A DNA stretch of 64,000 bases from Haliotis rubra. Lineage: Eukaryota. This document shows, piece after piece, positions 1 to 64,000 of this stretch (positions are counted from its first letter, which is position 1; every line of letters starts with the position of its first letter). Both the position numbers and the translations under genes were made by a program. The stretch is from NCBI RefSeq assembly GCF_003918875.1, contig NW_025767000.1, positions 992,001 to 1,056,000 of the forward strand, written 5' to 3'. The notes under the pieces are model-generated. The model saw only the letters and a program-made list of their open reading frames with translations, was not told the origin of the DNA and made no database searches.

Positions 1-379
1 TTATATATTATTACTTAAACACCTGCAGAAATCACTTATTCATATAAAACACACAGACAAATATATTGTGTGAGCTTTAAGAAATATATATACAAATATG
101 TTATATTGTGTGACATATGATACATGCATGGTACATGCATGTTGTTATATTGACTTAATAACTATATTGTCTACTATATACATCTCACTTTGTTTTAATT
201 GGTTTGTTAATTTTGAGAACACTGGGAGTGAAGTCACTCATGTAGAACATCACCTCCCTTCTCCCGGACTGTCGTCAAGTAATTTGGACGGATTATTTCT
301 TGTTGTCGACAGTCCGGGCATAAACCCTGGTGAGTGGACGTTAACCACGTGAATGTAGCTAGAAATTTATTGCGCAGTA

Positions 380-920
380 TTGTCACTTCGACCCCAACCA
401 CGCTTCCGAGGAAGAAATCGTTATGTCATGCCAAATCCTGTTGGCCATGATTAAAATACATATTTAACTGCCAGTAGAAAGTAGTTTTGATTTTCTAACT
501 TGATGAAAACAAGCCATAATCTCATTAATTCTTTAACAGACTTTAGCCCGTGATGTTACGATTATTAAAATTGGCAGCGCCCTGTCGCGAACATCCGCCA
601 GTCTGAGAATAAATGCTATTTAGGGTTGTTTTCACCGAGTTACAAAATCAAAACTACTTTCTACTGGTAGTAAAATATGTATTTGATTGATGGCCAATAG
701 GATTTTGCACGACATATCTTATAACATAACAATTTCTCTCGTGGAAGCGAGGGTGGGTGTCAGTATAACACTACTTACAATATTATTGTCACTTCCACCA
801 CAACCTCGCTTCCGAGAAAGAAATCGTTATGCTTCAAGTTGTGTCATGGAAAATCTTTTTGGTCATCAATCATATATTTATTGTACTACAACTAGTAAGT
901 AGTTTTGATTCTTTAACTTC
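380..920. repeat. Fold-back/MITE-like element: three diverged ~150-bp units in forward/reverse/forward order
   Basis: Unit TTGTCACTTC..CGCTTCCGAG..AGAAATCGTTATG..GTAGTTTTGATT occurs at ~380-540 and ~785-920; its reverse complement is at ~600-770. Confidence 0.7.
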
Positions 921-1178
921 CGCGAAGCGATCTGAACACATTTAAGATATCGTTCCAAACTTCCACAACGCTCGCTTCGCACTCACAAACATAACCCATT
1001 TAGCACGAACTACGGGGTCCGGTGGAAATTAGTGCATGGTGACACCATCACTTGACCCCCTAGGAGGGCAACGCAACGATTGACGGCAACGCAACGATTC
1101 GTTTTGCTTTGAGTAAGTTTCGTTGTTCAGACCATCCTTTAATGTTTTAATATGGGCGAAAAGTAAATATAAAACAAC

Positions 1179-1424
1179 ATGAGCGATTCTGCCCTCTGTG
1201 TATTGTACACCATTGAATCAGAATACCAATTCTTTATTGAATGTTCATTTTACTATGATCTGAGAAACAGCCTGCTCCCACAATACGACATAAATAATCC
1301 ATGCGAAACTAAATTTATCAACTTATTATTGTCTTGCAATTCTACAACTGTTAACAATCTTGCTAAGTTTATATTTCTTGCATTGACAAAAAAGAGCGAG
1401 GTTTTTGAGTATAAGATTAAATGA
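1179..1424 (+). mobile_element. Decayed 3' end of a non-LTR retrotransposon ORF2 (C-terminal zinc-knuckle region)
   Basis: LCVLYTIESEYQFFIECSFYYDLR resembles the CxxC..EDExHFxxxCxxYxxLR motif of LINE ORF2 C-termini. Confidence 0.6.
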
Positions 1425-1821
1425 GACATTGTACATGTTAGCATACAGCTTAATATTATATATGGCGCTGGATTGTATTGTCATCTTTATAATTGTATAA
1501 CGGGTGAGTGGCCCTTGTACGAAATTAACTCTCACTCACTAGATATATGCTTACGATGACACATATTTAAACTAAACGTGACAAAATTCACTTTTCACCC
1601 AAACATTGAGCATTTAAAATGTGTTCACCACTGCAATTTCGACTAGTCAAGTCGATAATCCTTTCGTAAATCCCTTAAACAATCATTACTAAAACAACAC
1701 TAAACATCAAAGACTACCGCCAGTCGCCATAACGCCCCCCATGAAACACTCATGCCGCTACAGCAATTAGCCCATGCAGAACAATAATTTACCATCACCC
1801 ACCAGTTATCTCCCCTTGCGG

Positions 1822-1965
1822 ATTTTTCCAAAATTGGAAATCTCACATTTCCAACATTGGAAATTTTTGGAAACATCATCTTTCCAAAATTGGAAATGTC
1901 TTGGAAACATCATCTTTCCAAAACTGGAAATTTCTTGGAAACATCATCTTTCCAAGACATTTTCA
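1822..1965. repeat. ~33-bp tandem repeat with internal palindrome (TTTCCAAAATTGGAAA)
   Basis: About 4 copies of TTTCCAAAATTGGAAATTTCTTGGAAACATCATC. Confidence 0.75.
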
Positions 1966-2476
1966 AGCTTGTAAATGTGGATTTTATCCAGTGTTAAACA
2001 GTGATGCATGTCTTGTCAGCTGCTTGGAAATGGGGAACCTTGCTGACAAATTGCAATGGTATTTTCATTTTCTGGTAATATTTCGCTCTACCTTCATTAT
2101 GAGATTGTTTTGAATTTCTATGTTCTTAATACATGGACGTGACAAACAGTGGATTTTCTATATTTTTAAGTTAAGAAATGTAATATGTTCATTGTGACAA
2201 GTAAACTTGTGTTTCTTAATTTAAACAATTTGTGGATTTTGTATGTTTTGAAATTGCTTATTGATATTTCGAAGATCCATTCAAAAAAGTTAGTGCACTA
2301 TTGATATCTCTAGCCTTTACCCCGTGACACTACGCCTATATAGGTTATTTGTGACCTTGATGTGGGATCAGTGGGTCAAAGGTTACCAGCTTGTGGAAGT
2401 CGTGCATTTAGATAAATCTCGTCAAACATACCTTTTCTGCTTTCTCGTTATAAACTTATTTATAGAATAATATTTC

Positions 2477-2616
2477 AGTGAGTGGGTGAGTTCAAATTAA
2501 ATCACGGCGGGGGAGACCGGAACTGGGCTGCATACTTTGTACCCATGTGGGGAATCGAGCCCGGGTCTTCAGTGTGACGAACGGACGCTTTGATCATGAG
2601 GCTACCCCATTGCCCC
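2477..2616 (-). mobile_element. tRNA-derived SINE, family 1 (ACTC tail), degenerate
   Basis: B-box-like head and (ACTC)n tail on the minus strand; matches the other family 1 copies. Confidence 0.75.
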
Positions 2617-2762
2617 TAATACGTTATCAGCCCCGTGGCCAGGTACAAGATTTTGGTGAGTTTCGTACACTGCTTATTGAATGTCTACAACTTGCAGATC
2701 TATGCAAACTGTTGTAACGGCTTGCTTGTCTATGTGGAATTTATCGATACCTGTTTGATCTA

Positions 2763-3345
2763 TTCTAGGCACATAAAGAAACTGTGCATACAAAAATTTA
2801 AAATCTAAATTTATCAAACCTGTGTAGACACATATGGATTTAAACTCAGAGATTGGTGACATGTATCCAACATGCATGCACGTGCCACGTTCCGTGATGT
2901 CAGTGGGTTCGTCCTTGAGACGTGCAATACGTTGTTGCACGTGCATTCCGGGAAAGAGAAACAGAGCAAATGAATGCCACACAATACTGTCACTTTGGAA
3001 AGCTCAACCCCTGCCCTTGCGATCGTTCAAAAAATTAAACGGCTAATAAAACGCATAGCATGCCAAGGCTCACGTCTGCACAACGTCATGAGACCATTGG
3101 GATGGTCCGTGGGGGAATGTCTCAACGGCAAGTGGCTGCACATTTCCACTGCCACCCGAACACCATTTCTGCACTGGTGAGACGCTACCAGAACACAAAT
3201 GACGTCATCGATCGGCCACGTTCTGGACGTCCACGTGTAACATCGCCAAGACAGGACATATGGATAAGGGTGACCCATCTTCGCCACAGGTTTCAGACAG
3301 CAGTGATGACTGCCCGAACGATCCCAGGACTTCGCCATATCGAAT
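2763..3345 (+). mobile_element. Tc1/mariner element, 3'-truncated; N-terminal HTH region of the transposase (ORF 3060-3362)
   Basis: TA followed by a TIR (TTCTAGGCACATAAAGAAACTGTGCA) like that at 38346. The ORF MPRLTSAQRHETIGMVRGG..DRPRSGRPRVT contains the Tc1 GRPR motif. Confidence 0.85.
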
Positions 3346-3748
3346 ATGGATACAATATGTGAAGCCCACTTCTGGTTTCCCCCGCCTTGATATTGCTGGA
3401 ATATGGAATATTGCTTAAAGCGGCGTAAAACTAAACTCACTCACTCTATTGTCGTACTCAGGAGGCCCATGTTATATACGTACTTGGTGTGAGGCATCAA
3501 CAAAACAGTCTTAGTCTGGCGAAAAATGGAAATATTCACCCTATTTCCAAGAGCTTTAGAACAGGAATTTAGGAACATGAACCACTCATTCACTCTGTGA
3601 AACACGCACTCAACAGGCAAATGCGGTCGTTAGGGCATAAATTCTGTGGAACAATTCTCAGTTTATATTCGCAAAGTACGCAATGTTTTGATTCCGGTAA
3701 AAATTCTGCTTTTCAGTATCGTCCCAACAGACAACAGTCAGAAACACT

Positions 3749-6000
3749 ATGGCATCTGTGGAAGTAAGTGAAGACAACTCCGGATTTGTTGACAACTGGC
3801 AAAGTGGGAAGACCTTGGCGGAGTGTAACCTCCATATGTTGACCTCCGAGGATTCATGTGACGTCAGCTTCAGGGTTGGGAAAGAAGGGACGCCAGTCCG
3901 AGCTCACCGATATGTTCTGACGAGTCGGAGTTGTGTGTTCTACGCCATGTTGTGTGGCCCCCTGGCGGAGAAAGAGGACATCAAGATCCCAGATGTGGAG
4001 GAGGAACTATTCTCTGAAATGTTGAGGTATATGTATTGTAACTGTCATTATCACACACAGGATTTGGTCAGTTTCGTATAAACGCCTAGCTGGTTAACGC
4101 TAGAAATAAGTTGCAATTTAAGTCTTCTATTATGATACAACATTTTCTATCATTTGAAAACTGTTTTAATTCAAAATCAAAACTTGCTCTTCCCTGGGCT
4201 CACCTAACATTTATTGTGATTTTAGAGAACTAATTATGAATTGAATGAAGTGTAATGATCCCAGATGTGGAGGAGGAACTATTCTCTGAAATGTTGAGGC
4301 ATATATCTATGACGGTTAACTGTCCTTGTCATACATAAATGCCTACCTGGTAAAATATGCCATTTAATTCTTTTATTATGACGCAACATTTCTCAATCAT
4401 TTAATAAAAATATATTTTAATTTAAAATCAAAAGTTGCTCTCTCATGGTCGGTCATTCATGGTGATTTTAGAGATCTAATTATGAATGAGGTGGCAAAAG
4501 AGTTTGTGACAAGGGTATTTTTACAACAATAAGCACCATCGCTAATACAATACAAGGTCACCAGAAGTATAAGTATAATAACTCATCACATTACAAGTCC
4601 CCGCAGGACATTAACTAATTAATACAGTCAAAAACCGATATGTCGAGGTTAAAGAGGGGTTCGCAGGGTAAAGACTAAATTCTGGCTTTTACTTCGAGGC
4701 AACCAGAGGTCCGACACATCGGTGTTTTACTGCACTGTTAACAAACACCGGTCATGTGCTGGCTACCTTTAAGGGTTACATATATTGTAACGAAGATTTT
4801 AAGTTTATAAATTCATGAAGGTATGGTACGTCTAGTACCTTGTACCGATACATTACACGAAGATACAGTTTATACTAAAAGTCAAACTTTGCTCAAACAT
4901 TATACAAGGCCTAATTGTCATGAATATATATCACTTACAGGTACCTGTACACAGACACGACAACCGTGACTGCTGAGAATGTGACAGGTCTGTTGTACCT
5001 GGCCAAGAAGTACTCCGTGGGGGGTCTTGAGCGTCTGTGTGTGGCTTACCTGGAATCGTCCCTGACGGCAGAGAACGCCTGTGTCATCTTGGAACAAGCC
5101 CACGTCTTTGATGAGGAGAAGCTCTTTGACAGGGCTCTGGAGCTTGTTGTCAAACATTGTGGTACCACTGTTAAAAGCTCTGGCTTCACATCACTTTGTG
5201 CTTCTTGTTTTCATAAAGTTGTAAGCGCAGATTATTTCTTAACAAATGATGAAACAAGTTTCAATGCTGTCCTCTCGTGGGCCGAGTCAGAGTGTAAACG
5301 CCAAGGAAGGGAGATAACGCCGGAAAACAAACGTCTAGTTCTGGGAGAAGCAGTGTATAATATTTCCTTCACCTCCATGGACACCGAGATGTTTGCAAAA
5401 ACAGTTGTACCATCAGGGATATTATCAAGTGATGAAAGTAACAAACTGTTGTGCTACCTGATCTCAAATAATACTGATGTGGCTCCTTTCAAGATGAAGC
5501 CAGAGCTTCACATGGGGGTCAATCTGTATGCAAGTCAAATTCAATCAAGAACCAGTCAACAGGATTCTAGCAACTCATCCGGAACGAGTCGAGAGGATTC
5601 TAGCATCATCATCTCATGCAGCCAGGACATGCGCCTGACTGGTGTCTGGGCATATGGTGACGATAGCTGCATATATAACATTTCTCTAGACCAAGAAGAG
5701 TCACATACGAGTCAGTCTCACAATCTGAGATCGTATACTACTGTTAAGACCTGGGTTCAAAGAGAAGTATCAGCTGTGTTAGAGAGAAGTATTCCCAACA
5801 AGGTCCATCTGAAGCTGTCAGAGGTACTGATTCTAGAAAAATTACGCAGATATAGAATTGCAGTTACAAGAGAGTCAAATAAAAGTGGATTCTTGGGCTC
5901 CTCCGTATTCAATAATATCACACTTGGTGAATGCCAGATATCAGTTAAGGAAGGAAGTGGCCCGGGTCTCATTTCCAGTCTCATAATTGAGCATAAGTGA
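3749..6000 (+). CDS. BTB/POZ-BACK protein with divergent PHR-like C-terminus (BTBD1/2/3/6-like), copy A1; exons 3749-4026 and 4941-6000, ~445 aa
   Basis: Motifs DNWQ..CDVSFRVG..VRAHRYVL..SCVFYAMLCG and YLYTD..LYLAKKY. The GT-AG phase-2 intron joins in frame and the ORF is open to TGA at 5998-6000. Confidence 0.92.
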
Positions 6001-6840
6001 GACAACACACTGGCATGCATAGTGCTCCTCAAACAGTATACAGAACATGCTTGGGTAAAACTGTGATGAATGACTTGTCAACAACAACTACTCGGAAACG
6101 TTGAGAACAAATTTCAGAATGTCTTCACTATATAACAAATGCAAATTTGAGCTGCCAGGCTGTGTGAGATTACACATTAGCATGAGTATCTTCAGCACTG
6201 GAAAATACATTTAACGTCTTTGATATATTAAGACCGAAAAGTATGTGTCACGAAAATATATACTGTATATTTCAATTAGCATGGCCTGCCATCAGACAGC
6301 TTCCTCTTTAGCTGCCATCTTTGACACTATAAGGTCCCATCTTCAACGTCCTTTGTTTTGAAATGCTGTAATTGATTATTATTGTACCATAATGTCGCGG
6401 GTCCTGGCCGCTCATAAATCGGACTGAGGCGTAGTTGATTAAAATCTGTTTATTCTGTAAAATACATATATGGACATCAATGTAATATGATGTATGGCCG
6501 AGGGGTGTATCAACTCACCTCGGCCTTGGCGTGACATGAAGTGGCAAATATGAAGATGCCTACGTCACGGAACAGGTAATGCACGAGATGTCACGGAACA
6601 GGTAATGCACGAGATACTACTGGTATTACAACGAGAGTAAGAGTGATAGAAGAAGCGCTCGTAAATGAGCAGAGAGGAATAAAGTAAGAGATACGCAAAT
6701 GTATAGGGAAATACATCCGGCGACAATAATTCTACTATAATTCTTATTTATGTGCTGTATTAAGTGAGAATGTTTCTAGAATGTTATTTAATTGAATATA
6801 TATTGCATAAGTTTCTGTATATCAAATGCTTTTTCGCCAA

Positions 6841-6975
6841 GAGTGAGTGAGTGAGTGAGTTTAGTTTTACGCCGCTTTTAGCAATATTCCAGCAATATCA
6901 CGGCGGGGGACACCAGAAATGGGCTTCACACATTGTACCCATGTGGGGAATCGAACCCGGATCTTTGGCGTGACC
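6841..6975 (-). mobile_element. tRNA-derived SINE, family 1, 5'-truncated
   Basis: GGGTTCGATTCCCCACATGGGTACAATGTGTGAAGCCC..(ACTC)n on the minus strand. Confidence 0.85.
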
Positions 6976-7019
6976 CATTAGGTTGAACTGCCCCTTTTCG
7001 TCAAGAAATAGTGCTCTAT

Positions 7020-7143
7020 TCACCCTGAACCTTGTATAGTTGAGTTGAGTTGAGTTGGGTTTTACGTTGAGTTGAGTTGGGAATAATGCCGATGTGACGT
7101 AAAACCCACTCAACTCAACTCAACTATACAAGGTTCAGGGTGA
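7020..7143. repeat. Near-perfect ~47-bp inverted repeat around a SINE tail
   Basis: TCACCCTGAACCTTGTATAGTTGAG..TTTTACGT (7020-7067) versus ACGTAAAACCC..AAGGTTCAGGGTGA (7097-7143). Confidence 0.9.
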
Positions 7144-8583
7144 CCTGCAACGTCCCATAGTATATTGGAGGGATTCGTTTGACAATATCCGTAATAAACT
7201 ACACGCTTGCTATATCTATGGTAAGAATATGTGAACGATTCTTATTACTCCATTATCGCTTAAAACATTTCCATAACACAGTATCGAAGCCGATAATTAA
7301 TTTATCGTCTTATCACGCTTCTCCATGGTATCAAAAACCAAGCACATCACCTGAGGCCATGTGACTTGGAGGGGGTTAAGCACACTGACGTACAGCCAAC
7401 AGAGGTTATGTAATGAAACATGACTCAGTTAATACAGAGATGTCTGGAATGTAACAAAACCAGGAATTTTAACCCCAAAAAGGTTTCTTCTCCAGACTTA
7501 ACGCCGAAGACCCGGTTTCGATTTCCTACATGGTAACATTGCGTGAAGCCTATTTCTGGTGTCCCCCGCCGTGAAATTGCTTGAATATTGCTAAGAGCGG
7601 CGTAAAACTAAACTACGCTTGCTGACTCAGATCTACAGGAAGCAGATTATGATTCAGATCTCTCTTTAACTTATTAATGAATGGTCCATGTCAATATAGT
7701 ACTCAGTGTGTAGTTTTAAAGTTAAACACTGAGCAGTAAATGATTCTCTTTTAAAAAGTGGTGACTTTACTTTAACCATGGTGATTTTAAGTTGATTAAA
7801 TCCATGTTTCAGACCGCTGGCTTACTTGTTTTTTGAATTATGTAGATTTGAGGAATTTGCAATGATATTTTCATTTAATTTGATGTTGCTTAAAAAATTA
7901 TGCAGTCTTTGTTTTGTCAAGTAAATAGATGTATCATTAGTTCAACACTGATAACAGGTTGTTGGTTTTGTATATTTTGGAGATGACAATGTGATTTAAA
8001 TCACTCCATTCAAACAGTTAATTCAGAATTAATAGTGATATATCTCCAGCCTTTACCCTCAGTGACACTATGATGAGATTATTTGTGAACCTGATGTGCG
8101 TTCAAAGGTCATCTGCTTGAAGAAGTTGTGCATTTCAATAAAGCCCTTCAGTAATACCTTTTCTGCTTTTCTTTTATACATTTTTAATCGAATAATATTT
8201 GACAATGTTCATAGGACTGGTTGGTTTTCAGTGGGGCTGGTAGTTTTGATGGTAGTGAGTGAGTATGGTTTTACGACACTTCTAGCAATATTCCAGCAAT
8301 ATTTATCCACTGGAATCTCCCAACTGACTCACACATCGTACCCATGCGGGAATTCGAACCTGGGTCACCAGACCATCATGCTACCCCACCGCCCCTTATA
8401 CGCTGTGAGACCCAATGTGCAAAATTTTGGCGAGTTTTCGCACAATGCTTATTGTATGTCAAGAACTTGCAGATCTATGCAGTCTGATATTTAACGGCTC
8501 GACGAGAACCACAGTCGCGGATGATAATCATATTAATATTATAGACTATTCTGATCACCGATCCCGCCTAGCCCATATTTTCA

Positions 8584-8636
8584 GTCACGTGACAGACAGT
8601 CAGAGTTCGACATTGCGCTCAATACCACAGGTAAGA
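8584..8636 (+). promoter_or_regulatory. Putative promoter and non-coding first exon of B1: GTCACGTGAC E-box followed by a splice donor
   Basis: GC box CCCGCC at ~8563, GTCACGTGAC at 8584-8593, CAG/GTAAGA at 8630/8631, and acceptor CCTTCAG at 10097 just before the ATG. Confidence 0.55.
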
Positions 8637-9379
8637 CGGTTTGTCATGGTACTTGTTGTTGACACATGTATAATTGAGGTAAACACCACAAAATCTGATG
8701 AGGTGTTCCAGTACATGTGTTTTGTGGAATGTGAATAAGTACCTCCCCCCTCTCATCCAAACCCCCAATCTTCTTCGTAAATAGACTTTAGCCAGTAAAA
8801 GCTACCTGCACAGACAAGTGCAGTGACAGGTTCTCCCCTCGCACTGCGACACGTGGGGAAAACCACGAACACACTGACACGTGTAATTCAGTGTGGTGGA
8901 TGTCGGATAAGTCGACATACTCACATCAGTAAATATCAGTTATTTGAATGCAACAACTAGTTCTCATGAAATACGTGAATGACAATAACAAGTCATCATT
9001 CTTTCCGGTTTGTAATGTCAATGAACATTATGCGAGTTGTCATGGATATCCTACGAACGGAAACATGTAGATATCACGTACATGATATACGTTTCCATAC
9101 AGATGTAAGTACAGATACACATACTGATAACACACATTTTTCATATGATATTGATTATAACAACAAAAATACACCATGTGTATCGCTTGGATGCGGAAGT
9201 AAACAATGTACAGGGGAGATATCTCGTGCTGACCCAGCTGGGTATTTTCATACAGCTTCTGCCGACAGTGCAAGCTTTCGTTAATATCAGAACGTGTATA
9301 TAAAGTTGTACTGAATCCACCATGAAGCAAAGACAGTGCCTGTTTTCAAATTACATTTAAACACCCCTGTGTCGCTCAT

Positions 9380-9545
9380 GGAGTGAGTGGGTGAGTGAGT
9401 TTAGTTTTACGCCGCTTTCAGTAATATTCCAGCAATATCACGACGGGAACACCAGAAATGGGCTTCACACGTTGTACCCATGTGGGGAATCGAACCCGGG
9501 GATTCGGCGTGACGAGCGAACGCTATAACCACTAGGCTACCCCAC
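9380..9545 (-). mobile_element. tRNA-derived SINE, family 1
   Basis: A-box TAGCCTAGTGG, B-box GGTTCGATTCC and ACTC tail on the minus strand. Confidence 0.85.
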
Positions 9546-10456
9546 ATGAACGGAAGCGAAGAAACGTTCGATGCATTTTACGGATTTAGAGTAATCCCAA
9601 ATAAAACACAATCAAACAGATTAATATTCGAGTGACAATCAGTAAAGCATATTGGACGCTTAAACTAGCAATATCGTGTTTAGTTATTGGTAAAAAAGAA
9701 GACAATGGCTTCGTATTATATTATTTTTTTGTTAAATGGTAAATTATATAACATACCTATACTCATAACATAGATTATCTTTCACGTGGCTGAAATATGC
9801 GTGACTGAATGAGATTGAGATGCCCATGAATGGCAGAAGGAAAGTGCAATGTCGACATTTCATACATGCATTTGATAAAGATGGAATCGTTCAATGGTGA
9901 TTTCCTAATGTTCTTTTTGTTGTTTTTATTGTCCCCAAGACACACAGTCTTATGGGTTTCACCGATGTTGTAAATATCACGATTCGATTTTTCACAGATC
10001 GCCTTGTTTTCATATTTCTAATTGCGGCTTTAAACAACGTTCGTTCAGTCGGCTGAGTTGACGTCAGCAAGATCTTCAAAGGGTGCCATTCCTTCAGATA
10101 GCAACTGCAAACATCAATGGCCTCAATAGAAGTAAGAGAAGACAACTCTGTGTTCGATGACAACTGGCAAAGTGGGAAGTCCCTTGCAGAGTGTAACCTC
10201 CATATGTTGACCTCTGAGGATTCTTGTGACGTCAGCTTCCGGGTTGGGAATAATGAGAGGATAGTCTGAGCCCACCGATATGTTCTGATGAGTCGGAGTA
10301 GTGTGCTCCACGCCATGTTGTGTGGCCTCCTGGCGGAGAAAGAGGAAATTAGGATACCTGATGTAGAGGAAGAAATATTTAATGACATGTTGAGGTAGGT
10401 GATGGTCAGTGTTGTGCTTTGTTCGTCTTGTAGACGGTGTCTAAAAGTCCTTCGGG

Positions 10457-10700
10457 TCCATGAGGATCCGGGTTAGAATTGGTCTTCAGCAACCCATGCT
10501 TGTCGTAAGAGGCGACTAACGGGATCGGGTGGTCAGGCTCGCTGACTTGGTTGACACATGTCATCGCATCCCACTTGCGTAATGATCGATGCTCATGCTG
10601 TTGATCACTGGATTGTCTGGTCCAGACTCGATTATTTATAGACCGCCGTCATATAGCTGGAATATTGCTGAGTGTGGCTTTAAACAACCAAACCAAACCA
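10457..10700 (+). mobile_element. SINE-like family 2 (head ACCCGTGAAGATCCGGG, no recognisable tRNA head)
   Basis: GCTTGTCGTAAGAGGCGACTAA hairpin and tail GCTGGAATATTGCTGAGTG..AAACAA; more than 10 copies in the window. Confidence 0.8.
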
Positions 10701-10971
10701 AAAGCCCGTCGGTGCTTCGGGATGCCCACACACTGATACTGATAAAACTGAAATATTGCTGTAAACATTCACTCACTCACCTTGGTTGAAAAAGACAAAA
10801 AATATCTGTCAGTTTATTCAGTTCAAATCTCTAACACAATTAAGGCATCAAGAATTCAGAATAATAGCCATCAACCTCTACCAGTTAAAGTGGACTACCA
10901 GCATTTGAATGCAGCATTTTACTGTCTCGGACTAGCAGACTAGCGTGCATTTTGCATTCACGTCCTCGTTA

Positions 10972-11217
10972 TGAGTGAGTGAGTTTAGTTTTACGCCGCA
11001 CCCAGCAATATTCCAGCTCTGTAGCGGCGGTCTGTAAATAATCAGATCTGGACCAGACAATCCAGGGATCAACAGCGTGAACATCAATCTACGCAATTGG
11101 GATACGATGACATGTGTCAACCCAGTCAGCGAGCCTGACCACCCGATCCCATTAGACGCCTCTTACGACAAGCAAGGGTTACTGAAGATCAATTCTAACC
11201 CTGATCTTCACGGGTCT
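10972..11217 (-). mobile_element. SINE-like family 2, inverted relative to the 10457 copy in the same intron
   Basis: Reverse complement of the family consensus. Confidence 0.8.
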
Positions 11218-12494
11218 CCTTGTTATGAACAGTGAGTGTGTTTATTACAACGTCACTTTGAACAGAATGTCTAGATGCAAGGGCGTGTCAGCCTCATATG
11301 GGAGGAAAACCCCAAACTTCCCAGGTCGATCGCCAGTGCAATGAATATACTGTAATACATTTCCTGCCATAAACGTTCATTTTGTGAAAAAAACCCTGCT
11401 TTCTCCACTTGTATTTATTACTGTACATAGTCCTTACTGAAATTTCCCGATGTAAAATACATATATATTTGCAGATTTCTGTATACAGACACGACAACCC
11501 TGACTGCTGAGAATGTGACAGGTCTGTTGTATCTGGCCAAGAAATACGCCGTGGGGGGTCTAGAGCGTCTATGTGTGGCTTACCTGGAATCGTCCCTGAC
11601 GGCAGAGAACGCTTGTGTCATTCTGGAACAAGCCCACGTCTTTGATGAGGAAACACTGTTTGATAGGGCCTTGAAGGTCATTGTTCAGAATGGAGATGTT
11701 GCACTAGAGAGCTATAGCTTCAAAGATCTGTGTCAAACGTGTTTCCAAAACATTGTCAGTGCAGTTAGTGGAGAGGAGTATATTGTAAAACCGGAAAAAA
11801 TGTTTGGTTCTGCCATCTTGTGGGCTGAGGAAGAAATAAAGCGAAGGGAATTGGAAAGCACTCCAGAAAACAAGCGACAAGTTCTTGGGGAGTCAGTGTA
11901 TGAGCTTGGCTTCACATCAATGGGGATACAGGAATTTGCCAAAACGGTAGTTCAATCTGGAATATTATCAGGCGATGAATGTACAAAATTATTCTGTTTC
12001 TTATGTATATCTGGGACCGACGCAGCACCATTCAAAGTAAGTCCAGGACCTGCAGTCTCTTTGTATGGAAACAGGATCCGCACTGATCTCAGCGAGTTGG
12101 ATTCATACATCACCATCACGTGTAGCCATAACATGCGTTTGATCGGCCTTTGGGCATTTGGTAGCGACAACAGCAGGTATAACATAGTGCTGGATAGGAA
12201 ACAGGGAACTCCACGGCGTTGGATTGATCAGATGAGGATGTCAGCAAAGCCTGTGAGAACTGATGGGACAGAAGTGGAACTGGAACTGTCAGCACAGCCT
12301 ACTCTAGAGGCCAACGTTAATTACAGGTTCCGGACTCACATGAGCAATACTACAGGGGGATGGCTAGGTACTCAACTTAGGAAAGGCATCACTGTTGGCA
12401 AATGTCAGATATCCGTTTCACAGGCATACGAAGATGGCATCATCTCCAGACTCGTATTGCGGTTATGTGAGTTGGGTTAGCGTCATCACCAGTC

Positions 12495-12720
12495 TTTGAC
12501 GCGCCATAACGTTTAAACTGCTTTTAACGCTGATATATTGTAGGTTTGCTGGATAAAATTCAGACTTTGAAAATGAGGATCTGTGTGGGTACACATCAGC
12601 AGCCTTTGACACGCTATTTCGGTTAAAGTTCTTTTAACGCGGTGCGAGATATGTTGTAGCTTTGTTAGATACAGTTTAGATTTTGAAAATGGGAATGTGT
12701 GTGGATAAGATGTTTGACCT
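12495..12720. repeat. ~110-bp tandem duplication just 3' of the B1 stop (also present after B2 and B3)
   Basis: TTTGAC(G/A)CGC..TTTTAACGC..TTTGAAAATG occurs twice. Confidence 0.75.
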
Positions 12721-12765
12721 TGCTCATTAATTGTTTGATCGACATTCTTGAAGTTGGTGAGTCAA

Positions 12766-13152
12766 TAATGAAGCATACAACTTTATAGATAACAACTTCT
12801 TGTTCATTACATAGAGCACTATTAGCTTGATAATGGTGTAAGAGTGAGTGAGTGAGTTTAGGTTTACGCCGCACTCAGCAATATTCCAGCTATATCGGCG
12901 GTCTGTGAATAATCGAGTCTGGATCAGACAATCCAGTGATCAATAGCATGAGTATCCTTAAGCAATGGGAACCGATGACATGTGTCAACCAAGTCAGCGA
13001 GCCTAACGACCCGATCCTGTTAGTCGCCTCTTACGACACACATGGGTTACAGAAGATCAACTCTGTCCCGGATCTTCACGGGTAAAATGGTGTATGAATC
13101 TACATCGAAACGTCGCTCTAAGTAATAAACAAGAAGTTGTATGCTTCATTTT
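12766..13152 (+). mobile_element. Penelope-like pLTR fold-back remnant with a split hammerhead; family 2 SINE inserted at 12843-13084 (-)
   Basis: TTGATAA (12827) ..[SINE, TSD AATGGTGTA(A/T)GA].. ACATC GAAA CGTC (13102-13114), then AATAAACAAGAAGTTG; an inverted copy of this tail lies at 12766-12817. Confidence 0.7.
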
Positions 13153-14581
13153 GTACCTTGCTGATTGTTTGTCATCATGTCCAGAGAAGTGGACCAATGT
13201 CTGCCTAATCCAGTCTGAATTATTTATTGTTCGTGGTGATGCTGCTGAAATTAGTGCGGTTTGAAGTGTAACAAAACATTCTCTCTCATTCCGTTTTTGT
13301 GTTAAAGCTTCTTTTCGTATTGGTTCATACGGCTCACTGACTTGTTTGACACATTTCATCTTATCCCAGTTGCGTAGATCGATGCTCATGCTGTTGATCA
13401 CTAGATTGTCTGGTCCAGATTCGATTATTTCCACAACGCCTCCAGATAGCTGGAAGATTGCTGAATGCGGCGTTTAACAAAAAAAACCCCAACAAAACAG
13501 TTTACATGACATGAGTAAGTATGCGTGATTCAGAGGCTCACTTAGAAAGATTTATCATAAAGACACATGAATTATTGGTTATCCATATCCATCTTGGTAT
13601 ACCTTTGCTGGCGATGTTGGAGGGATTTTATTCCAGTTTCCCAGAAGTACTTCTCATGATTACCCGAAAGGTTCTCAAAAGTTGCTTGGGGCCCAGTGGA
13701 TTCCCCACATGGGTATAATCGGTGAAGCCCATTTCTGGTGTCCCCCGCCGTGATGTTGCGGGAATACTGCTAAAAGCGTTTCCATTTCAGATTTTAATAG
13801 AGGTCTTGTGCTCTTTTACAAACACTCCCATCAACCTCACATGGTATCTACGTTTTGCCCTTTTTTCTTCAGTCATGGGCCCTTATCTTAACATCGGCTT
13901 AAGTGATACACCCAAAACCGCCCGCATAGATATTTATCGTTGTGTAGTTACAGAACAATATATTCCAGTATATATATTATTTCACATCCATACTTCAGCC
14001 CATTCCTCATTAAACCCTTTTACATTTTCAAGGACTGGCCTTCTCTATTATATGTTATACCTATTTAAATTATAGAATCATATATTTTACCTATTGTATA
14101 AATTATATAATAATTTCTACCGTACTTGACGCCGCCAGTATCCATCTGATGAAGAAGCAACAAAGGTTGTAACAAAGAATAAAAGAAGTTGTTATTCACA
14201 AACACTGTCTTGTAGTCATATGTCTCCAACTTCTAAACGCCTATCCAGGCAGATTGTATTTGCAGACCTCATATTAATATGCTGTGGCTTGCCGGCACAT
14301 GACTCTTGAGAAGTGTTGTCCCTTTTGGAATATTGCCCAACAAAAGTACAAGTATGCTGTGTTTCTTTTTTTTTCATATCGGAATGCAATGCCACAACAT
14401 TTAAGATTATAAGCAGCAAAGGTGTTTATATGTTTTCTTATGTCACACTGCTCTGATGAGATAGGATCACGCGAGGAGTTCCGTCTCTATCGTTGAAAGC
14501 TATCGTACCATACGCCTTAGGTTTGCGGCTTGTGGGTCATGCCAGTGGGTTTGAAGCATATGCCTATAACGTATAGGGTTT

Positions 14582-14738
14582 TGGGGTGGCCTTGTGGTTA
14601 AAGCGTTCGCTCGTCATGCCGAAGATCCATGTTCAATTCCCTACATGAGTACAATGTGTGAAGCCCATTTCTGGTGTCCCCCGCCGTGATATTGCTGGAA
14701 TATTGCTAAAAGCGGCGTAAAACTAAACTCACTCACTC
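14582..14738 (+). mobile_element. tRNA-derived SINE, family 1
   Basis: A/B-box-like head and ACTC tail. Confidence 0.8.
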
Positions 14739-14829
14739 AATCTATATCTGTATGTATGTCTTTCTATCTATCTATCTATGGCAAAACTTATATAAGCTAT
14801 ATGTATCCAGAATAAACTGCTCTGACGGG

Positions 14830-15520
14830 AAGTTGTATGCTTCACAGAAGTAATGAGTCCTTAGCTGTGATTTGAATGAATCCAGATCGTGATTTGATCT
14901 CAGATGTTGTGGGGGGTTCGTTCCACAAGTTTGGTCCGGCAATTTGGAAACAACGGCTGGTGATGCAACTAGGTTTTAGTGCAGGTGGCTGAAGGCGAAA
15001 CTGGTGAGAGGATGGAAGAGATCTGACAGGTTGATATCTGGTTATTATGCTGGAGAGATACTGAGGTCCTCGATTGTGAAGACACTTGAAGGCAAGTAGG
15101 ACAGCTTTGTATTTGATCCACTGTGGCACTGGTAGCCAGTGTAGATGTTGGAGAACTGGTGTGATTTGATCATGTTTCATGATCAATGGTGTCAAATACA
15201 GCTGACAAGTCCAAAAGTTTAAGAACAACTGCTCCGGTCTAACCCACTGTTTCAAGGATGCCACTAACACTTTGACAGGGCGGTTTCAGTACTGTGATAT
15301 TCATGGTATGCTGACTACAGTGGTTCAAGATGGTAAGGTGTTCTCTCAGTCTTGCAGCAACCACACGCTCAAGGACTTTGGAAATAAAAGACAAATTAGA
15401 GACTTGGTGATGGTTTGATAAAGTGTCCTGATCAAGGCTTGGTTTCTTAAGGAGAGGTGCAATGATGGCTACTTTGAGAGACACAGGAACACCCACCTCA
15501 CTGAACAATACGTTAACTGT
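14830..15520 (-). mobile_element. L2/CR1-group LINE remnants (RT N-terminal part and ORF2 C-terminus)
   Basis: PLLKKPSLD..VSNLSFISKVLERVV and HDQITPVLQHLHWLPV, with frameshifts and deletions. Confidence 0.85.
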
Positions 15521-15879
15521 GTGATTACAATGTTTGTACGGTGGCTGAGTAGGGTTATCGCTTTCTCGCCTTAAAATTCGGAGACGAGAAAGCGATAACA
15601 CGAGACGAGAAAGCGATAGCCCATGAATGGCGTTGTATGACTTGACGTTTTGAGAATATCTAATACAGATGTAGACTTTCCTTTGTCATGCAATTTGCGC
15701 GTATGTAGTAGTCATATCGTGAAATAACGGAAACCTTCATTTTGTGATGTGACTAAGGGAATTACATATTTCGTGATATGACTGGATTCGAATTGTCTTA
15801 ACCAACTTAATCACACCAACCAATTGAATTATTTCTTTGATGGGCATTTTAGAAGTTAGGTTGATGAAGAATAATGACA

Positions 15880-16378
15880 ATTATTATGGATATACAAATT
15901 CTTGTATTCTGTGGAGGCGACGTTTCGACATAGATTTTAATGTCGTTGTCAAGCAAGTGATACATGAGTAACAAATTGAGAGAAAATATACATTAGTTGT
16001 TATTACAGTAGATAGGGAATGAGTTGTTTATACAATAAATGAGGTGAGATTGAGTAAGTTGATTGGATGCCAGAAGGGTGATACACAAGGACTGAATTAG
16101 AACTTATAAAACTGATAGGAAGCCAGGTGGATGTATATACGATGGATGGGGTTGATGTACATAGTTGAATTGAAAAATATAATGTACACAAGAAATATTA
16201 TTGATTACTTTATCAAGTGATGGTAGGCATTGGGAATGTAGTATCCTTCATCTCTGTTGAGGGCGGATCCTATCTTCTTGACGTGTACTGCTTCCAAAAG
16301 TTTACGAATTTTGTAGTCTGACTGGTTCTTTTCTATGGTTTTATTTGAATTATGATATTGTGTGACAAATGTGTATTG
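15880..16378 (-). mobile_element. Penelope-like element 3' end: GIY-YIG C-terminus plus pLTR
   Basis: YKIRKLLEAVHVKKIGSALNRDEG matches the PLE endonuclease tail; a hammerhead-like motif lies in the downstream pLTR. Confidence 0.8.
15916..15955 (-). ncRNA. Minimal type I hammerhead ribozyme, U3-A8 core variant
   Basis: GC-UUGACAA-C-GACAU-(8 nt)-AUGUC-GAAA-C-GUC-GC. Confidence 0.65.
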
Positions 16379-19300
16379 ATGGAATATAAACATCTCTCAG
16401 TATTCCTTGATGGGATATAAACATCTCGCAGTATTCCTTGATGGGATATAAACAACTCTCAGTATTCCTTGATGGGTTATAAACATCTCTCAGTATTCCT
16501 TGATGGGATATAAACATCTCTCAGTATTCCTTGATGGGATATAAACATCTCTCAGTATTCCTTGATGGGATATAAACATCTCTCAGTATTCCTTGATGGG
16601 ATATAAACACCACTGAGTATTCCTTGATAGGATAAAACATCTCTCAGCATTCCTTGATGGGATATAAACATCTCTCGGTATTCCTTGATGGGATATAAAC
16701 ATCTCTCAGTATTCCTTGATAGGATAAAACATCTCTCAGCATTCCTTGATGGGATACAAACATCTCTCAGTATTCCGTGATGGGATATAGATATCTTTCA
16801 GTATTCCGTGATGGAAAATAAACATCTCTCAGTATTCCGTGATGGGATATAAACATCTCTCAGTATTCCTTGATGGGATATAAACATCTCTCAGTATTCC
16901 TTGATGGGATATAAACATTTCTCAGTATTCCTTGATAGGATATAAACATCTCTCAGTATTCCTTGATGGGATATAAACAACTCTCAGTATTCCTTGATGG
17001 GTTATAAACATCTCTCAGTATTCCTTGATGGGATATAAACATCTCTCAGTATTCCTTGGTGGGATATAAACATCTCTCAGTATTCCTTGATGGGATATAA
17101 ACATCTCTCAGTATTCCTTGATGGGATATAAACATCTCTCAGTATTCCTTGATGGGATATAAACATCTCTCAGTATTCCTTGATGGGATATAAACATCTC
17201 TCAGTATTCCTTGATGGGATATAAACATCTCTCAGTATTCCTTGATGGGATATAAACATTTCTCAGTATTCCGTGACGGGATATAAACATTTCTCAGTAT
17301 TCCTTGATGGGATATAGATATCTCTCAGTATTCCGGGTCGGAATATAGATATCTTTCAGTATTCCGTGATGGAAAATAAACATCTCTCAGTAGTCCGTGA
17401 TGGAATATAAACATCTCTCGGTATTCCTTGATGAGATATAAATGTTTTATGCTATCAAGGAATACTGAGAGATGTTTATATCCCATCAAGGAATACCGAG
17501 AGATGTTTATATCCCATCCAGGAATGCTGAGAGATGTTTTTTTCCTATCAAGGAATACTCAGTGGTGTTTATATCCCATCAAGGAATACTGAGAGATGTT
17601 TATATCCCATCAAGGACTACTGAGAGATGTTTATATCCCATCAAGGAATACTGAGAGATGTTTATAACCCATCAAGGAATACTGAGAGTTGTTTATATCC
17701 CATCAAGGAATACTGCGAGATGTTTATATCCCATTAAGGAATACTGAGAGATGTTTATATTCCATCAATACACATTTGTCACACAATATCATAATTCAAA
17801 TAAAACCATAGAAAAGAACCAGTCAGACTACAAAATTCGTAAACTTTTGGAAGCAGTACACGTCAAGAAGATAGGATCCGCCCTCAACAGAGATGAAGGA
17901 TACTACATTCCCAATTTTAGAAAATGATTTTTTTATTTTGAATAAAACACTCCATACATAATATTAGCATAATATACACTGTAAAGTAGTCAGACATGTA
18001 AGACTGTTTGACCTGTTTGATATTCTGTGACTATACTAAACGAACTAAAACCACCAGTGAATAGTTCAGTTTATGTCTGTTTAGCGTCCTTCCTTCAAAT
18101 ATGTTAGAACTTATTTAGAAGAAGGGTTCTCTTTGAATACCCACCAAGTTATTATATCCCAATACTAAGAAATGGGTTATATCCCATCACGTAATGCTAA
18201 AAGATATATTATCCCATCACGGAATACTGGGAGATATTCATATCCCATCTCGGAATACTGAAACATATACATGTAGATATGAATATATATCTCATTACTG
18301 AGATATAACTGAGAGACTTCTTTATCCCATCACGGAATATAGATATCTCTCAGTATTCCGTGATGGAAAATAAACATCTCTCAGTATTCCGTGATGGAAA
18401 ATAAACATCTCTCAGTATTCCGTGATGGAAAATAAACATCTCTCAGTATTCCTTGATGGGATATAAACATTTCTCAGTATTCCGTGACGGGATATAGATA
18501 TCTCTCAATATTCCGTGACGGGATATAGATATCTTTCAGTATTCCTTGATGGAAAATAAACATCTCTCAGTAGTCCGTGATGGGATATATACATCTTTTA
18601 GTGTTCCGTGATGGGATATAGAGTCTCTCAGTTATATCTCAGTAATGAGATGTATATTCATATCTACATGTATATGTTTCAGTATACCGAGATGGGATAT
18701 AAACATCTCTCAGTATTCCTTGATGGGATAAAAACATCTCTCTGTATTCCTTGATGGGATATAAACATCTCTCAGTATTCCTTGATGGGATATAAACATT
18801 TCTCAGTATTCCGTGACGGGATATAGATATCTCTCAATATTCCGTGATGGGATATAGATATCTCTCAGTATTCCGTGATGGAAAATAAACATCTCTCAGT
18901 ATTCCGTGATGGAAAATAAACATCTCTCAGTATTCCTTGATGGGATATAAACATTTCTCAGTATTCCGTGATGGGATATAGATATCTCTCAATATTCCGT
19001 GATGGGATATAGACATCTTTCAGTATTCCTTGATGGATAAATAAACATCTCTCAGTAGTCCGTCTCAGTATATATACATCTTTTAGTGTTCCGTGATGGG
19101 ATATAGAAGTCTCTCAGTTATATCTCAGTAATGAGATGTATATTCATATCTACATGTATATGTTTCAGTATACCGAGATGGGATATAAACATCTCTCAGT
19201 ATTCCTTGATGGGATAAAAACATCTCTCTGTATTCCTTGATGGGATATAAACATCTCTCAGTATTCCTTGATGGGATATAAACATTTCTCAGTATTCCGT

Positions 19301-19705
19301 GACGGGATATAGATATCTCTCAATATTCCGTGACGGGATATAGATATCTCTCAGTATTCCGTGATGGAAAATAAACATCTCTCAGTATTCCGTGATGGGA
19401 AATAAACATCTCTCAGTATTCCTTGATGGGATATAAACATTTCTCAGTATTCCGTGACGGGATATAGATATCTCTCAATATTCCGTGACGGGATATAGAT
19501 ATCTTTCAGTATTCCGTGATGGAAAATAAACATCTCTCAGTAGTCCGTGATGGGATATATACATCTTTTAGTGTTCCGTGATGGGATATAGAAGTCTCTC
19601 AGTTATATCTCAGTAATGAGATGTATATTCATATCTACATGTATATGTTTCAGTATTCCGAGATGGGATATGAATATCTCCTAGTATTCCGTGATGGGAT
19701 ATAAC
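16376..19705. repeat. 31-bp minisatellite (GGGATATAAACATCTCTCAGTATTCCTTGAT) with orientation switches and a ~485-bp higher-order repeat
   Basis: Forward 16376-17440, reverse 17442-17765 and ~18170-18337, forward 18337-19705. A marker segment recurs at 18631, 19117 and 19602. Confidence 0.95.
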
Positions 19706-20265
19706 CCATTTCTTAGTATTGGGATATAATAACTTGGTGGGTATTCAAAGAGAACCCTTCTTCTAAATAAGTTCTAACATATTTGAAGGAAGGACGCTAA
19801 ACAGACATAAACTGAACTATTCACTGGTGGTTTTAGTTCGTTTAGTATAGTCACAGAATATCAAACAGGTCAAACAGTCTTACATGTCTGACTACTTTAC
19901 AGTGTATATTATGCTAATATTATGTATGGAGTGTTTTATTCAAAATAAAAAAAATCATTTTCTAAACTCACGCATTTATTAAACAAACCAGACTTATTTC
20001 CGCCCAACCAGCAGATCAGCGGCAAAATATGTCGTGTGAAGTAATTCTTTACGAACTACACCATGTTATGTGGCAGGCTTATCTAGCTGATTGCTATAAT
20101 TATTTGTAAGTTGGTGTATTGTGCATTTGAAAGTTAAACCTCCTCCACCACCACCATCCACCTTAAAACCCAAACCACAACAATATACAACTCTCCCCCT
20201 CCTTAAAACCACAACAACCATACAACACACACACACACGAAACAAAATAGGAAACAATAATAATA

Positions 20266-20640
20266 ATGATAATTTGTATCATTGAATTTTCTGTCCTTAT
20301 TGACAGCAATGTGATTGGCAAGATTCAGGAAAGGCACGTTAAATATGTGAATCTCGCCTTTGAAATGTCTCGCTTGTATCCCAAGTACACTGTCAGAAAG
20401 CTGCAGTGTTGGGGAGTCTACATATACTCCGAAAAGTTCTTGGTTGGTTCAACTATGCAGCGTTTCTTGGGAGAAGTCTCATTCGCTGTCTGGGCTGCTT
20501 GTTGACGGGGCAAGGGCCCTGAGCTGATGATGAGCCTTACCAGCCTGATTATGCCAGGAACACCCGAATCGTCGAGTCATTTTCATCTCAATCTGTAGAA
20601 CATATTAATAAAAGATAAATAAAATAAAAATACACAAAAA
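20266..20640 (+). mobile_element. 3' remnant of an RLE-endonuclease (R4/NeSL-like) non-LTR retrotransposon
   Basis: CIIEFSVLIDSNV..ERHVKYVNLAFEMSRL resembles the RLE IE.SVP.D..K..KY..L motif; an A-rich tail follows. Confidence 0.55.
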
Positions 20641-20769
20641 TACAAAAGCAGAATTACCTAAAGAAACAAAATTGAATTTAAAAGAAGGGATTGAACAGGA
20701 AAATAACGTCATGCCTTTGAGCACTCGCAGTTTCGTACGAAAACCATCTATCGTTATACAGCGCTGTGT

Positions 20770-20828
20770 TGTCACGTGACACGCTCACATTCAGTGGCGA
20801 GACATCCAACCAGCCGTGTGAGGTGAGT
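20770..20828 (+). promoter_or_regulatory. Putative promoter and non-coding first exon of A2
   Basis: Palindrome TGTCACGTGACA at 20770-20781, donor GAG/GTGAGT at 20822/20823, in a locally CpG-rich patch. Confidence 0.5.
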
Positions 20829-22490
20829 AGGACGGGTCGACTACGGTGGATGTTTACTTTGTCGTAAAATCATAACCATATGACACAGATTGGTGCAAAC
20901 ACGAAAGCAGCCTGATTCCATGTCATGTTTGTGTAACACATGCGACTGTGACGATTAGTTGTTTTAAGTTAAAAACATATCTTTGGGACACATTTGAAAT
21001 ACCGTACTTTCGGTTTCGATATGGGCAAGGCGATTCCAATAATTCTACTTTCATTCCTGATAGAGGAAAATGGCAGGGACTATTTGTTCATTTCGGTTAC
21101 CTAGACCGATGTAAGTCTAAATGTACAGTTATTTTATCCTCTTTTTTCTCTGTGAGACGCGGAAGTAGACTGTATAAAAGGGAGATAACTGGCATACTTT
21201 GTGACAAATATGAGGATTTTATACACATTAAAACTTAAACAAATAACGTTTTCGGATTATGTTTGTCATAATCAGATATAAATTTTCACTAAAAGTAATA
21301 TGCCATCTTGTTATGGTTTATGTGAAGGTGGCACATTAATTTGAAATGTCTGTTTGTTTATTCTCTGTATCGCGATTACTTCTTAATAGGAAGCCTCAGC
21401 TACAACCTCTATGTTTTATGTTTTGACATGTCGTTTGTAAGTTACGGTTAAGACTATGGGATGGTTTCGATAAGTGAAAGAATATGTAACATTGTGTCAC
21501 GGTTTGCCAAGAAATATACACTCCAGTGTAACAAGTCGATACTATTCATTCTCTGGTAGTCAACCAGGTCCACATGTATAAATCACCTGAATAAAAGTCA
21601 TGTTTGTTCCCGCCATGGTGACACCTGAACTTTCTCCAGTTAAATGCGATTTCCAATATGGAATTTACAAGAAGTCTCCTTTCTTATCTTATATGGGGAA
21701 ATTGCAGAGACTGATTACGCCATTACGATAACCTTGACCTGTGTTAGTCTGTATGCGAAGCAAGTTGGTCTATCTTTATTTAGGTATGCCGGTTAGAATT
21801 GATCTTCAGCAATCCATGCTTGTCGCAAGAGGCGAGTAACGAGATTGGGTGGTCAGGGTCGCTGATTTGGTTGACACATGTCATCGTACCCCAAATGCGT
21901 AGAACAATGCTCATGATGTTGACCTCTGGATTGTCTGGTCCAGACTCGAGTATTTACAGACCGCCGAAATATAGCTGGAATATCACTGAGTGCGGCGTTA
22001 AACAACAACCAACCAACCAACCAACCAAATCTTATTTAAGTTCACACGAACCATGAACTCAAGGTGAAGGACACATCTTGGCAATTACCGGATTGTTCTG
22101 TACCATGGAGTGAGATATTTTATATACGACTGTTCAGCTATATCAGCCCCCACAACTGTGTTGTTTTGAAACAGATATAATCAAACTAATGTGGTTAGCC
22201 ATGTATGGTGCTGAAGGAAAATATGTTCTTTCGAAATAAAGTAAAGGGAAAAGTAGTCTGTCTCACAGTCACCGAACCGCATTGTTGTCCCTTCTGCCTA
22301 GCCCTTTTTAGGTTCTGAATCTCCCATCTCACTGAGGCTACTTTTCAGTTTAAAAGGAATGGTTTGTTTCTATCAAAATTATATACATTCAGAGACTAGT
22401 CTAAGGGAAAATTGAAAACACGTGTGTTATTCAATTTGTATTTGTATTAGGGTACACTTCTGAAATTGGATCCAGTCTCTCTTTTGCCGT

Positions 22491-22654
22491 GGGGCGATGG
22501 GGCAACATGGTGATTAAAGCGTTCGCTCGTCACGCCGAAGACCCGGGTTCGATTCTCCACATGGGTACAATATGTGAAGCCCATTTCTGGTGTCCCCCGA
22601 CGTGATATTGCTGGAATATTGCTAAAATCGGCGTAAGACTAAACTCACTCACTC
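22491..22654 (+). mobile_element. tRNA-derived SINE, family 1, full length
   Basis: GGGTTCGATTC B-box and ACTC tail; its 3' half is shared with 3346-3447. Confidence 0.85.
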
Positions 22655-22993
22655 TTGTCGTACTTAGGAGGCCCATGTAATATACGTACTTGGTGTGAAG
22701 CATCAACAAAACAGTCTTAGTCTTGGGAAAAGTGGAAATATTCACCCCATTTCCAAGAATTTTACATGAACTTGGGAACATGAACCACTCATTTACTTTG
22801 GACATGGGGTGTTTTTTGTAGCATAATAGAATTGTTAGCTATGTGAAACACGCACTCAACTGGCAAATGCGGTCTTTAGGGCTTAAATTCTGTTGAATAA
22901 TTCTGAGTTTATATTCGAGAAGGACACACTGTTTTGATTCCGATAAAATTCTGCATTTTAGAATCGCCCCAACAGACAGCATTCAGGAACAGT

Positions 22994-25013
22994 ATGGCCT
23001 CTGTGGAAGTAAGTGGAGACAACTCCGGATTTGTTGACAACTGGCAAAGTGGGAAGACCTTGGCGGAGTGTAATCTCCACATGTTGACCTCTGAGGATTC
23101 TTGTGACGTCAGCTTCCTGGTTGGGAAAGAAGGGATGCCAGTCCGAGCTCACCGATATGTTCTGATGAGTCGGAGTTGTGTGTTCTACGCCATGTTGTGT
23201 GGCCCCCTGGCGGAGAAAGAGGACATCAAGATCCCCGATGTGGAGGAGGAACTATTCTCTGAAATGTTGAGGTATATATCCCTATGGCGGTTAGGTATTG
23301 TTTACATTATTGGTCATACCTGCATAATAGGGTTAACTGTCATTGTCATACATAAAAGTCTAGTTGGTTAAATATGCCTTATAATTCTTTTATTATGATA
23401 CAACATTTCTCTATCCTTTCATCAAAATATATTTTAATTTAAAATCAAAAGTTGCTCTTTCTTGGTCATTCATGGTGACTTTAGAGATCTAATTATGAAT
23501 AAGGTGGCAAAAGAGTTTGTGACAAGGGTATTTTTACAACAATAAGCACCATCGCTAATACAATACAAGGTCACCAGAAGTATAAGTATAATAACTCATC
23601 AGATTACAAATCCCCGCAGGACATTAACTAATTAATACAGTCAAAAACCGATATGTCGAGGTTAAAGAGGGGTTCGCAGGGTAAAGACTAAATTCTGGCT
23701 TTTACTTCGAGGCAACCAGAGGTCCAACACATCGATGTTTTACTGCACTGTTAACAAACATCGGTCATGTGCTGGCTACCTTTAAGGGTTACATATATTG
23801 TAACGAAGATTTTAAGTTGATAAATTCATGAAGGTATGGCACGTCTAGTACCTTGTACCGAAACATTACACGAAGATACAGTTTATACTAAAAGTCAAAC
23901 TTTGCTCAAACATTGTACAAGGCCTAATTGTCATGAATACATATCATTTACAGGTACCTGTACACAGACAAGACAACCCTGACTGCTGAGAATGTGACAG
24001 GTCTGTTGTACCTGGCCAAGAAGTACTCCGTGGGGGGTCTTGAGCGTCTGTGTGTGGCTTACCTGGAATCGTCCCTGACGGTAGATAACGCCTGTGTCAT
24101 CTTGGAACAAGCCCATGTCTTTGATGAGGAGAAGCTCTTTGACAGGGCCCTGGAGGTTGTTGTCAAACATGGTGGTACCACTGTTAAAAGCTCTGGCTTC
24201 ACATCACTTTGTGCTTCTTGTTTTCATAAAGTTGTAAGCGCAGATTATTTCTTAACAAATGATGAAACAAGTTTCAATGCTGTCCTCTCGTGGGCCGAGT
24301 CAGAGTGTAAACGCCAAGGAAGGGAGATAAGTCCGGAAAACAAACGTCTAGTTCTGGGAGAAGCAGTGTATAATATTGCCTTCACCTCCATGGACACGAA
24401 GATGTTTGCAGAAACAGTTGTACCGTCAGGGATATTATCAAGTGATGAAAGTAACAAACTGTTGTGCTACCTGATCTTAAATGTTACTGATGTGGCTCCT
24501 TTCAAAATGAAGCCAGAGCTTCACATGGGGGTCAATCTGTATGCAAGTCAAATTCAATCAAGAACCAGTCAACAGGATTCTAGCAACTCATCCGGAACCA
24601 TTCGAGAGGATTCTAGCATCATCATCTCATGCAGCCAGGGCATGCACCTGACTGGTGTCTGGGTATATGGTGACAGCAGCTGCATATATAACATTTCTCT
24701 ATATCAAGAAGAGTCACATAGGAGTCAGTCTCAGAATATGAGATCGTGTACTACTGTTAAGACCTGGGTTCTAAGAGAAGTATCAGCTGTGTTAGAGAGA
24801 AGTATTCCCAACGAGGTCCATCTGAAGCTGTCGGAGGTATTGATTCTAGAAAAGTCATCCAGATATAAAATTGAAATTACAAGAGAGTCAAATAAAAGTG
24901 GATTCTTGGGCTCCTCCGTATTCAATAATATCACACTTGGTGAATGCCAGATATCAGTTAAGGAAGAACGTGGCCCGGGTCTTATTTCCAGACTCATAAT
25001 GGAGGAAATATGA
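22994..25013 (+). CDS. BTB-BACK-(PHR-like) copy A2; exons 22994-23271 and 23954-25013, ~445 aa
   Basis: Same exon lengths (278 and 1060 nt) and splice sites as A1; reading frame open. Confidence 0.92.
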
Positions 25014-26591
25014 GACAACACACTGGCATGTAAAGAGCTCCTCAAACAGTATACAGAACATGTGTACATACTGTTCCACTTCCTTGGGTAAAACAGTGAT
25101 GGATGACCTGTCAACAACAACTACTCGGAAACGTTGACAACAAATTTCAGAATGTCTTCACTATATAACAAATGAAAATTTGAGCTGCCAGGCTGTGTGA
25201 GATTACACAATAAAATGAGTATCTTCAGCACTGGAAAATACATTTAACTTCTTTGATATATTAAGACCAAAAAGTATGTGTCACGAAAATATATACTGTA
25301 TATTCCAATTAGCATGGCCTGCCATCAGACAGCTTCCTCTTTAGCTGCCATCTTGGACACTGTAAGGTCCCATCTTCAACGTCCTTTGTTTTGAAATGCT
25401 GTACTTAATTATTATTCTACCATAATGTCGAGGGTCCTGGCCGCTTATAAATAGGACTGAGGCGTACTTGATTAAAATTTGTTTATTCTTTAAAATACAT
25501 ATATGGACATCAATATAATATGATATATGGCCGAGGGGTGTATCAACTCACCTCGGCCGTGGCGTGACATGAAGTGGCAAATATGAAGATGCCTATGTCG
25601 GGGAACAGGTAATGCACGAGATGTCAAGGAACAGGTAATGCACGAGATACTACTGGTATTACAACCAGAATCCATGTTTCAGACCGCTGGCTTACTTTTT
25701 TTTGAATTATGTAGATTTGAGGAATTTGCAATGATATTTTCATTCAATTTGATGTTGCTTAAAAAATTATGCAGTTTTTGTTTTGTAAAGTAAATAGATG
25801 TATCATTAGTTCAACACTGACAGCAGGTTGTTGGTTTTGTATATTTTGGAGATGACAATGTGATTTAAATCATTCCATTCAAACAGTTAATTCAGAATTA
25901 ATAGTGATATATCTCCAGCCTTTACCCTCAGTGACACTATGATGAGATTATTTGTGAACCTGATGTGCATTCAAAGGTCATCTGCTTGAAGAAGTTGTGC
26001 ATTATAAAGCCCTTCAGTAATACCTTTTCTGCTTTTCTTTTATAATTTTTTAATCGAATAATATTTTACAATGTTCATAGGACTGGTTGGTTATCAGTGG
26101 GGCTGGTAGTTTTTATGGTAGTGGGTGAGTATGGTTTTGCGACGCTTTTAGCAATATTCCAGCAATATTTATCCACTGGAATCTCCCAACTGACTCACAC
26201 ATCCTACCCATGCGGGAATTCGAACCTGGGTCATCAGACCATCAGGCTACCCCACCGCCCCTTATACGCTGTCAGACCCATGATACAAAATTTTGGCGAG
26301 TTTTTGCACAATGCTTATTGTATGTCAAGAACTTGCAGATCTATGCAGTCTGATATTTAACGGCTTGCAAAATCTCCGAAATGATTGTTTATGTGGAATT
26401 GATAGATTATATTAACTTCGAACTATATAACCCCCCCCACCCCCCACCCCCACACATCCCAACACACACAGACGCACGCACGCACGCACGCACACAGAAC
26501 GTATAATGTCGACGAGAACTACAGTCTGATGATAAGCACAATAATATTATAGACTATTCTGATCACCGATCCCGCCTCGCACATATTTTCA

Positions 26592-26644
26592 GTCACGTGA
26601 CAGACGGTCAGAGTTCAACATTGCGCTCAATACCACAGGTAAGA
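26592..26644 (+). promoter_or_regulatory. Putative promoter and first exon of B2
   Basis: GTCACGTGAC at 26592-26601 and donor CAG/GTAAGA at 26638/26639. Confidence 0.55.
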
Positions 26645-27971
26645 CGGTTTGTCATGTTACTTGTTGTTGACACATGTATATTTGAGGTAAACACCACAAA
26701 ATCTTATGAGGGGTTCCAGTACATGTGTTTCGTGGAATGTGAATAAGTACCTCCCCCCTCTCATCCATTCCCCCAATCTTCTTCGTAAATAGACTGTAGC
26801 CAGTAAAAGCTACCTGCACGGACAAGTGCAGTGACAGGTTCTCCCCTCGCACTGCGACACGTGGGGAAAACCACGAACACACTGACACGTGTAATTCAGT
26901 GTGGTGGATGTCGGATCAGTCGACATACTCACATCAGTAAATATCAGTTATTTGAATACGACAACTAGTTCTCATGAAATACGTGAATGACAATAACAAG
27001 TCATCATTCTTTCCGGTTTGTAATGTCAATGAACATTATGCGAGTTGTCATGGATATCCTGCGAACGGAAACATGTAGATATCAAGTACATGATATACGT
27101 CTCCATACAGATGTAAGTACAGATACACATACTGATTAGACACATTTCTCATATGATATTGATTATAACTACAAAAATACACCATGTGTATCGCTTGTAT
27201 CGCTTGGACGCGGAAGTAAACAATGTACAGGGGAGATAACTCGTGCTGACCCAGCTGGGTATTTTCATACAGCTTCTGCCGACAGTGCAAGCTTTCGTTA
27301 ATATCAGAACGCGTATATAAAGTTGTACTGAATCCACCATGAAGCAAAGTCAGTGCCTGTTTTCAAATTACATTTAAACACCCCTGTGTCGCTCATGGAG
27401 TGAGTGGGTGAGTGAGTTTAGTTTTACGCCGCTTTCAGTAATATTCCAGCAATATCACGACGGTAATCCCAAGTAAAACACAATCAAACAGATTAATATT
27501 CGAGTGAGAAATCAGTAAAGCATATTGGACGCTTAAACTAGCAATATCGTGTTTAGTTATTGGTAAAAAAGAAGACAATGGCTTCGTATTATATTTTTTT
27601 TGGTTAAATGGTAAATTTTATAACACACCTATACTCATAACATAGATTATCTTTCACGTGGCTGAAATATGCGTGACTGAATGAGATTGAGATGCCCATG
27701 AATGGCAGAAGGAAAGTGCAATGTCGACATTTCATACATGCATTTGATAAAGATGGAATCGTTCAATGGTGATTTCCTAATGTTCTTTTTGTTGTTTTTA
27801 TTGTCCCCAAGACGCTCAGATGTTGTAAATATCACGATTCGATTTTTCACAGATCGCCTTGTTTTCATATTACTAATTGCGGCTATAAACAACGTTCGTT
27901 CAGTCGGCTGAGTTGACGTCAGCAAGATCTTCAAAGGGTGTCATTCCTTCAGATAGCAACTGCAAACATCG

Positions 27972-28839
27972 ATGGCCTCAATAGAAGTAAGAGAAGACAA
28001 CTCTGTGTTCGATGACAACTGGCAAAGTGGGAAGTCCCTTGCAGAGTGTAACCTCCATATGTTGACCTCTGAGGATTCTTGTGACGTCAGCTTCCGGGTT
28101 GGGAATAATGAGAGGATAGTCTGAGCCCACCGATATGTTCTGATGAGTCGGAGTAGTGTGCTCCACGCCATGTTGTGTGGCCCCCTGGCGGAGAAAGAGG
28201 AAATAAGGATACCTGATGTAGAGGAAGAAATATTTAATGACATGTTGAGGTAGGTGATGGTCAGTGTTGTGCTTTGTTCGTCTTGTAGACGGTGTCTAAA
28301 AGTCCCTCGGGTCCATGAGGATCCGGGTTAGGCGACTAACGGGATCGGGTGGTCAGGGCACCGTCTGGCTCGCTGACTTGGTTGACACACGTCATCGCAT
28401 CCCAATGACTGAGATTGATACTCATGATGTTGATCACTGGATTGTCTGGCCCAGACTACATTATATACAGGCCGCTGTTATATAGTTGAAATATTGTTGA
28501 GTGTGGCGTTAAACAACAACCAAACCAAACCACACGTCCCTCGAAGCTTCGGTTTCCCACACACTGACACCACATGATAAAACTGAAATCTGCTGTAAAC
28601 ATTCACTCACTCACCTTGGTTGAAAGAGACAAAAAATATCTGTCAGTTTATTCAGTTTCAATCTGTAACAAAATTAAGGAATCGAGAATTCAGAATTATA
28701 GCCATCAACCTCTACCAGTGAGCGAGGACTACCAGCATTTTTAATTCAGGATTTTACTGTCTCGGACTAGCGGACTAGCGTGCATTTTGCATTCACGTTC
28801 ACGTTATGAGTGAGTGAGTTTAGTTCTCAGCCATATTCC

Positions 28840-28873
<34 letters not shown>

Positions 28874-30213
28874 CCACCCGATGGCGTTAGTCGCCTCTTA
28901 CGACAAGCATGGGTTACTGAAGATCAATTCTAACCCGGACCTTCACGGGTCTCCTCGTTATGAACAGTGAGTGTGTTTATTACAACGTCACTTTGAACAG
29001 CATGTCAAGATGCAAGGGTGTGTCAGCCTGATATGGGAGGAAAACCCGAAGCTTCCCAGGTCGTTCGCCAGTGCCATGAATATACTGTAATACATTTCCT
29101 GCCATAAACGTTCATTTTGTGAAAAAAAGGCTTTTACCACTTGTACTTATTACTGTACATAGTCCTTTATTGAAATTTCCCGATGTAAAATACATATATA
29201 TTTGCAGATTTCTGTATACAGACACGACAACCCTGACTGCTGAGAATGTGACAGGTCTGTTGTACCTGGCCAAGAAATACGCCGTTGGGGGTCTAGAGCG
29301 TCTTTGTGTTGCTTACCTGGAATCGTCCCTGACGGCAGAGAACGCTTGTGTCATTTTGGAACAAGCCCACGTCTTTGATGAGGAAACACTGTTTGATAGG
29401 GCCTTGAAGGTTATTGTTCAGAATGGAGATGTTGCACTAGAGAGCTATAGCTTCAAAGATCTGTGTCAAACGTGTTTCCAAAACATTGTCAGTGCAGTTA
29501 ATGGAGAGGAGTATATTGTAAAACCGGAAAGAATGTTTGGTGCTGCCATCTTGTGGGCTGAGGAAGAAATAAAGCGAAGGGAATTAGAAAGCACTCCAGA
29601 AAACAAGCGACAAGTTCTTGGGGAGTCAGTGTATGAGCTTGGCTTCACAGCAATGGGGATACAGGAATTTGCCAAAACGGTAGTTCCATCTGGAATATTA
29701 TCAGGCGATGAATGTACAAAATTATTCTGTTTCTTATGTATATCTGGGACTGACGCATCACCATTCAAAGTAAGTCCAGCACCTGCAGTCTCTTTGTATG
29801 GAAACAGGATCCGTACTGATCTCAGCGAGTTGGATTCATACATCACCATCACGTGTAGCCATAACATGCGTTTGATCGGCCTGTGGGCATTTGGTAGCGA
29901 CACCAGCAGGTATAACATAGTGCTGGATAGGAAACAGGGAACTCCACGGCGTTGGATTGATCAGATGAGGATGTCAGCAAAGCCTGTGAGAACTGATGGG
30001 ACAGAAGTGGAACTGGAACTGTCAGCTCAGCCTACTTTAGAGGCCAACGCTAATTACAGATTCCGGACTCACATGAGCAATACTACAGGGGGGTGGTTAG
30101 GTACTCAACTTAGGAAAGGCATCACTGTTGGCAAGTGTCAGATATCCGTTTCACAGGCTTACGAGGATGGCATCATCTCGAGACTCGTATTGCGGTTATG
30201 TGAGTTGGGTTAG
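27972..30213 (+). pseudogene. BTB-BACK-(PHR-like) copy B2; exons 27972-28249 and 29208-30213; same TGA at codon 51 (28122-28124)
   Basis: Same structure as B1; otherwise open for ~427 codons. Confidence 0.8.
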
Positions 30214-30683
30214 GGTCATTTGACGCGCCATTTCGGTTAAAGTTCTTTTATCGCTGCGAGAGATATAGTGTATCTTTGCTGGATAAAGTTTAGATTTTGA
30301 AAATGTGTATCTGTATGGTACACATCAGCAGCCTTTGACACGCTATAACGGTTAAAGTTCTTTTAAGGCTGCGCGAGATATATTGCAGCTTTGTTAGATA
30401 CACTTTAGATGTGAAAATGAGAATGTGTGTGGGTAAGATGTTTGACCTTGCTCACTAATTGTTTGGTCGGCATTCTAGAAGTTGGTGAGTCTAAAATGAA
30501 GCACACAACTTTATGGAAGACAACTTATTGTTTATTGTTTATTGCCGATGTAAGAATCTACATCGAAACGTCTCTCTATGTAATAAACAAGAAGTTGTCA
30601 GCCATAAAGTTGTATGTTTCATTTTATACCTTGGTGATAGTTTGTCATCATGTCCAGCGAAGTGGACCATTGTTCATGTTGCC

Positions 30684-31922
30684 GGGACACCTGCAGTTTA
30701 CGGGTCCCCAGACCCGGAAGTAGAAATGTATTCTTTATAGCTCGCGCTGTGCGCGAGCACGCGCCGAAGGCGCATTTGCTGCCTTCGGCAGTAAGTGACG
30801 CGCGCAGCGCGTCATATATATAGAGAAGCACGCGAGAGCGGGCTGATCTCCGTTAGGAGACATTTTAGACGAAATTAGAGGTCATTTTCGTGTTTACTGG
30901 CAAAAAGTTTAATTTAAAACTTCGTCTGAAAGACGATAGTTTTAAACACGAATTTTAGTAATGCTCCAAAACATCAATCCAATCGTTAGTAATCAAGGGG
31001 AAATCCCGATGACGTTCCTTTTATCTGATTGGTCAATTGTGGACGCACGTGTCGAATGTTCCGAATAAGGTAGTCGGTTACTACGACTGCCACAACTTGT
31101 GACAGTGAATCATAGTAAGGAATTTGTGAATGTAGAGAATGGTGCGTGCATTCTTAAAATTGAGAGTACGTGGAGAGCGGTGAAAGCGTCCCCTGCCCAG
31201 GTATGGAACTACGAAAGGATTGTATGATAGTTATTTTGTGGAATACATTGTGAGGAAGAAATATTTACGTTGTTCTGATGATCCTTTCGTTACATTTCTT
31301 ACTTTTATCCGCCGTGTATTTGACCCCCAAAACCCATGAATGAATATTTTAAAATGGTTGAAAATAAAAATAAAGAAAATGCAATGCAAAATGAAAGCAC
31401 AGATGAATTTAATTCAAGTGCAGATTTGTTCTTGTAAGGTAAGTCAATTCAGGGGCAGATTTGTTCTTGTAATATAAGGTAAGTGAAGCGTTTCGATATT
31501 TGTTTTCTTGCTGTGCTACATATCATGTAAACTTACCTGTTTTGTTTATTGTAAATGAAAATGGAAAAAGAAGGATACAATGAAGCATCTAAGGGCTAAA
31601 ATGTTTCATTTCAACGAAACAATACATTACTGGGGTATTTTTACGTCAGCGTCTTCTTAAAATATGAATAAACATTGCAATTGACAAACCCAGAAAAAAA
31701 TACAAACCCTAAAACATTGTTGAGGAACGAAGGGCTAGAGAAGATTATCGATTAATATCCAAGGGTAATTTTATGGGCCAAAACAAGGCCTAAACAGCGA
31801 TGTTGTTATTCGCTGGAGCAAACAAAAAATGGCGTCAGCGTTAGTGCTCGCTTCGATGTAAATATGGCTTCTGCGCATGTCTGTAGCGAAACTTCCGGGG
31901 ACCCGTAAAGTGCAGTTTACCC
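30684..31922. mobile_element. Non-autonomous TIR DNA transposon, 1.24 kb, 8-bp TSD (Merlin- or MULE-like)
   Basis: Imperfect TIRs GGGACACCTGCAGTTTACGGGTCCCC and GGGGACCCGTAAAGTGCAGTTTACCC; ATGTTGCC on both flanks; absent from the B1 and B3 flanks. Confidence 0.8.
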
Positions 31923-32910
31923 ATGTTGCCAACCATCGGCATTGTTTTCCTGATCCAATCAGAACTAGTTACTGTTCGTGGTGATGCTGCTGAGAATTAG
32001 TGTTGTTTGAGTGTAACACAACATTCCCGCCCTCATCCCGTCTTTGTGTTAATGCTTCTCTTCGTGTCAGTTCAAATGCCTCAATGACATGGTTGACACG
32101 TCATCGTGCCCCAATTGCGCAGATCGATGCTCATGCCGTTGATCACTGGATTGTCCGGTCCAGACTCGGTTATTTACAGACCGCCGCCATAAAGCTGGAA
32201 TATTGCTGATTTTGGCGTTAAACAACAAACAAACAGTTTATATGGCATGAGTCAAGAGGTGTGATTTATATGTTCTGAGGCTCACTCAGAAAGAGGTATC
32301 CTAATGACATATCAGTTATTTGTTATCCATTTCCATATTGATATACCTTTGCAAGGACGTATATCAGAGCGAGACTGTCAGTGGAGGCTTCCAATCATGT
32401 GTATATACGTCTTTGACCTTTGTCAGCGATGTTTGGGGGATTTTATTCCAGTTTCCTAGAAGTAATTCTCATGGTTATCCCAAATGTTCTCAATAGTTAC
32501 TTGGGGCGGTGGGGTAGCCCAGTGGTTAAAGCTTTCGCTCGTCATGTCAAAATCCCTTGTTCGATTCCCCACATGGGTTCAGTGTGTGAATACCATTTCT
32601 GATGTCCCCCGCCGCGACATTGCTGGAATATTGCTTAAAGCGGCGTAAAACCACCTCACTCACCAAATACATATGACGTCATCGTTCGAGTCAAACTTAG
32701 TTGTGGCTCGAGTGCATGGTTTGTGGCCTGGATTTCTGATGAATTGTTCCATTTCAGGTTTTATGTTCTTTTACAAACACTCCCAACCACTTCACATGTA
32801 TTTACGTTTCGCCCTTTTTTCTCCCGTCATGGGCGCATATCTTAACATCGGCTTAAGTGATACAACCATACCGTCCGCATTGATATTTATATTATATGTA
32901 GTTACAGAAC

Positions 32911-34702
32911 ATTCTACCATGACTTCAGTAAACACTGGATTGTGATTGGTTAATTAAAGTCATTCAGAGGTATATAATCACGTTATACAGGTCTCTGTTT
33001 TCCGTGCGCAATCATACATGGTTTACGGTAATGCACTATTTTTTGTCTGCCCACTAACATGGCGGACACCGAACAACCTACCGATGCATCGATAAATTAC
33101 GGCGATTTTACTGTCGGAAATTACACATATGTCTTTAAAGATGGATTTAGCGATGACGGGCACGACTCACTACTTGCGTAAATCACAGCAATAGGTGTTT
33201 ATACATACAAAAGTACTTCGAAAGCATGGAAACAAATATTCAGTCGAACAAGATCAAAACATCGTCTGCTTTCCGAATAAAAATTCAGCAAAAACAAATA
33301 TGTTTACGTTGATTCTATGTTATGTCAGAATAGATCCAGCAATAGACTGCTACAAAATTTCCGTGTTAAATTTATTATCAGCTTTCGTCAACGATATCGC
33401 CACTGATCTTGATCCGGTAACGGAGGATGCATTAACATCGAACGCCGAAGAAATTTTAGATTCTAATGCCTTCCGTCCACATAAATAAACAGTTGGGTTA
33501 TCAATTCAAACAAAATGATATTTTGAAATTTGTACTGTTTCAAATTTAGCGGTAGTAAAACACAATTAGATCTACAGAATCTGCAAACCGTTCTGTTTAG
33601 CCCAACATATTTTTTTTCTAAATGTATAACATCGTTGAAAAAGTTATTTAGCTTAGTAATGATCCCTCTTATCCATTACACTGCTTGATCTAAAGTAGTC
33701 TGTTAAAGTATAATTAATTACCTTACCGTGTTTATGCCAGAGGTACACCCTCGTGTCCTGATCCATCCTTTCGGAAATATCACCACAAATCTGGCTCTTT
33801 GTCAACAGACTCGCGAACATGCCAGCCAGTCCGATTCAATTTGAATTCACTACACTTTGAAGCAACTAGGTCACAAAACACTTTCCAAAATGTAGAAAAT
33901 AATATCCGTAGAATCGAATTTGAGCACAAAGTACACATGAGTGTGTAAGAGTCACCACAGCTGTCGCCTGCAGACGTAGAGGTGCGTGAAATCGTCAAGT
34001 TGACAGGGCGCAAAATTCAACAGTATCTAAATTCGGTACAACACGGACTTCTCGTTACAGCAAAAGCGCCCCTACTCTTAAATTTTGTACCAGTACCAGT
34101 AATTAGATATCAAAGACTATCTCAGTCATACAATCAGGTTAACCTTGCGCAAACTGTCAGTGGCTCTCCTGTCGCATCTTTCCAAATGTAAACAATGACT
34201 TCGAGAAAAGGTCAAGGCCATGAGGTTGCTGCCACTATTCTGGTGGGGAAAGGGTCTACGGTGGAATTTTCAAATGTGAACCAAGCTTTTGAAACTTATT
34301 TGATATATGTTTTCCAACTTATCAGTTAATGATTGGTGATTGATGCATTGAAAAACAAAACGTGATTTGTTATTACTGAATCTGGAGTTTGTTAGTCATT
34401 GACGGTTTGCCACCAAACACCCCCGTTTCGGGCGATACCACTTGAGATTGGAATGCGAGGCCGCTTCACGTATTGACTCGTAACCAAAGAAAGAGCTCCA
34501 CCTGAAATTGTTCATAAAATTGTCATGGTAGAATGGAGATAAACCTACTGTGTTGGAAAATCAGAGGTATATAACGAAATTATAATAGCTCTAAATTGTT
34601 CATTTAAAACCTCACGCTACGCGTTCGGTTTTAAATGAAATTTAGAGCTATTATAATTTCGTTATATACCTCTGATTTTCCCACACAGTAGGTTTATCTC
34701 CT
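32911..34702. mobile_element. 1.8-kb insertion with a 13-bp IR and a terminal ~75-bp hairpin (possibly Crypton-like)
   Basis: ATTCTACCATGAC / GTCATGGTAGAAT (34522-34534); hairpin arms 34535-34611 and 34627-34701; empty site in the B1 flank at ~13958. Confidence 0.65.
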
Positions 34703-34889
34703 AAATATATTCCAGTAATATATATTTTTTCACATCCAGACTTCGGCCCATTCTTAATTAAACCCTACATTTACATGTTCAAGGACGGGCCTTCTCTATT
34801 ATATCCTATACCTATTTGTATTATATGGTTTGTTTTACCGACTGTATAAATTATTTATCAGTTTTTACCGTACCTGACGCCGTCAGTAT

Positions 34890-34930
34890 CCATCTGATGA
34901 AGGAGCAATAAGTAGCTCTGAAACGTTGTA
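34890..34930 (+). ncRNA. Minimal hammerhead-like motif (canonical core) in a PLE pLTR remnant, probably decayed
   Basis: CUGAUGA-A-GGAGC-(8 nt)-GCUCU-GAAA-C-GUU with a weak stem I. The paralogous copies at ~14146 and ~40211 have lost the GAAA strand. Confidence 0.5.
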
Positions 34931-35509
34931 ACAAAGAAAAAAGAAGTTGTTATCCACAAACACTGTCTTATATAGTCATATATCTCCAACTTCTATATGC
35001 CCATCCAGGCAGATTGTATTTGCAGGCCTCATACTACGGTATACCCCCGTACTTCGGTCCTGGCGATTTGGGATTTGCGAGAGGTACAGTGTCAGTACCC
35101 GAGGGCCCTTGGACCTCCAGCAAACACAAGACGATGATCTTCGTTCAACACTTGTGTAAATACTGTGTTGCTGGTCAACCCACTCTATTTTCACTATATA
35201 AGACTTCAACCGCGCCGCCATATAGCTGGAATATTGCTGAGTGTGGCCTAAAAATAAAACTAAACTAAAACTTCAACCGCGAAGCTTCAGTCTTAAGCCA
35301 AATTGCTGGTGGTTCAAGATAATTTCTACGACTGGTTTTAGTGATCGAAACATCAAGAGTGGGTGCGCACCCGACTGACTATCGTGAGCTCTGCTCCACC
35401 TTAAAACTGGATTCCTACGTCACAGGGAACATCATAACCACTTTTCTAGTAGACAGCAACCTTTTCCCCTCGCTGCAGACTACTCCCGTACCTTCCTACA
35501 CCTAATACT

Positions 35510-35845
35510 TTGTTCGTAAGATTGTGAGTTGAATTCTAGGGATACCAGTATTCCTCTCCCCATGGCCATGTATATATCTTCCATAATTCCAAGAACTGCT
35601 GCCCCTCTGGCTTCTGACGATTTCTGTCTCACTATCACCGAGGTGCCAAGCCCTCTCAACCTTGGTAACACAACCGTTTTCTTAGTAAGATTGTGAGTTG
35701 AATTCTAGGGATACCAGTATTCGCCTCCCCATGGCCATGTATATCTTCCATAATTCCAAGAACTGCTGCCCCTCTGGCTTCTGACGATTTCTGTCCTACT
35801 ATCACCGAGGTGCCAAGCCCTCTCAACCTTGGTAACACAGCCGTC
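35510..35845. repeat. ~170-bp direct tandem duplication
   Basis: GTAAGATTGTGAGTTGAATTCTAGG..AACCTTGGTAACACA occurs twice. Confidence 0.85.
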
Positions 35846-36124
35846 TCGTACATTTACTTGGCATATAACCATATAAACCCCTTTTCTAGCTGGCTGCCAA
35901 AGTGTGCTTGTCTACTTTCATGTCTCTATTTCAGATAATTTCTACCTTAAAGATATTATTATTAAATCATGTTGTAACTTGTCTCCCATTACTTCTTAAT
36001 TACCTATATTAATGATCTCAACTTCCTATCTATTATTTACATAAGTATCCCAATTTCATGCCTTCATGATTATTAAATCCTGTTATGACTTGTCTCCCAT
36101 TACTTCTTAATTACCTGTATTAAT

Positions 36125-37168
36125 GATGAAGGAAAACTAAGTTCTACTTCTTTATTGCAATGAGTGCGACGTTTCGGTGTAGGTACTAACACCGTTATCA
36201 AGCAAGTGATACAACAGTTTGAAACAAGGAGAATATATACATTGCTGCATAGTGAGTATATACAATTAACAAAGTTGATGTACATGGGATATTTGATAAG
36301 TGATTACAGCAGAGGAGGTTGATGTACAGAGTGATCATGATTGATTGTGATTAGAGTTGAGTTTATACAATTGATGAGTTTGACGTACAATGGGATGATG
36401 ATAAGTAAGTAGGTTGAAGTACACTAGTTGTGATTGCAAGCACAAAAGGGAACGTGGAAGCTGGACTGACGCTTTATGTTCTTTGATTCGTGGTGGGAGC
36501 GGGCGGGATGTTTCACCAATATAGAAGTGACAACGAATCTGGTAGACAACTCCGGAGGGTCATGTTTGTTGTTGACTGTGGTTTGGATGGACTTGCCTTT
36601 CAGGAACAGGACGTCTATGCCTGCTTGCTGCTGAAGGAGTCGTCTTATCTGGTGGCTGACTGCTGGGACATACGGGATACTTATTACAAAGGGTGCTGAT
36701 TGCCGGCGGGGTGGTTTAACTCTTGGGTTGAGGGTGGTTGTGATGACATTGTTGACTAACTTCTTGGGGTACTGGTTATAATGGACGAAGGCATGGCGGA
36801 GGTGGTTTAGTTCGGTTTCTTGGGCTTCTGTTATCGATGTTTTTGGCTCTTCGGGTGAGAGTGGATATGATGCCTTTCTTAACCTGTAGAGGGTGGTTGG
36901 AGGTAAAGTGAAGGTATTGGTCGGTATGGGTAGGTTTCCTGTAGACAGTAGTGGAGAGCTTGTTCTCTTCTTTCTTTACTAGGACGTCGAGGAAAGGGAG
37001 CTTGTTGTCAGATTCTTCTTCCATTGTGAACTGCACACGGGGATGTTGGGAATTCAGGTGGTTGAGGAGGTGTTCAGGGTTGTCGTTGGGGTTGAGAACT
37101 ACAAAGGTGTCGTCTACTTTTCTATACCAGCATATTGGTGCGATGGGTGATGTCAGCAGGGCCTTGTC
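36125..37168 (-). mobile_element. Penelope-like retroelement, 5'-truncated and internally deleted (RT core/thumb plus pLTR)
   Basis: WYRKVDDTF..HLNSQHPRVQFTMEEESDNKLPFLDV..TVYRKPTHTDQYLHFTSNHP..ISIPYV. Confidence 0.9.
36164..36204 (-). ncRNA. Minimal type I hammerhead ribozyme, U3-A8 core variant
   Basis: UGC-UUGAUAA-C-GGUGU-(8 nt)-ACACC-GAAA-C-GUC-GCA, followed by AAUAAA. Confidence 0.7.
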
Positions 37169-37716
37169 AGTGCAGTTAGTGGAGAGGAGTATATTGTGAA
37201 ACCGGAAAAAATGTTTGTTGCTGCCATCTTGTGGGATGAGGAGGAAATAGAGCGAAGGGAATTAGAAAGCACTCCAGAAAACAAGCGACAAGTTCTTGGG
37301 GAGTCAGTGTATGAGCTTGGCTTCACATCAGTGGGGATACAGGAGTTTGCCAAAACGGTTGTTCCATCTGGAATATTGTCAGGAGATGAATGTACCAAAT
37401 TATTCTGTTTCTTGTGTATATCTGGGACTGACGCAGCCCCATTCAAAGTGAGACCAGCACCTGCAGTCTCTTTGTATGGAAACAGGATCCGCACTGATCT
37501 CAGCGAGTTGGAATCCTACATCACCATCACGTGTAGCCATAACATGCGTTTGATCGGCCTTTGGGCATTTGGTAGCGACACCAGCAGGTATAACATAGTG
37601 CTGGATAGGAAACAGGGAACTCCACGGCGTTGGATTGATCAGATGAGGACAGAAGTGGAACTGGAGCTGTCAGCTCAGCCTACTTTAGAGGCCAACGTTA
37701 ATTACAGGTTCGGTTA
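37164..37716 (+). pseudogene. BTB-BACK-(PHR-like) copy B3: fragment of exon 2 with two internal deletions
   Basis: Begins mid-exon, fused to the Penelope RT; 30-bp deletion at ~37648 and ~145-bp deletion at ~37711; the 3' flank matches the B1 flank. Confidence 0.9.
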
Positions 37717-38345
37717 GCGTCATCACCAGTTTTTTGACGCGCCATAACGTTTAAACTGCTTTTAACGCTGATATATTGTAACTTTGCCGGATAAAATTTA
37801 GACTTTGAAAATGAGGATCTGTGTGGGTACACATCAGCAGTCTTTGACACGCTATTTCGGTTAAAGTTCTTTTAACGCGGCGCGAGATATATAGTAGCTT
37901 TGTTAGATACAGATTAGATTTTGAAAATGGGAATGTGTGTGGATAAGATGTTTGACCTTTGCTCATTAATTGTTTGATCGACATTCTTGAAGTTGGTGGG
38001 TCAATAATGAAGCATACAACTTTATGGATGACAACTTCTTGTTCATTACATAGAGCACTATTAGCTTGATAATGGTGTAAGAGTGAGTGAGTGAGTTTAG
38101 GTTTACGCCACACTCAGCAATATTCCAGCTATGTGGCGGCGGTCTGTGAATGATCGAGTCTGGACCAGACAATCCAGTGATTAATAGCATGAATATCGAT
38201 CTACACAATTGGGAACGATGACATGTGTCAACCAAGTCAGCGAGCCTGACTACCAGTTCCCGTCGGTCGCCTCTTACGACAAACATGGGTTACAGAAGAT
38301 CAACTCTATCTGGGATCTTCACGGGTAAAATGGTGTAAGAATCTA

Positions 38346-39198
38346 TACTAGCCACATAAAGAAACTGTGCACACAGAAAGTTCCTTCAGTATTGGATTAC
38401 AACACAGAAAAGACGACATGATGTTGACACTTTACAAGCTGAAGTGTCGGGCCTCAACAACATGTCAAAAGAACATGAACAATATCCGTAACAATGACGT
38501 CAGAAGTTCAAAATTGAGTCGGGGGTCACACGTCGAAGTCACAAAGTCAATAACGGGTATGACCATCATGCGAGTGAAGCACAGCAGTGCATCGACGACG
38601 CATAGAGGTTACCAAATTTTCCAAATGAAGGCCTGGGGAATGGTTTTGGACGTGGTCCCTGCCGTCTGGAACCTGTGTCTGATATGAGTCACCCGAATCC
38701 ATCTGTCCTGTCTTGGCGTCGTTACACGGGGACGCCCAGAACGTGGGTAGTCGGCGACGTCATTACTGTTTCCCTAACGCTTGACCAATGCAGATATCGT
38801 GTTACGATGGCATTGGAAATGTGCTGCCACCTGTTGTTGGCTCATGCCAGCTCGAACCATTCCAATGGCTTTATGACTTTGAGCACATGTTAATCTTGGC
38901 ATCATGTGCATGTGACTTTTCATGTGAATTTGTGAACGTTTGAATGACCAAAGATCAAGCTTTCGAAAGTGACCTCAATTTCTGAGTTTCACATGTTGTG
39001 TGCAGCTGCACAGGCTGCACGTGCAGTAACACATTGCAAGTCCATAGGCCACCATCAATGACGTCACGTCGCCTGGCACCTGCATGAGCGTTTGATTGTC
39101 TCCAATACTTGCTATGTTCACACCTTTATTTATGCATAAAGACGCTGTTTTCCTATCTTTATATTTTCTGTGTGCACAGTTTCTTTATGTGGCCAGTA
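38346..39198 (-). mobile_element. Internally deleted Tc1/mariner element, 34-bp TIRs, TA TSD
   Basis: TACT(A/G)GCCACATAAAGAAACTGTGCACACAGAAA at both ends; frameshifted MPRLTCAQSHKAIGMVRAG..SGRPR on the minus strand; empty TA site at 13101 in the B1 flank. Confidence 0.92.
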
Positions 39199-40880
39199 TA
39201 CATCGAAACGTCGCTCTAAGTAATAAACAAGAAGTTGTATGCTTCATTTTGTACCTTGCTGATCGTTTGTCATCATGTCCAGTGAAGTGGACCAATGTCT
39301 GCCTAATACAATCTGAATTACTTATTGTTCGTGGTAATGCTGCTGAAATTAGTGCGGTCGGAAGTGTAACAGAACATTCTCTCTCTCATTCCCTTTTTGT
39401 GTTAATGCTTCTCTTCTTATTGGTTCATACGGCTCACTGACTTGTTTGACACATTTCATCTTATCCCAGTTGCGTAGATCGATGCTCCTGCTGTTGATCA
39501 CTAGATTGTCTGGTCCAGACTCGATTATTTCCACAACGCCGCCATATAGCTGGAAGATTGCTGAATGCGGCGTTTAACAAAAAAAGCCCAACAAAACAGT
39601 TAACACGACATGAGTAAGTATGCGTGATTCAGAGGCTCACTTAGAAAGACGTATCATGACACATGAATTATTGGTTAGCCATATCCATCTTGGTATACCT
39701 TTGCTAGCGATGTTGGAGGGATTTTATTCCAGTTTCCTAGAAGTACTTCTGATTATTACCCAAAAGATTCTCAATAGTTGCTTGGGGCCCAGTGGATTCC
39801 CCACATGGGTATAATCGGTGAAGCCCATTTCTGGTGTCCCCGGCCGTGATGTTGCGGGAATACTGCTAAAAGCGTTTCCATTTCAGATTTTAAGAGTGTC
39901 TTGTGTTCTTTTACAAACACTCCCATCAACTTCATATGGTATTTACGTTTTGCCCTTTTCTTCAGTCATGGGCCCTTATCTTAACATCGGCTTCAGTGAT
40001 ACATCCAAAACCGTCCGCATAGTTATTTATCGTTGTGTAGTTACAGGACAATATATTCCAGTATATATATTATTTCACATCCATACTTCAGCCCATTCCT
40101 CATTAAACCCTATTGTATCTTATACCTATTTATATTATATAATTATATATTTTACCTATTGTATAAATTATTTATTAATTTCTACCGTACTTGACGCCGT
40201 CAGTATCCATCTGATGAAGGAGCAACACAGGTTGTTGCAATGAATAAAATAGAAGGTGTTATCCATAATCACTGGTAGTCCTATATCTCCAACTTCTAAA
40301 TGCCTATCCAGGAAGATTGTATTTGCAGACCTCATACTAATATGCTGAATGTGGTTTGCCGGCACCTGACTCGTGCACATGACGTGCACCAAAGGCCAAA
40401 CGTTTCGTCTTGCGGCTTTCAATAGCAAATAATGTCGAAGGTGATTCTATGTATGAGACTACTTTGTATTATAAAGAGTTTGTGATAAGTGTTGTCCCTT
40501 TTGGAATATTGCCCAACAAAAGTACAAGTGTGCTGTGTTTCTTTTTTTCATATCGGAATGCAATGCCACAACATTTAAGCAGAGACCATATAATAGATTA
40601 CAAGGAGCAAAGGTGTTTATATGTTTTCTTATGTCACACTGCTCTGTTGAGATAGGACCACGCGAGGAGTTCCGTCTCTATCGTTGAAAGCTACCGTACC
40701 ATACGCCTTGGGCTTGCGGCTTGTGGGTCATGCCAGTGGGTTTGAAGCATATGCCTATAACGTATAGGGTTTTGGGGTAGCCTTGTGGTTAAAGCGTTCG
40801 CTCGTCATGCCGAACATCCATGTTCAATTCCCTACATAAGTACTATCTATCTATCTGTCTATCTATTCCCTACATGAGTA

Positions 40881-41240
40881 GACCGCCTCCGTGGTGTAGT
40901 GAAAGTTAGAGCGTCCGCCCGGAGAGCGGAAGGTCGCGGGTTCGATCCCCGACCGCGTTATACCAAAAGACGTTAAAATATGGTACTTGTTGGTCCCTGC
41001 CTGGCGCTCGGCATTATTGGGTACAACAAGGACTGGTCGGCTCGGAGTCAGTATAATGTGTCTGAGTGGGGTATTCATGCTTCACTGCGGCATGGTATCT
41101 CAGTGAGCTAGCACTATAAAACCAGTTTAAGTCTGGGCTAGTACAAGCAGCTGCACATACCCATACACACGCATGCACGTCGTCATATGAGCGAAATATT
41201 CTCAAGCATGACGTTAAACCCAATTTAACCTCACCTCACC
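40881..41240 (+). mobile_element. tRNA-derived SINE, family 3 (Meta/V-domain-like centre), 12-bp TSD
   Basis: A/B boxes, CAGTGAGCTAGCACTATAAAA and a (CCTCA)n tail, flanked by CCTACATGAGTA. Confidence 0.85.
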
Positions 41241-42307
41241 TACATGAGTACTGTCCATCTGTCTGTCTGTCTATCTATCTATCTATGGCAAAGGTATATA
41301 TAGAATAAACTATATGTATCCAGAATAAACTGCTGTGACGGGAAGTTGTATGCTTCACAGAAGTAATGAGTCCTTAGCTGTGATTTGAATGAATCCAGAT
41401 CGTGACTTGACCTCAGATGTTGTGGGAGTTCGTTCACCAGGTGATGAAGGAGCAAGCATACACTCGTGTTATTCACAATAAAGAAGTGTTGACATCCATA
41501 AATCTTGCTTTTCTTATGCATTCCACTTCTAAATGCCCTTCAAAGATTTAAGGAAAGGTGTAATGATGGCTTCTTTGAGAGACACGGGAACACCCACCTT
41601 ACTGAGCATTACGTTAACTGTGTTAGTCGGTCTTTACAGTCCCTCAACCTCAATATTTCCCCTAATGCCTAGCCCTCCCAATGCAATGCTAAAGCCCTGA
41701 ATGAACAAGTCTAGATTTCCTCATGGTCAGGTTCTGAATCTCCCACCTCACCTAGGCTCCTTTTCCATTTTAAATTGATTAATTTGTTACTGTTAAAATT
41801 ACATATATTCAGAGACTGAGCGTAAGTCTATTCACAAAACATTATGGGGGTAAACTGGCACCGCGCTACAACAAGCGTGTATACAGTCTGGGCCACGACC
41901 TGATTCCAGAGGCGGTGAGAGTTTTAAGCGCCTTGAAACCGAATTTAAACCCTGATACCCCATGCACTGTTATGAAACATTTTTGTCCTGATGTGCTTCT
42001 TCTCTCCCTTGCAGAACATTGGCTCAATGAGATTTCTTTGAGGGAGAGATTTCGCTGAAAGGAAAGGAAAACAGTAAGTACCGCCGAATAATAATATTGT
42101 TAAGGTCATGTCATTGGTTTAACAACTACTACACAGTTATAAGTTTTTTGTTTTTTATTTGTTTAATGTCGCACTTAGCAATATTCCATCGGTTTGTAAG
42201 GACAATCCAGTGATCAACATCATGAATTGGGATACGATGACATGTAACGATAGGTATCACGATAAACCTACTACTTCTTAACAGATACAGCACCTAGCAA
42301 CAATGTA

Positions 42308-42732
42308 TACTACCCATCAAAAGTTCAGACTCACTTACAACACTCACTATATGTTATGTAAATAGATATGGTCACATCGAAGATTGATTTCTCCACTAAC
42401 TTGGGGGAACCAACTGCAAACCTTATGCAGATGAATTGCACGAGGATCATGCATCAAATTGCATAAAAGCACGTGCAAATATTGTGCATGTGAACAGATG
42501 TGTTTTGGTGTCAAGTTTTGTAAAGAATTTATCAATTTTCACTGAGTTTCATCATTTATGGAACTTATGACAACAATCTTTCAATGTTACAAATTTGTTT
42601 TACAATACATCAGTTCGTGTGTAAACTGTACCTTTAAACAGTATGGAATATTTTGCAAAATCTAGTTTAGAACAGTTGACTGAAGTAAGTGGCTACATTT
42701 ACACTAGTGAGTCTAAACTTTGATGGGTAGTG
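42308..42732. mobile_element. Tc1/mariner-type MITE
   Basis: TA-flanked TIRs (T/C)ACTACCCATCAAA(A)GTT(C/T)AGACTCACT. Confidence 0.75.
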
Positions 42733-43271
42733 TATTTGTTGTGGCTATTTGTTTCAGTATTCTGTGGCGCATTTTTAAGCATTTTCTATACCAGGCTATT
42801 TTTCTCGATCAAATCCCAGTAAGTTAAACTATATTATGTTTGGCTCAGCATGCCAAAGGAACTGGTTCGTTTCCCCGAAAGGGTGTCTAAAGCCCTCGTG
42901 TAGGGTCCCCAGCCGTGACATTGCTGGAATATTGCTGGAAGCTGCGTTAACCATGTTTACTCACTCATTCATCAACAACTGTAGATGACAATGACACACT
43001 ATGAATCTCAGAAGCATTGTCGAGAAACGTAGTTGAGAGACGTGCTTATTGACGTGTGATCATGTGATACAGTGTATTTGCGATAGCCAGGGGCGTTATG
43101 GCGTGTTCTACTTTCCCAACAATACATGTCAGCTTGACAAGCGTATTCAATACCCACCTGTGTAAGAGGACAGAAACTTGAAGCAAAGTTAACACAAGTG
43201 CTGGAAACATTCACGGGAAGTAGACATCTTACTCCTGGGTATTTACAGAGAAACGAAGGTAGGTCTTTACT

Positions 43272-43670
43272 GCACACACAGACACACACACACACACGGT
43301 AGATAGATTGATACACACAGACACAGTCTGATACATAGAAAGATACAGAAAGATGAATAGAAACATAGAGATAGAGATCGATAGTGATAGATAGAGATAG
43401 CGAGAGACAGAGACAGAGAGACAGCCAGAGGCAGCGAGAGATAGTAGAAAGAAGGAAAGAGAGACAGAGAGGGAGAAAGAGAGGAGAGAGAGATTGAGAT
43501 AGAGGGGAGATAGAGATAGCGAAAGACAGAGATAGGCAGAGACAAAGAGACAGCCAGAGAGGAAGCGAGAGATAGAGAGATCAGAAAGAGGGCAGAGAGG
43601 GTGGGAGAGAGAGAGAGAGAGGACAGAGAGAGAGAAACAGACAGACAAATATACAGACAGACACAAACAC
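43272..43670. repeat. Compound CA/GA/GATA microsatellite-like tract
   Basis: Direct reading. Confidence 0.9.
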
Positions 43671-45252
43671 GATGTATAAGTCTGGTTCGTGACTTTCATT
43701 TAGTCCCTCCAACTGGTTTACAGATCATAACCTTCCCTGTGAATGCAAGTAGTTTCAATAGGGGGAGCGATGGTATGTGAATGTTTTGTGGTACATGGAT
43801 ATACACCCACGTATACGACAATCGGAAACAGACTTGCTTCTTGCAAGCCTACTTTGTATAACCTGTTGTGAGCTCCTTCCCATGAAAGTCAAACATACTA
43901 TGGTCAAGAGGATCTGGGTAATTTCGCAACCTTTCACCGCTTTATAAGAACACTGGATGGTGTGTGAGGACGCGTATCGGGGAATGTTATGTCAGTAGAA
44001 GGGTAGTTTAGTATATTTCAACATGGCTGCTTTTGTTGACGTTATTAAGCCTACCGTATTGAAAATCCATTTAGGTTATGTCATGGCTTGTTTTCCAGAA
44101 CCCGTGAAGATCCGTTTTAGAATTGATCTTCAGCAAGAGTGAGTTAGTTTTCGCCGCACTCAGCAATATTCCAGCTAAATGGCGGCGGTCTGTAAATAAT
44201 CGAGTCTGGACCAGGCAAACCAGTGATCAACAGCATAAGCATCGATCTGCGCAATTGGGAACCGATAACATGTGTCAACCAAGTCAGCGAGCCTTACCAC
44301 CCGATCCCGTTAGTCGCCTCTTACGACAAGCATAGTTGCCTTTTGTGGCAAGCATAGGTTGCTGAAGACCTATTCTACCCCGGATCTTCACGGGTCAGAA
44401 TATGTTGAAAACCAAATGAGTTACAATAGCAGGCATAACATTAGTGACCCGCAGAGGTACAGATCAGCTGCGTATCAACGTAAATTACGCAAATACTTAT
44501 ATATGTTAAAACTCTTATTAAGTCTGTTGCGTACCAGTACGCTTGAATTTTTGTAAATACTCTATAAATGTGATTTTACTGAGGATAGATAAAATACCTG
44601 ACGTATATTGAGAGCTTCTATATCAGCACATGAACTTGACAACTTATTGTCTTTCTTATCCTTTCTCATGTTACTGATCAACTATGAATAACAAACATGC
44701 AAACCAACATTTAAACTTAATAATATTTTTACAATTAACAGAAAATAGCAAAATATCCAGTTGAGTTTGAGTGAGGTGAGTACAATTTATTTGGTTGCTC
44801 AAAGGAAAATTAGGATACCCAATTGAGATGAAGACATGCGAGTACATAATTCAATGACCCCAAAGTTATCTGTAGCTCTGTCATTAGTTTGTGTCACGGT
44901 CCCGGAACCGCATTGTTTACAATTCTACCATCTCACTGGGGCTCCTTTTCAGTTTAAATTGAATGTGTGTTTCTATCAAAATTATATATATTCAGACAAA
45001 GCGTTAGTCTAGCATATCAGGTGCTTGTTCTATGATTGGAACCATTTCTGGATTATACTCCTTATACTCCATGGGGTGGCCTGGTAGTTAAAACATTCAC
45101 TCTTCATGACGAAAGACAAGGTTCAATTCACCAAATGGATGCATTTCGAGAAGCCCATGACCGATGTCCACCCTCTTGATAGTATCTGAATATTGCTTGA
45201 ATAGGTAAAAGTATACTCACTAACTTTTTAATAATTTAAAAAAATGTTTCAG

Positions 45253-47669
45253 ATGCAGTTTTATGACATCCCTAATGTGTCTTTGACCATCCTGGTACTT
45301 CTCATGGGTACCATCGAAGGATTGCCAACTCAAAGTGGATCAAACATAAGTATGCAGCGGATGACCCAGAAAGTCTTATGCATGTTCTAATCCTAGTACA
45401 GTTCAGCCTCGGTTTAAATGATATAGGTACTGTTGGTCAAACAGTAGTCGGCCTAACAATATTTATATGTTTGAAAAGACTCCATTCTATTTGGAAGGAA
45501 TCATTAGCAAAGCCATATCTAAAATTTCACATATGTGGGTAATGTGGATAACGAGATATTAGTCATCACAACACATTGAGGTATAATATTTCTAAAATAT
45601 ATAAAATGAAATAAGGTTCTGTCATTTGGTACCTCTTGGATAATGGTATGCCCTCACATAATGTGATATAAAATATGTTCAGTATAGTATTGGATGACTT
45701 CCCGTCATAATAAACAATCAAAGACTTGGATTGCTTGATTTATATTTAGACGGGGGCTGTTTCTTAAGGACACCCCCATTTTAATCTTTCAAAAACACCA
45801 GATCAGATATTCAAGCTGGCCCTTTTACCATATAGTGAGAGCTGAGAGCGATTGGATTTTCCAGTTGCCTTTTATGCACTCTAATATCTAAGCTTGATTC
45901 TAGCGACTTCTGTCTATCCCAAACACACAAAACGTTTCTTGCACATTTTGTTTCCTGAAGTTTGTGATGCATTTATTGCAGATCTTCGAACATAGCAAAA
46001 CCAATTTGCTTGAGGTTGACAGATAACATGTAGAAATATCAAAAATGAAAACAGCTGCATTTGTGTCATTTTATAGGTGAGGCCGACTACTTTTATATCT
46101 AGTTCCAAAATGTTGTTAGTAGCCGTTAAGTCGTTTTATTCAAAACCGATATGTGAAGCATAGCAATGAATAATAGGGTGATGTAGCAGGGCGTTGCTCT
46201 CACTTCTGACTCTCCTGCATATTTCAGAACACAGTAAAGTTTTGATTCTCGGAGCCGGGGCGTCAGGTTTGGCTGCTGCAAAGACACTGAACGAAAAGAA
46301 CATCAGCGACTTCATCGTCCTGGAGGGCTCGGGCAGGATCGGCGGCAGAGTCAGGTCCGTCAGATTTGGAGGCACCACAGTGGAAGCTGGTGCGAACTGG
46401 ATGGCTGTTCGGGAAGGAAATCCTTTGTGGGATATCATTCGGAAGTTCAACGTGTCTGGGAAGACATCAGACGGCGACAGTGTGGTCATAAGAACGTATG
46501 AAGGCAGTGACGTCACGGACACGGAGGGTGAGTTGGCATGGCGTAAACTTGCGAAAGCTGAGATCAAGTTAAACAGTGTTATCAAGAGAATGCAAGATCA
46601 AAAGACCGAGGACATGTCCCTGCGCTCTTGCCTTGACATCGGAAATTGGCATCCGAAAACACCCGTGGAAAAGGTTGTGGAGATTTATGGCTTTGACTAT
46701 GATTATGGAGCTATTCCCGACGTTTCTTCGTGTTATTACCACGGCAGACTAGAGAATGTGGATGACAGTTTCTACGTCCGTGACGACAGAGGATATGAGT
46801 TCATATTGAAGAAATACGTAGAGAACGCGCTGCCAGAGAACGATCAACGAATTCTTCTGAACGAAACTGTTACTGCGATCAACTACACTGACACCAGCGT
46901 GTCTGTAACTACCGTCAGCGGGAACATCTTCGTCGCCGACTTCGTCATCGTTACCTTTAGCATCGGAGTGTTGAAGAGCGGTTCTGTGACTTTCAATCCT
47001 CCGCTACCAGACTGGAAGATCGACAACCTGTTCCGAGTCAGACTAGAGAACTACGAGAGCGTGTACCTTAAGTTTCCCGATACAACGTCAAGGTTCTGGG
47101 ATGACACCGAATTCATCCTCTACGCTGACAAAACACGAGGAGTGTATCCAGTTTGGCAGAACCTGGAGGCTGAAGGATTGTTCCCGGTTGGAACTAACAT
47201 TCTCCAGATAGTGACCTACGGTGAGGAGGCTAGCAGAATAAGTCGGCTTACTGCCCGTGATGTAAAGGACGAGGTGATGACGATACTACGGAGAGTCTAC
47301 GGTAATGTCACGGAACCTGAAGATGTATTCATTACGGGCTGGAAGAACAATCCATTGTACAAGGGATCCTACTGCAATATGGAAACAGGAGCACAAAGTC
47401 CCAGAGTGGTCGAAGCTATAACGGCACCCGTGGGGAGGATCTATTTCGCTGGGGAAGCGTATAGTAGGGATGTGTCTTGTTACGTAACTGGGGCTGTTCA
47501 AAGCGGAATCGTCACGGCAAAGAAGGTAACCAAATGTTCGAAAGGAACGTGCGAGGTTTATGATTCGGGAGAAGCAGGTCCGAGTACCAAGACCCCGACG
47601 GTTGCAGCGTGTCCTTCTGGCGGGTCCTGTCAGGACGGAGGAAAATGGCCGTGCTTGTGTGCATGGTGA
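45253..47669 (+). CDS. Flavin amine oxidase, plant-type polyamine-oxidase-like (PAO-1); signal-peptide exon 45253-45349 plus catalytic exon 46228-47669
   Basis: GAGASG dinucleotide fold, RIGGR, VEAGANW and IYFAGE. The upstream exon MQFYDIPNVSLTILVLLMGTIEG-LPTQ.. ends in phase 1 (A/GTATGC), matching the phase-1 acceptor TTTCAG/AA. Exon 1 is inferred. Confidence 0.85.
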
Positions 47670-48067
47670 TGCTTATTGTTTCATGCACATAGTTACTTAA
47701 GATAGAGACAGTATATATGTATATAAATCTTACATATAATTGGAATACTAAATGAATATATTGGAAATATCATTCACATGTCTGCATTAAAACCCAACTC
47801 TTGCTGAATATTGCTTTGCCGCTTGTTGAATTCTTCGTTGCAAGAACATGCTTATTGGTACCAGTTATGAAATGTACACATTCATAGTTGGACCTTCTGA
47901 AACATCCCTTCACATAAAGCTGAAGTTGACTTTCAGAAAGTTCAAGTAATCCCTTTTGTCATAATGTCTTGTAGAAAGTGTTTTGCCACTGTCGATCTTA
48001 AAACATACATCTAAAGTCGAAAACACAGGCCGTTCCACCTTGCCTCTTTTACTTTATTGGTAAATCA

Positions 48068-48243
48068 GTGAAGTGAGTGAGTGAATTAGTTCAGTTGTAC
48101 GCCGCTTTTTGCAATATTCCTACAATATCACGACGGGGGACACCAGAAATGGGCTTCGCACATTGTACCCTTGTGGGGAATCGAACCCGGGTCTTCGGCG
48201 TGACGATCCAACGCTTTAACCACTTGGCTACCCCACCGCCCCT
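48068..48243 (-). mobile_element. tRNA-derived SINE, family 1, full length
   Basis: A/B boxes and ACTC tail. Confidence 0.85.
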
Positions 48244-49211
48244 CACGTTAATGCCCCACATGGGAATAACTGACTATTGTCAGTGCCACGGTGCCGGAAT
48301 GTCATAAACAATCTAGTATTCTAATGTTAAAAATTGTGTATATGTTCACAGTTGTATTACTGTCAGCTAATTGCATTAACATTATAAAACATTAAACAGC
48401 CTACTAACCTTGACAGATCTTGGACAGTCAAATACACAACAAACGTTTGATTAAATCAGTCACCGAGTGAATGGGCAAAGAAAATATAACAAATTCTCAA
48501 TAAAATAAGATAAGATTCAACGGAGTTTTATACCAACAAAGGTTAAAGAAAGTTACTAGGTCCACAAGGTAATTGACAACAGCAAACAGTGAAACACGTA
48601 CCTTACCTAAACTAGACAATCACGGGAAGGTTGGTTATATACGGATTTCTGAAAAGACGGGACCTAATAAACCATAGCTAAACGTTTAGCTCAATAACAC
48701 CAAAATAAGTAACTACTTTGAGAGAAAACTAAGAGGACTTCAGAGGAGACACTGTCTCTAGGCGAGCCGCGGTAAGGCTATAACCTGATGCAGGAACCAA
48801 AAGGTGTCTCTTTACAAAGGAAACACCCGAATAGCAAACTAAATCCAACTCCAATGTAGAAGGTGTATATGCCACAGTATGGAGCAGAACACAAGCTACC
48901 CAACCAACATTACCACTAAACAATTACATTCAGCTATGTACAATAACTGAGAAAACAAAAATGACCATACGTGAAATATCAACTAGTACGAGATAATTCA
49001 GCCAATACTTAAAAATCAAAGTTACAAAAGAGTTTTAATACACGAATGAGGTAGCATACACACATGAAATAACCCACATCGAGTACATACATGATGAAAG
49101 TACGCGATACCTCGCAAAGCAAAAGATGTACGAACACTAAGCCTCCCGGATAGTAATACTTAACGTACAGTCCGCGACAAACGCTGGAGTTCGCCGACCG
49201 TTTTCTGAAAC

Positions 49212-49547
49212 AGTCTCCGTGCTGTAATGGTTAGAGCGTCCGTCCGAGAGCGGAAGGTCGCGGGTTCGACCGCCAACCGCGTCATACAAAAGACGTTAAT
49301 ATATGGTATTTGTTGGTCCCTGCCTGGCGCTCGGCATTAATGGGTACAACAAGGACTGGTCGACTCGGAGTCAGTATAATGTGTCTAAGAGGGTATTCAT
49401 GCTTAACTGCGGCATGGTATCTCAGTGAGCTAGCACTATAAAACCAGTTTAAGTCTGGGCTAGTACAAGCAGCCACACATACACACATGCACGTCGTCAT
49501 ATGAGCGAAATATTATCAACTACGTTACACCCCACTTCACCTCACCT
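49212..49547 (+). mobile_element. tRNA-derived SINE, family 3
   Basis: Second copy of the 40881 element. Confidence 0.85.
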
Positions 49548-51564
49548 AAGAAACAGACCAATCAGCTATAGGAGGGCACTGGACCATGTCATGGGAACTC
49601 TACGGCCTGGTGACAGTCAGCAACAGAGACGTCAACAAACATCCTGGAAGTCAGTAATCTATATTTATAAATAACTGAATAACCCGGTTTATGTTACAAA
49701 ATATCTGCTGGCGCTGCGATTTGCAATGTTCACATGTGTGTGCTAATGAGTCGCAGTGCAACAGGTTGTGAAAACTAACCATCCACGTGACGCCCATATT
49801 AAGTCATTTCCGTTGTAGTTCTGCTGGACGAAGGAACACCATCAGGACTTTGTGGACGACTTGAGGGCATGATCGATCTAGTTTAGATCACACCGACCTC
49901 CGATTACCTCTGTATGGAACCTGAGAAGGTAAGTAAGGATAAACCTGCACAATACCTGATCGATACATAGACTATTCCCCCCTTCCTTTCTGAACTGTAT
50001 CGAACGTTGTGATATCTTCTGAATGGAATTTTTAGGGGATGGTGCCTTCCGACTATTATTGTCCTGACTCATTGTGTTGACAACCCAAACTACATTATTT
50101 AAGAAGTAAAGTACTCCCTATGTGTAGTGTAAAGAAACATAGTTTTGCATTAAAGTATAATAGTCGAAGCGCAAGGACATTTTACATTGCCACTAGAAAA
50201 ACCAAAACCAAAGGATCTCAATGATCAATCAAATCAACTATGTTATACATCCAAATTGATTTTGCAAAAGTTTTCGTCGCTCAGATACATCGTGAAGATA
50301 TGGATCTAAAGCATTTACTATGGAATATCAGTTGTGATAAATCGTTTACATATAAACCGTACATGTATGCTTTGTGAACCTGTTTCTGACATAATATTCT
50401 CATCACGTTATATCTGCATTGGAATACGGCCAGCATAATACACAGGTACATTGTACTGACGTTCCCTTGCATGGGATAATGACGTTCTGCATGCACTCCT
50501 TGCTTAATGATGGGTTGTTAGGGTATCATTAGATATACGCATTACAGTTTAGACGTAAGAGCAAGTTTTGAGTTGCGGGTGCAACCGGTGGAGCAAGACA
50601 TGCTTACCTGTTTCATGAACTACTTATGTCATCACTTATTTTCAGTGGTCGTTCCGTTTAATGTCCACCAAAGATGTTTCCGCAGACAGTCGAGATTGGT
50701 TATTTTTCTGGCGTTGCGGTTTCACAATTTGTAAACCCGTGAAGATCCGGGTTAGAATTGATCTTCAGTAACCAATGCTTGTCGTACTTATGGGATCGGG
50801 TGGTCAGGCTCGCTGACTTGGTTGACACATGTCATCGGTTCCTAATTGCGCAGATCGATGATCATGTTGTTGATCACTGGACTGTCTGGCCAAGACTCGA
50901 TTATTTACAGACCGCCGCCATGTAACTAGAAAACATTTGCGGAAGAGTCTTAGCCACTATCAAAGATACCTTTCCTGGCCTTTTACTATCGTGGAATGAA
51001 TACGAATTTGCAAATAAATGATTAACATGAAATAAATTCACTAAAACTGAGAATACCCCACAACATGCCATCTTGTGGGGTGGCGGAGGAACGTGTTGTA
51101 ATAGACACAACATATCAACACATTATCTACAGCCTCCGAAAACCTTCAATGAAAAGATCAGTTTTCAATGCACCTATACTATTTAGGTAGCATATATTCA
51201 TATGTTTTGCTTTTCTCAATGTTCTATTAAACTGTCCTATTTACCTGAACGTCGCAAAAGTTTTACTAACTATGGGTAATAAAGGGGCTTTTTATAATTA
51301 ACTGGCTTGAATTCAACTTCAGTTAAATAATAATACCATATAATCCTTGAAAGCCTTCACAAGTTTAGAATTACTGTGCAACAGGGCATGCGGCCATAAA
51401 CCAGAGTCTACCCATCCTAAACATGTCATGGTCGCCTTCCTGCTTTGCGTGCACCGAACACAGTATGCAAAAACACTGGCTTCCATTTGTGTTATCTCAT
51501 TTCAAATTACATATGTTTTCTTTTAATTTTTGTGAAAGGATCACATGCCTTTGTTTAGTACACA

Positions 51565-51937
51565 GTAATAGTAATAGTCCGCTTATATGGCGCTCATATC
51601 CAGGCACATTGCCTGCTCACGGCGCTACGTACATTACTACCCCGGTCATAAGACACTATCGTACTTTCCGATACTTTTCCAACTCCCTGGGAAGCATACA
51701 GCCACGCTGCCTGTTAGGCGCAATGAACTTAACACTCGCATTGACAGCTGCATCCTCACGGGTACCCATTTTACAGCTGATTGAACTGAGACAATGTGGA
51801 CCTAAGTATCTTGTTCAAGGATACTACCCGAATGTGCCCACCTCGGGACCCCAACCTAGATGCCTCCACCAGGGATCGAACCCAGGCCTTCAGCGTGATA
51901 GGCAGACGCCTTACCACTGCACTATTGCGCTCCACAC
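51565..51937 (-). mobile_element. tRNA-derived CORE-like SINE
   Basis: TAGTGCAGTGG / GGTTCGATCCC head, TCCTTGAACAAGATACTT..CAGCTGTAAAATGGGTACC core, and a (TAT/TAC) tail. Confidence 0.75.
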
Positions 51938-52099
51938 AGCGAACAGATTGCGAACAGAGATCAAAGGTTGGGCTGCCATGTGTGATTAAACCAACAAGAA
52001 AGCAAGAGCAAAACGCAATGCTTGCTGGGAAGCAGCGTCAGATATTATAAACCAGAGCCAGCGGACAGAGGTGCTGAAGGAACATGCAAAAATGCAGAA

Positions 52100-52620
52100 G
52101 GTGCGGGTGGCGGGGCAGAACCAGGAACATGAGCAGAAGAAGCAGGAACAGGAGCAAGAACATACGCAGGACCAGGAGGAGAAGGAATAGCAACAAACAC
52201 GGGAGCAGAATGAGCAGGACCAGGGACAGACGGAGCAGGTACAGGAAAATAAACTGGAGCAGAAGAAGGAACAGCAAACCGAACTGTTCAGGAACACTAA
52301 CAGAAGGAGCAGAAATAGGAGCAAAAGGAACAGGAACAGAAGCAGGTACATGATTAGATGGAGCAGGAACAGGAACAAAATGAGCAGGAACAGGGGGGCA
52401 AAAGGTGCAGGAACAGAATCAGGAGCAAGAACAGAAGCAGGAACACGATTAGAAGGAGCAAGAACAGGAACAATACCAGGAACAGGAACAGGAACAGAAG
52501 GAAAAAGGGACATCAACAGATGCAGTTGCAGAAAGAGGAACATGCAGAGAAAACGATGCAGGAATGGAAAGAGGAGCAGGAACAGATGCAGGACGAGGAC
52601 CAGCAGCAGGATCAGGATCA
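52100..52620. repeat. Purine-rich low-complexity (CAGGAA/GAGCAG)n tract
   Basis: The Glu/Gln-like frame is broken by stops and frameshifts. Confidence 0.8.
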
Positions 52621-54252
52621 TGTTGCTCATAAGTATATGTTGCTAAATTCTCTGAGTGTACTGTAGCCGTCCACGACGAGGATTTAATGACTGAGGTAAC
52701 AGTATATAGATAAGAATGTTCTACTGCAATTGAGTATAATGAATAACCATGAACACATTATTCATACACTCCGAATATGTTTTATCACTGATGCATATTT
52801 ATTCTGTAAAAAGGGGAAAGATATTAATGTTACATATTCATTTGTTCGCCAGAACCAACGCACTGATATATTATGGTGCAAGTCAACATAGAGAATGGCA
52901 CAGATATAATTTTCTTCAACACCAGATGAAAGGGTCGTATGCCGTTATTTGAAAGAGCATGCTCGTTTGTGGCCCAAAAGTTGTGGGACTTGCTGGAACA
53001 TTGCTCGACATCAAGGGAAAACTGACGTCGTCGTTCTTGTTGGAAGTCTTGTTTTGTGTTTTAAGTCCCACAACTTGTCTTGTTTTGGTTTTTCATAATC
53101 TTAATGTATACCTCAATATAAAACACATAAGGTTGTTTACTTTGTTTCTAGTTCAGATGGGTAAATCAGTTGAAGGGAATTTGCTATTTGATGGTTATTG
53201 CTATCAGATCATCGACTTACCTGTAAATTAAGTTAAAGTGCTGATCTAAAAAAACACTTTTACTTTGCCGAATTTATGTGATACAGATAGAGATACATCA
53301 ATCAAGTGTGGACTAACAGTTAAGAATAACCCATTTGACATAGTTCAACAATTCCTGGAAATCACAGCGTGATACGTTCATCAACCTGAAATCTGATACG
53401 TTTGTGTAGGACAGCAGAAACTGGTTCAACACTGCTGGATAATACAGAACACTAAGCCAGAATCTCTCGATGTGTGTATACTGTATGTTTAAGGACAGCA
53501 CATGGACATTTCCTCAAATGGACATTTTCGGTACATGAACGTTTTCAGTCTACATGAATGAGGGGAATGGATTGTGTCATTTTGTGTTACAGTGGACAAT
53601 ATGCCGTCTTTGATCGTGTTACAGCTAAATATGATTATTAAATTAAATATTTCAAAATGGCTATTAGATTAAAGTAACTGAAGCTAGCGGTGGTAACTAA
53701 ACACACAGACATATAACATAGCAATACAATATGACTTATGTCTGAATATTATCTCACGACAGAAGATGTCTGTGTATCCCTAAGGGATCTTATGTACGAG
53801 CAATTAGTGTAATGCTGTCATACATTGTAGTAGGTCATTCTCTGCAGTCTATCTCTTCACAGCTGCTCTCAAGCGAATGTTCTACTTGTCAGGAGAAACA
53901 GTATATAGCCTTCTTTAAGACTGATATCATCACTGCAACACGCTAGTTATTGGTGAGTGTCGCATTTACCTTTGTGACTTCTGTTGTATTTGAACGCTGT
54001 GCCAAAGATGAACCCTGTACTTTATAACTGATTGTAGTATTTGAGAAATAATGTATTATTTCAGTTCACTTGATGATACCCAGGAATCCAAATCCTTAAT
54101 GGCGACTTCAAGTAAGACTTCAAGTAAGCTGCAGAAACAGAAACTTTGGTTATTACTGGTAAGTTACTAGCCACATTTTCTGGCTTGCCCAAGGTTGGAC
54201 AGTCTCCATCCAAACCCTTTCTATGATCATGCGGATACAGCGTTTTGAGAAA

Positions 54253-54291
<39 letters not shown>

Positions 54292-54924
54292 TGTTTGTGT
54301 GTTTGTTTGTTTGTTAGTGTGTGTGTGCAGGGGATCCGCCTTTGCATAGAAATCCATGTAAAACAAAAAAGTCCACTGTAAGACTCCGACTCGATCATAA
54401 GCATGTACGTATGAACCCCTATCAAACAATTATGATACCAGGTGTTCGTGAAAAGCTGAACCTAACTTGCTTCAGGAAAACAGTAAAACATTTGACACAG
54501 GACAACGTAGAGAATTGCATAAGGGCATCATGGTCGAGACTAACGTTTTGAATGTAACCCTGTTCATACAACATTGCGCCATATTACGATACCACCACAA
54601 AGGGAGAGCTGACTGTTGGAGAGTTGGAGTAAGGGACCGTTTATAATTTATGGCTTGGGGAGGCGCGCGTTCTGCTGAGGTAGGGTGTCATCAATTATGT
54701 ACACATGCACTGTACATATAAATGTTGAAAAGTTATGCTGCCAAAATATCTGAAGGGGGGTGGGTGGGGTGTTTGTGTCATTGTTCTTGCACTTACTTTG
54801 CACATAAGTTTCACATTATACATGCTTCTCAATTTACGTCACTCTGAATCTTTACGCATAGATCTGAATATGAATCAGTATATTTCATTTCTTGTTCAGC
54901 TTGGTAATTTGGTGGAAACGAAAT

Positions 54925-55093
54925 GACTGACTGACTGAGTTGTTTTTTTTACGCCGCTTTTAGCAATATTCCAGCAACATCACGGCGGGGGACACCAGAA
55001 ATGGGCTTCACACATTGTACCCATGTGGGGATTCGAACCCGGGTCTTCGGCGTGACGAGCCAACGCTTTAACCATTAGGCTACCCCACCGCCC
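54925..55093 (-). mobile_element. tRNA-derived SINE, family 1, full length
   Basis: A/B boxes and conserved body. Confidence 0.85.
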
Positions 55094-56019
55094 GGTGGAA
55101 ACGAACTAGTTATTTCAACTTTTTCTGAATGAAGATCATTGATATACCTGAAGTTAAAGTTAAACTTCTCGCAAGATTCTCTTGTTTTGATTTTGTCTAC
55201 CCGAGGTGAATTCCCAAGAAATGAGCAAGGACTGTTGCACGATTGGCGTCCTTTGGTGTCCTTACCTCTTGCCATATGTCCCATCAGCAAATGTCAGATC
55301 GATGTCATCCATGAGGATGTCAATCAACTAATTTAATTTTATACAAATTGACCTCCTGTAAGATAGGGCTGTCACTTCATCTATTGACAAATGACTTTCC
55401 TTAAGTATACCAAGTTGAAATATCAAATGCTTTTTAACATAACTGAACTTGGATCTTTGAGAATCCACATGATATTAATTCCACTTGTCTCAATTCTATT
55501 ACTATAATTAAGTCGTTCCTTGATTGTTAGACCATAAGATTACTCTTTGAGACAAAAGTAAGGAGTTGCGCAGCAATATATCTCTCTTTGTACTGAATTG
55601 TGTAGAACTTCCTATGTAAAAATAGGAATGGAGATGTCTGCTGGTTTGAAAGTTCAAGTAAGAGTCGATAGAGCTGATGCGCGGTTTTGGATGGTTAAAT
55701 TCTCTCTTACCAACGTTTTGGATGATTAAATTCTGTGTCACCAAGGTTTTGCTCGTCACGATATGGCTGAAATATTGCCGATGTGACGTTAAATAATAAC
55801 TCACTCACTCACCAAGGTTTTGTATGATTACATACTGTAACGTCACTGTGATGAAACATTGAATGTTATGAGTCTATATAATATTTGAGAATTGTCATTT
55901 CTACTTCATACAGAAACGAAGAAACCAATACCAAAACAACTTTATACTATCATTCTACCAACTCTGAGCCATGAACGGCAACCATTATTTCAACATACAC
56001 TACTTATATTCCGCAGATA

Positions 56020-58152
56020 ATGTCTGTTGGTGTGGCGCTTCTATGCATGTATGCTGAGATCGTGGCCAGTAAATTCATTCAGCCTGTTGGAAGAGACGTA
56101 CATGCTCAAGGGTCAAGTGAAAGGACATCCGTTGGAAGGACTAGTACGCATCATGATTCCTGTCTATTACAGCAGTACTTAGACTTGATACTTTCCTTGA
56201 TGGATACTAGTAATATCGCCCCGCGATTGATGATCAGTGTCGCTAAAACTGACAGATCTTACCATCACTTTACTATCAGGAATGCGGGGCTGAAACTGCA
56301 GTGTATACAACCCTCTTAATTCAAAGAGCCTTGCCCTAGGACACATATATACTGGACAAAATAAGTTAGGTATATTTATGATTGATATTTTATCAGTGTG
56401 TCAATGAATAAATATATTGTTATTGATAATTTCAAAATTTACATATATCCCTAACTATTTTTGTCCAGTATAGATATAAAATGTGAATTATGTTCATATA
56501 TAACAGTTATTTTGATGGTTGAGGAGACAATTTGGGCCACAAAAAACTGTGTGCAAGTGGTTTTCGACTTGGGTTCTATGTAAATGAGGGCCGCATGTAT
56601 CAACATCCCGAAAAATATAATAGTGAGGCACTTTCTTCAAGAGGGCATGTGGATATTTTGACAGTATTGTCTTAACAATACTTGCCTGAAACAAAAGTCC
56701 CCACTTATCTTACACGCAAAACACATTATAACGACGAAAATAACAAAGGTGTGTCAGGAAAAGTCACTTGTACATGGGCGGATGTTGTTAATATAAACTA
56801 ACAATGTTGCAGATTGGGCCAAGGTGCTGATTCTCGGGGCTGGAGCAGCAGGAATGTCAGCAGCCAAAGAATTAACACAAAATGGCATCACAGACTTTTT
56901 AATGATCGAAGGCTCCAATAGGATTGGTGGCAGGTTAAAATCCGTTCGCTTTGGTGGAAAAACGGTCGAGGCTGGAGCGAACTGGATGATGGTTAGGAAT
57001 GCCCGAAACCCACTATGGCAGACAATACAGAAGTACAACATCTCAGGCCGAACACTTGATGAAAAAGATGTGTTGATAAGATACATGAATGGTGAAGATG
57101 TAACGACGACTGCGGGTGCAAAGGCATGGGAAAAACTGTCGATAGCAAAGGAAACGATGTCGGAGATTACAACCCGGATGACAAGTGGTGCTCAAAGTGA
57201 CATGTCCATCAGGGCTTGTCTGGGTCTGGGAGAGTGGGAACCTGTAACTGCCGTGGAGAATGTGGCGGAGGTTTTCGAATACGACTTTCAGTATGGCAAT
57301 ACTCCCGAAGTCTCATCCTGCCGGAGTGATGGAATCCTGCAGCAATACCTCGACGGTATGTATTACATTGCGGACGAGAAAGGGTTCGAGTCGGTCATCA
57401 AGAACGTAGCAGACGAGATTTTTGAACAAAATGACGAACGATTGATTCTGAATGAAGTTGTACACACAATCAACTACACAGACTCTAATGTCGTTGTTGA
57501 GACAAGTAGTAGCACAATATACATATCAGAATTTGTTTTACTTACGTTCAGTATAGGTGTTCTCAAAAGCGGATCTGTGATATTTAATCCTTCGCTGCCG
57601 GAGTGGAAGGTAGACAATTTGGCAAGAGTGCGATTTGAAAATTACATGAGTATATTCCTGAAGTTCCCAGACAATACGCGTCAGTTTTGGGATGACGCAT
57701 TATACATTCTTCACGCCCACGAGAGAAGAAACTTCTACCCAGTGTGGATTAATCATAATTCCGATGCCATGTCAACAGAGGACACGAACATTCTTCAACT
57801 TGTTACATTTGGAGAGGAAGCCGACAGGATAAGCAAGATGGACGATGCTGAGATTACAAAAGAGGTCATGGAGGTCTTGAGAAAGGTGTACTGTAAAGGC
57901 AATGTTTCTGAACCGGAGGATGTTTTAATAACTCGATGGAAAACAGATCCGCTGTACCAGGGAAGCTTTGCCAATGTGCAGCCTGGAATTCCACTAGAGT
58001 CTTTGGGTACCATTTCAGCACCCGTTGGACGATTACACTTTGCAGGGGATGCTTACTCTGAGTTTGATGGATACGTTGTGGGGGCAGCCATAAGCGGGGT
58101 GGAAAGTGCCAGAAGGATTTTGCAAACACTCCGTGATGGTGCGAATTCGTAG
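56020..58152 (+). CDS. Polyamine-oxidase-like paralogue (PAO-2); tentative leader exon 56020-56068 plus catalytic exon 56813-58152
   Basis: GAGAAG, RIGGR, VEAGANW and LHFAGD. The acceptor TTGCAG/AT has the same position and phase as in PAO-1. A hydrophobic MSVGVALLCMYAEIVA follows CCGCAG; the donor choice is uncertain. Confidence 0.82.
56350..56470. mobile_element. 121-bp Tc1/mariner-type MITE in the PAO-2 intron
   Basis: TA-TACTGGACAAAA(T/A)..AGTTAGG / CCTAACT..TTTTGTCCAGTA-TA. Confidence 0.75.
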
Positions 58153-59315
58153 AAGAAAGTCATACACATTTTACTATCAGGAGACTCATTTTTGTCACAA
58201 GTCAGCAGGCCTTTTCCATACAAGTAAATATACAACGAAATCAGTGGCGAATACAAATGGAATTTCAAATTTAGTATTTTACCTTAAACCATCGTTTTAC
58301 ACCATATCAATAATGCATTCCTAATTTTGAATAAGTAATATCTTAGAAAACGTTTGATTTCACTCTATATCAAGTAATACCATCGAAACAGCACATACAG
58401 CCGAAACTACACGTGCAATCAGGGTATATAAATGATAGGACCGCGTGTGAGACAATCGCAAGGAGTAACAAAGCATAACAGGGAATACCTCGACTGACAT
58501 CGGAACAAAGCAAGCAAGCCCTGGGTATGATACAGATGAGAGCTACCCAAGGTAGCCACGGCTAATAAATACCGGTACTTGCGTGTTTTGTGTATGGATC
58601 ATATGGTTGGTCCTGCCCCCAGTCAACAGTTCTTGACAGTAGAGCATCCATGTCAGAGATTGAGAATTGACTGTACGTCGTTGACAGCGACGTGACTGGT
58701 AGAGGGTTGTCTTCGCTGACGAAAGCCGGTCTGTTCTGTCTGTTGTTTAATGCCGAACAGGAGAATGAAAGGCGGAATCCTGCGTTCTGAGATGTCATGG
58801 ATCGTCGAGTTCTACAGCGGCAAATTCTCCATCCACTCGACATGAGCTGATCTAGACCGGTCAAGGTGAAAGGCGACGTATCCCACATGACGTCGTAGTT
58901 TGTAGTCGAGGGTGGTCATTCACGCTGTTAACGCGACGTGTAATTGAACTTGAGCTATTTAAATTTTAGATTAGATTTTGGTCTTTTCAATACATTTTAC
59001 TTCATGTGCCTATTGTCTGTGGTTTTTAAACGAAATTGTGTTTTTTGAACTACAGCTTTTTTCAGGTTTGAAAGGGTGAACAATAATTGAATCGCCTCAG
59101 TACGTGTGGTTTTCATTATATATGACACCTCATTATCCACACACTGCTTATGCGTGACATGCAACGTTTGTATTATACCAGAGAGCGAATACATCTTGCG
59201 ACGCGTTTAACGTTTTACAGAAATGACAACAGGCCGATAACGAGACACACTCTCAAATATATAAGGGAATTCTTGATTTGAGTGCAGCTTTTGTTGAGTT
59301 CTAACTTACATTACC

Positions 59316-59316
<1 letters not shown>

Positions 59317-59375
<59 letters not shown>

Positions 59376-59381
59376 CGCGCA
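59317..59381. repeat. (GT)n(GC)n microsatellite
   Basis: Direct reading; another (GT)n lies at 54256-54327. Confidence 0.95.
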
Positions 59382-59786
59382 CAAACGCAATAGTCACATT
59401 AAGCTGCACTTGCTCACACAAGCCAGAGAGTGTTGGTTCTCTAATGACACTCGCTAATGCAACTGAGTAAACATCACGCTTGAAATGAAATAACTCTGAG
59501 ATATTACTTCCATGAACAGAAAACTGCGTTTCGTGGGTACTGTAGAGGAGGGACCTCAGTATGTGAGATATTGCCCGAGAGTATATTTTCTTGACTGTGA
59601 AATAGGTACTGTAAGTCAATGAGCCGGTCAGACCTAAAGAATGACACCTGGACAAGTCGTCACATAACATTAACTAGACTTTGCACTAGATTAAAATCTG
59701 CACCTGTCATAGAGAATTTCGTGCAGTAGCAGAGAAAGACAAATGCAACATGAACACATGCCGTTTAACTTAGTGCAGGGCTACCT

Positions 59787-60012
59787 ACCCGTGAAGACCC
59801 GGGTTAGAATTGGTCTTCAGCAGCCCTTGCTTGTCGTAAGAGACGACTAACGGGATCGGGAGGTCAGGCTCGCTGACTGGGTTGACACTTGTCACCGCAT
59901 CCCAATTGCGGAGATCGATGCTCATGCTGATGATCACTGGATTGTCTGGTTCAGACTCGATTATTTACAGACCGCCACCATATAGCTGGAATATTGCTGA
60001 GAGCGGCGTTAA
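59787..60012 (+). mobile_element. SINE-like family 2, full length
   Basis: ACCCGTGAAGACCCGGGTTAGAATTGGTCTTCAG head through GGCGTTAAA tail. Confidence 0.85.
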
Positions 60013-63000
60013 AGGTCACATGCAACCAAAAAATCAAACATAATTAAAAAACAATTATCACTTATTCGTGACATATAATATACATTGCTGGTTATGAAAA
60101 AACATATAAACAAAATTATAAGCGTACAATCGCAAATCAAAAGTGCAATATTGTGTACTTCGGTTTACTTCCCAAGAACCGAAGCAGCCGGGATACCGAA
60201 CCCAGCCAGAGCGGGTGGGTGTGCACTCAAGTGTAACGGCTGGTTCATTTGCGTATGCCCTCACGGCTTATTGTGTGTGTATATGTAGAGATGTTGGGTT
60301 TTGTAAATACATGCTCATTTTTTGTGTATAACATTTTGCAATCAACAGACATCATAACATGTCAAGTGTTCAACTATCACACCTGCCTGTCTGTGTAATT
60401 ACATGATGTGACAGAGACCAAACTCGGGCCATAAATCAATGCATTTTGTTTATGGTGTATAGCCTGATTGGTGTTAAGTTCAAATTGCATGTGGTCAGTG
60501 ATAGCAGCTGTGTATTAAATATTGTCATTAGCAGACAGGCAGACACACAGATGTCAATAAAACAAGACATTGAGTTTTGTCTGTGACAACGACATATCTA
60601 TATCACAGTTAGAAATTCTGTCAACGCTAAATAATGACATTGCTTTTAAGTATCGAACTGAGAAAGTGACTCGGTAAGAAGAACGTGTGGTGAAATTATA
60701 TAAACAGTTATTTACTGTCATAACATATAAAAAAGCTCTCGCCTGTGAGATATCAACAAAACATTAGAAAAATAGCTCAAACCAAAGCCTTCACCGAGTA
60801 TTCACCGGACAACCCGCTTCCAAGCTGCGCGAACCTATTTCACTGCGCACGTGCTATGAGCGCAGCCCAGCTGTTGAAACCCGTTTTCCCCAGAAAAGTC
60901 TGGGGAAAATTAGTGAAACGTTTGAACTCCGATTTCGCGCATTTTTTTTCAACTTTATAAGTTGAATTTGCATTTTTTGACGATTTGTTTCGTTAAGTCC
61001 ATATATTTTGAACAGGAAGAACTTCTTTATAGGCTGAACGGCGGGCAATACGAAAGACAACATAAGCAACTAATCAACCGTAGGCTATCATGGCGTCGTG
61101 TATATGTGTCTCCCAACATGGTGGCCCCGACAGGTATTGTTCTCCAATCAACATTGATCTATCGTCTTCAATAAACCTTCACTGACATTGCTTCGGTTCC
61201 AACTTGTCGGTATATACCTTCATACTGAGAAAACGTTTACGAACGCTTCGATACTTACGTGAACACTCATATGTGATCAAATATCTTTCTGTGACATAGA
61301 CCTACGCACAGTACGAAGCATTCGTAAAATCAGTGTTTGTTCCTTTACAGAGAAAGCATCGTAACTATTATTTTTATGTACCCGTGAAGATTCGGGTTAG
61401 AATTGTGATAAGAGGCGACAGATGTCCTCGTATCCCAATTGCGTAGATCGATGCTCATGATGTTGAGGTATTGATCACAGGATTGTCTGGTCCAGACTCG
61501 TTTATTGCCAGACCACAGCCATGTAGCTGGAATATTGCTGAGTGCGGCATTTAACAAACAAATAAACAAAAACACACACACACTTTATTCTTATGAATGA
61601 GTGGGATTCAAGGCGGTTTTGAAAAATCGTCAGGTTACATACCTGGACTGAGAGTTTGCTGATGTGACGTTAATTAGTATCTTGCCCTTTCATTCCTAAA
61701 GTTAGTACTGTCATGCGTAAGGAGAGAACATATGTATATTCTAATCTTCACAACTACATGTATTACTAGAACAAACAAGATCGTCAGCGAACTAGAATTA
61801 AGTAGTCACAGTGGACATTTTCACAACACGGGGGAATCAACTGAAGGGTCAAAACAAATGCATAAAGATATTCGTTCATACGCAGAGAAGCGGCCGCCAA
61901 ATCAATTGACCTATTATCGTCATTTGAAACCTCTAAACTAAACTAAAATCATTCACTCACTCAGTACGTACAGGTGTCATCACCTAGTTGTTTCAAAGAA
62001 TAATGAAGGTTCATGAATAACGGTACATCCATGAGTTTGTTATTTTCCCTGTAGGATTTACCTATATGCGAGTGTATAAGTAACAATACACTTTATAGAA
62101 AATGAACGTTTTTTTGAGTGTCAAAGTTATACTTTTATCGTCTCTGCTTCTCAAGGAGTGAGGGTATGTTTTAAGCCGCTTTGAACAGATGCACCAAGAC
62201 GTGTCTTCTTGATGCAGGTAGAACGCCCAAAGTGATGCAGGCTCCAGACGTTTACCACTGTGGTAAAACTGTGATGCTGACAAACGCAAATACGCAAACA
62301 ACTAGGGTTGCTCGGAATCAAACCCACGATCGTATGCTTTGGGGACGTCTTAGACTCAGTCACCCGTGACTTCTCGTCACAAGAACGTATTAATACACGT
62401 CGTCATAGTTACGTTTCCAGTAAATATTTAAAATAGCAGCTGATATATTTACGAGGCACTGGTGTCCGACACACTGAGCCACGACAACTAGTATATATAT
62501 GGTGGCCGTAATGCTCAGTCACCTTGAATGCAATTCGATGTTTTCTTTCAAGTTGTTAGGCAAAGCACATTCGGGCAGAGCGATAATTGGTTCCTGAAAT
62601 GATTTGCGTTTCCTGGGAAACGGCGAAACATGACTACTATCACTGAGCTCCATTTGATAATGCACCGTTAGTCTAGAGACCCAAATTCCGGCAACCTCTT
62701 TTGTTAACATCCACGTGGGATGTTTCTCTTGAAGCTCGCCCACATTTATTTGTTTTCTTTGAGTCACATTCGAGACTTTCACAAGGAGAACGTCCTAATA
62801 CGCAATCCCATATTGATTCTGACGTTCTAATACTGCCGTTTCTATTGCTTTCAAGGATTATTGTGAAAGGGTGCGCTTGGTAGGCACGTCCTACGGATTG
62901 GCTGACTTAAATGGATGGAAGGTGTATTTGGATAAACCTTATTTCAAGCAGTGAATTGGATGTTATGTGAAATTGAATTACACGGCTTTTCTCGTGAAGG

Positions 63001-63754
63001 TCTTGTATGTCTTTGACGTTTAACAAGGTTAGCGATCTTTAAAGACATTTAACATCGGAACAGCCGTGCAAATTGAATGTTTGCATGTCAGTTCTAACAC
63101 AATGACTCTTTTATTGAAAAAACAACAACCGAACACTAGTCTTAGAGAACCTCATAGAATTTTGCGTGCTTTAACTTCAAAAATGACAATAAAACAGATG
63201 AAATATCAAAGTGGAATTATTTTTTTTATCTGTATAATAAAAACAGTGTGTTTGCGATGGTTTATGTTCATGTGGATCAAGGGATCAGAAACATTTATTC
63301 AGCGCTCCTTAAATTAGTGAAAGAAGACATAGGAAGAACATGGTTAGTTAAGAACTTCAAGAATGCCGATCAAACAATGTTTGAATAATATGCTTATCTG
63401 GCGTCCATCCTATTGGTGGCGTAATGTAGATTAACTATCATGGCGTAGTAGTCATCCCGATTAATATTGCTTCTACAGAAAAGGTTTACCCTTCATTGCA
63501 ATGTATCCTGCAGTGTGTACTATAAGAGTGGTTAGCGGGTTCATTGAGGAAAATATAAAGGACGTCTTAATACAGACTCGACACACTTTTAACCACGGTG
63601 AATGGATCCGTTTATACTGAAACAACATTCCCTGTTCCCAGAGGAACAATCAAATCTGTATTTCAGCGTTAGAAGATTTTGCATTTCCACACCACACTAT
63701 TTAGGTTTTCATCATAAATGGTCAAAATCGGATGATAGGTTTGCGTGTGAAGTT

Positions 63755-63956
63755 GTTTAAGGCCGCACTCAGCTACATTCCTGCTACATGGCGGCGGTCT
63801 GTAAATAATCCAGTGATTAACAGCATGAGCATCAATCTACGGAACTTGGGTACGATGACTCATGTTAACCAAGTCAAGGAGTCTGACCACCCGATCCCGT
63901 GAGTCGCCTTGAGCATGGGTTGCTGAAGACCAATTCTAACCCGGATCTTCACGGGT
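63755..63956 (-). mobile_element. SINE-like family 2
   Basis: Reverse complement of the consensus, with internal deletions. Confidence 0.8.
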
Positions 63957-64000
63957 CTGGACGATAGGGTAAAAGGATCTGTGCGACAGTCAATAGGAAA

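What the first reader, a model, noticed from the sequence alone, without database searches (positions are those of the whole stretch)
5461..6000. C-terminal PHR-like domain of A1/A2 diversifies at amino-acid level
Manual count over the last ~179 codons: about 25 amino-acid differences versus about 6 silent-only codons, several being multi-nucleotide changes. The N-terminal ~266 codons show about 14 versus 10. Established: expanded BTB and F-box adaptors in nematodes and plants show positive selection in substrate-binding domains and are proposed to act as pathogen-targeting E3 adaptors. Inference: a candidate molluscan variable-receptor Cul3 immune system.
Basis: partly seen in the sequence, partly recalled or inferred. 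Interest (0 to 1): 0.75.

Follow-up and report, generated by a model that had tools for sequence, protein, structure and literature searches.

The report
Abalone BTB paralogues: fast-evolving PHR domain
Two recently duplicated neighbouring abalone genes for likely ubiquitin-ligase adaptors keep their scaffold half conserved while their target-binding half changes at about the neutral rate; only one small hairpin looks selected for change across the gene family, so this is a typical fast-turnover adaptor family and not a demonstrated immune receptor system.

Summary
The replacement rate is three times higher in the C-terminal part (p=3e-4) at equal dS. But omega there is 0.97 (NG86) or 1.19 (ML on the A1 and A2 tip branches), no different from 1. 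The changes hit conserved and variable positions alike, and strands and loops alike.

The genes are Haliotis rubra "BTBD6-like" BTB-BACK-PHR proteins. PHR identity is confirmed by family profile and by fold (Z about 15.5), not by Pfam. They belong to a tandem family with at least 65 exon-2 matches in the genome.

Across 12 clade members from four abalone species, site models support omega of about 2.3-3 for 8-13% of sites. Nearly all of these lie in one length-variable beta-hairpin (A1 residues about 347-366) plus residues 394-395. Without the hairpin no signal remains, and the signal is sensitive to strict alignment trimming.

The neighbouring B1/B2 pair, copied in the same event, keeps its PHR domain conserved. 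An immune role is untested. BTBD6 expansions are already reported in vent snails.

The parts
3749..4026 (+). A1 exon 1 (codons 1-92 plus 2 nt): first part of the BTB domain
   Evidence: ORF and GT donor at 4027. Pfam BTB E=1.6e-9. RNA-type contig joint 4024->4939 GT..AG.
4027..4940 (+). A1 intron (914 nt; A2's is 682 nt)
   Evidence: GT..AG. RNA-like runs X4 and X7 have zero depth here, and X4 spans the joint. Shared part K=0.048 between A1 and A2.
4941..5460 (+). A1 exon 2, N part: end of BTB, BACK, and linker helices (codons 93-266)
   Evidence: Pfam BTB and BACK. Omega 0.39-0.44, below 1. A1/A2 replacements avoid invariant sites: 1/142 vs 13/124, p=4e-4.
5461..6000 (+). The finding: A1 codons 267-445 plus stop. 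The PHR beta-sandwich spans about 5509-5997.
   Evidence: 25 vs 6 codon differences, omega 0.97. PHR by family profile and by fold, Z 15.4-15.7. AF2 pLDDT 85.5, 12 strands.
5701..5760 (+). Hypervariable, length-variable beta-hairpin of the PHR domain (A1 residues 347-366; strands 337-351 and 358-367, tip 352-357)
   Evidence: NEB/M8 sites 347, 349-353, 355, 357-359, 361, 366. Loop length varies by 0-24 residues among paralogues. A1/A2 here: 5 replacements, 0 silent.
5800..5865 (+). Second hairpin (residues 380-401; tip 392-395), carrying a dense cluster of A1-private changes. Sites 394/395 fall in the omega>1 class.
   Evidence: No donor copy in the genome: the best non-self hit is A2 at 90%. 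The A1 states at 5800, 5841, 5843 and 5855 were seen in none of 4 read sets.
5953..5997 (+). Last loop and strand of PHR (residues 431-445): A1 lost the residues E431, R432, R439 and M442, which are conserved across the clade
22994..23271 (+). A2 exon 1
   Evidence: NCBI XP_046576050.1/51.1.
23954..25013 (+). A2 exon 2 (PHR-coding part 24474-25013)
   Evidence: Pfam BTB and BACK.
3593..12808 (.). First copy of the two-gene (A-B) segmental duplication. Its partner is 22839-30536, at 94-96.5% identity.
   Evidence: Self-BLAST, repeat families D4-D13, non-coding K 0.022-0.054.
11475..12480 (+). B1 exon 2 (partner B2 is 29208-30213): internal control of the same age, with a conserved PHR domain
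   Evidence: B1/B2 PHR part: 4 replacements per 364 sites vs 12 silent per 110 sites, ratio 0.10.

Best explanation
A1 and A2 are young tandem paralogues. They arose from a duplication of a two-gene A-B unit within a lineage-specifically expanded BTB-BACK-PHR ('BTBD6-like') family of Haliotis rubra. By homology these proteins are Cul3 substrate adaptors: BTB-BACK docks on cullin-3 and dimerises, and the C-terminal PHR beta-sandwich binds the target (inferred, not shown).

Since the duplication, the BTB-BACK half has stayed under the family's usual purifying selection (omega about 0.4). Most of the PHR domain has drifted at about the neutral rate in both copies, somewhat faster in A1. This is relaxed constraint on a redundant target-binding module in a birth-and-death gene cluster.

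On top of that, one protruding beta-hairpin that varies in length (A1 residues about 347-366), and perhaps the tip of a second hairpin (394-395), is recurrently replaced across the clade faster than silent sites. This is the only part for which diversifying selection on specificity is indicated. It accounts for 7 of the 25 A1/A2 replacements.
For: Shown:
- Exact counts and omega by domain.
- dN is three times higher in PHR at equal dS.
- ML tip-branch omega is 0.44 in the N part (below 1, p=0.044) and 1.19 in the C part (not different from 1, p=0.67; not different from the background 0.74, p=0.25).
- Replacements avoid invariant sites in BTB-BACK but not in PHR.
- Both lineages contribute: 15 A1-derived and 11 A2-derived non-synonymous changes; 18 vs 10 with the third copy as outgroup.
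- Clade M0 omega is 0.41 (N part) vs 0.76 (C part; omega=1 rejected, p=0.005).
- M1a/M2a 2dlnL is 32.8, M7/M8 46.6, M8a/M8 32.2. Of the 21 candidate sites, 19 lie in PHR, concentrated at 347-366 and 394-395.
- PHR alone on its own tree still gives p=4e-5. PHR minus the hairpin gives p=0.32, with 65% of sites at omega=1.
- In the close pair P4/P7 the hairpin has 13/51 replacements against 10/345 in the rest of PHR (p=3e-7).
- My M0 likelihoods equal iqtree2's exactly.
- The control pair B1/B2, of the same age, keeps its PHR conserved, with a ratio of 0.10.
- The cluster holds decayed copies: A4, A7psi, B3, and the B pair with a shared stop.
- Domains are established.
Against: - Omega near 1 over a domain can also come from a mix of constrained and positively selected sites, and the pair has too few changes to separate these.
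- dN of the PHR part (0.074) exceeds the non-coding divergence of the duplicated segment (0.038, p=0.003; adjacent intron and flank 0.049, p=0.08). This would favour selection, except that dS exceeds it too.
- The hairpin signal sits beside indels, disappears under strict trimming, and could be inflated by misalignment or by exchange between paralogues. P4/P7 have dS 0.14 in BTB-BACK but 0.02 in PHR.
- Branch lengths were held proportional in the site models.
- 3D clustering could not be tested because no model coordinates were available.
- Expression of A1 and A2 individually is not shown.
Confidence: 0.55

Rival explanations
1. The whole PHR domain of A1/A2 is under diversifying selection as a variable recognition module of a Cul3-based system that targets pathogen proteins, analogous to the nematode MATH-BTB and F-box adaptors.
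For: - The family is tandemly expanded, with at least 65 exon-2 matches in the genome and 11 loci within about 160 kb.
- PHR is the fast half in nearly every close pair.
- Site models give omega 2.3-3 for 8-13% of sites, almost all in PHR.
- Most radical A1/A2 changes affect polar residues, while the few changes at hydrophobic positions are conservative (A330V, V401I, I442M, L355M).
- dN in PHR is at or above local non-coding divergence.
- One paper lists BTBD6 among 'immunity-related' expanded families in a vent snail (PMC7895826).
Against: - Omega for the pair is not above 1.
- The signal is confined to one hairpin and absent from the other 164 PHR columns.
- Replacements hit invariant sites as often as variable ones and show no loop enrichment.
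- The neighbouring B pair of the same family is conserved.
- There are no data on induction, pathogen binding or Cul3 binding.
- The other paper reads the same expansion as neural (PMC7736800).
Confidence: 0.2
2. One copy, most likely A1, is functionally dying or silent, and its PHR domain is decaying. The pair's pattern is then early pseudogenisation rather than anything adaptive.
For: - A1 carries private changes at positions conserved in the whole clade and partly in B (K380, A400, G431, S432, S439, I442).
- The A1 lineage has 18 private changes against 10 in A2.
- A1-private states at 5470, 5800, 5841, 5843, 5855 and 5979 were absent from all four read sets, including the two RNA-type ones.
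- The cluster is rich in decayed copies.
Against: - Both reading frames are intact over 445 codons.
- BTB-BACK replacements avoid invariant sites, and omega is 0.44 on the tip branches. A dead gene would not show this unless death was very recent.
- A2 also changed invariant residues (R324H, A330V).
- The 18 vs 10 difference is not significant.
- Contigs cannot prove absence.
Confidence: 0.15
3. This is an artefact. A1 and A2 would be two divergent haplotypes of a single locus laid in tandem by the assembler, or part of the A1-private cluster would be consensus error. The 'paralogue divergence' would then be allelic variation or noise.
For: - Identity of about 95% is within the range of divergent haplotypes in marine molluscs (own knowledge).
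- A satellite array (16.2-20 kb) lies between the copies.
- The best DNA run holds only 49% of A1's exon-2 words.
- Several A1 states are unseen in reads.
Against: - The duplicated block has sharp edges at 3593/22839. There is no match upstream, and the downstream context differs (B3 and a flank copy at 37-41 kb).
- Intron lengths differ by 232 nt.
- A third, equidistant copy exists 76 kb away.
- DNA run X1 holds an exact A1-specific contig (5597-5771, 0 differences across 10 A1/A2-diagnostic sites) as well as an A2-type contig.
- The differences are substitutions, not the indels typical of long-read consensus error.
- NCBI annotates two loci.
Confidence: 0.08

Closest known systems
Vertebrate BTBD1/BTBD2/BTBD3/BTBD6 (BTB-BACK-PHR proteins; BTBD6 is a Cul3 adaptor in neurogenesis)
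   Same: - Same three-domain order.
- The best solved BTB match is human BTBD6 (2VKP, E=1.9e-20).
- The PHR fold matches human BTBD2 PHR (3NO8, Z 15.4).
- NCBI names both genes 'BTBD6-like'.
   Different: - Vertebrates have a few conserved single-copy genes. Here there is a tandem family with at least 65 exon-2 matches and pseudogenes.
- The PHR domain has diverged so far that Pfam PF08005 no longer detects it in the A clade.
- Abalone proteins of other species reach at most 65% identity to A1/A2.
BTBD6 expansions in deep-sea vent snails (Chrysomallon 56 copies, Gigantopelta 35; PMC7736800, PMC7895826)
   Same: - Same gastropod family; Gigantopelta proteins are the nearest non-abalone hits.
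- Tandem clusters.
- Read in those papers as either neural or immune.
   Different: - Those papers report copy number only.
[quoted passage not shown]
- Here a shallow-water abalone also has a large family, and the domain-specific rate pattern and hypervariable hairpin are described. No paper in the searchable library mentions BTBD6 in abalone.
Nematode MATH-BTB (BATH) and nematode/plant F-box adaptor families with positively selected substrate-binding domains (Thomas 2006, Genome Research; cited from my own knowledge)
   Same: - Lineage-specific tandem expansion with birth-and-death turnover.
- The cullin-docking domain is conserved, while the substrate-binding domain evolves fast, with omega>1 at a subset of sites.
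   Different: - The recognition domain is PHR rather than MATH or FTH.
- The selected sites are confined to one hairpin, and the evidence is sensitive to alignment.
- Most of the domain looks neutral rather than adaptively driven.
- No link to pathogens.
PHR domains of MYCBP2/Highwire/RPM-1
   Same: Same beta-sandwich fold (3GBW Z 15.7, 3HWJ Z 15.6).
   Different: Those are tandem domains inside a giant RING ligase, highly conserved and not expanded.

Membership tests
BTB-BACK-PHR proteins (BTBD1/2/3/6 type) | N-terminal BTB/POZ domain | tested here: met
   PF00651 E=3e-21, residues 31-133 of A1. Human BTBD6 BTB 2VKP E=1.9e-20.
BTB-BACK-PHR proteins (BTBD1/2/3/6 type) | BACK domain after BTB | tested here: met
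   PF07707 E=9e-7, residues 140-213. A2: E=2.5e-6.
BTB-BACK-PHR proteins (BTBD1/2/3/6 type) | C-terminal PHR domain recognised by the Pfam model PF08005 | tested here: not met
   No PF08005 hit in A1 even at E<=10. The model hits the paralogues P0018 (1.5e-7) and P0020 (2.6e-19), and weakly P0013 (0.049).
BTB-BACK-PHR proteins (BTBD1/2/3/6 type) | C-terminal PHR beta-sandwich fold or homology | tested here: met
   - A family profile that includes A1 hits 3NO8 at 3.2e-14 and 3GBW at 1e-11.
- hhalign of the A clade against PHR-bearing relatives gives E=1e-4 over 153 columns, probability 58%.
- The AF2 model (pLDDT 85.5) gives Foldseek probability 1.0 for its top four PDB hits (3 PHR entries: 3HWJ chains A/B, 3GBW, 3NO8).
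- VIA gives Z 15.4-15.7, with the next best at 6.6.
Cul3 substrate adaptors | phi-x-E motif in the BTB alpha3-beta4 loop, plus 3-box/BACK helices | tested here: met
   L72-A73-E74 aligns with SPOP M-E-E and BTBD6 L-A-E and is at least 90% conserved in 14 family members. The motif's role in Cul3 binding is from my own knowledge of the SPOP and KLHL-Cul3 structures.
Cul3 substrate adaptors | Physical binding to cullin-3 and ubiquitylation of a bound substrate | not tested
   Needs co-IP or reconstitution. A complex prediction was not attempted, because abalone Cul3 would have had to be assembled from exons.
Adaptively evolving adaptor repertoires (MATH-BTB / F-box type) | Lineage-specific tandem expansion with turnover | tested here: met
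   At least 65 exon-2 matches in the genome; 11 loci at 871-1030 kb of the contig. Decayed copies: A4, A7psi, B3, and B1/B2 with a shared TGA.
Adaptively evolving adaptor repertoires (MATH-BTB / F-box type) | Omega>1 in the substrate-binding domain | tested here: inconclusive
   Clade level: M1a/M2a p=8e-8, M7/M8 p=7e-11, and PHR alone p=4e-5. But strict trimming gives p=0.25 and removing the hairpin gives p=0.32. A1/A2 pair: omega 0.97-1.19, not above 1.
Adaptively evolving adaptor repertoires (MATH-BTB / F-box type) | Selected sites cluster on a binding surface | tested here: inconclusive
   The sites cluster in sequence on one hairpin and one hairpin tip (with strands). A1/A2 differences as a whole are not enriched in loops. 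3D mapping was impossible because model coordinates are not exposed.
Adaptively evolving adaptor repertoires (MATH-BTB / F-box type) | Role in immunity / pathogen-derived substrates | not testable with these tools
   No challenge data were reachable. The RNA-type runs only show that an A-type gene is spliced and expressed in a related organism.

The most novel reading that the evidence does not exclude
The length-variable PHR hairpin (A1 residues 347-366), together with the neighbouring hairpin tip (394-395), would be the specificity-determining loop of a large, rapidly turning-over repertoire of Cul3 adaptors in gastropods. Its diversification would be driven by non-self targets (viral or bacterial proteins). 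This would be a PHR-based counterpart of the nematode MATH-BTB system, with A1/A2 caught just after duplication while acquiring new specificities.
Probability: 0.12. Interest if true: 0.7.

Novelty: new member of a known kind. Interest (0 to 1): 0.35.

Why it matters
If the hairpin signal holds, it identifies the part of the little-studied PHR domain that sets target specificity in BTBD-type adaptors. It also gives a concrete handle (hairpin swaps between paralogues) for finding what an expanded molluscan E3-adaptor family recognises.

The result also shows that BTBD6-like expansion is not peculiar to hydrothermal-vent snails, which weakens the 'vent adaptation' reading in the literature.

As it stands, it is an ordinary example of a known pattern: a conserved cullin-docking half and a fast target-binding half in a birth-and-death family. 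It has a useful internal control in the conserved B1/B2 pair, which was duplicated in the same event.

Tried and rejected
- **Pfam PHR on A1/A2:** no hit even at E<=10. The question was settled by profile and fold instead.
- **Gene conversion as the source of the clustered changes:**
  - A 17-mer scan against 39 other loci and the rest of the window found no donor.
  - A whole-genome BLAST of 5780-5880 also found none for A1's 5800-5863 cluster; the best non-self hit is A2 at 90%.
  - A2's 5069-5143 patch shares some states with A5 but is not a clean tract.
- **Multi-nucleotide codons as evidence of selection:** rejected. The clustering is significant (P=0.007-0.012), but non-coding blocks show similar neighbouring changes.
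- **Intergenic divergence as the neutral yardstick:** rejected, because dS also exceeds it (p=0.02).
- **Loop enrichment of A1/A2 changes:** none.
- **Pooled pairwise N:S in the hairpin against neutrality:** not significant (p=0.13), because there are too few silent sites.
- **Technical failures:**
  - Running all five site models in one script timed out.
  - iqtree thread errors occurred.
- **Literature:**
  - No paper on BTBD6 in abalone.
  - Three searches were unproductive.
- **Reads:**
  - Only Logan contigs were available, so depth, copy number and paralogue-specific expression could not be measured.
  - A1-private states were not seen, which proves nothing.
- **Not attempted:** Cul3 complex prediction, a full-length fold, and the large representative-protein search. 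The family was already identified, so the large search was not needed.
- **Spliced protein:**
  - It was never typed or sent joined to a search.
  - Exons were searched by reference.
  - The database's own record P0001 was used after that.
  - Joined CDSs were built only inside scripts from stored files, for codon counting.
Full report
**Setting.** The window is Haliotis rubra contig C2110:992001-1056000.

ORF listing and self-comparison show a two-gene unit, A then B, present twice:
- A1 (3749-6000) and B1 (10117-12480) lie in block 3593-12808.
- A2 (22994-25013) and B2 (27972-30213) lie in block 22839-30536.
- The blocks are 94-96.5% identical and are separated by transposon remnants and a 31-nt satellite. 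A partial B3 lies at about 37.2 kb.

Each gene has two exons joined by a GT-AG intron that splits codon 93. The A1 product equals NCBI XP_046576052.1. A2 is XP_046576050.1/51.1. [quoted passage not shown]

The spliced protein was never typed or sent joined to a search. Exons were searched by reference, and afterwards the database's own record P0001 was used. Joined coding sequences were built only inside scripts from stored files, for codon counting.

**The observation.** It is confirmed exactly.
- Codons 267-445 differ at 25 amino-acid positions and 6 silent-only codons.
- Codons 1-266 differ at 14 and 10.
- Six C-terminal codons carry two or three nucleotide changes.

Nei-Gojobori estimates are:

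| Part | dN | dS | omega |
|---|---|---|---|
| N (codons 1-266) | 0.025 | 0.064 | 0.39 |
| C (codons 267-445) | 0.074 | 0.076 | 0.97 |

The replacement rate differs threefold between the halves (Fisher p=3e-4) while dS does not (p=0.81). So the contrast is real. However, the C-terminal ratio of replacement to silent changes is exactly the neutral expectation (p=0.54 for an excess). The N-terminal half lies below neutral (p=0.02).

**What the domain is.**
- Pfam finds BTB (E=3e-21) and BACK (E=9e-7) but no PHR in A1, even at E<=10.
- More distant paralogues, aligned over 95% of the query, do carry PF08005.
- A profile of 34 family C-termini that includes A1 hits the solved PHR domains of human BTBD2 (3NO8, 3e-14) and mouse MYCBP2 (3GBW, 1e-11).
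- hhalign of the A clade against PHR-bearing relatives gives E=1e-4 over 153 columns.
- An AlphaFold2 model of A1 residues 262-445 (pLDDT 85.5, twelve strands) aligns to 3GBW, 3HWJ and 3NO8 at Z 15.4-15.7, with the next fold at 6.6.

So 'PHR-like' is right.

The BTB domain is closest to human BTBD6 (2VKP). It keeps L72-A73-E74 where SPOP has its M-E-E Cul3-contact motif (the motif's role is from my own knowledge). Cul3 binding itself is inferred, not shown.

**Is the pair under positive selection?**
- Polarising with the other A-clade genes shows that both lineages changed: 15 A1-derived and 11 A2-derived non-synonymous nucleotides in the C part.
- A third, decayed A1/A2-like copy 76 kb away (A7psi) gives 18 A1-private and 10 A2-private changes.
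- A maximum-likelihood two-ratio model on a 12-gene clade gives omega 0.44 on the A1 and A2 tips in BTB-BACK. This is below 1 (p=0.044) and equal to the background.
- The same model gives omega 1.19 in PHR. This is not different from 1 (p=0.67) nor from the background of 0.74 (p=0.25).
- Against ten relatives, A1/A2 replacements avoid invariant positions in BTB-BACK (1/142 vs 13/124, p=4e-4) but not in PHR (4/39 vs 21/140, p=0.6).
- By the model's secondary structure, 14 of 25 replacements lie in strands, against 59% expected (p=0.84).
- The differences are more clustered than random (P about 0.01), but so are those in non-coding blocks.
- dN of PHR exceeds the non-coding divergence of the duplicated segment (p=0.003). 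But dS does too (p=0.02), so that yardstick is unsafe.

Because BTB-BACK is still constrained, the genes have not simply been dead since duplication.

**An internal control.** B1 and B2 were copied in the same event and have a similar dS. Their PHR part has 4 replacements per 364 sites against 12 silent per 110 sites, a ratio of 0.10. The high replacement rate is therefore specific to the A pair's PHR domain and is not regional.

**The clade and the family.** The genome holds at least 65 exon-2 matches. Eleven of these lie within 871-1030 kb of this contig. Most distant copies align only over BTB-BACK.

I assembled full coding sequences for A1, A2, A3, A5 and A6, and for seven genes of H. cracherodii, H. 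rufescens and H. asinina. Trees of the two halves are congruent.

I wrote GY94/F3x4 likelihood code for the analysis. Its M0 likelihoods and tree lengths equal those of iqtree2 exactly.

Results:
- M0 omega is 0.41 in BTB-BACK and 0.76 in PHR; omega=1 is rejected for PHR (p=0.005).
- M1a vs M2a: 2dlnL 32.8 (p=8e-8), with 7.5% of sites at omega 2.9.
- M7 vs M8: 46.6. M8a vs M8: 32.2, with omega 2.3 for 13.5% of sites.
- Nineteen of the 21 candidate sites are in PHR. They concentrate at A1 residues 347-366 and 394-395, with a few at 292-298 and 445.
- In the model, 337-351 and 358-367 are the two long strands of a hairpin whose tip (352-357) varies by 0-24 residues among paralogues.
- In the close pair H. 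cracherodii P4 / H. rufescens P7 the hairpin has 13 replacements in 51 sites, against 10 in 345 for the rest of PHR (p=3e-7). These arise by point substitutions, not frameshifts.

Robustness:
- PHR alone on its own tree keeps the signal (p=4e-5).
- Gap-free columns keep it (p=8e-4).
- Dropping columns within three of a gap removes it (p=0.25).
- Dropping the hairpin removes it (p=0.32). What remains is 35% of sites at omega 0.2 and 65% at omega 1.

So diversifying selection is indicated only for the hairpin. Caveats are alignment next to indels, possible exchange between paralogues (P4/P7 have dS 0.14 in BTB-BACK and 0.02 in PHR), and branch lengths held proportional. The rest of the domain looks two-thirds neutral. 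Seven of the 25 A1/A2 replacements (349, 353, 355, 358, 366, 394, 395) fall at these sites.

**Reads.** Only assembled contigs of public runs were available.
- Two RNA-type runs of a related organism cover the exons and not the intron or the 5' flank.
- One spans the predicted junction (4024->4939, GT..AG).
- So an A-type gene about 97-98% identical to A1 is spliced and expressed there.
- A DNA run of the best-holding organism contains an exact A1-specific contig over the hairpin (5597-5771) and an A2-type contig elsewhere. This is consistent with both copies existing.
- A1-private bases at 5470, 5800, 5841, 5843, 5855 and 5979 were seen in none of the four runs. Contigs cannot prove absence, so these bases need a raw-read check.

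**Literature.**
- BTBD6 expansion (56 and 35 copies) is reported for two vent snails and read as neural (PMC7736800).
- It is listed among immunity-related expanded families in PMC7895826.
- It is cited as a vent adaptation in a 2025 preprint.
- Nothing in the library mentions it in abalone.
- The precedent of positively selected substrate-binding domains in nematode MATH-BTB and F-box families is from my own knowledge (Thomas 2006).

**Verdict.**
- The best reading (confidence about 0.55) is a young paralogue pair in a birth-and-death Cul3-adaptor family. Its PHR target-binding domain drifts at about the neutral rate while BTB-BACK stays constrained, and clade-level diversifying selection is confined to one hypervariable hairpin.
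- Rivals: PHR-wide diversifying selection for pathogen recognition (0.2), early decay of A1 (0.15), and a haplotype or assembly artefact (0.08).
- It is a new member of a known kind, of moderate interest.

Noticed in passing
window 11475-12480 and 29208-30213 (B1/B2), stop at 10267-10269: B1 and B2 share an in-frame TGA at codon 51. Even so, their PHR part shows 4 replacements against 12 silent changes (ratio 0.10). That is much stronger conservation than in the intact A pair, which was copied in the same event.
   Followed up: partly
L041:3457-4683 (G000:C2110 about 920.5-921.7 kb): A third A1/A2-like copy (A7psi) is 95% identical to A1 over 4862-5579. It lacks the equivalent of A1 5580-5866 (the PHR core) and has no exon 1 nearby. 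It is roughly equidistant from A1 and A2.
   Followed up: partly
L004 / L040 (G000:C2110 about 984 kb): Copy A4 has a TGA nine codons before the usual end. No exon-1-like sequence lies within 5.4 kb upstream. NCBI models it as a 350-aa 'uncharacterized protein' (P0003).
   Followed up: partly
window 3593-3748 vs 22839-22993: The 156 nt just upstream of the start codons differ by 13.5%, three to four times the rest of the duplicated block. This could be promoter or 5'UTR divergence, or the ragged edge of the duplication.
   Followed up: no
window 4033-4313: A1's intron carries about 230-280 nt that are absent from A2. DNA contigs of two runs show the joined form 4032->4314.
   Followed up: no
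window about 5554-5598: A Ser/Gln-rich insertion of about 10 residues, specific to A1/A2, sits in a low-confidence loop of the PHR model. Contigs of a related organism (one DNA-type, one RNA-type) skip 33 nt here (5553->5587), so the insertion varies in length.
   Followed up: no
L031 and L033 (H. cracherodii P0004, H. rufescens P0007): This presumed orthologue pair has dS 0.142 in BTB-BACK but 0.019 in PHR. That mosaic history points to exchange between paralogues in one half of the gene.
   Followed up: no
window 16229-19966: A large 31-nt satellite array with long inverted arms separates the two copies of the A-B duplication.
   Followed up: no

What the first reader, a model, noticed from the sequence alone, without database searches (positions are those of the whole stretch)
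10117..12480. Two 'pseudogenes' share a TGA at codon 51 yet show a purifying-selection signature
Seen: B1 and B2 both have CGA>TGA in V-R-A-H but keep the promoter motif, splice sites and an open exon 2. Manual B1/B2 comparison of exon 2 gives about 19 synonymous versus 9 mostly conservative changes. If the stop predated the duplication, neutral decay should give mostly non-synonymous changes. Exon 1 differs at only ~2 of 278 nt versus ~28 of 1006 in exon 2. Options (inference): recent spread of the stop by gene conversion or crossover; recoding (readthrough, or A-to-I UGA>UGG); or re-initiation at Met58 giving a BTB-truncated decoy.
Basis: partly seen in the sequence, partly recalled or inferred. 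Interest (0 to 1): 0.8.

Follow-up and report, generated by a model that had tools for sequence, protein, structure and literature searches.

The report
Shared young stop in BTB paralogues
Two neighbouring copies of an abalone BTB-adaptor gene carry the same premature stop most likely because the front of the gene was recently copied from one copy to the other, so their "still under selection" look dates from before the break; this is ordinary gene-family decay, if the stop is not an assembly error.

Summary
In this Haliotis rubra window, B1 (10117-12480) and B2 (27972-30213) both have TGA at codon 51 and are otherwise open. Exon 1 differs at 2/278 nt and exon 2 at 28/1006 nt (19 synonymous, 9 non-synonymous). 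dN/dS is 0.13-0.15, and omega=1 is rejected at p=3e-6.

The paradox dissolves:
- A third full copy, Bu, lies 77 kb upstream. It keeps CGA at codon 51 but has a +1 frameshift, and it shows the same low omega against B1 and B2. Low pairwise omega is therefore a legacy, not proof of present function.
- Orthologues in H. asinina and H. rufescens, and all A-type paralogues checked, encode Arg or Gly at codon 51.
- In the intron and downstream flank B1 groups with Bu, and B2 is 6-12% away. In 10117-10474 B1 and B2 differ by only 0.8% and share three derived bases, including the T.
- The stop is thus a young CpG transition sitting in a short homogenised (gene-conversion) tract. It can have existed for at most about 12-20% of the B1-B2 divergence.

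I found no SECIS element, no editing duplex and no read-through structure.

Caveat: public short-read contigs show only C at this site, and the assembly is Nanopore-based. An assembly artefact therefore remains a serious rival (about 25%).

The parts
10117..10394 (+). B1 exon 1 (codons 1-92 plus 2 nt); start of the BTB domain
   Evidence: 100% match to the NCBI model from Met58 on
10267..10269 (+). B1 in-frame TGA at codon 51. It replaces CGA (Arg) in strand beta-2 of the BTB fold and is a CpG C>T transition.
10395..11474 (+). B1 intron, holding an inverted pair of SINE-like repeats (10458-10685 / 10988-11213)
11475..12480 (+). B1 exon 2 (rest of BTB, BACK-like helices, C-terminal all-beta domain, stop codon)
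10117..10558 (+). Homogenised (gene-conversion) tract at its maximum extent in B1 coordinates. It is bounded by the B2-private sites 10116 and 10559. The shared derived bases 10267 T, 10365 A and 10429 T lie inside it.
27972..28249 (+). B2 exon 1
28122..28124 (+). B2 in-frame TGA at codon 51
28250..29207 (+). B2 intron. The SINE pair is partly deleted or replaced by a (TA)n run. The intron is 6-12% diverged from the B1 intron.
29208..30213 (+). B2 exon 2
37164..37711 (+). Bp, a partial fourth B copy. It holds only codons about 186-378 of exon 2 and has a 30-nt gap. It is a fragment.
3346..12808 (+). Duplicated unit 1 (A1 gene 3749-5997 plus B1). Its counterpart is unit 2.
22561..30536 (+). Duplicated unit 2 (A2 gene 22994-25004 plus B2), 80-96% identical to unit 1 depending on the segment

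Best explanation
B1 and B2 are members of a tandem, birth-and-death array of BTBD6-like CUL3-adaptor genes (BTB, BACK-like helices and a C-terminal beta domain) on H. rubra scaffold QXJH01000328.

The B lineage evolved under purifying selection (omega about 0.11-0.15) while the A-B unit was being amplified. Recently a CpG transition turned the family-wide CGA (Arg51) into TGA in one copy. A short interlocus gene-conversion event covering exon 1 and the first about 80-160 nt of the intron (at most 442 bp) then copied the stop-bearing haplotype into the other copy.

Both copies are now most likely null. The stop lies 125 nt before the only exon junction and inside the BTB core. The low dN/dS of exon 2 records the long period before the stop, not present function.

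Shown: the lesions, the mosaic genealogy and the dN/dS values. Inferred: the conversion mechanism, its direction, and loss of function.
For: 1. CGA is the older state. Bu (L001:10001-10278) has CGA, H. rufescens has CGA and H. asinina has AGA. Five A-type paralogues have CGA, one has GGA, and a gapped seventh could not be read.

2. The genealogy is discordant.
- In the intron, B2 is the odd one out at 81 of 93 variable sites; downstream, at 29 of 41. The flanks therefore give ((B1,Bu),B2).
- In 10117-10474, B2 is the odd one at 0 of 10 variable sites and Bu at 7 (Fisher p=2.7e-8).

3. B1 and B2 share three derived bases within 163 bp: 10267 T, 10365 A and 10429 T, polarised with H. asinina. 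This points to shared descent rather than two independent hits.

4. B1-B2 divergence varies by region:
- 0.7-1.3% in exon 1 and the 5' end of the intron;
- 6.3% in the 3' part of the intron;
- dS 8.8% in exon 2;
- 12% downstream.
At near-neutral sites of the tract there are 2 differences where 8.9-11.9 are expected (P=0.0006-0.007).

5. Internal control. Bu carries a +1 frameshift at codon 213, yet omega is 0.19-0.22 against B1 and 0.12-0.15 against B2 (p=2e-6 and 2e-8).

6. A two-phase model lets the stop have existed for at most 12-20% of the B1-B2 divergence. The tract divergence (0.7% against 8.8%) gives about 8%.

7. The array is full of decayed members: a broken A copy beside Bu, plus exon fragments at 866, 878, 949 and 984 kb.

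8. Interlocus conversion that moves or removes premature stops between tandem paralogues is documented (fog-2/ftr-1, PMC3966223).
Against: - The T at 10267 is not independently confirmed. In Logan contigs of two samples of the best-holding organism (X1, X3) and of a second organism (X4), the only contig over the site reads C. Those contigs also miss B1/B2 alleles that are ancestral and so probably real (10385 A, 10350 T). Absence in the contigs is therefore weak evidence.
- The assembly is Nanopore-based with a single Pilon round.
- The exon genealogy is a finer mosaic than one event explains. At 10350 B2 matches Bu. The B1-Bu exon-2 dS (0.117) far exceeds their intron divergence.
- NCBI still models both genes as coding from Met58, and B1 has two transcript variants. 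Transcription is therefore likely.
- No RNA or protein data for H. rubra could be examined.
Confidence: 0.55

Rival explanations
1. Assembly or polishing artefact. Either the T at codon 51 of one or both copies is a residual Nanopore consensus error at a (methylated) CpG. Or one real TGA copy was imposed on its near-identical paralogue when multi-mapping short reads were used for polishing. Under this reading the B genes, or at least one of them, are intact in the animal.
For: - Only C is seen at 10267 in the contigs of X1, X3 and X4.
- The assembly came from wtdbg and DBG2OLC Nanopore assemblies of two individuals, with two rounds of Racon and one of Pilon (PMC6774278).
- Bu's lesion is an AAA>AAAA homopolymer change, the classic Nanopore error type.
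- An earlier follow-up in this scan concluded that frameshifts elsewhere in this assembly are mostly assembly errors (s1-327970; an unchecked lead).
- B1, B2 and Bu are identical for about 150 nt upstream and 60 nt downstream of the site, so short reads cannot be placed uniquely.
Against: - A context-driven error should also hit Bu, which has the same surrounding sequence but reads C.
- Random substitution errors at the same base of two loci are very unlikely.
- The T travels with two other shared derived bases. One of them (10429 T) is seen in X1 contigs.
- The contigs also fail to show B1/B2 alleles that are ancestral (10385 A, 10350 T). Their silence on T is therefore weak evidence.
- Most A-type genes in the same array are intact, so local error density is not high.
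Confidence: 0.25
2. The genes still make a useful protein despite the stop. One route is initiation at Met58, giving a BACK-plus-beta-domain protein with a crippled BTB (a decoy that binds substrate but not CUL3 or partners). The other is recoding of UGA by read-through, A-to-I editing to UGG, or selenocysteine.
For: - Both frames are open after the stop and the splice sites are intact.
- NCBI models both genes from Met58.
- The B2 lineage shows 2 non-synonymous to 6 synonymous changes.
- An inverted SINE pair in the B1 intron would form about 226 bp of dsRNA, the kind of duplex that recruits ADAR.
Against: - No Rfam family (hence no SECIS) matches at gathering score anywhere in the window, or at E<=1 in the 2 kb behind B1.
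- No inverted repeat covers 10267-10269. The local fold is no better than shuffled sequence (z=+0.68).
- The SINE duplex lies 189 nt downstream of the stop and is largely destroyed in B2.
- The base after the stop is G, not the leaky UGA-C/CUAG context (established knowledge).
- Five ATGs precede the Met58 ATG, whose own context is weak (C at -3, A at +4). It lies 18 nt after a 50-codon ORF.
- A Met58 start deletes helix 23-33, strands beta-1 and beta-2 and most of alpha-1 of the BTB fold.
- The low omega is equally shown by the frameshifted Bu.
- The B1 lineage has 7 non-synonymous to 7 synonymous changes.
Confidence: 0.08
3. Two independent CGA>TGA transitions at a hypermutable CpG occurred in B1 and in B2, without any sequence exchange.
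For: CGA>TGA at CpG is the commonest nonsense change (established knowledge). The flank tree puts B1 with Bu, so a single origin needs an extra event.
Against: - The T is linked in both copies to two further shared derived, non-CpG bases (10365 A, 10429 T).
- The whole tract has no B2-private change, while the adjoining intron has 81.
Confidence: 0.05
4. The stop predates the B1/B2 duplication, and Bu's CGA was restored later by conversion from another copy.
For: Bu's exon 2 shows patches that match other copies (Bp, contigs in X1), so Bu has received sequence from elsewhere.
Against: Exon 2 would then have drifted neutrally for the whole B1-B2 divergence. That is rejected (omega 0.15, p=3e-6). 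The model allows at most 12-20% of that time without constraint. Exon 1 is also far younger than exon 2 between B1 and B2.
Confidence: 0.03

Closest known systems
Interlocus gene conversion moving premature stops between tandem paralogues (C. elegans fog-2/ftr-1; human pseudogene-to-gene conversions such as GBA1/GBAP1)
   Same: These are short tracts exchanged between nearby direct-repeat paralogues of high identity, and a stop codon is carried or erased by the tract (PMC3966223; PMC12075325 abstract). Here a tract of at most 442 bp with discordant genealogy carries the TGA.
   Different: In those cases the event was observed directly or causes disease in an otherwise functional gene. Here it is inferred from one assembly. 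Donor and recipient are unknown, and both copies end up disabled.
Young duplicated (non-processed) pseudogenes in segmental duplications
   Same: Introns, promoter and splice sites are kept. There is a single disabling lesion, and the dN/dS still looks constrained because most divergence predates the lesion.
   Different: NCBI annotates all three B copies as protein-coding with shortened products. Absence of expression is not shown.
Tandem BTBD6-family expansions in gastropods (56 and 35 copies in two vent snails)
   Same: The protein family and the tandem-cluster mode of growth are the same (PMC7736800). Gigantopelta aegis proteins are among the hits.
   Different: The abalone array is smaller. 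That paper does not deal with decay or conversion of members.
Vertebrate BTBD6/BTBD3/BTBD1/BTBD2 (BTB-BACK-PHR CUL3 adaptors)
   Same: The BTB domain is closest to human BTBD6 (2VKP, E=4e-19). The model of the intact orthologue superposes on BTB-BACK CUL3 adaptors. There is an all-beta C-terminal domain.
   Different: The Pfam PHR model does not match the B or A proteins. BACK is below the cut-off in the H. asinina orthologue. These are lineage-specific paralogues, not one-to-one orthologues.

Membership tests
BTB-BACK-PHR proteins (BTBD1/2/3/6 type) | N-terminal BTB/POZ domain | tested here: met
   PF00651 matches the exon pieces (E=4.6e-6 and 3.9e-4) and the intact H. asinina orthologue (E=1.3e-22, residues 32-133). 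The best solved relative is the human BTBD6 BTB domain.
BTB-BACK-PHR proteins (BTBD1/2/3/6 type) | BACK helical domain after the BTB | tested here: inconclusive
   PF07707 is above its cut-off in H. rufescens P0003 and in A1 (P0016) but below it in H. asinina P0002 (E=0.073). The model has helices 139-270 and Foldseek aligns it to BTB-BACK of KLHL11 and KBTBD2.
BTB-BACK-PHR proteins (BTBD1/2/3/6 type) | C-terminal PHR beta-sandwich | tested here: inconclusive
   PF08005 is not found in B or A proteins but is present in 37-38%-identical H. rubra relatives. The model shows an all-beta domain at 286-423. That domain was not searched alone.
Duplicated (non-processed) pseudogene | Disabling lesion in an otherwise gene-like copy that keeps its intron | tested here: met
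   TGA at codon 51 in B1 and B2. The intron and splice sites are kept. The lesion is seen only in the assembly.
Duplicated (non-processed) pseudogene | Relaxed constraint after the lesion | tested here: inconclusive
   The B1 lineage has 7N:7S (between neutral, P=0.024, and omega 0.13, P=0.10). The B2 lineage has 2N:6S. There are too few changes since the stop to decide.
Duplicated (non-processed) pseudogene | No functional product (no translation past the stop) | not testable with these tools
   No H. rubra RNA reads were available. The one presumed RNA run (another organism, contigs only) does not cover codon 51.
Interlocus gene conversion tract | A segment whose genealogy contradicts that of its flanks | tested here: met
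   B2-private sites number 0 of 10 in 10117-10474 against 81 of 93 in the intron (Fisher 2.7e-8). Region-by-pattern chi-square is 83, p=1e-14.
Interlocus gene conversion tract | Shared derived variants in the two converted copies | tested here: met
   10267 T, 10365 A and 10429 T are shared by B1 and B2 and are derived relative to Bu. At 10365 and 10429 H. asinina, and at 10267 and 10365 H. rufescens, carry the same base as Bu. At 10267 H. asinina has A (AGA, also Arg).
Selenoprotein gene (UGA = Sec) | SECIS element in the 3' UTR | tested here: not met
   No Rfam family reaches gathering score in the window, and none reaches E<=1 in 12400-14400.
ADAR recoding site (UGA>UGG) | Edited base lies in a dsRNA formed with a complementary sequence | tested here: not met
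   No inverted repeat includes 10267-10269. The only long duplex is the intronic SINE pair 10458-10685 / 10988-11213, which is degraded in B2. Editing itself could not be tested.
Programmed stop-codon read-through | Stimulatory 3' context or downstream structure | tested here: not met
   The context is UGA-G. Folding 10200-10340 gives -39.6 kcal/mol against a shuffle mean of -42.0 (z=+0.68).

The most novel reading that the evidence does not exclude
B1 and B2 are kept as genes for N-terminally truncated proteins that start at Met58. These would have BACK helices and the substrate-side beta domain but a BTB fold lacking beta-1 and beta-2. They could act as dominant-negative decoys of the intact A/B-type CUL3 adaptors. 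On this reading the stop-bearing exon 1 was spread between copies because it was favoured.
Probability: 0.07. Interest if true: 0.55.

Novelty: new member of a known kind. Interest (0 to 1): 0.2.

Why it matters
This is mainly a methodological caution. In tandem families that exchange sequence, a low pairwise dN/dS between two disabled copies does not argue for hidden function. Here the unambiguously frameshifted copy shows the same value.

It also documents a lineage-specific amplification and decay of a BTBD6-like adaptor array in H. rubra: at least three A-B units, against the one A-B unit seen in the 25-kb H. asinina locus fetched. And it flags that lesions shared by paralogues in this Nanopore-based assembly need read-level confirmation before any biological reading.

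If the truncated-decoy reading were true, it would be a modest but real example of adaptive gene truncation spread by conversion.

Tried and rejected
- **Selenocysteine:** no SECIS or any Rfam hit.
- **ADAR or read-through structure:** no complementary sequence or stable fold at the stop.
- **Ancient stop:** rejected by omega and by the two-phase bound.
- **Single unequal crossover instead of conversion:** B1-B2 divergence rises gradually upstream (2.2% at 9591-10116, about 4-5% at 7799-9449, 7.6% at 4257-6636) rather than staying uniformly low. A bounded tract, or several, fits better.
- **Haplotigs placed in tandem:** 6-12% non-coding divergence and different repeat content make allelism unlikely, but it is not excluded.
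- **Reads:** only Logan contigs were on offer. They neither confirmed nor excluded the T, and the single read-laying run is spent.
- **Earlier scan notes by words:** two word searches (BTB stop codon pseudogene; assembly error homopolymer frameshift Nanopore) returned nothing.
- **C-terminal domain:** the Foldseek search of the whole model was dominated by BTB-BACK, so the C-terminal domain was not identified.
- **Search hygiene:** Exon pieces were searched by reference. Codon 51 was left out of the codon analyses, and exons were joined only inside scripts for the codon alignment.
Full report
**What the window is**

The exon-2 product of the gene in the finding is 100% identical to NCBI's Haliotis rubra protein XP_046576056/57, "BTB/POZ domain-containing protein 3-like". 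That gene lies on scaffold QXJH01000328.1 of GCA_003918875.1. The window therefore corresponds to about 992,001-1,056,000 of that scaffold. There are no N runs in the window.

**Checking the observation**

B1 reads ATG at 10117, exon 1 10117-10394, a GT..AG intron, and exon 2 11475-12480. B2 is 27972-28249 plus 29208-30213.
- Both have TGA at codon 51 (10267-10269 and 28122-28124) and no other stop in 427 codons.
- Exon 1 differs at 2 of 278 nt and exon 2 at 28 of 1006 nt.
- In exon 2, Sd=19 and Nd=9, with dS=0.0876 and dN=0.0117. Omega is 0.134 (NG86) or 0.154 (ML), and the LRT against omega=1 is 21.9 (p=2.9e-6).

**What the gene is**

- Pfam finds BTB in the exon pieces and in the intact orthologues, with BACK at or near its cut-off.
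- The closest solved sequence is the BTB domain of human BTBD6.
- An AlphaFold model of the intact H. asinina orthologue (mean pLDDT 86.9) shows BTB, a helical BACK-like region and an all-beta domain at 286-423. It superposes on BTB-BACK CUL3 adaptors.
- Residue 51 sits in strand beta-2 (48-52). A Met58 start would remove helix 23-33, beta-1, beta-2 and most of alpha-1.

**The wider locus**

B1 and B2 belong to two copies of a unit about 8-9.5 kb long, spaced about 18-19 kb apart, that also holds an A-type paralogue. The units are 3346-12808 and 22561-30536, 80-96% identical by segment. A partial B copy (Bp) lies at 37164-37711.

Fetching the neighbours of other H. rubra family members gave 860-896 kb and 915-1056 kb of the scaffold.
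- It holds a third full B copy, Bu (L001:10001-10278 plus 11360-12366), 77 kb upstream of B1.
- It also holds several intact A-type genes, a broken A copy next to Bu, and isolated exon fragments.
- This is a birth-and-death tandem family, like the BTBD6 expansions reported in other gastropods (PMC7736800).

**Codon 51 elsewhere**

- Bu has CGA, H. rufescens has CGA and H. asinina has AGA. Both orthologues are intact at 424-427 aa.
- Five A-type paralogues on the scaffold have CGA and one has GGA. A seventh exon-1 copy aligned with gaps and could not be read.
- TGA is therefore a derived C>T change at a CpG.

Bu is disabled differently. An extra A in GAAGAAATAAAG shifts the frame at codon 213. 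All three full-length B copies are thus broken in this assembly.

**Why the purifying signature is not a paradox**

First, the frameshifted Bu gives the same signal. Omega is 0.19-0.22 against B1 and 0.12-0.15 against B2, and both reject neutrality (p=2e-6 and 2e-8). Low pairwise omega here reflects history.

Second, the genealogy is mosaic. I compared B1, B2 and Bu site by site.
- B2 is the odd sequence at 81 of 93 variable sites in the intron and at 29 of 41 downstream. The flanks therefore say ((B1,Bu),B2).
- In 10117-10474, B2 is odd at 0 of 10 sites and Bu at 7 (Fisher p=2.7e-8 against the intron). Heterogeneity over the five regions gives chi-square 83, p=1e-14.
- The tract is bounded by B2-private sites at 10116 and 10559, so it is at most 442 bp.
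- Within it, B1 and B2 share three bases that are derived relative to Bu and the outgroup: 10267 T, 10365 A and 10429 T.

Third, the divergence of B1 from B2 differs sharply by region.

| Region | B1-B2 divergence |
|---|---|
| Exon 1 | 0.7% |
| First 80 nt of the intron | 1.3% |
| 3' part of the intron | 6.3% |
| Exon 2 synonymous sites (dS) | 8.8% |
| Downstream | 12% |

At the near-neutral sites of the tract there are 2 differences where 8.9-11.9 are expected (P=0.0006-0.007).

The exon-2 dS matches the flanks. Exon 2 therefore diverged with the duplication, under constraint, while the stop-bearing 5' end is much younger.

A two-phase model (constraint at omega 0.07-0.15, then neutrality) allows the unconstrained phase to cover at most 12-20% of the divergence. 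The tract itself suggests about 8%.

Polarised counts fit a recent relaxation but are too small to prove it. The B1 lineage has 7N:7S and the B2 lineage 2N:6S.

**Mechanism proposed**

A CpG transition created TGA in one copy. A short interlocus conversion tract over exon 1 carried it to the other copy.

A single unequal crossover fits less well, because B1-B2 divergence climbs gradually further upstream instead of staying low.

Conversion between tandem paralogues that carries or erases premature stops is well documented (PMC3966223).

The stop lies 125 nt before the only exon junction, so the transcript should be an NMD target where that rule applies. This is an inference from established knowledge.

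**Alternatives tested**

- Selenocysteine: no SECIS or any Rfam match.
- Editing: no complementary sequence reaches the TGA. The only long duplex is an intronic inverted SINE pair 189 nt downstream, and it is degraded in B2.
- Read-through: UGA-G context and no stable local structure (z=+0.68).
- Met58 initiation: five ATGs precede it, its context is weak, and it follows a 50-codon ORF by 18 nt. NCBI's models nevertheless start there.

**The main caveat**

I could only lay Logan contigs, not raw reads.
- In two samples of the best-holding organism (X1, X3) and one of a second organism (X4), the single contig over 10267 reads C.
- Bu-type copies carry C, and contigs keep only the better-covered branch of a variant.
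- The same contigs also lack B1/B2 alleles that are ancestral and so probably real (10385 A, 10350 T). They do show the B1/B2 bases at 10418-10429 in X1.
- The T is therefore neither confirmed nor excluded.

The assembly combined Nanopore wtdbg and DBG2OLC assemblies of two individuals, with two Racon rounds and one Pilon round (PMC6774278). Bu's lesion is a homopolymer change. An earlier follow-up in this scan judged frameshifts elsewhere in this assembly to be errors (a lead, not evidence).

Against an artefact, the identical context in Bu reads C, and the T is linked to other shared derived bases. I put the artefact at about 25%.

The presumed RNA run of the second organism (X8) covers the B-like exons and UTRs but not the unique intron bins. 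This suggests that B-type genes are transcribed in that species. It does not cover codon 51.

**Verdict**

Recoding and re-initiation are not needed and have no support.

This is an ordinary case of decay and concerted evolution in a tandem family, and it needs read-level confirmation.

Exon pieces were used by reference.

Noticed in passing
L001:10001-12366 (scaffold about 925.3-927.7 kb): A third full B copy (Bu) with Arg51 intact but a +1 frameshift (AAA>AAAA) at codon 213. NCBI annotates it as a 235-aa protein (XP_046576059). The A-type gene beside it (L001:756-6042) is also broken, by two frame changes and a missing segment.
   Followed up: partly
window 11505-12133 against L001 and 37164-37711: The exon-2 synonymous divergence of B1 from Bu (dS 0.117) is several times their intron divergence (about 1.4%). 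Bu-private sites cluster in two patches, and several match the partial copy Bp or H. rufescens. Exon 2 seems patch-converted from copies not in the assembly.
   Followed up: partly
window 11548-11571 (contigs of X1 and X3): Short-read contigs carry a B-like exon-2 haplotype with one G fewer in the G-run at 11548-11553 and G at 11571. This is a further frameshifted B-like copy or allele, absent from the assembled copies.
   Followed up: no
window 10458-10685 and 10988-11213; many other places (e.g. 12845-13083, 21791-22016, 38084-38326, 59787-60013): A SINE-like repeat of about 230 nt occurs at very high genomic copy number (contig depths in the millions). It forms an inverted pair, 84-91% complementary, inside the B1 intron. 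The first copy is also present in H. asinina.
   Followed up: partly
window 12400-14400: An earlier first-reader note proposes hammerhead ribozymes behind each B gene. An Rfam scan of this stretch at E<=1 found no family at all, hammerheads included.
   Followed up: partly
window 30190-30213 and downstream: NCBI's B2 model (XP_046576007, 417 aa) leaves exon 2 a few codons before the stop and splices to a further 3' exon, giving an unrelated 57-residue tail. B1's model does not do this.
   Followed up: no
window 16229-19966: A large block of tandem repeats with a period of about 62 bp, with an inverted portion (self-BLAST).
   Followed up: no

What the first reader, a model, noticed from the sequence alone, without database searches (positions are those of the whole stretch)
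46228..58152. Both PAO-like paralogues lack the conserved FAD-N5 lysine and the Glu/His after GANW
By-eye alignment to maize PAO, from memory: YTKIFLKFP (Lys300) reads YESVYLKFP and YMSIFLKFP; GANWVEG (Glu62) reads GANWMAV and GANWMMV; the Glu170 position is Asp or Gln. The FAD fold and aromatic sandwich (GSY/GSF, YV.GA) are retained in two well-diverged intact ORFs. Established: the Lys-water-N5 motif is important for catalysis and O2 reactivity in PAO/MAO/LSD1 enzymes. Inference: a secreted subfamily with a new substrate, a dehydrogenase mode or a binding-only role.
Basis: partly seen in the sequence, partly recalled or inferred. Interest (0 to 1): 0.7.

Follow-up and report, generated by a model that had tools for sequence, protein, structure and literature searches.

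The report
Abalone PAO-like flavoenzymes lacking catalytic lysine
Two neighbouring abalone genes encode secreted or cell-surface relatives of plant polyamine oxidase in which a lysine described as strictly conserved in these enzymes has been a serine since before the abalone gene family expanded; the genes are conserved and one is shown to be expressed, so they probably react poorly with oxygen or act on a different substrate.

Summary
The window is Haliotis rubra DNA: both products are 100% identical to its RefSeq proteins. It holds two tandem genes for maize-PAO-like (Clade I) FAD amine oxidoreductases that are 51% identical. Each has a short signal-peptide exon, a phase-1 intron and one large exon.

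In both genes the maize K300 position is Ser (AGC 47058-60, AGT 57649-51). E62 is Ala or Met, and E170 is Asp or Gln. Y298, the F403/Y439 aromatic pair and all FAD motifs are kept.

All 12 Haliotis homologues from five species have Ser and form one clade, so the change happened once. The genes are under purifying selection (dN/dS 0.14-0.21). PAO-1 is spliced and transcribed.

The E62 change is unremarkable, because Ala is normal in AtPAO1-like enzymes. The lysine loss is not: a 2020 survey calls K300 strictly conserved in all PAOs. I count at least 11 K/non-K changes in this mostly marine-invertebrate family.

Human MAO A K305S loses 100-fold in kcat, so poor O2 reactivity is the best inference. 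It remains untested. A clade-specific Arg/Lys after the GANW motif could compensate, and I could not check this.

Public reads show that PAO-1 really ends in a GPI-like hydrophobic tail.

The parts
45251..45349 (+). PAO-1 coding exon 1. ATG at 45253, hydrophobic signal-like N-terminus, ends in phase 1. A 5'-UTR exon lies further upstream.
   Evidence: Translation and splice sites read. RNA-type contigs of 3 runs join 45349 to 46228 (GT..AG), and their sequence before 45251 does not match the window there. tblastn of the P0002/P0003 N-termini.
45350..46227 (+). PAO-1 intron (878 nt, GT..AG), holding high-copy repeats at about 45458-46059.
   Evidence: Joint 'skips 878' in X1-X3. Word depth reaches 130,000 in the large run X5, which holds the intron, within this stretch.
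46228..47669 (+). PAO-1 main exon as assembled: the whole Amino_oxidase domain plus a C-terminal linker.
   Evidence: Pfam PF01593 E 2e-54. 1b37 E 2e-69. AF2 model pLDDT 91, Foldseek TM 0.85-0.89 to 1b37. 100% identical to H. rubra P0001.
47058..47060 (+). PAO-1 Ser codon (AGC) at the maize K300 position.
   Evidence: No variant at this place in 4 public runs.
46404..46412 (+). PAO-1 Ala at the E62 position (46404-06) and the clade-specific Arg (46410-12) in the shortened loop after GANW.
46701..46703 (+). PAO-1 Asp at the E170 position.
47628..47692 (+). PAO-1 C-terminal tail. The assembly lacks one G after 47643 that all 4 laid runs carry. With that G the frame runs into a 15-residue hydrophobic GPI-signal-like end, with the stop at 47690-92.
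   Evidence: Frame-2 translation. Insertion 'G behind 47643' and T47628C in X1, X2, X3 and X5. Orthologue tails in P0002, P0003 and P0009.
56020..56143 (+). PAO-2 signal-peptide exon. ATG at 56020, phase 1, GT donor at 56144.
   Evidence: tblastn of P0011 residues 5-48.
56813..58152 (+). PAO-2 main exon: the whole Amino_oxidase domain, with no hydrophobic tail.
   Evidence: Pfam E 5.8e-52. 1b37 E 1.7e-73. 99.8-100% identical to H. rubra P0011.
57649..57651 (+). PAO-2 Ser codon (AGT) at the K300 position.
56989..56997 (+). PAO-2 Met at the E62 position (56989-91) and the clade-specific Arg (56995-97).
57289..57291 (+). PAO-2 Gln at the E170 position.

Best explanation
These are two members of an abalone-specific, multi-gene subfamily of Clade I (maize ZmPAO1/AtPAO1-like) FAD amine oxidoreductases. 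They are exported. PAO-2 is a soluble secreted protein. PAO-1, with its true C-terminus, is probably a GPI-anchored ectoenzyme.

The Lys that bridges a water molecule to flavin N5 was replaced by Ser once, before the Haliotis paralogues split. Other polar-to-apolar changes occurred around the flavin at about the same time: the E62 site became A/I/M, the H441 site became T/V, and the W406 site became M/V.

Shown here: the substitutions, a single origin, an intact FAD-binding apparatus and aromatic cage, purifying selection, and transcription with splicing of PAO-1.

Inferred: the proteins still bind FAD and still take a hydride from an amine. That amine is less polycationic than spermine or spermidine. 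The reduced flavin reacts with O2 much more slowly than in canonical PAOs. They would therefore be slow H2O2 producers or would pass electrons to another acceptor, such as a quinone.
For: Fold and family: PF01593 over the full length. ZmPAO is the best solved relative for both genes, at E 2e-69 and 2e-73, against 3e-30 for human SMOX and 6e-17 for mouse PAOX. The AF2 model has pLDDT 91.2 and TM 0.85-0.89, rmsd 2.2 A, to 1b37.

Lys to Ser. All 12 Haliotis homologues have Ser and form one clade with 100% support. The Ser codons are AGC and AGT.

FAD motifs and the catalytic aromatics W60, Y298, F403 and Y439 are invariant or conservative within the clade.

dN/dS is 0.14-0.21 with no indels over 441-470 codons in three orthologue pairs for PAO-1 and one for PAO-2.

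Spliced 1.7-kb contigs are present in 3 runs.

Clade-unique apolar replacements at the E62, H441 and W406 sites.

Experimental precedent: human MAO A K305S has a 100-fold lower kcat with unchanged Km. K305M is reduced normally by substrate, reoxidised very slowly by O2, and can use quinones (PMC8009472). A natural FAO with Glu at this site has the lowest kox(O2) measured (PMC12224317).
Against: No enzymology exists for any member. MAO A K305Q is as active as wild type (PMC8009472), so the positive charge is not always needed. Ser invariance is weak evidence on its own, since 32% of columns are invariant in the clade. A true dehydrogenase outside the cell needs an acceptor, and none is identified. 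E170 is kept as Glu in 6 of 10 paralogues, and Ala at E62 occurs in active AtPAO1-like enzymes (PMC7576179), so polyamines are not excluded as substrates.
Confidence: 0.5

Rival explanations
1. They are ordinary extracellular polyamine oxidases. The Lys is dispensable here because Ser plus water, or the clade-specific Arg/Lys in the loop after GANW, takes over its role, and H2O2 is produced normally.
For: The aromatic cage, Y298 and FAD motifs are kept. MAO A K305Q is fully active (PMC8009472). A basic residue is conserved in all 10 Haliotis paralogues at main-exon position 61 and is absent from Lys-bearing relatives. E170 is kept in most paralogues. Ala at E62 is compatible with activity in AtPAO1-like enzymes (PMC7576179).
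Against: The exact substitution K->S costs MAO A 100-fold in kcat, and K305R is dead (PMC8009472). Three polar flavin-side positions became apolar together, and only in this clade, which points to a changed pocket rather than a like-for-like replacement.
Confidence: 0.22
2. They are non-catalytic proteins: pseudoenzymes that use the PAO fold, with or without FAD, to bind an amine or another ligand at the cell surface or in secretions.
For: A residue described as strictly conserved in all PAOs is lost (PMC7576179). Acidic and polar tunnel residues are lost. Purifying selection fits any function, not only catalysis.
Against: Every dinucleotide-binding and flavin-side motif is retained after roughly 50% sequence divergence between paralogues: GxGxxG, the acidic residue ending beta-2, GGR, and GE/GD near the C-terminus. 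So are Y298, F403 and Y439. Lys mutants of MAO A still oxidise substrate (PMC8009472).
Confidence: 0.15
3. They are decaying duplicates, or the Ser is an assembly or annotation artefact.
For: The assembled PAO-1 has a frameshifted C-terminus.
Against: The ORFs are intact, and dN/dS is 0.14-0.21 across species separated by dS 0.34-0.70. The same Ser is found in independent assemblies of five species and in contigs of four public runs. PAO-1 is spliced and transcribed. The frameshift is absent from all four runs.
Confidence: 0.02

Closest known systems
Maize polyamine oxidase ZmPAO1 (PDB 1b37; Clade I, apoplastic)
   Same: Best sequence and fold match: about 31% identity, TM 0.85-0.89. Shares the N-terminal signal peptide, non-covalent-type Ser at position 402, aromatic Y298, and the F403/Y439 sandwich that marks Clade I.
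   Different: K300 is Ser and E62 is Ala or Met. The loop after GANW is 2-3 residues shorter and carries a new Arg/Lys. The H441 site is Thr/Val and the W406 site is Met/Val. The host is an animal. PAO-1 has a GPI-like tail. There is one intron, against 8 in the plant genes.
AtPAO1-like Clade I PAOs
   Same: Ala at the E62 position, as in PAO-1.
   Different: They keep K300 (PMC7576179) and are cytosolic plant enzymes.
Engineered human MAO A K305S / K305M
   Same: The same family and the same Lys position. K305S is the identical substitution.
   Different: These are laboratory mutants of a mitochondrial, covalently flavinylated enzyme. Their kcat is 100-200-fold lower, and O2 reoxidation is slow and rescued by quinones (PMC8009472). 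The abalone proteins are natural and selected, and may carry compensating changes.
Flavoprotein amine dehydrogenases NicA2/Pnao, and the Glu-for-Lys FAO of Pseudomonas sp. GL-RE-19
   Same: Members of the same superfamily with suppressed O2 reactivity. The GL-RE-19 enzyme is a natural case of Lys replacement with the lowest kox(O2) measured (PMC12224317).
   Different: They are bacterial and use cytochrome c as acceptor, and NicA2 and Pnao keep the Lys. The abalone proteins are extracellular animal proteins with no known acceptor.
Animal SMOX/PAOX (Clade II PAOs)
   Same: FAD amine oxidases of polyamine catabolism in animals.
   Different: They are much more distant (E 3e-30 and 6e-17, against 2e-69 for ZmPAO), intracellular, keep the Lys, and lack the Y439 half of the sandwich (PMC7576179).

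Membership tests
Flavin-containing amine oxidoreductase superfamily (Pfam PF01593) | Full-length match to the family profile above the curated cut-off | tested here: met
   186 and 178 bits against a cut-off of 19.8, covering profile positions 2-443.
Flavin-containing amine oxidoreductase superfamily (Pfam PF01593) | Dinucleotide-binding GxGxxG, an acidic residue at the end of beta-2, the GGR motif, and the C-terminal GE/GD FAD motif | tested here: met
   These are invariant or nearly invariant columns, all present in both proteins. PF13450 also matches.
Flavin-containing amine oxidoreductase superfamily (Pfam PF01593) | Two-domain FAD/substrate fold | tested here: met
   AF2 model pLDDT 91.2. 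The Foldseek top hits are ZmPAO, LSD2, PAOX, SMOX and LSD1.
Flavin-containing amine oxidoreductase superfamily (Pfam PF01593) | Lys that hydrogen-bonds through a water to flavin N5 ('nearly universally conserved') | tested here: not met
   Ser in both genes and in all 12 Haliotis homologues.
Clade I polyamine oxidases (ZmPAO1/AtPAO1-like) | Closest to ZmPAO1 rather than to Clade II-IV enzymes | tested here: met
   PDB ranking. In the tree they sit with plant PAO1, Marchantia and fungal sequences.
Clade I polyamine oxidases (ZmPAO1/AtPAO1-like) | Aromatic sandwich F403/Y439 and an aromatic residue at Y298 | tested here: met
   Tyr or Phe, Tyr, and Tyr respectively. Y298 and Y439 are invariant in the Haliotis clade.
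Clade I polyamine oxidases (ZmPAO1/AtPAO1-like) | K300, reported as strictly conserved in all PAOs (PMC7576179) | tested here: not met
   Ser.
Clade I polyamine oxidases (ZmPAO1/AtPAO1-like) | Acidic E62/E170 pair near the flavin | tested here: not met
   E62 is Ala or Met, and E170 is Asp or Gln. E62 is itself variable within Clade I.
Clade I polyamine oxidases (ZmPAO1/AtPAO1-like) | Oxidation of spermine or spermidine with H2O2 release | not testable with these tools
   Needs recombinant enzyme.
GPI-anchored ectoenzymes (PAO-1 only) | N-terminal signal peptide, plus a C-terminal small-residue site, a polar spacer and a terminal hydrophobic stretch | tested here: inconclusive
   The pattern is read by eye in the frame restored by the reads' extra G, in orthologues, and in amphioxus, hemichordate, starfish and mussel relatives. 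No GPI predictor or experiment was available.

The most novel reading that the evidence does not exclude
Marine invertebrates carry a previously unsurveyed animal branch of Clade I PAOs, mostly GPI-anchored ectoenzymes. In this branch the 'universal' N5 lysine has been replaced many times: Ser in abalone, His in unionid mussels, Asn/His/Gln in starfish, and Thr in one amphioxus copy. The abalone clade would then be a natural, selected set of extracellular flavin amine dehydrogenases, or very slow oxidases, with a non-polyamine substrate. That would be a natural counterpart of the engineered MAO A K305S/M.
Probability: 0.3. Interest if true: 0.75.

Novelty: new variant of a known kind. Interest (0 to 1): 0.55.

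Why it matters
How flavoprotein oxidases speed up, and dehydrogenases suppress, the reaction of reduced flavin with O2 is an open question. In this superfamily the N5 lysine is the residue most consistently implicated. A published survey of PAOs across all life states that K300 is strictly conserved, and it places no animal sequences in Clade I.

This locus shows an animal Clade I branch with a stable, expressed, Lys-less subfamily under purifying selection. There are several further independent losses in the wider family. That supplies ready-made natural variants for testing what the lysine does, and what can replace it, by simple back-mutation experiments.

It also points to an unexplored class of cell-surface amine-oxidising, or amine-binding, proteins in molluscs, echinoderms, hemichordates and amphioxus.

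Tried and rejected
1. Placing the clade-specific Arg/Lys (main-exon position 61) or K249 relative to N5. The AF2 job returns no coordinates, so this could not be done. K249 is an unlikely substitute: a minority of Lys-bearing relatives (5 of 51) also have Lys there, and from memory LSD1 does too.

2. Testing whether loss of K300 co-varies with changes at the E62, E170, H441 or W406 sites across the family. Only 7-8 independent pairs were available, so the test has no power (median p = 1).

3. Looking for a third copy or pseudogene in the window. tblastn found only the two genes.

4. Literature on abalone PAOs. None was found. The amine_oxidase protein of the H. laevigata shell proteome is described as aplysianin-A-like, so it is probably LAAO-type (PMC6003135). 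I had no sequence to compare.

5. Other notes of this scan on PAOs in this genome. There were none.

6. The RefSeq 'isoform X2' first exon (45378-45425) is not used by any laid contig.

7. All searches used the main exons by reference.

9. The large representative-library search was not run. The word search already gave 350 relatives.
Full report
**What is there.** Between 45.2 and 58.2 kb the window holds two same-strand genes, each with a long ORF that matches Pfam Amino_oxidase end to end (E 2e-54 and 6e-52). The ORFs are 46194-47669 and 56824-58152. They are 51% identical to each other.

The products are 100% identical over the aligned columns to two Haliotis rubra RefSeq proteins, 'polyamine oxidase 7-like' and 'polyamine oxidase 1-like'. 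The window is therefore blacklip abalone DNA. It contains no N.

Neither ORF has an ATG ahead of the GxGxxG motif, so each needs an upstream exon:
- PAO-1 has a coding exon at 45251-45349 with ATG at 45253 and a hydrophobic N-terminus. It is joined in phase 1 to 46228.
- PAO-2 has one at 56020-56143, joined in phase 1 to 56813.

All searches used the main exons by reference.

**Expression.** Contigs of three small public runs (1,727 and 1,745 nt in X1 and X2) lie on 45251-45349 and then on 46228-47749. They skip 878 nt with GT..AG ends. The large run X5, which unlike the spliced contigs holds the intron, carries it. PAO-1 is therefore transcribed and spliced as predicted. The contigs show no difference at the Ser codon. 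PAO-2 expression was not tested, because only one reads call was allowed.

**The observation.** phmmer against the PDB puts maize PAO first for both proteins (E 2e-69 and 2e-73). Human SMOX (3e-30), LSD2, LSD1 and mouse PAOX (6e-17) follow far behind.

The K300M mutant entry 3kpf reads YTMIF where wild type reads YTKIF, which fixes K300. It aligns without gaps, in a block with six of nine identical neighbours, to Ser in YESVY (PAO-1, AGC 47058-60) and in YMSIF (PAO-2, AGT 57649-51).

The other positions align as follows:

| Maize residue | PAO-1 | PAO-2 |
|---|---|---|
| E62 | Ala | Met |
| E170 | Asp | Gln |
| F403 | Tyr | Phe |
| Y439 | Tyr | Tyr |
| Y298 | Tyr | Tyr |
| S402 | Ser | Ser |

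An AlphaFold2 model of the PAO-1 main exon has pLDDT 91.2.

**How far it extends.** The word search found 350 relatives. In a MAFFT alignment of the best 120, all 12 Haliotis proteins have Ser at this column. They come from H. rubra, asinina, cracherodii and rufescens, plus the window. They form one clade with 100% support and three sub-lineages: PAO-1 type, PAO-2 type, and a third type on other chromosomes.

No Lys-bearing Haliotis member of this family was found. The nearest outgroups keep Lys: amphioxus, hemichordates, crinoids, cnidarians, fungi and plants. The replacement therefore happened once, before the family expanded. Both lineages use AGY codons.

The Lys is also missing elsewhere in the family:
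- Asn, His or Gln in three starfish proteins.
- His in four unionid-mussel proteins.
- Thr in one amphioxus paralogue.
- Asn in an octocoral.
- His, Asn, Thr or Arg in several unnamed eukaryotic contigs.

On the 106-row tree this requires at least 11 K/non-K changes, 8 of them across well-supported branches.

**Are the genes functional?** Main exons of the H. asinina and H. cracherodii orthologues align without a single indel. dN/dS is 0.14, 0.21 and 0.20 for PAO-1 pairs and 0.215 for PAO-2, with dS between 0.34 and 0.70. This is clear purifying selection.

The family's invariant and nearly invariant columns are all present in both proteins: GxGxxG, the acidic residue after beta-2, GGR, GANW and the C-terminal FAD motif. 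Within the Haliotis clade W60, D168, Y298 and Y439 are invariant. Ser is invariant too, but 32% of all columns are, so that alone proves little.

**What else changed.** I compared the 10 full-length Haliotis sequences with 51 Lys-bearing relatives. Several flavin-side positions are altered only in abalone:
- The E62 site is A/I/M, where the others have Q, H or E.
- The H441 site is T/V, where the others have H or Q, including the other Lys-less clades.
- The W406 site is M/V.
- The Thr of the GEHT motif is Y/F.

A basic residue (R or K) is fixed two positions after the E62 site, in a loop that is 2-3 residues shorter than in maize. It is the one candidate for a compensating cation. I could not place it in space because no model coordinates are returned.

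A second new Lys, in GVLKS, also occurs in a minority of Lys-bearing relatives (5 of 51), so it is an unlikely substitute. A test for co-variation between Lys loss and these sites had no power.

**Topology.** PAO-1 orthologues end in a Cys/Ser/Gly-rich linker followed by a 15-residue hydrophobic C-terminus. In the window that tail is out of frame. All four laid runs, from two studies and including both the spliced contigs and the intron-holding contig, carry one extra G after 47643. They also carry T47628C. Together these restore the orthologous ...R-M-A-V-L-V... tail, with the stop at 47690-92.

The assembled and RefSeq C-terminus is therefore an assembly error or a minor allele. This is the point raised by scan note s1-335225.

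Similar signal-peptide plus hydrophobic-tail layouts occur in the third Haliotis lineage and in amphioxus, hemichordate, starfish and mussel relatives. The animal branch therefore looks like a family of GPI-anchored ectoenzymes. PAO-2 lacks the tail and should be soluble. Both proteins carry N-glycosylation sequons.

**Comparison with what is known.** Salvi and Tavladoraki (PMC7576179) describe Clade I as PAOs 'of plants and fungi'. They place animal PAOs in Clade II. [quoted passage not shown] They note that E62 varies, being Ala in all AtPAO1-like enzymes and His in most clades, and that the F403/Y439 sandwich marks Clade I. By those criteria the abalone proteins are Clade I-like but fail the K300 criterion. 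Their E62 change is unremarkable.

Recent work on the superfamily calls the Lys 'nearly universally conserved'. It links the Lys to acceleration of the O2 reaction. A natural Glu variant has the lowest kox(O2) measured (PMC12224317; bioRxiv 2025.04.24.649827).

Human MAO A gives the most direct comparison (PMC8009472):
- K305S has a 100-fold lower kcat with unchanged Km.
- K305M is reduced normally by substrate, reoxidises over about an hour, and can use quinones.
- K305Q is wild-type-like.
- K305R is dead.

I found no paper on abalone PAO-like proteins.

**Verdict.** The finding is real and somewhat broader than stated. My best reading, at about 0.5, is an exported, FAD-binding, catalytically altered subfamily. 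It would keep the reductive half-reaction on a less polycationic amine but have intrinsically low O2 reactivity.

The rivals are an ordinary oxidase with local compensation (about 0.2), a non-catalytic binder (about 0.15), and decay or artefact (about 0.02, refuted by selection and expression). Only enzymology or a structure can decide between the first three.

It is a new variant of a known kind. It is of moderate interest to flavoenzymologists and is directly testable.

Noticed in passing
window 47628-47692: The assembly and RefSeq PAO-1 C-terminus is frameshifted. All four laid public runs have an extra G after 47643 and C at 47628. These restore a hydrophobic GPI-signal-like tail shared with the H. 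asinina, H. cracherodii and H. rufescens orthologues. This is an assembly error or a minor allele.
   Followed up: yes
P0014, P0016, P0018, P0023, P0040, P0042, P0004, P0005, P0007 (C-termini): Animal Clade I-like PAO relatives from amphioxus, hemichordates, starfish, unionid mussels and the third abalone lineage combine a signal peptide with a terminal hydrophobic stretch. This suggests a widespread family of GPI-anchored ecto-amine-oxidases that PAO phylogenies have not covered.
   Followed up: partly
window 45458-46059 (PAO-1 intron): Short stretches reach word depths of 24,000-132,000 in the large run X5, so the intron holds very high-copy repeats.
   Followed up: no
window 45378-45425: The alternative first exon of RefSeq 'isoform X2' (P0001 N-terminus) lies 29 nt past the real exon's donor. 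None of the spliced contigs laid here uses it, so it is probably a model artefact.
   Followed up: partly
window 51986-52666: A low-complexity stretch gives long overlapping ORFs on both strands: Leu/Phe/Cys/Ser-rich on the minus strand and Arg/Asn/Lys/Glu-rich on the plus strand. It looks like simple-repeat DNA rather than a gene.
   Followed up: no
window 54061-54429 and 59311-59670: (CA/TG)n microsatellites show up as His-Thr repeats in the mechanical ORFs.
   Followed up: no
L001 and L003 (H. cracherodii JAJLRC010000004.1, 26.65-26.72 Mb): The PAO-1/PAO-2 tandem pair is conserved in black abalone. There it is about 45 kb apart, against about 9 kb in the window. A 380-aa gene with no Pfam match is called within about 5 kb of PAO-1.
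   Followed up: no
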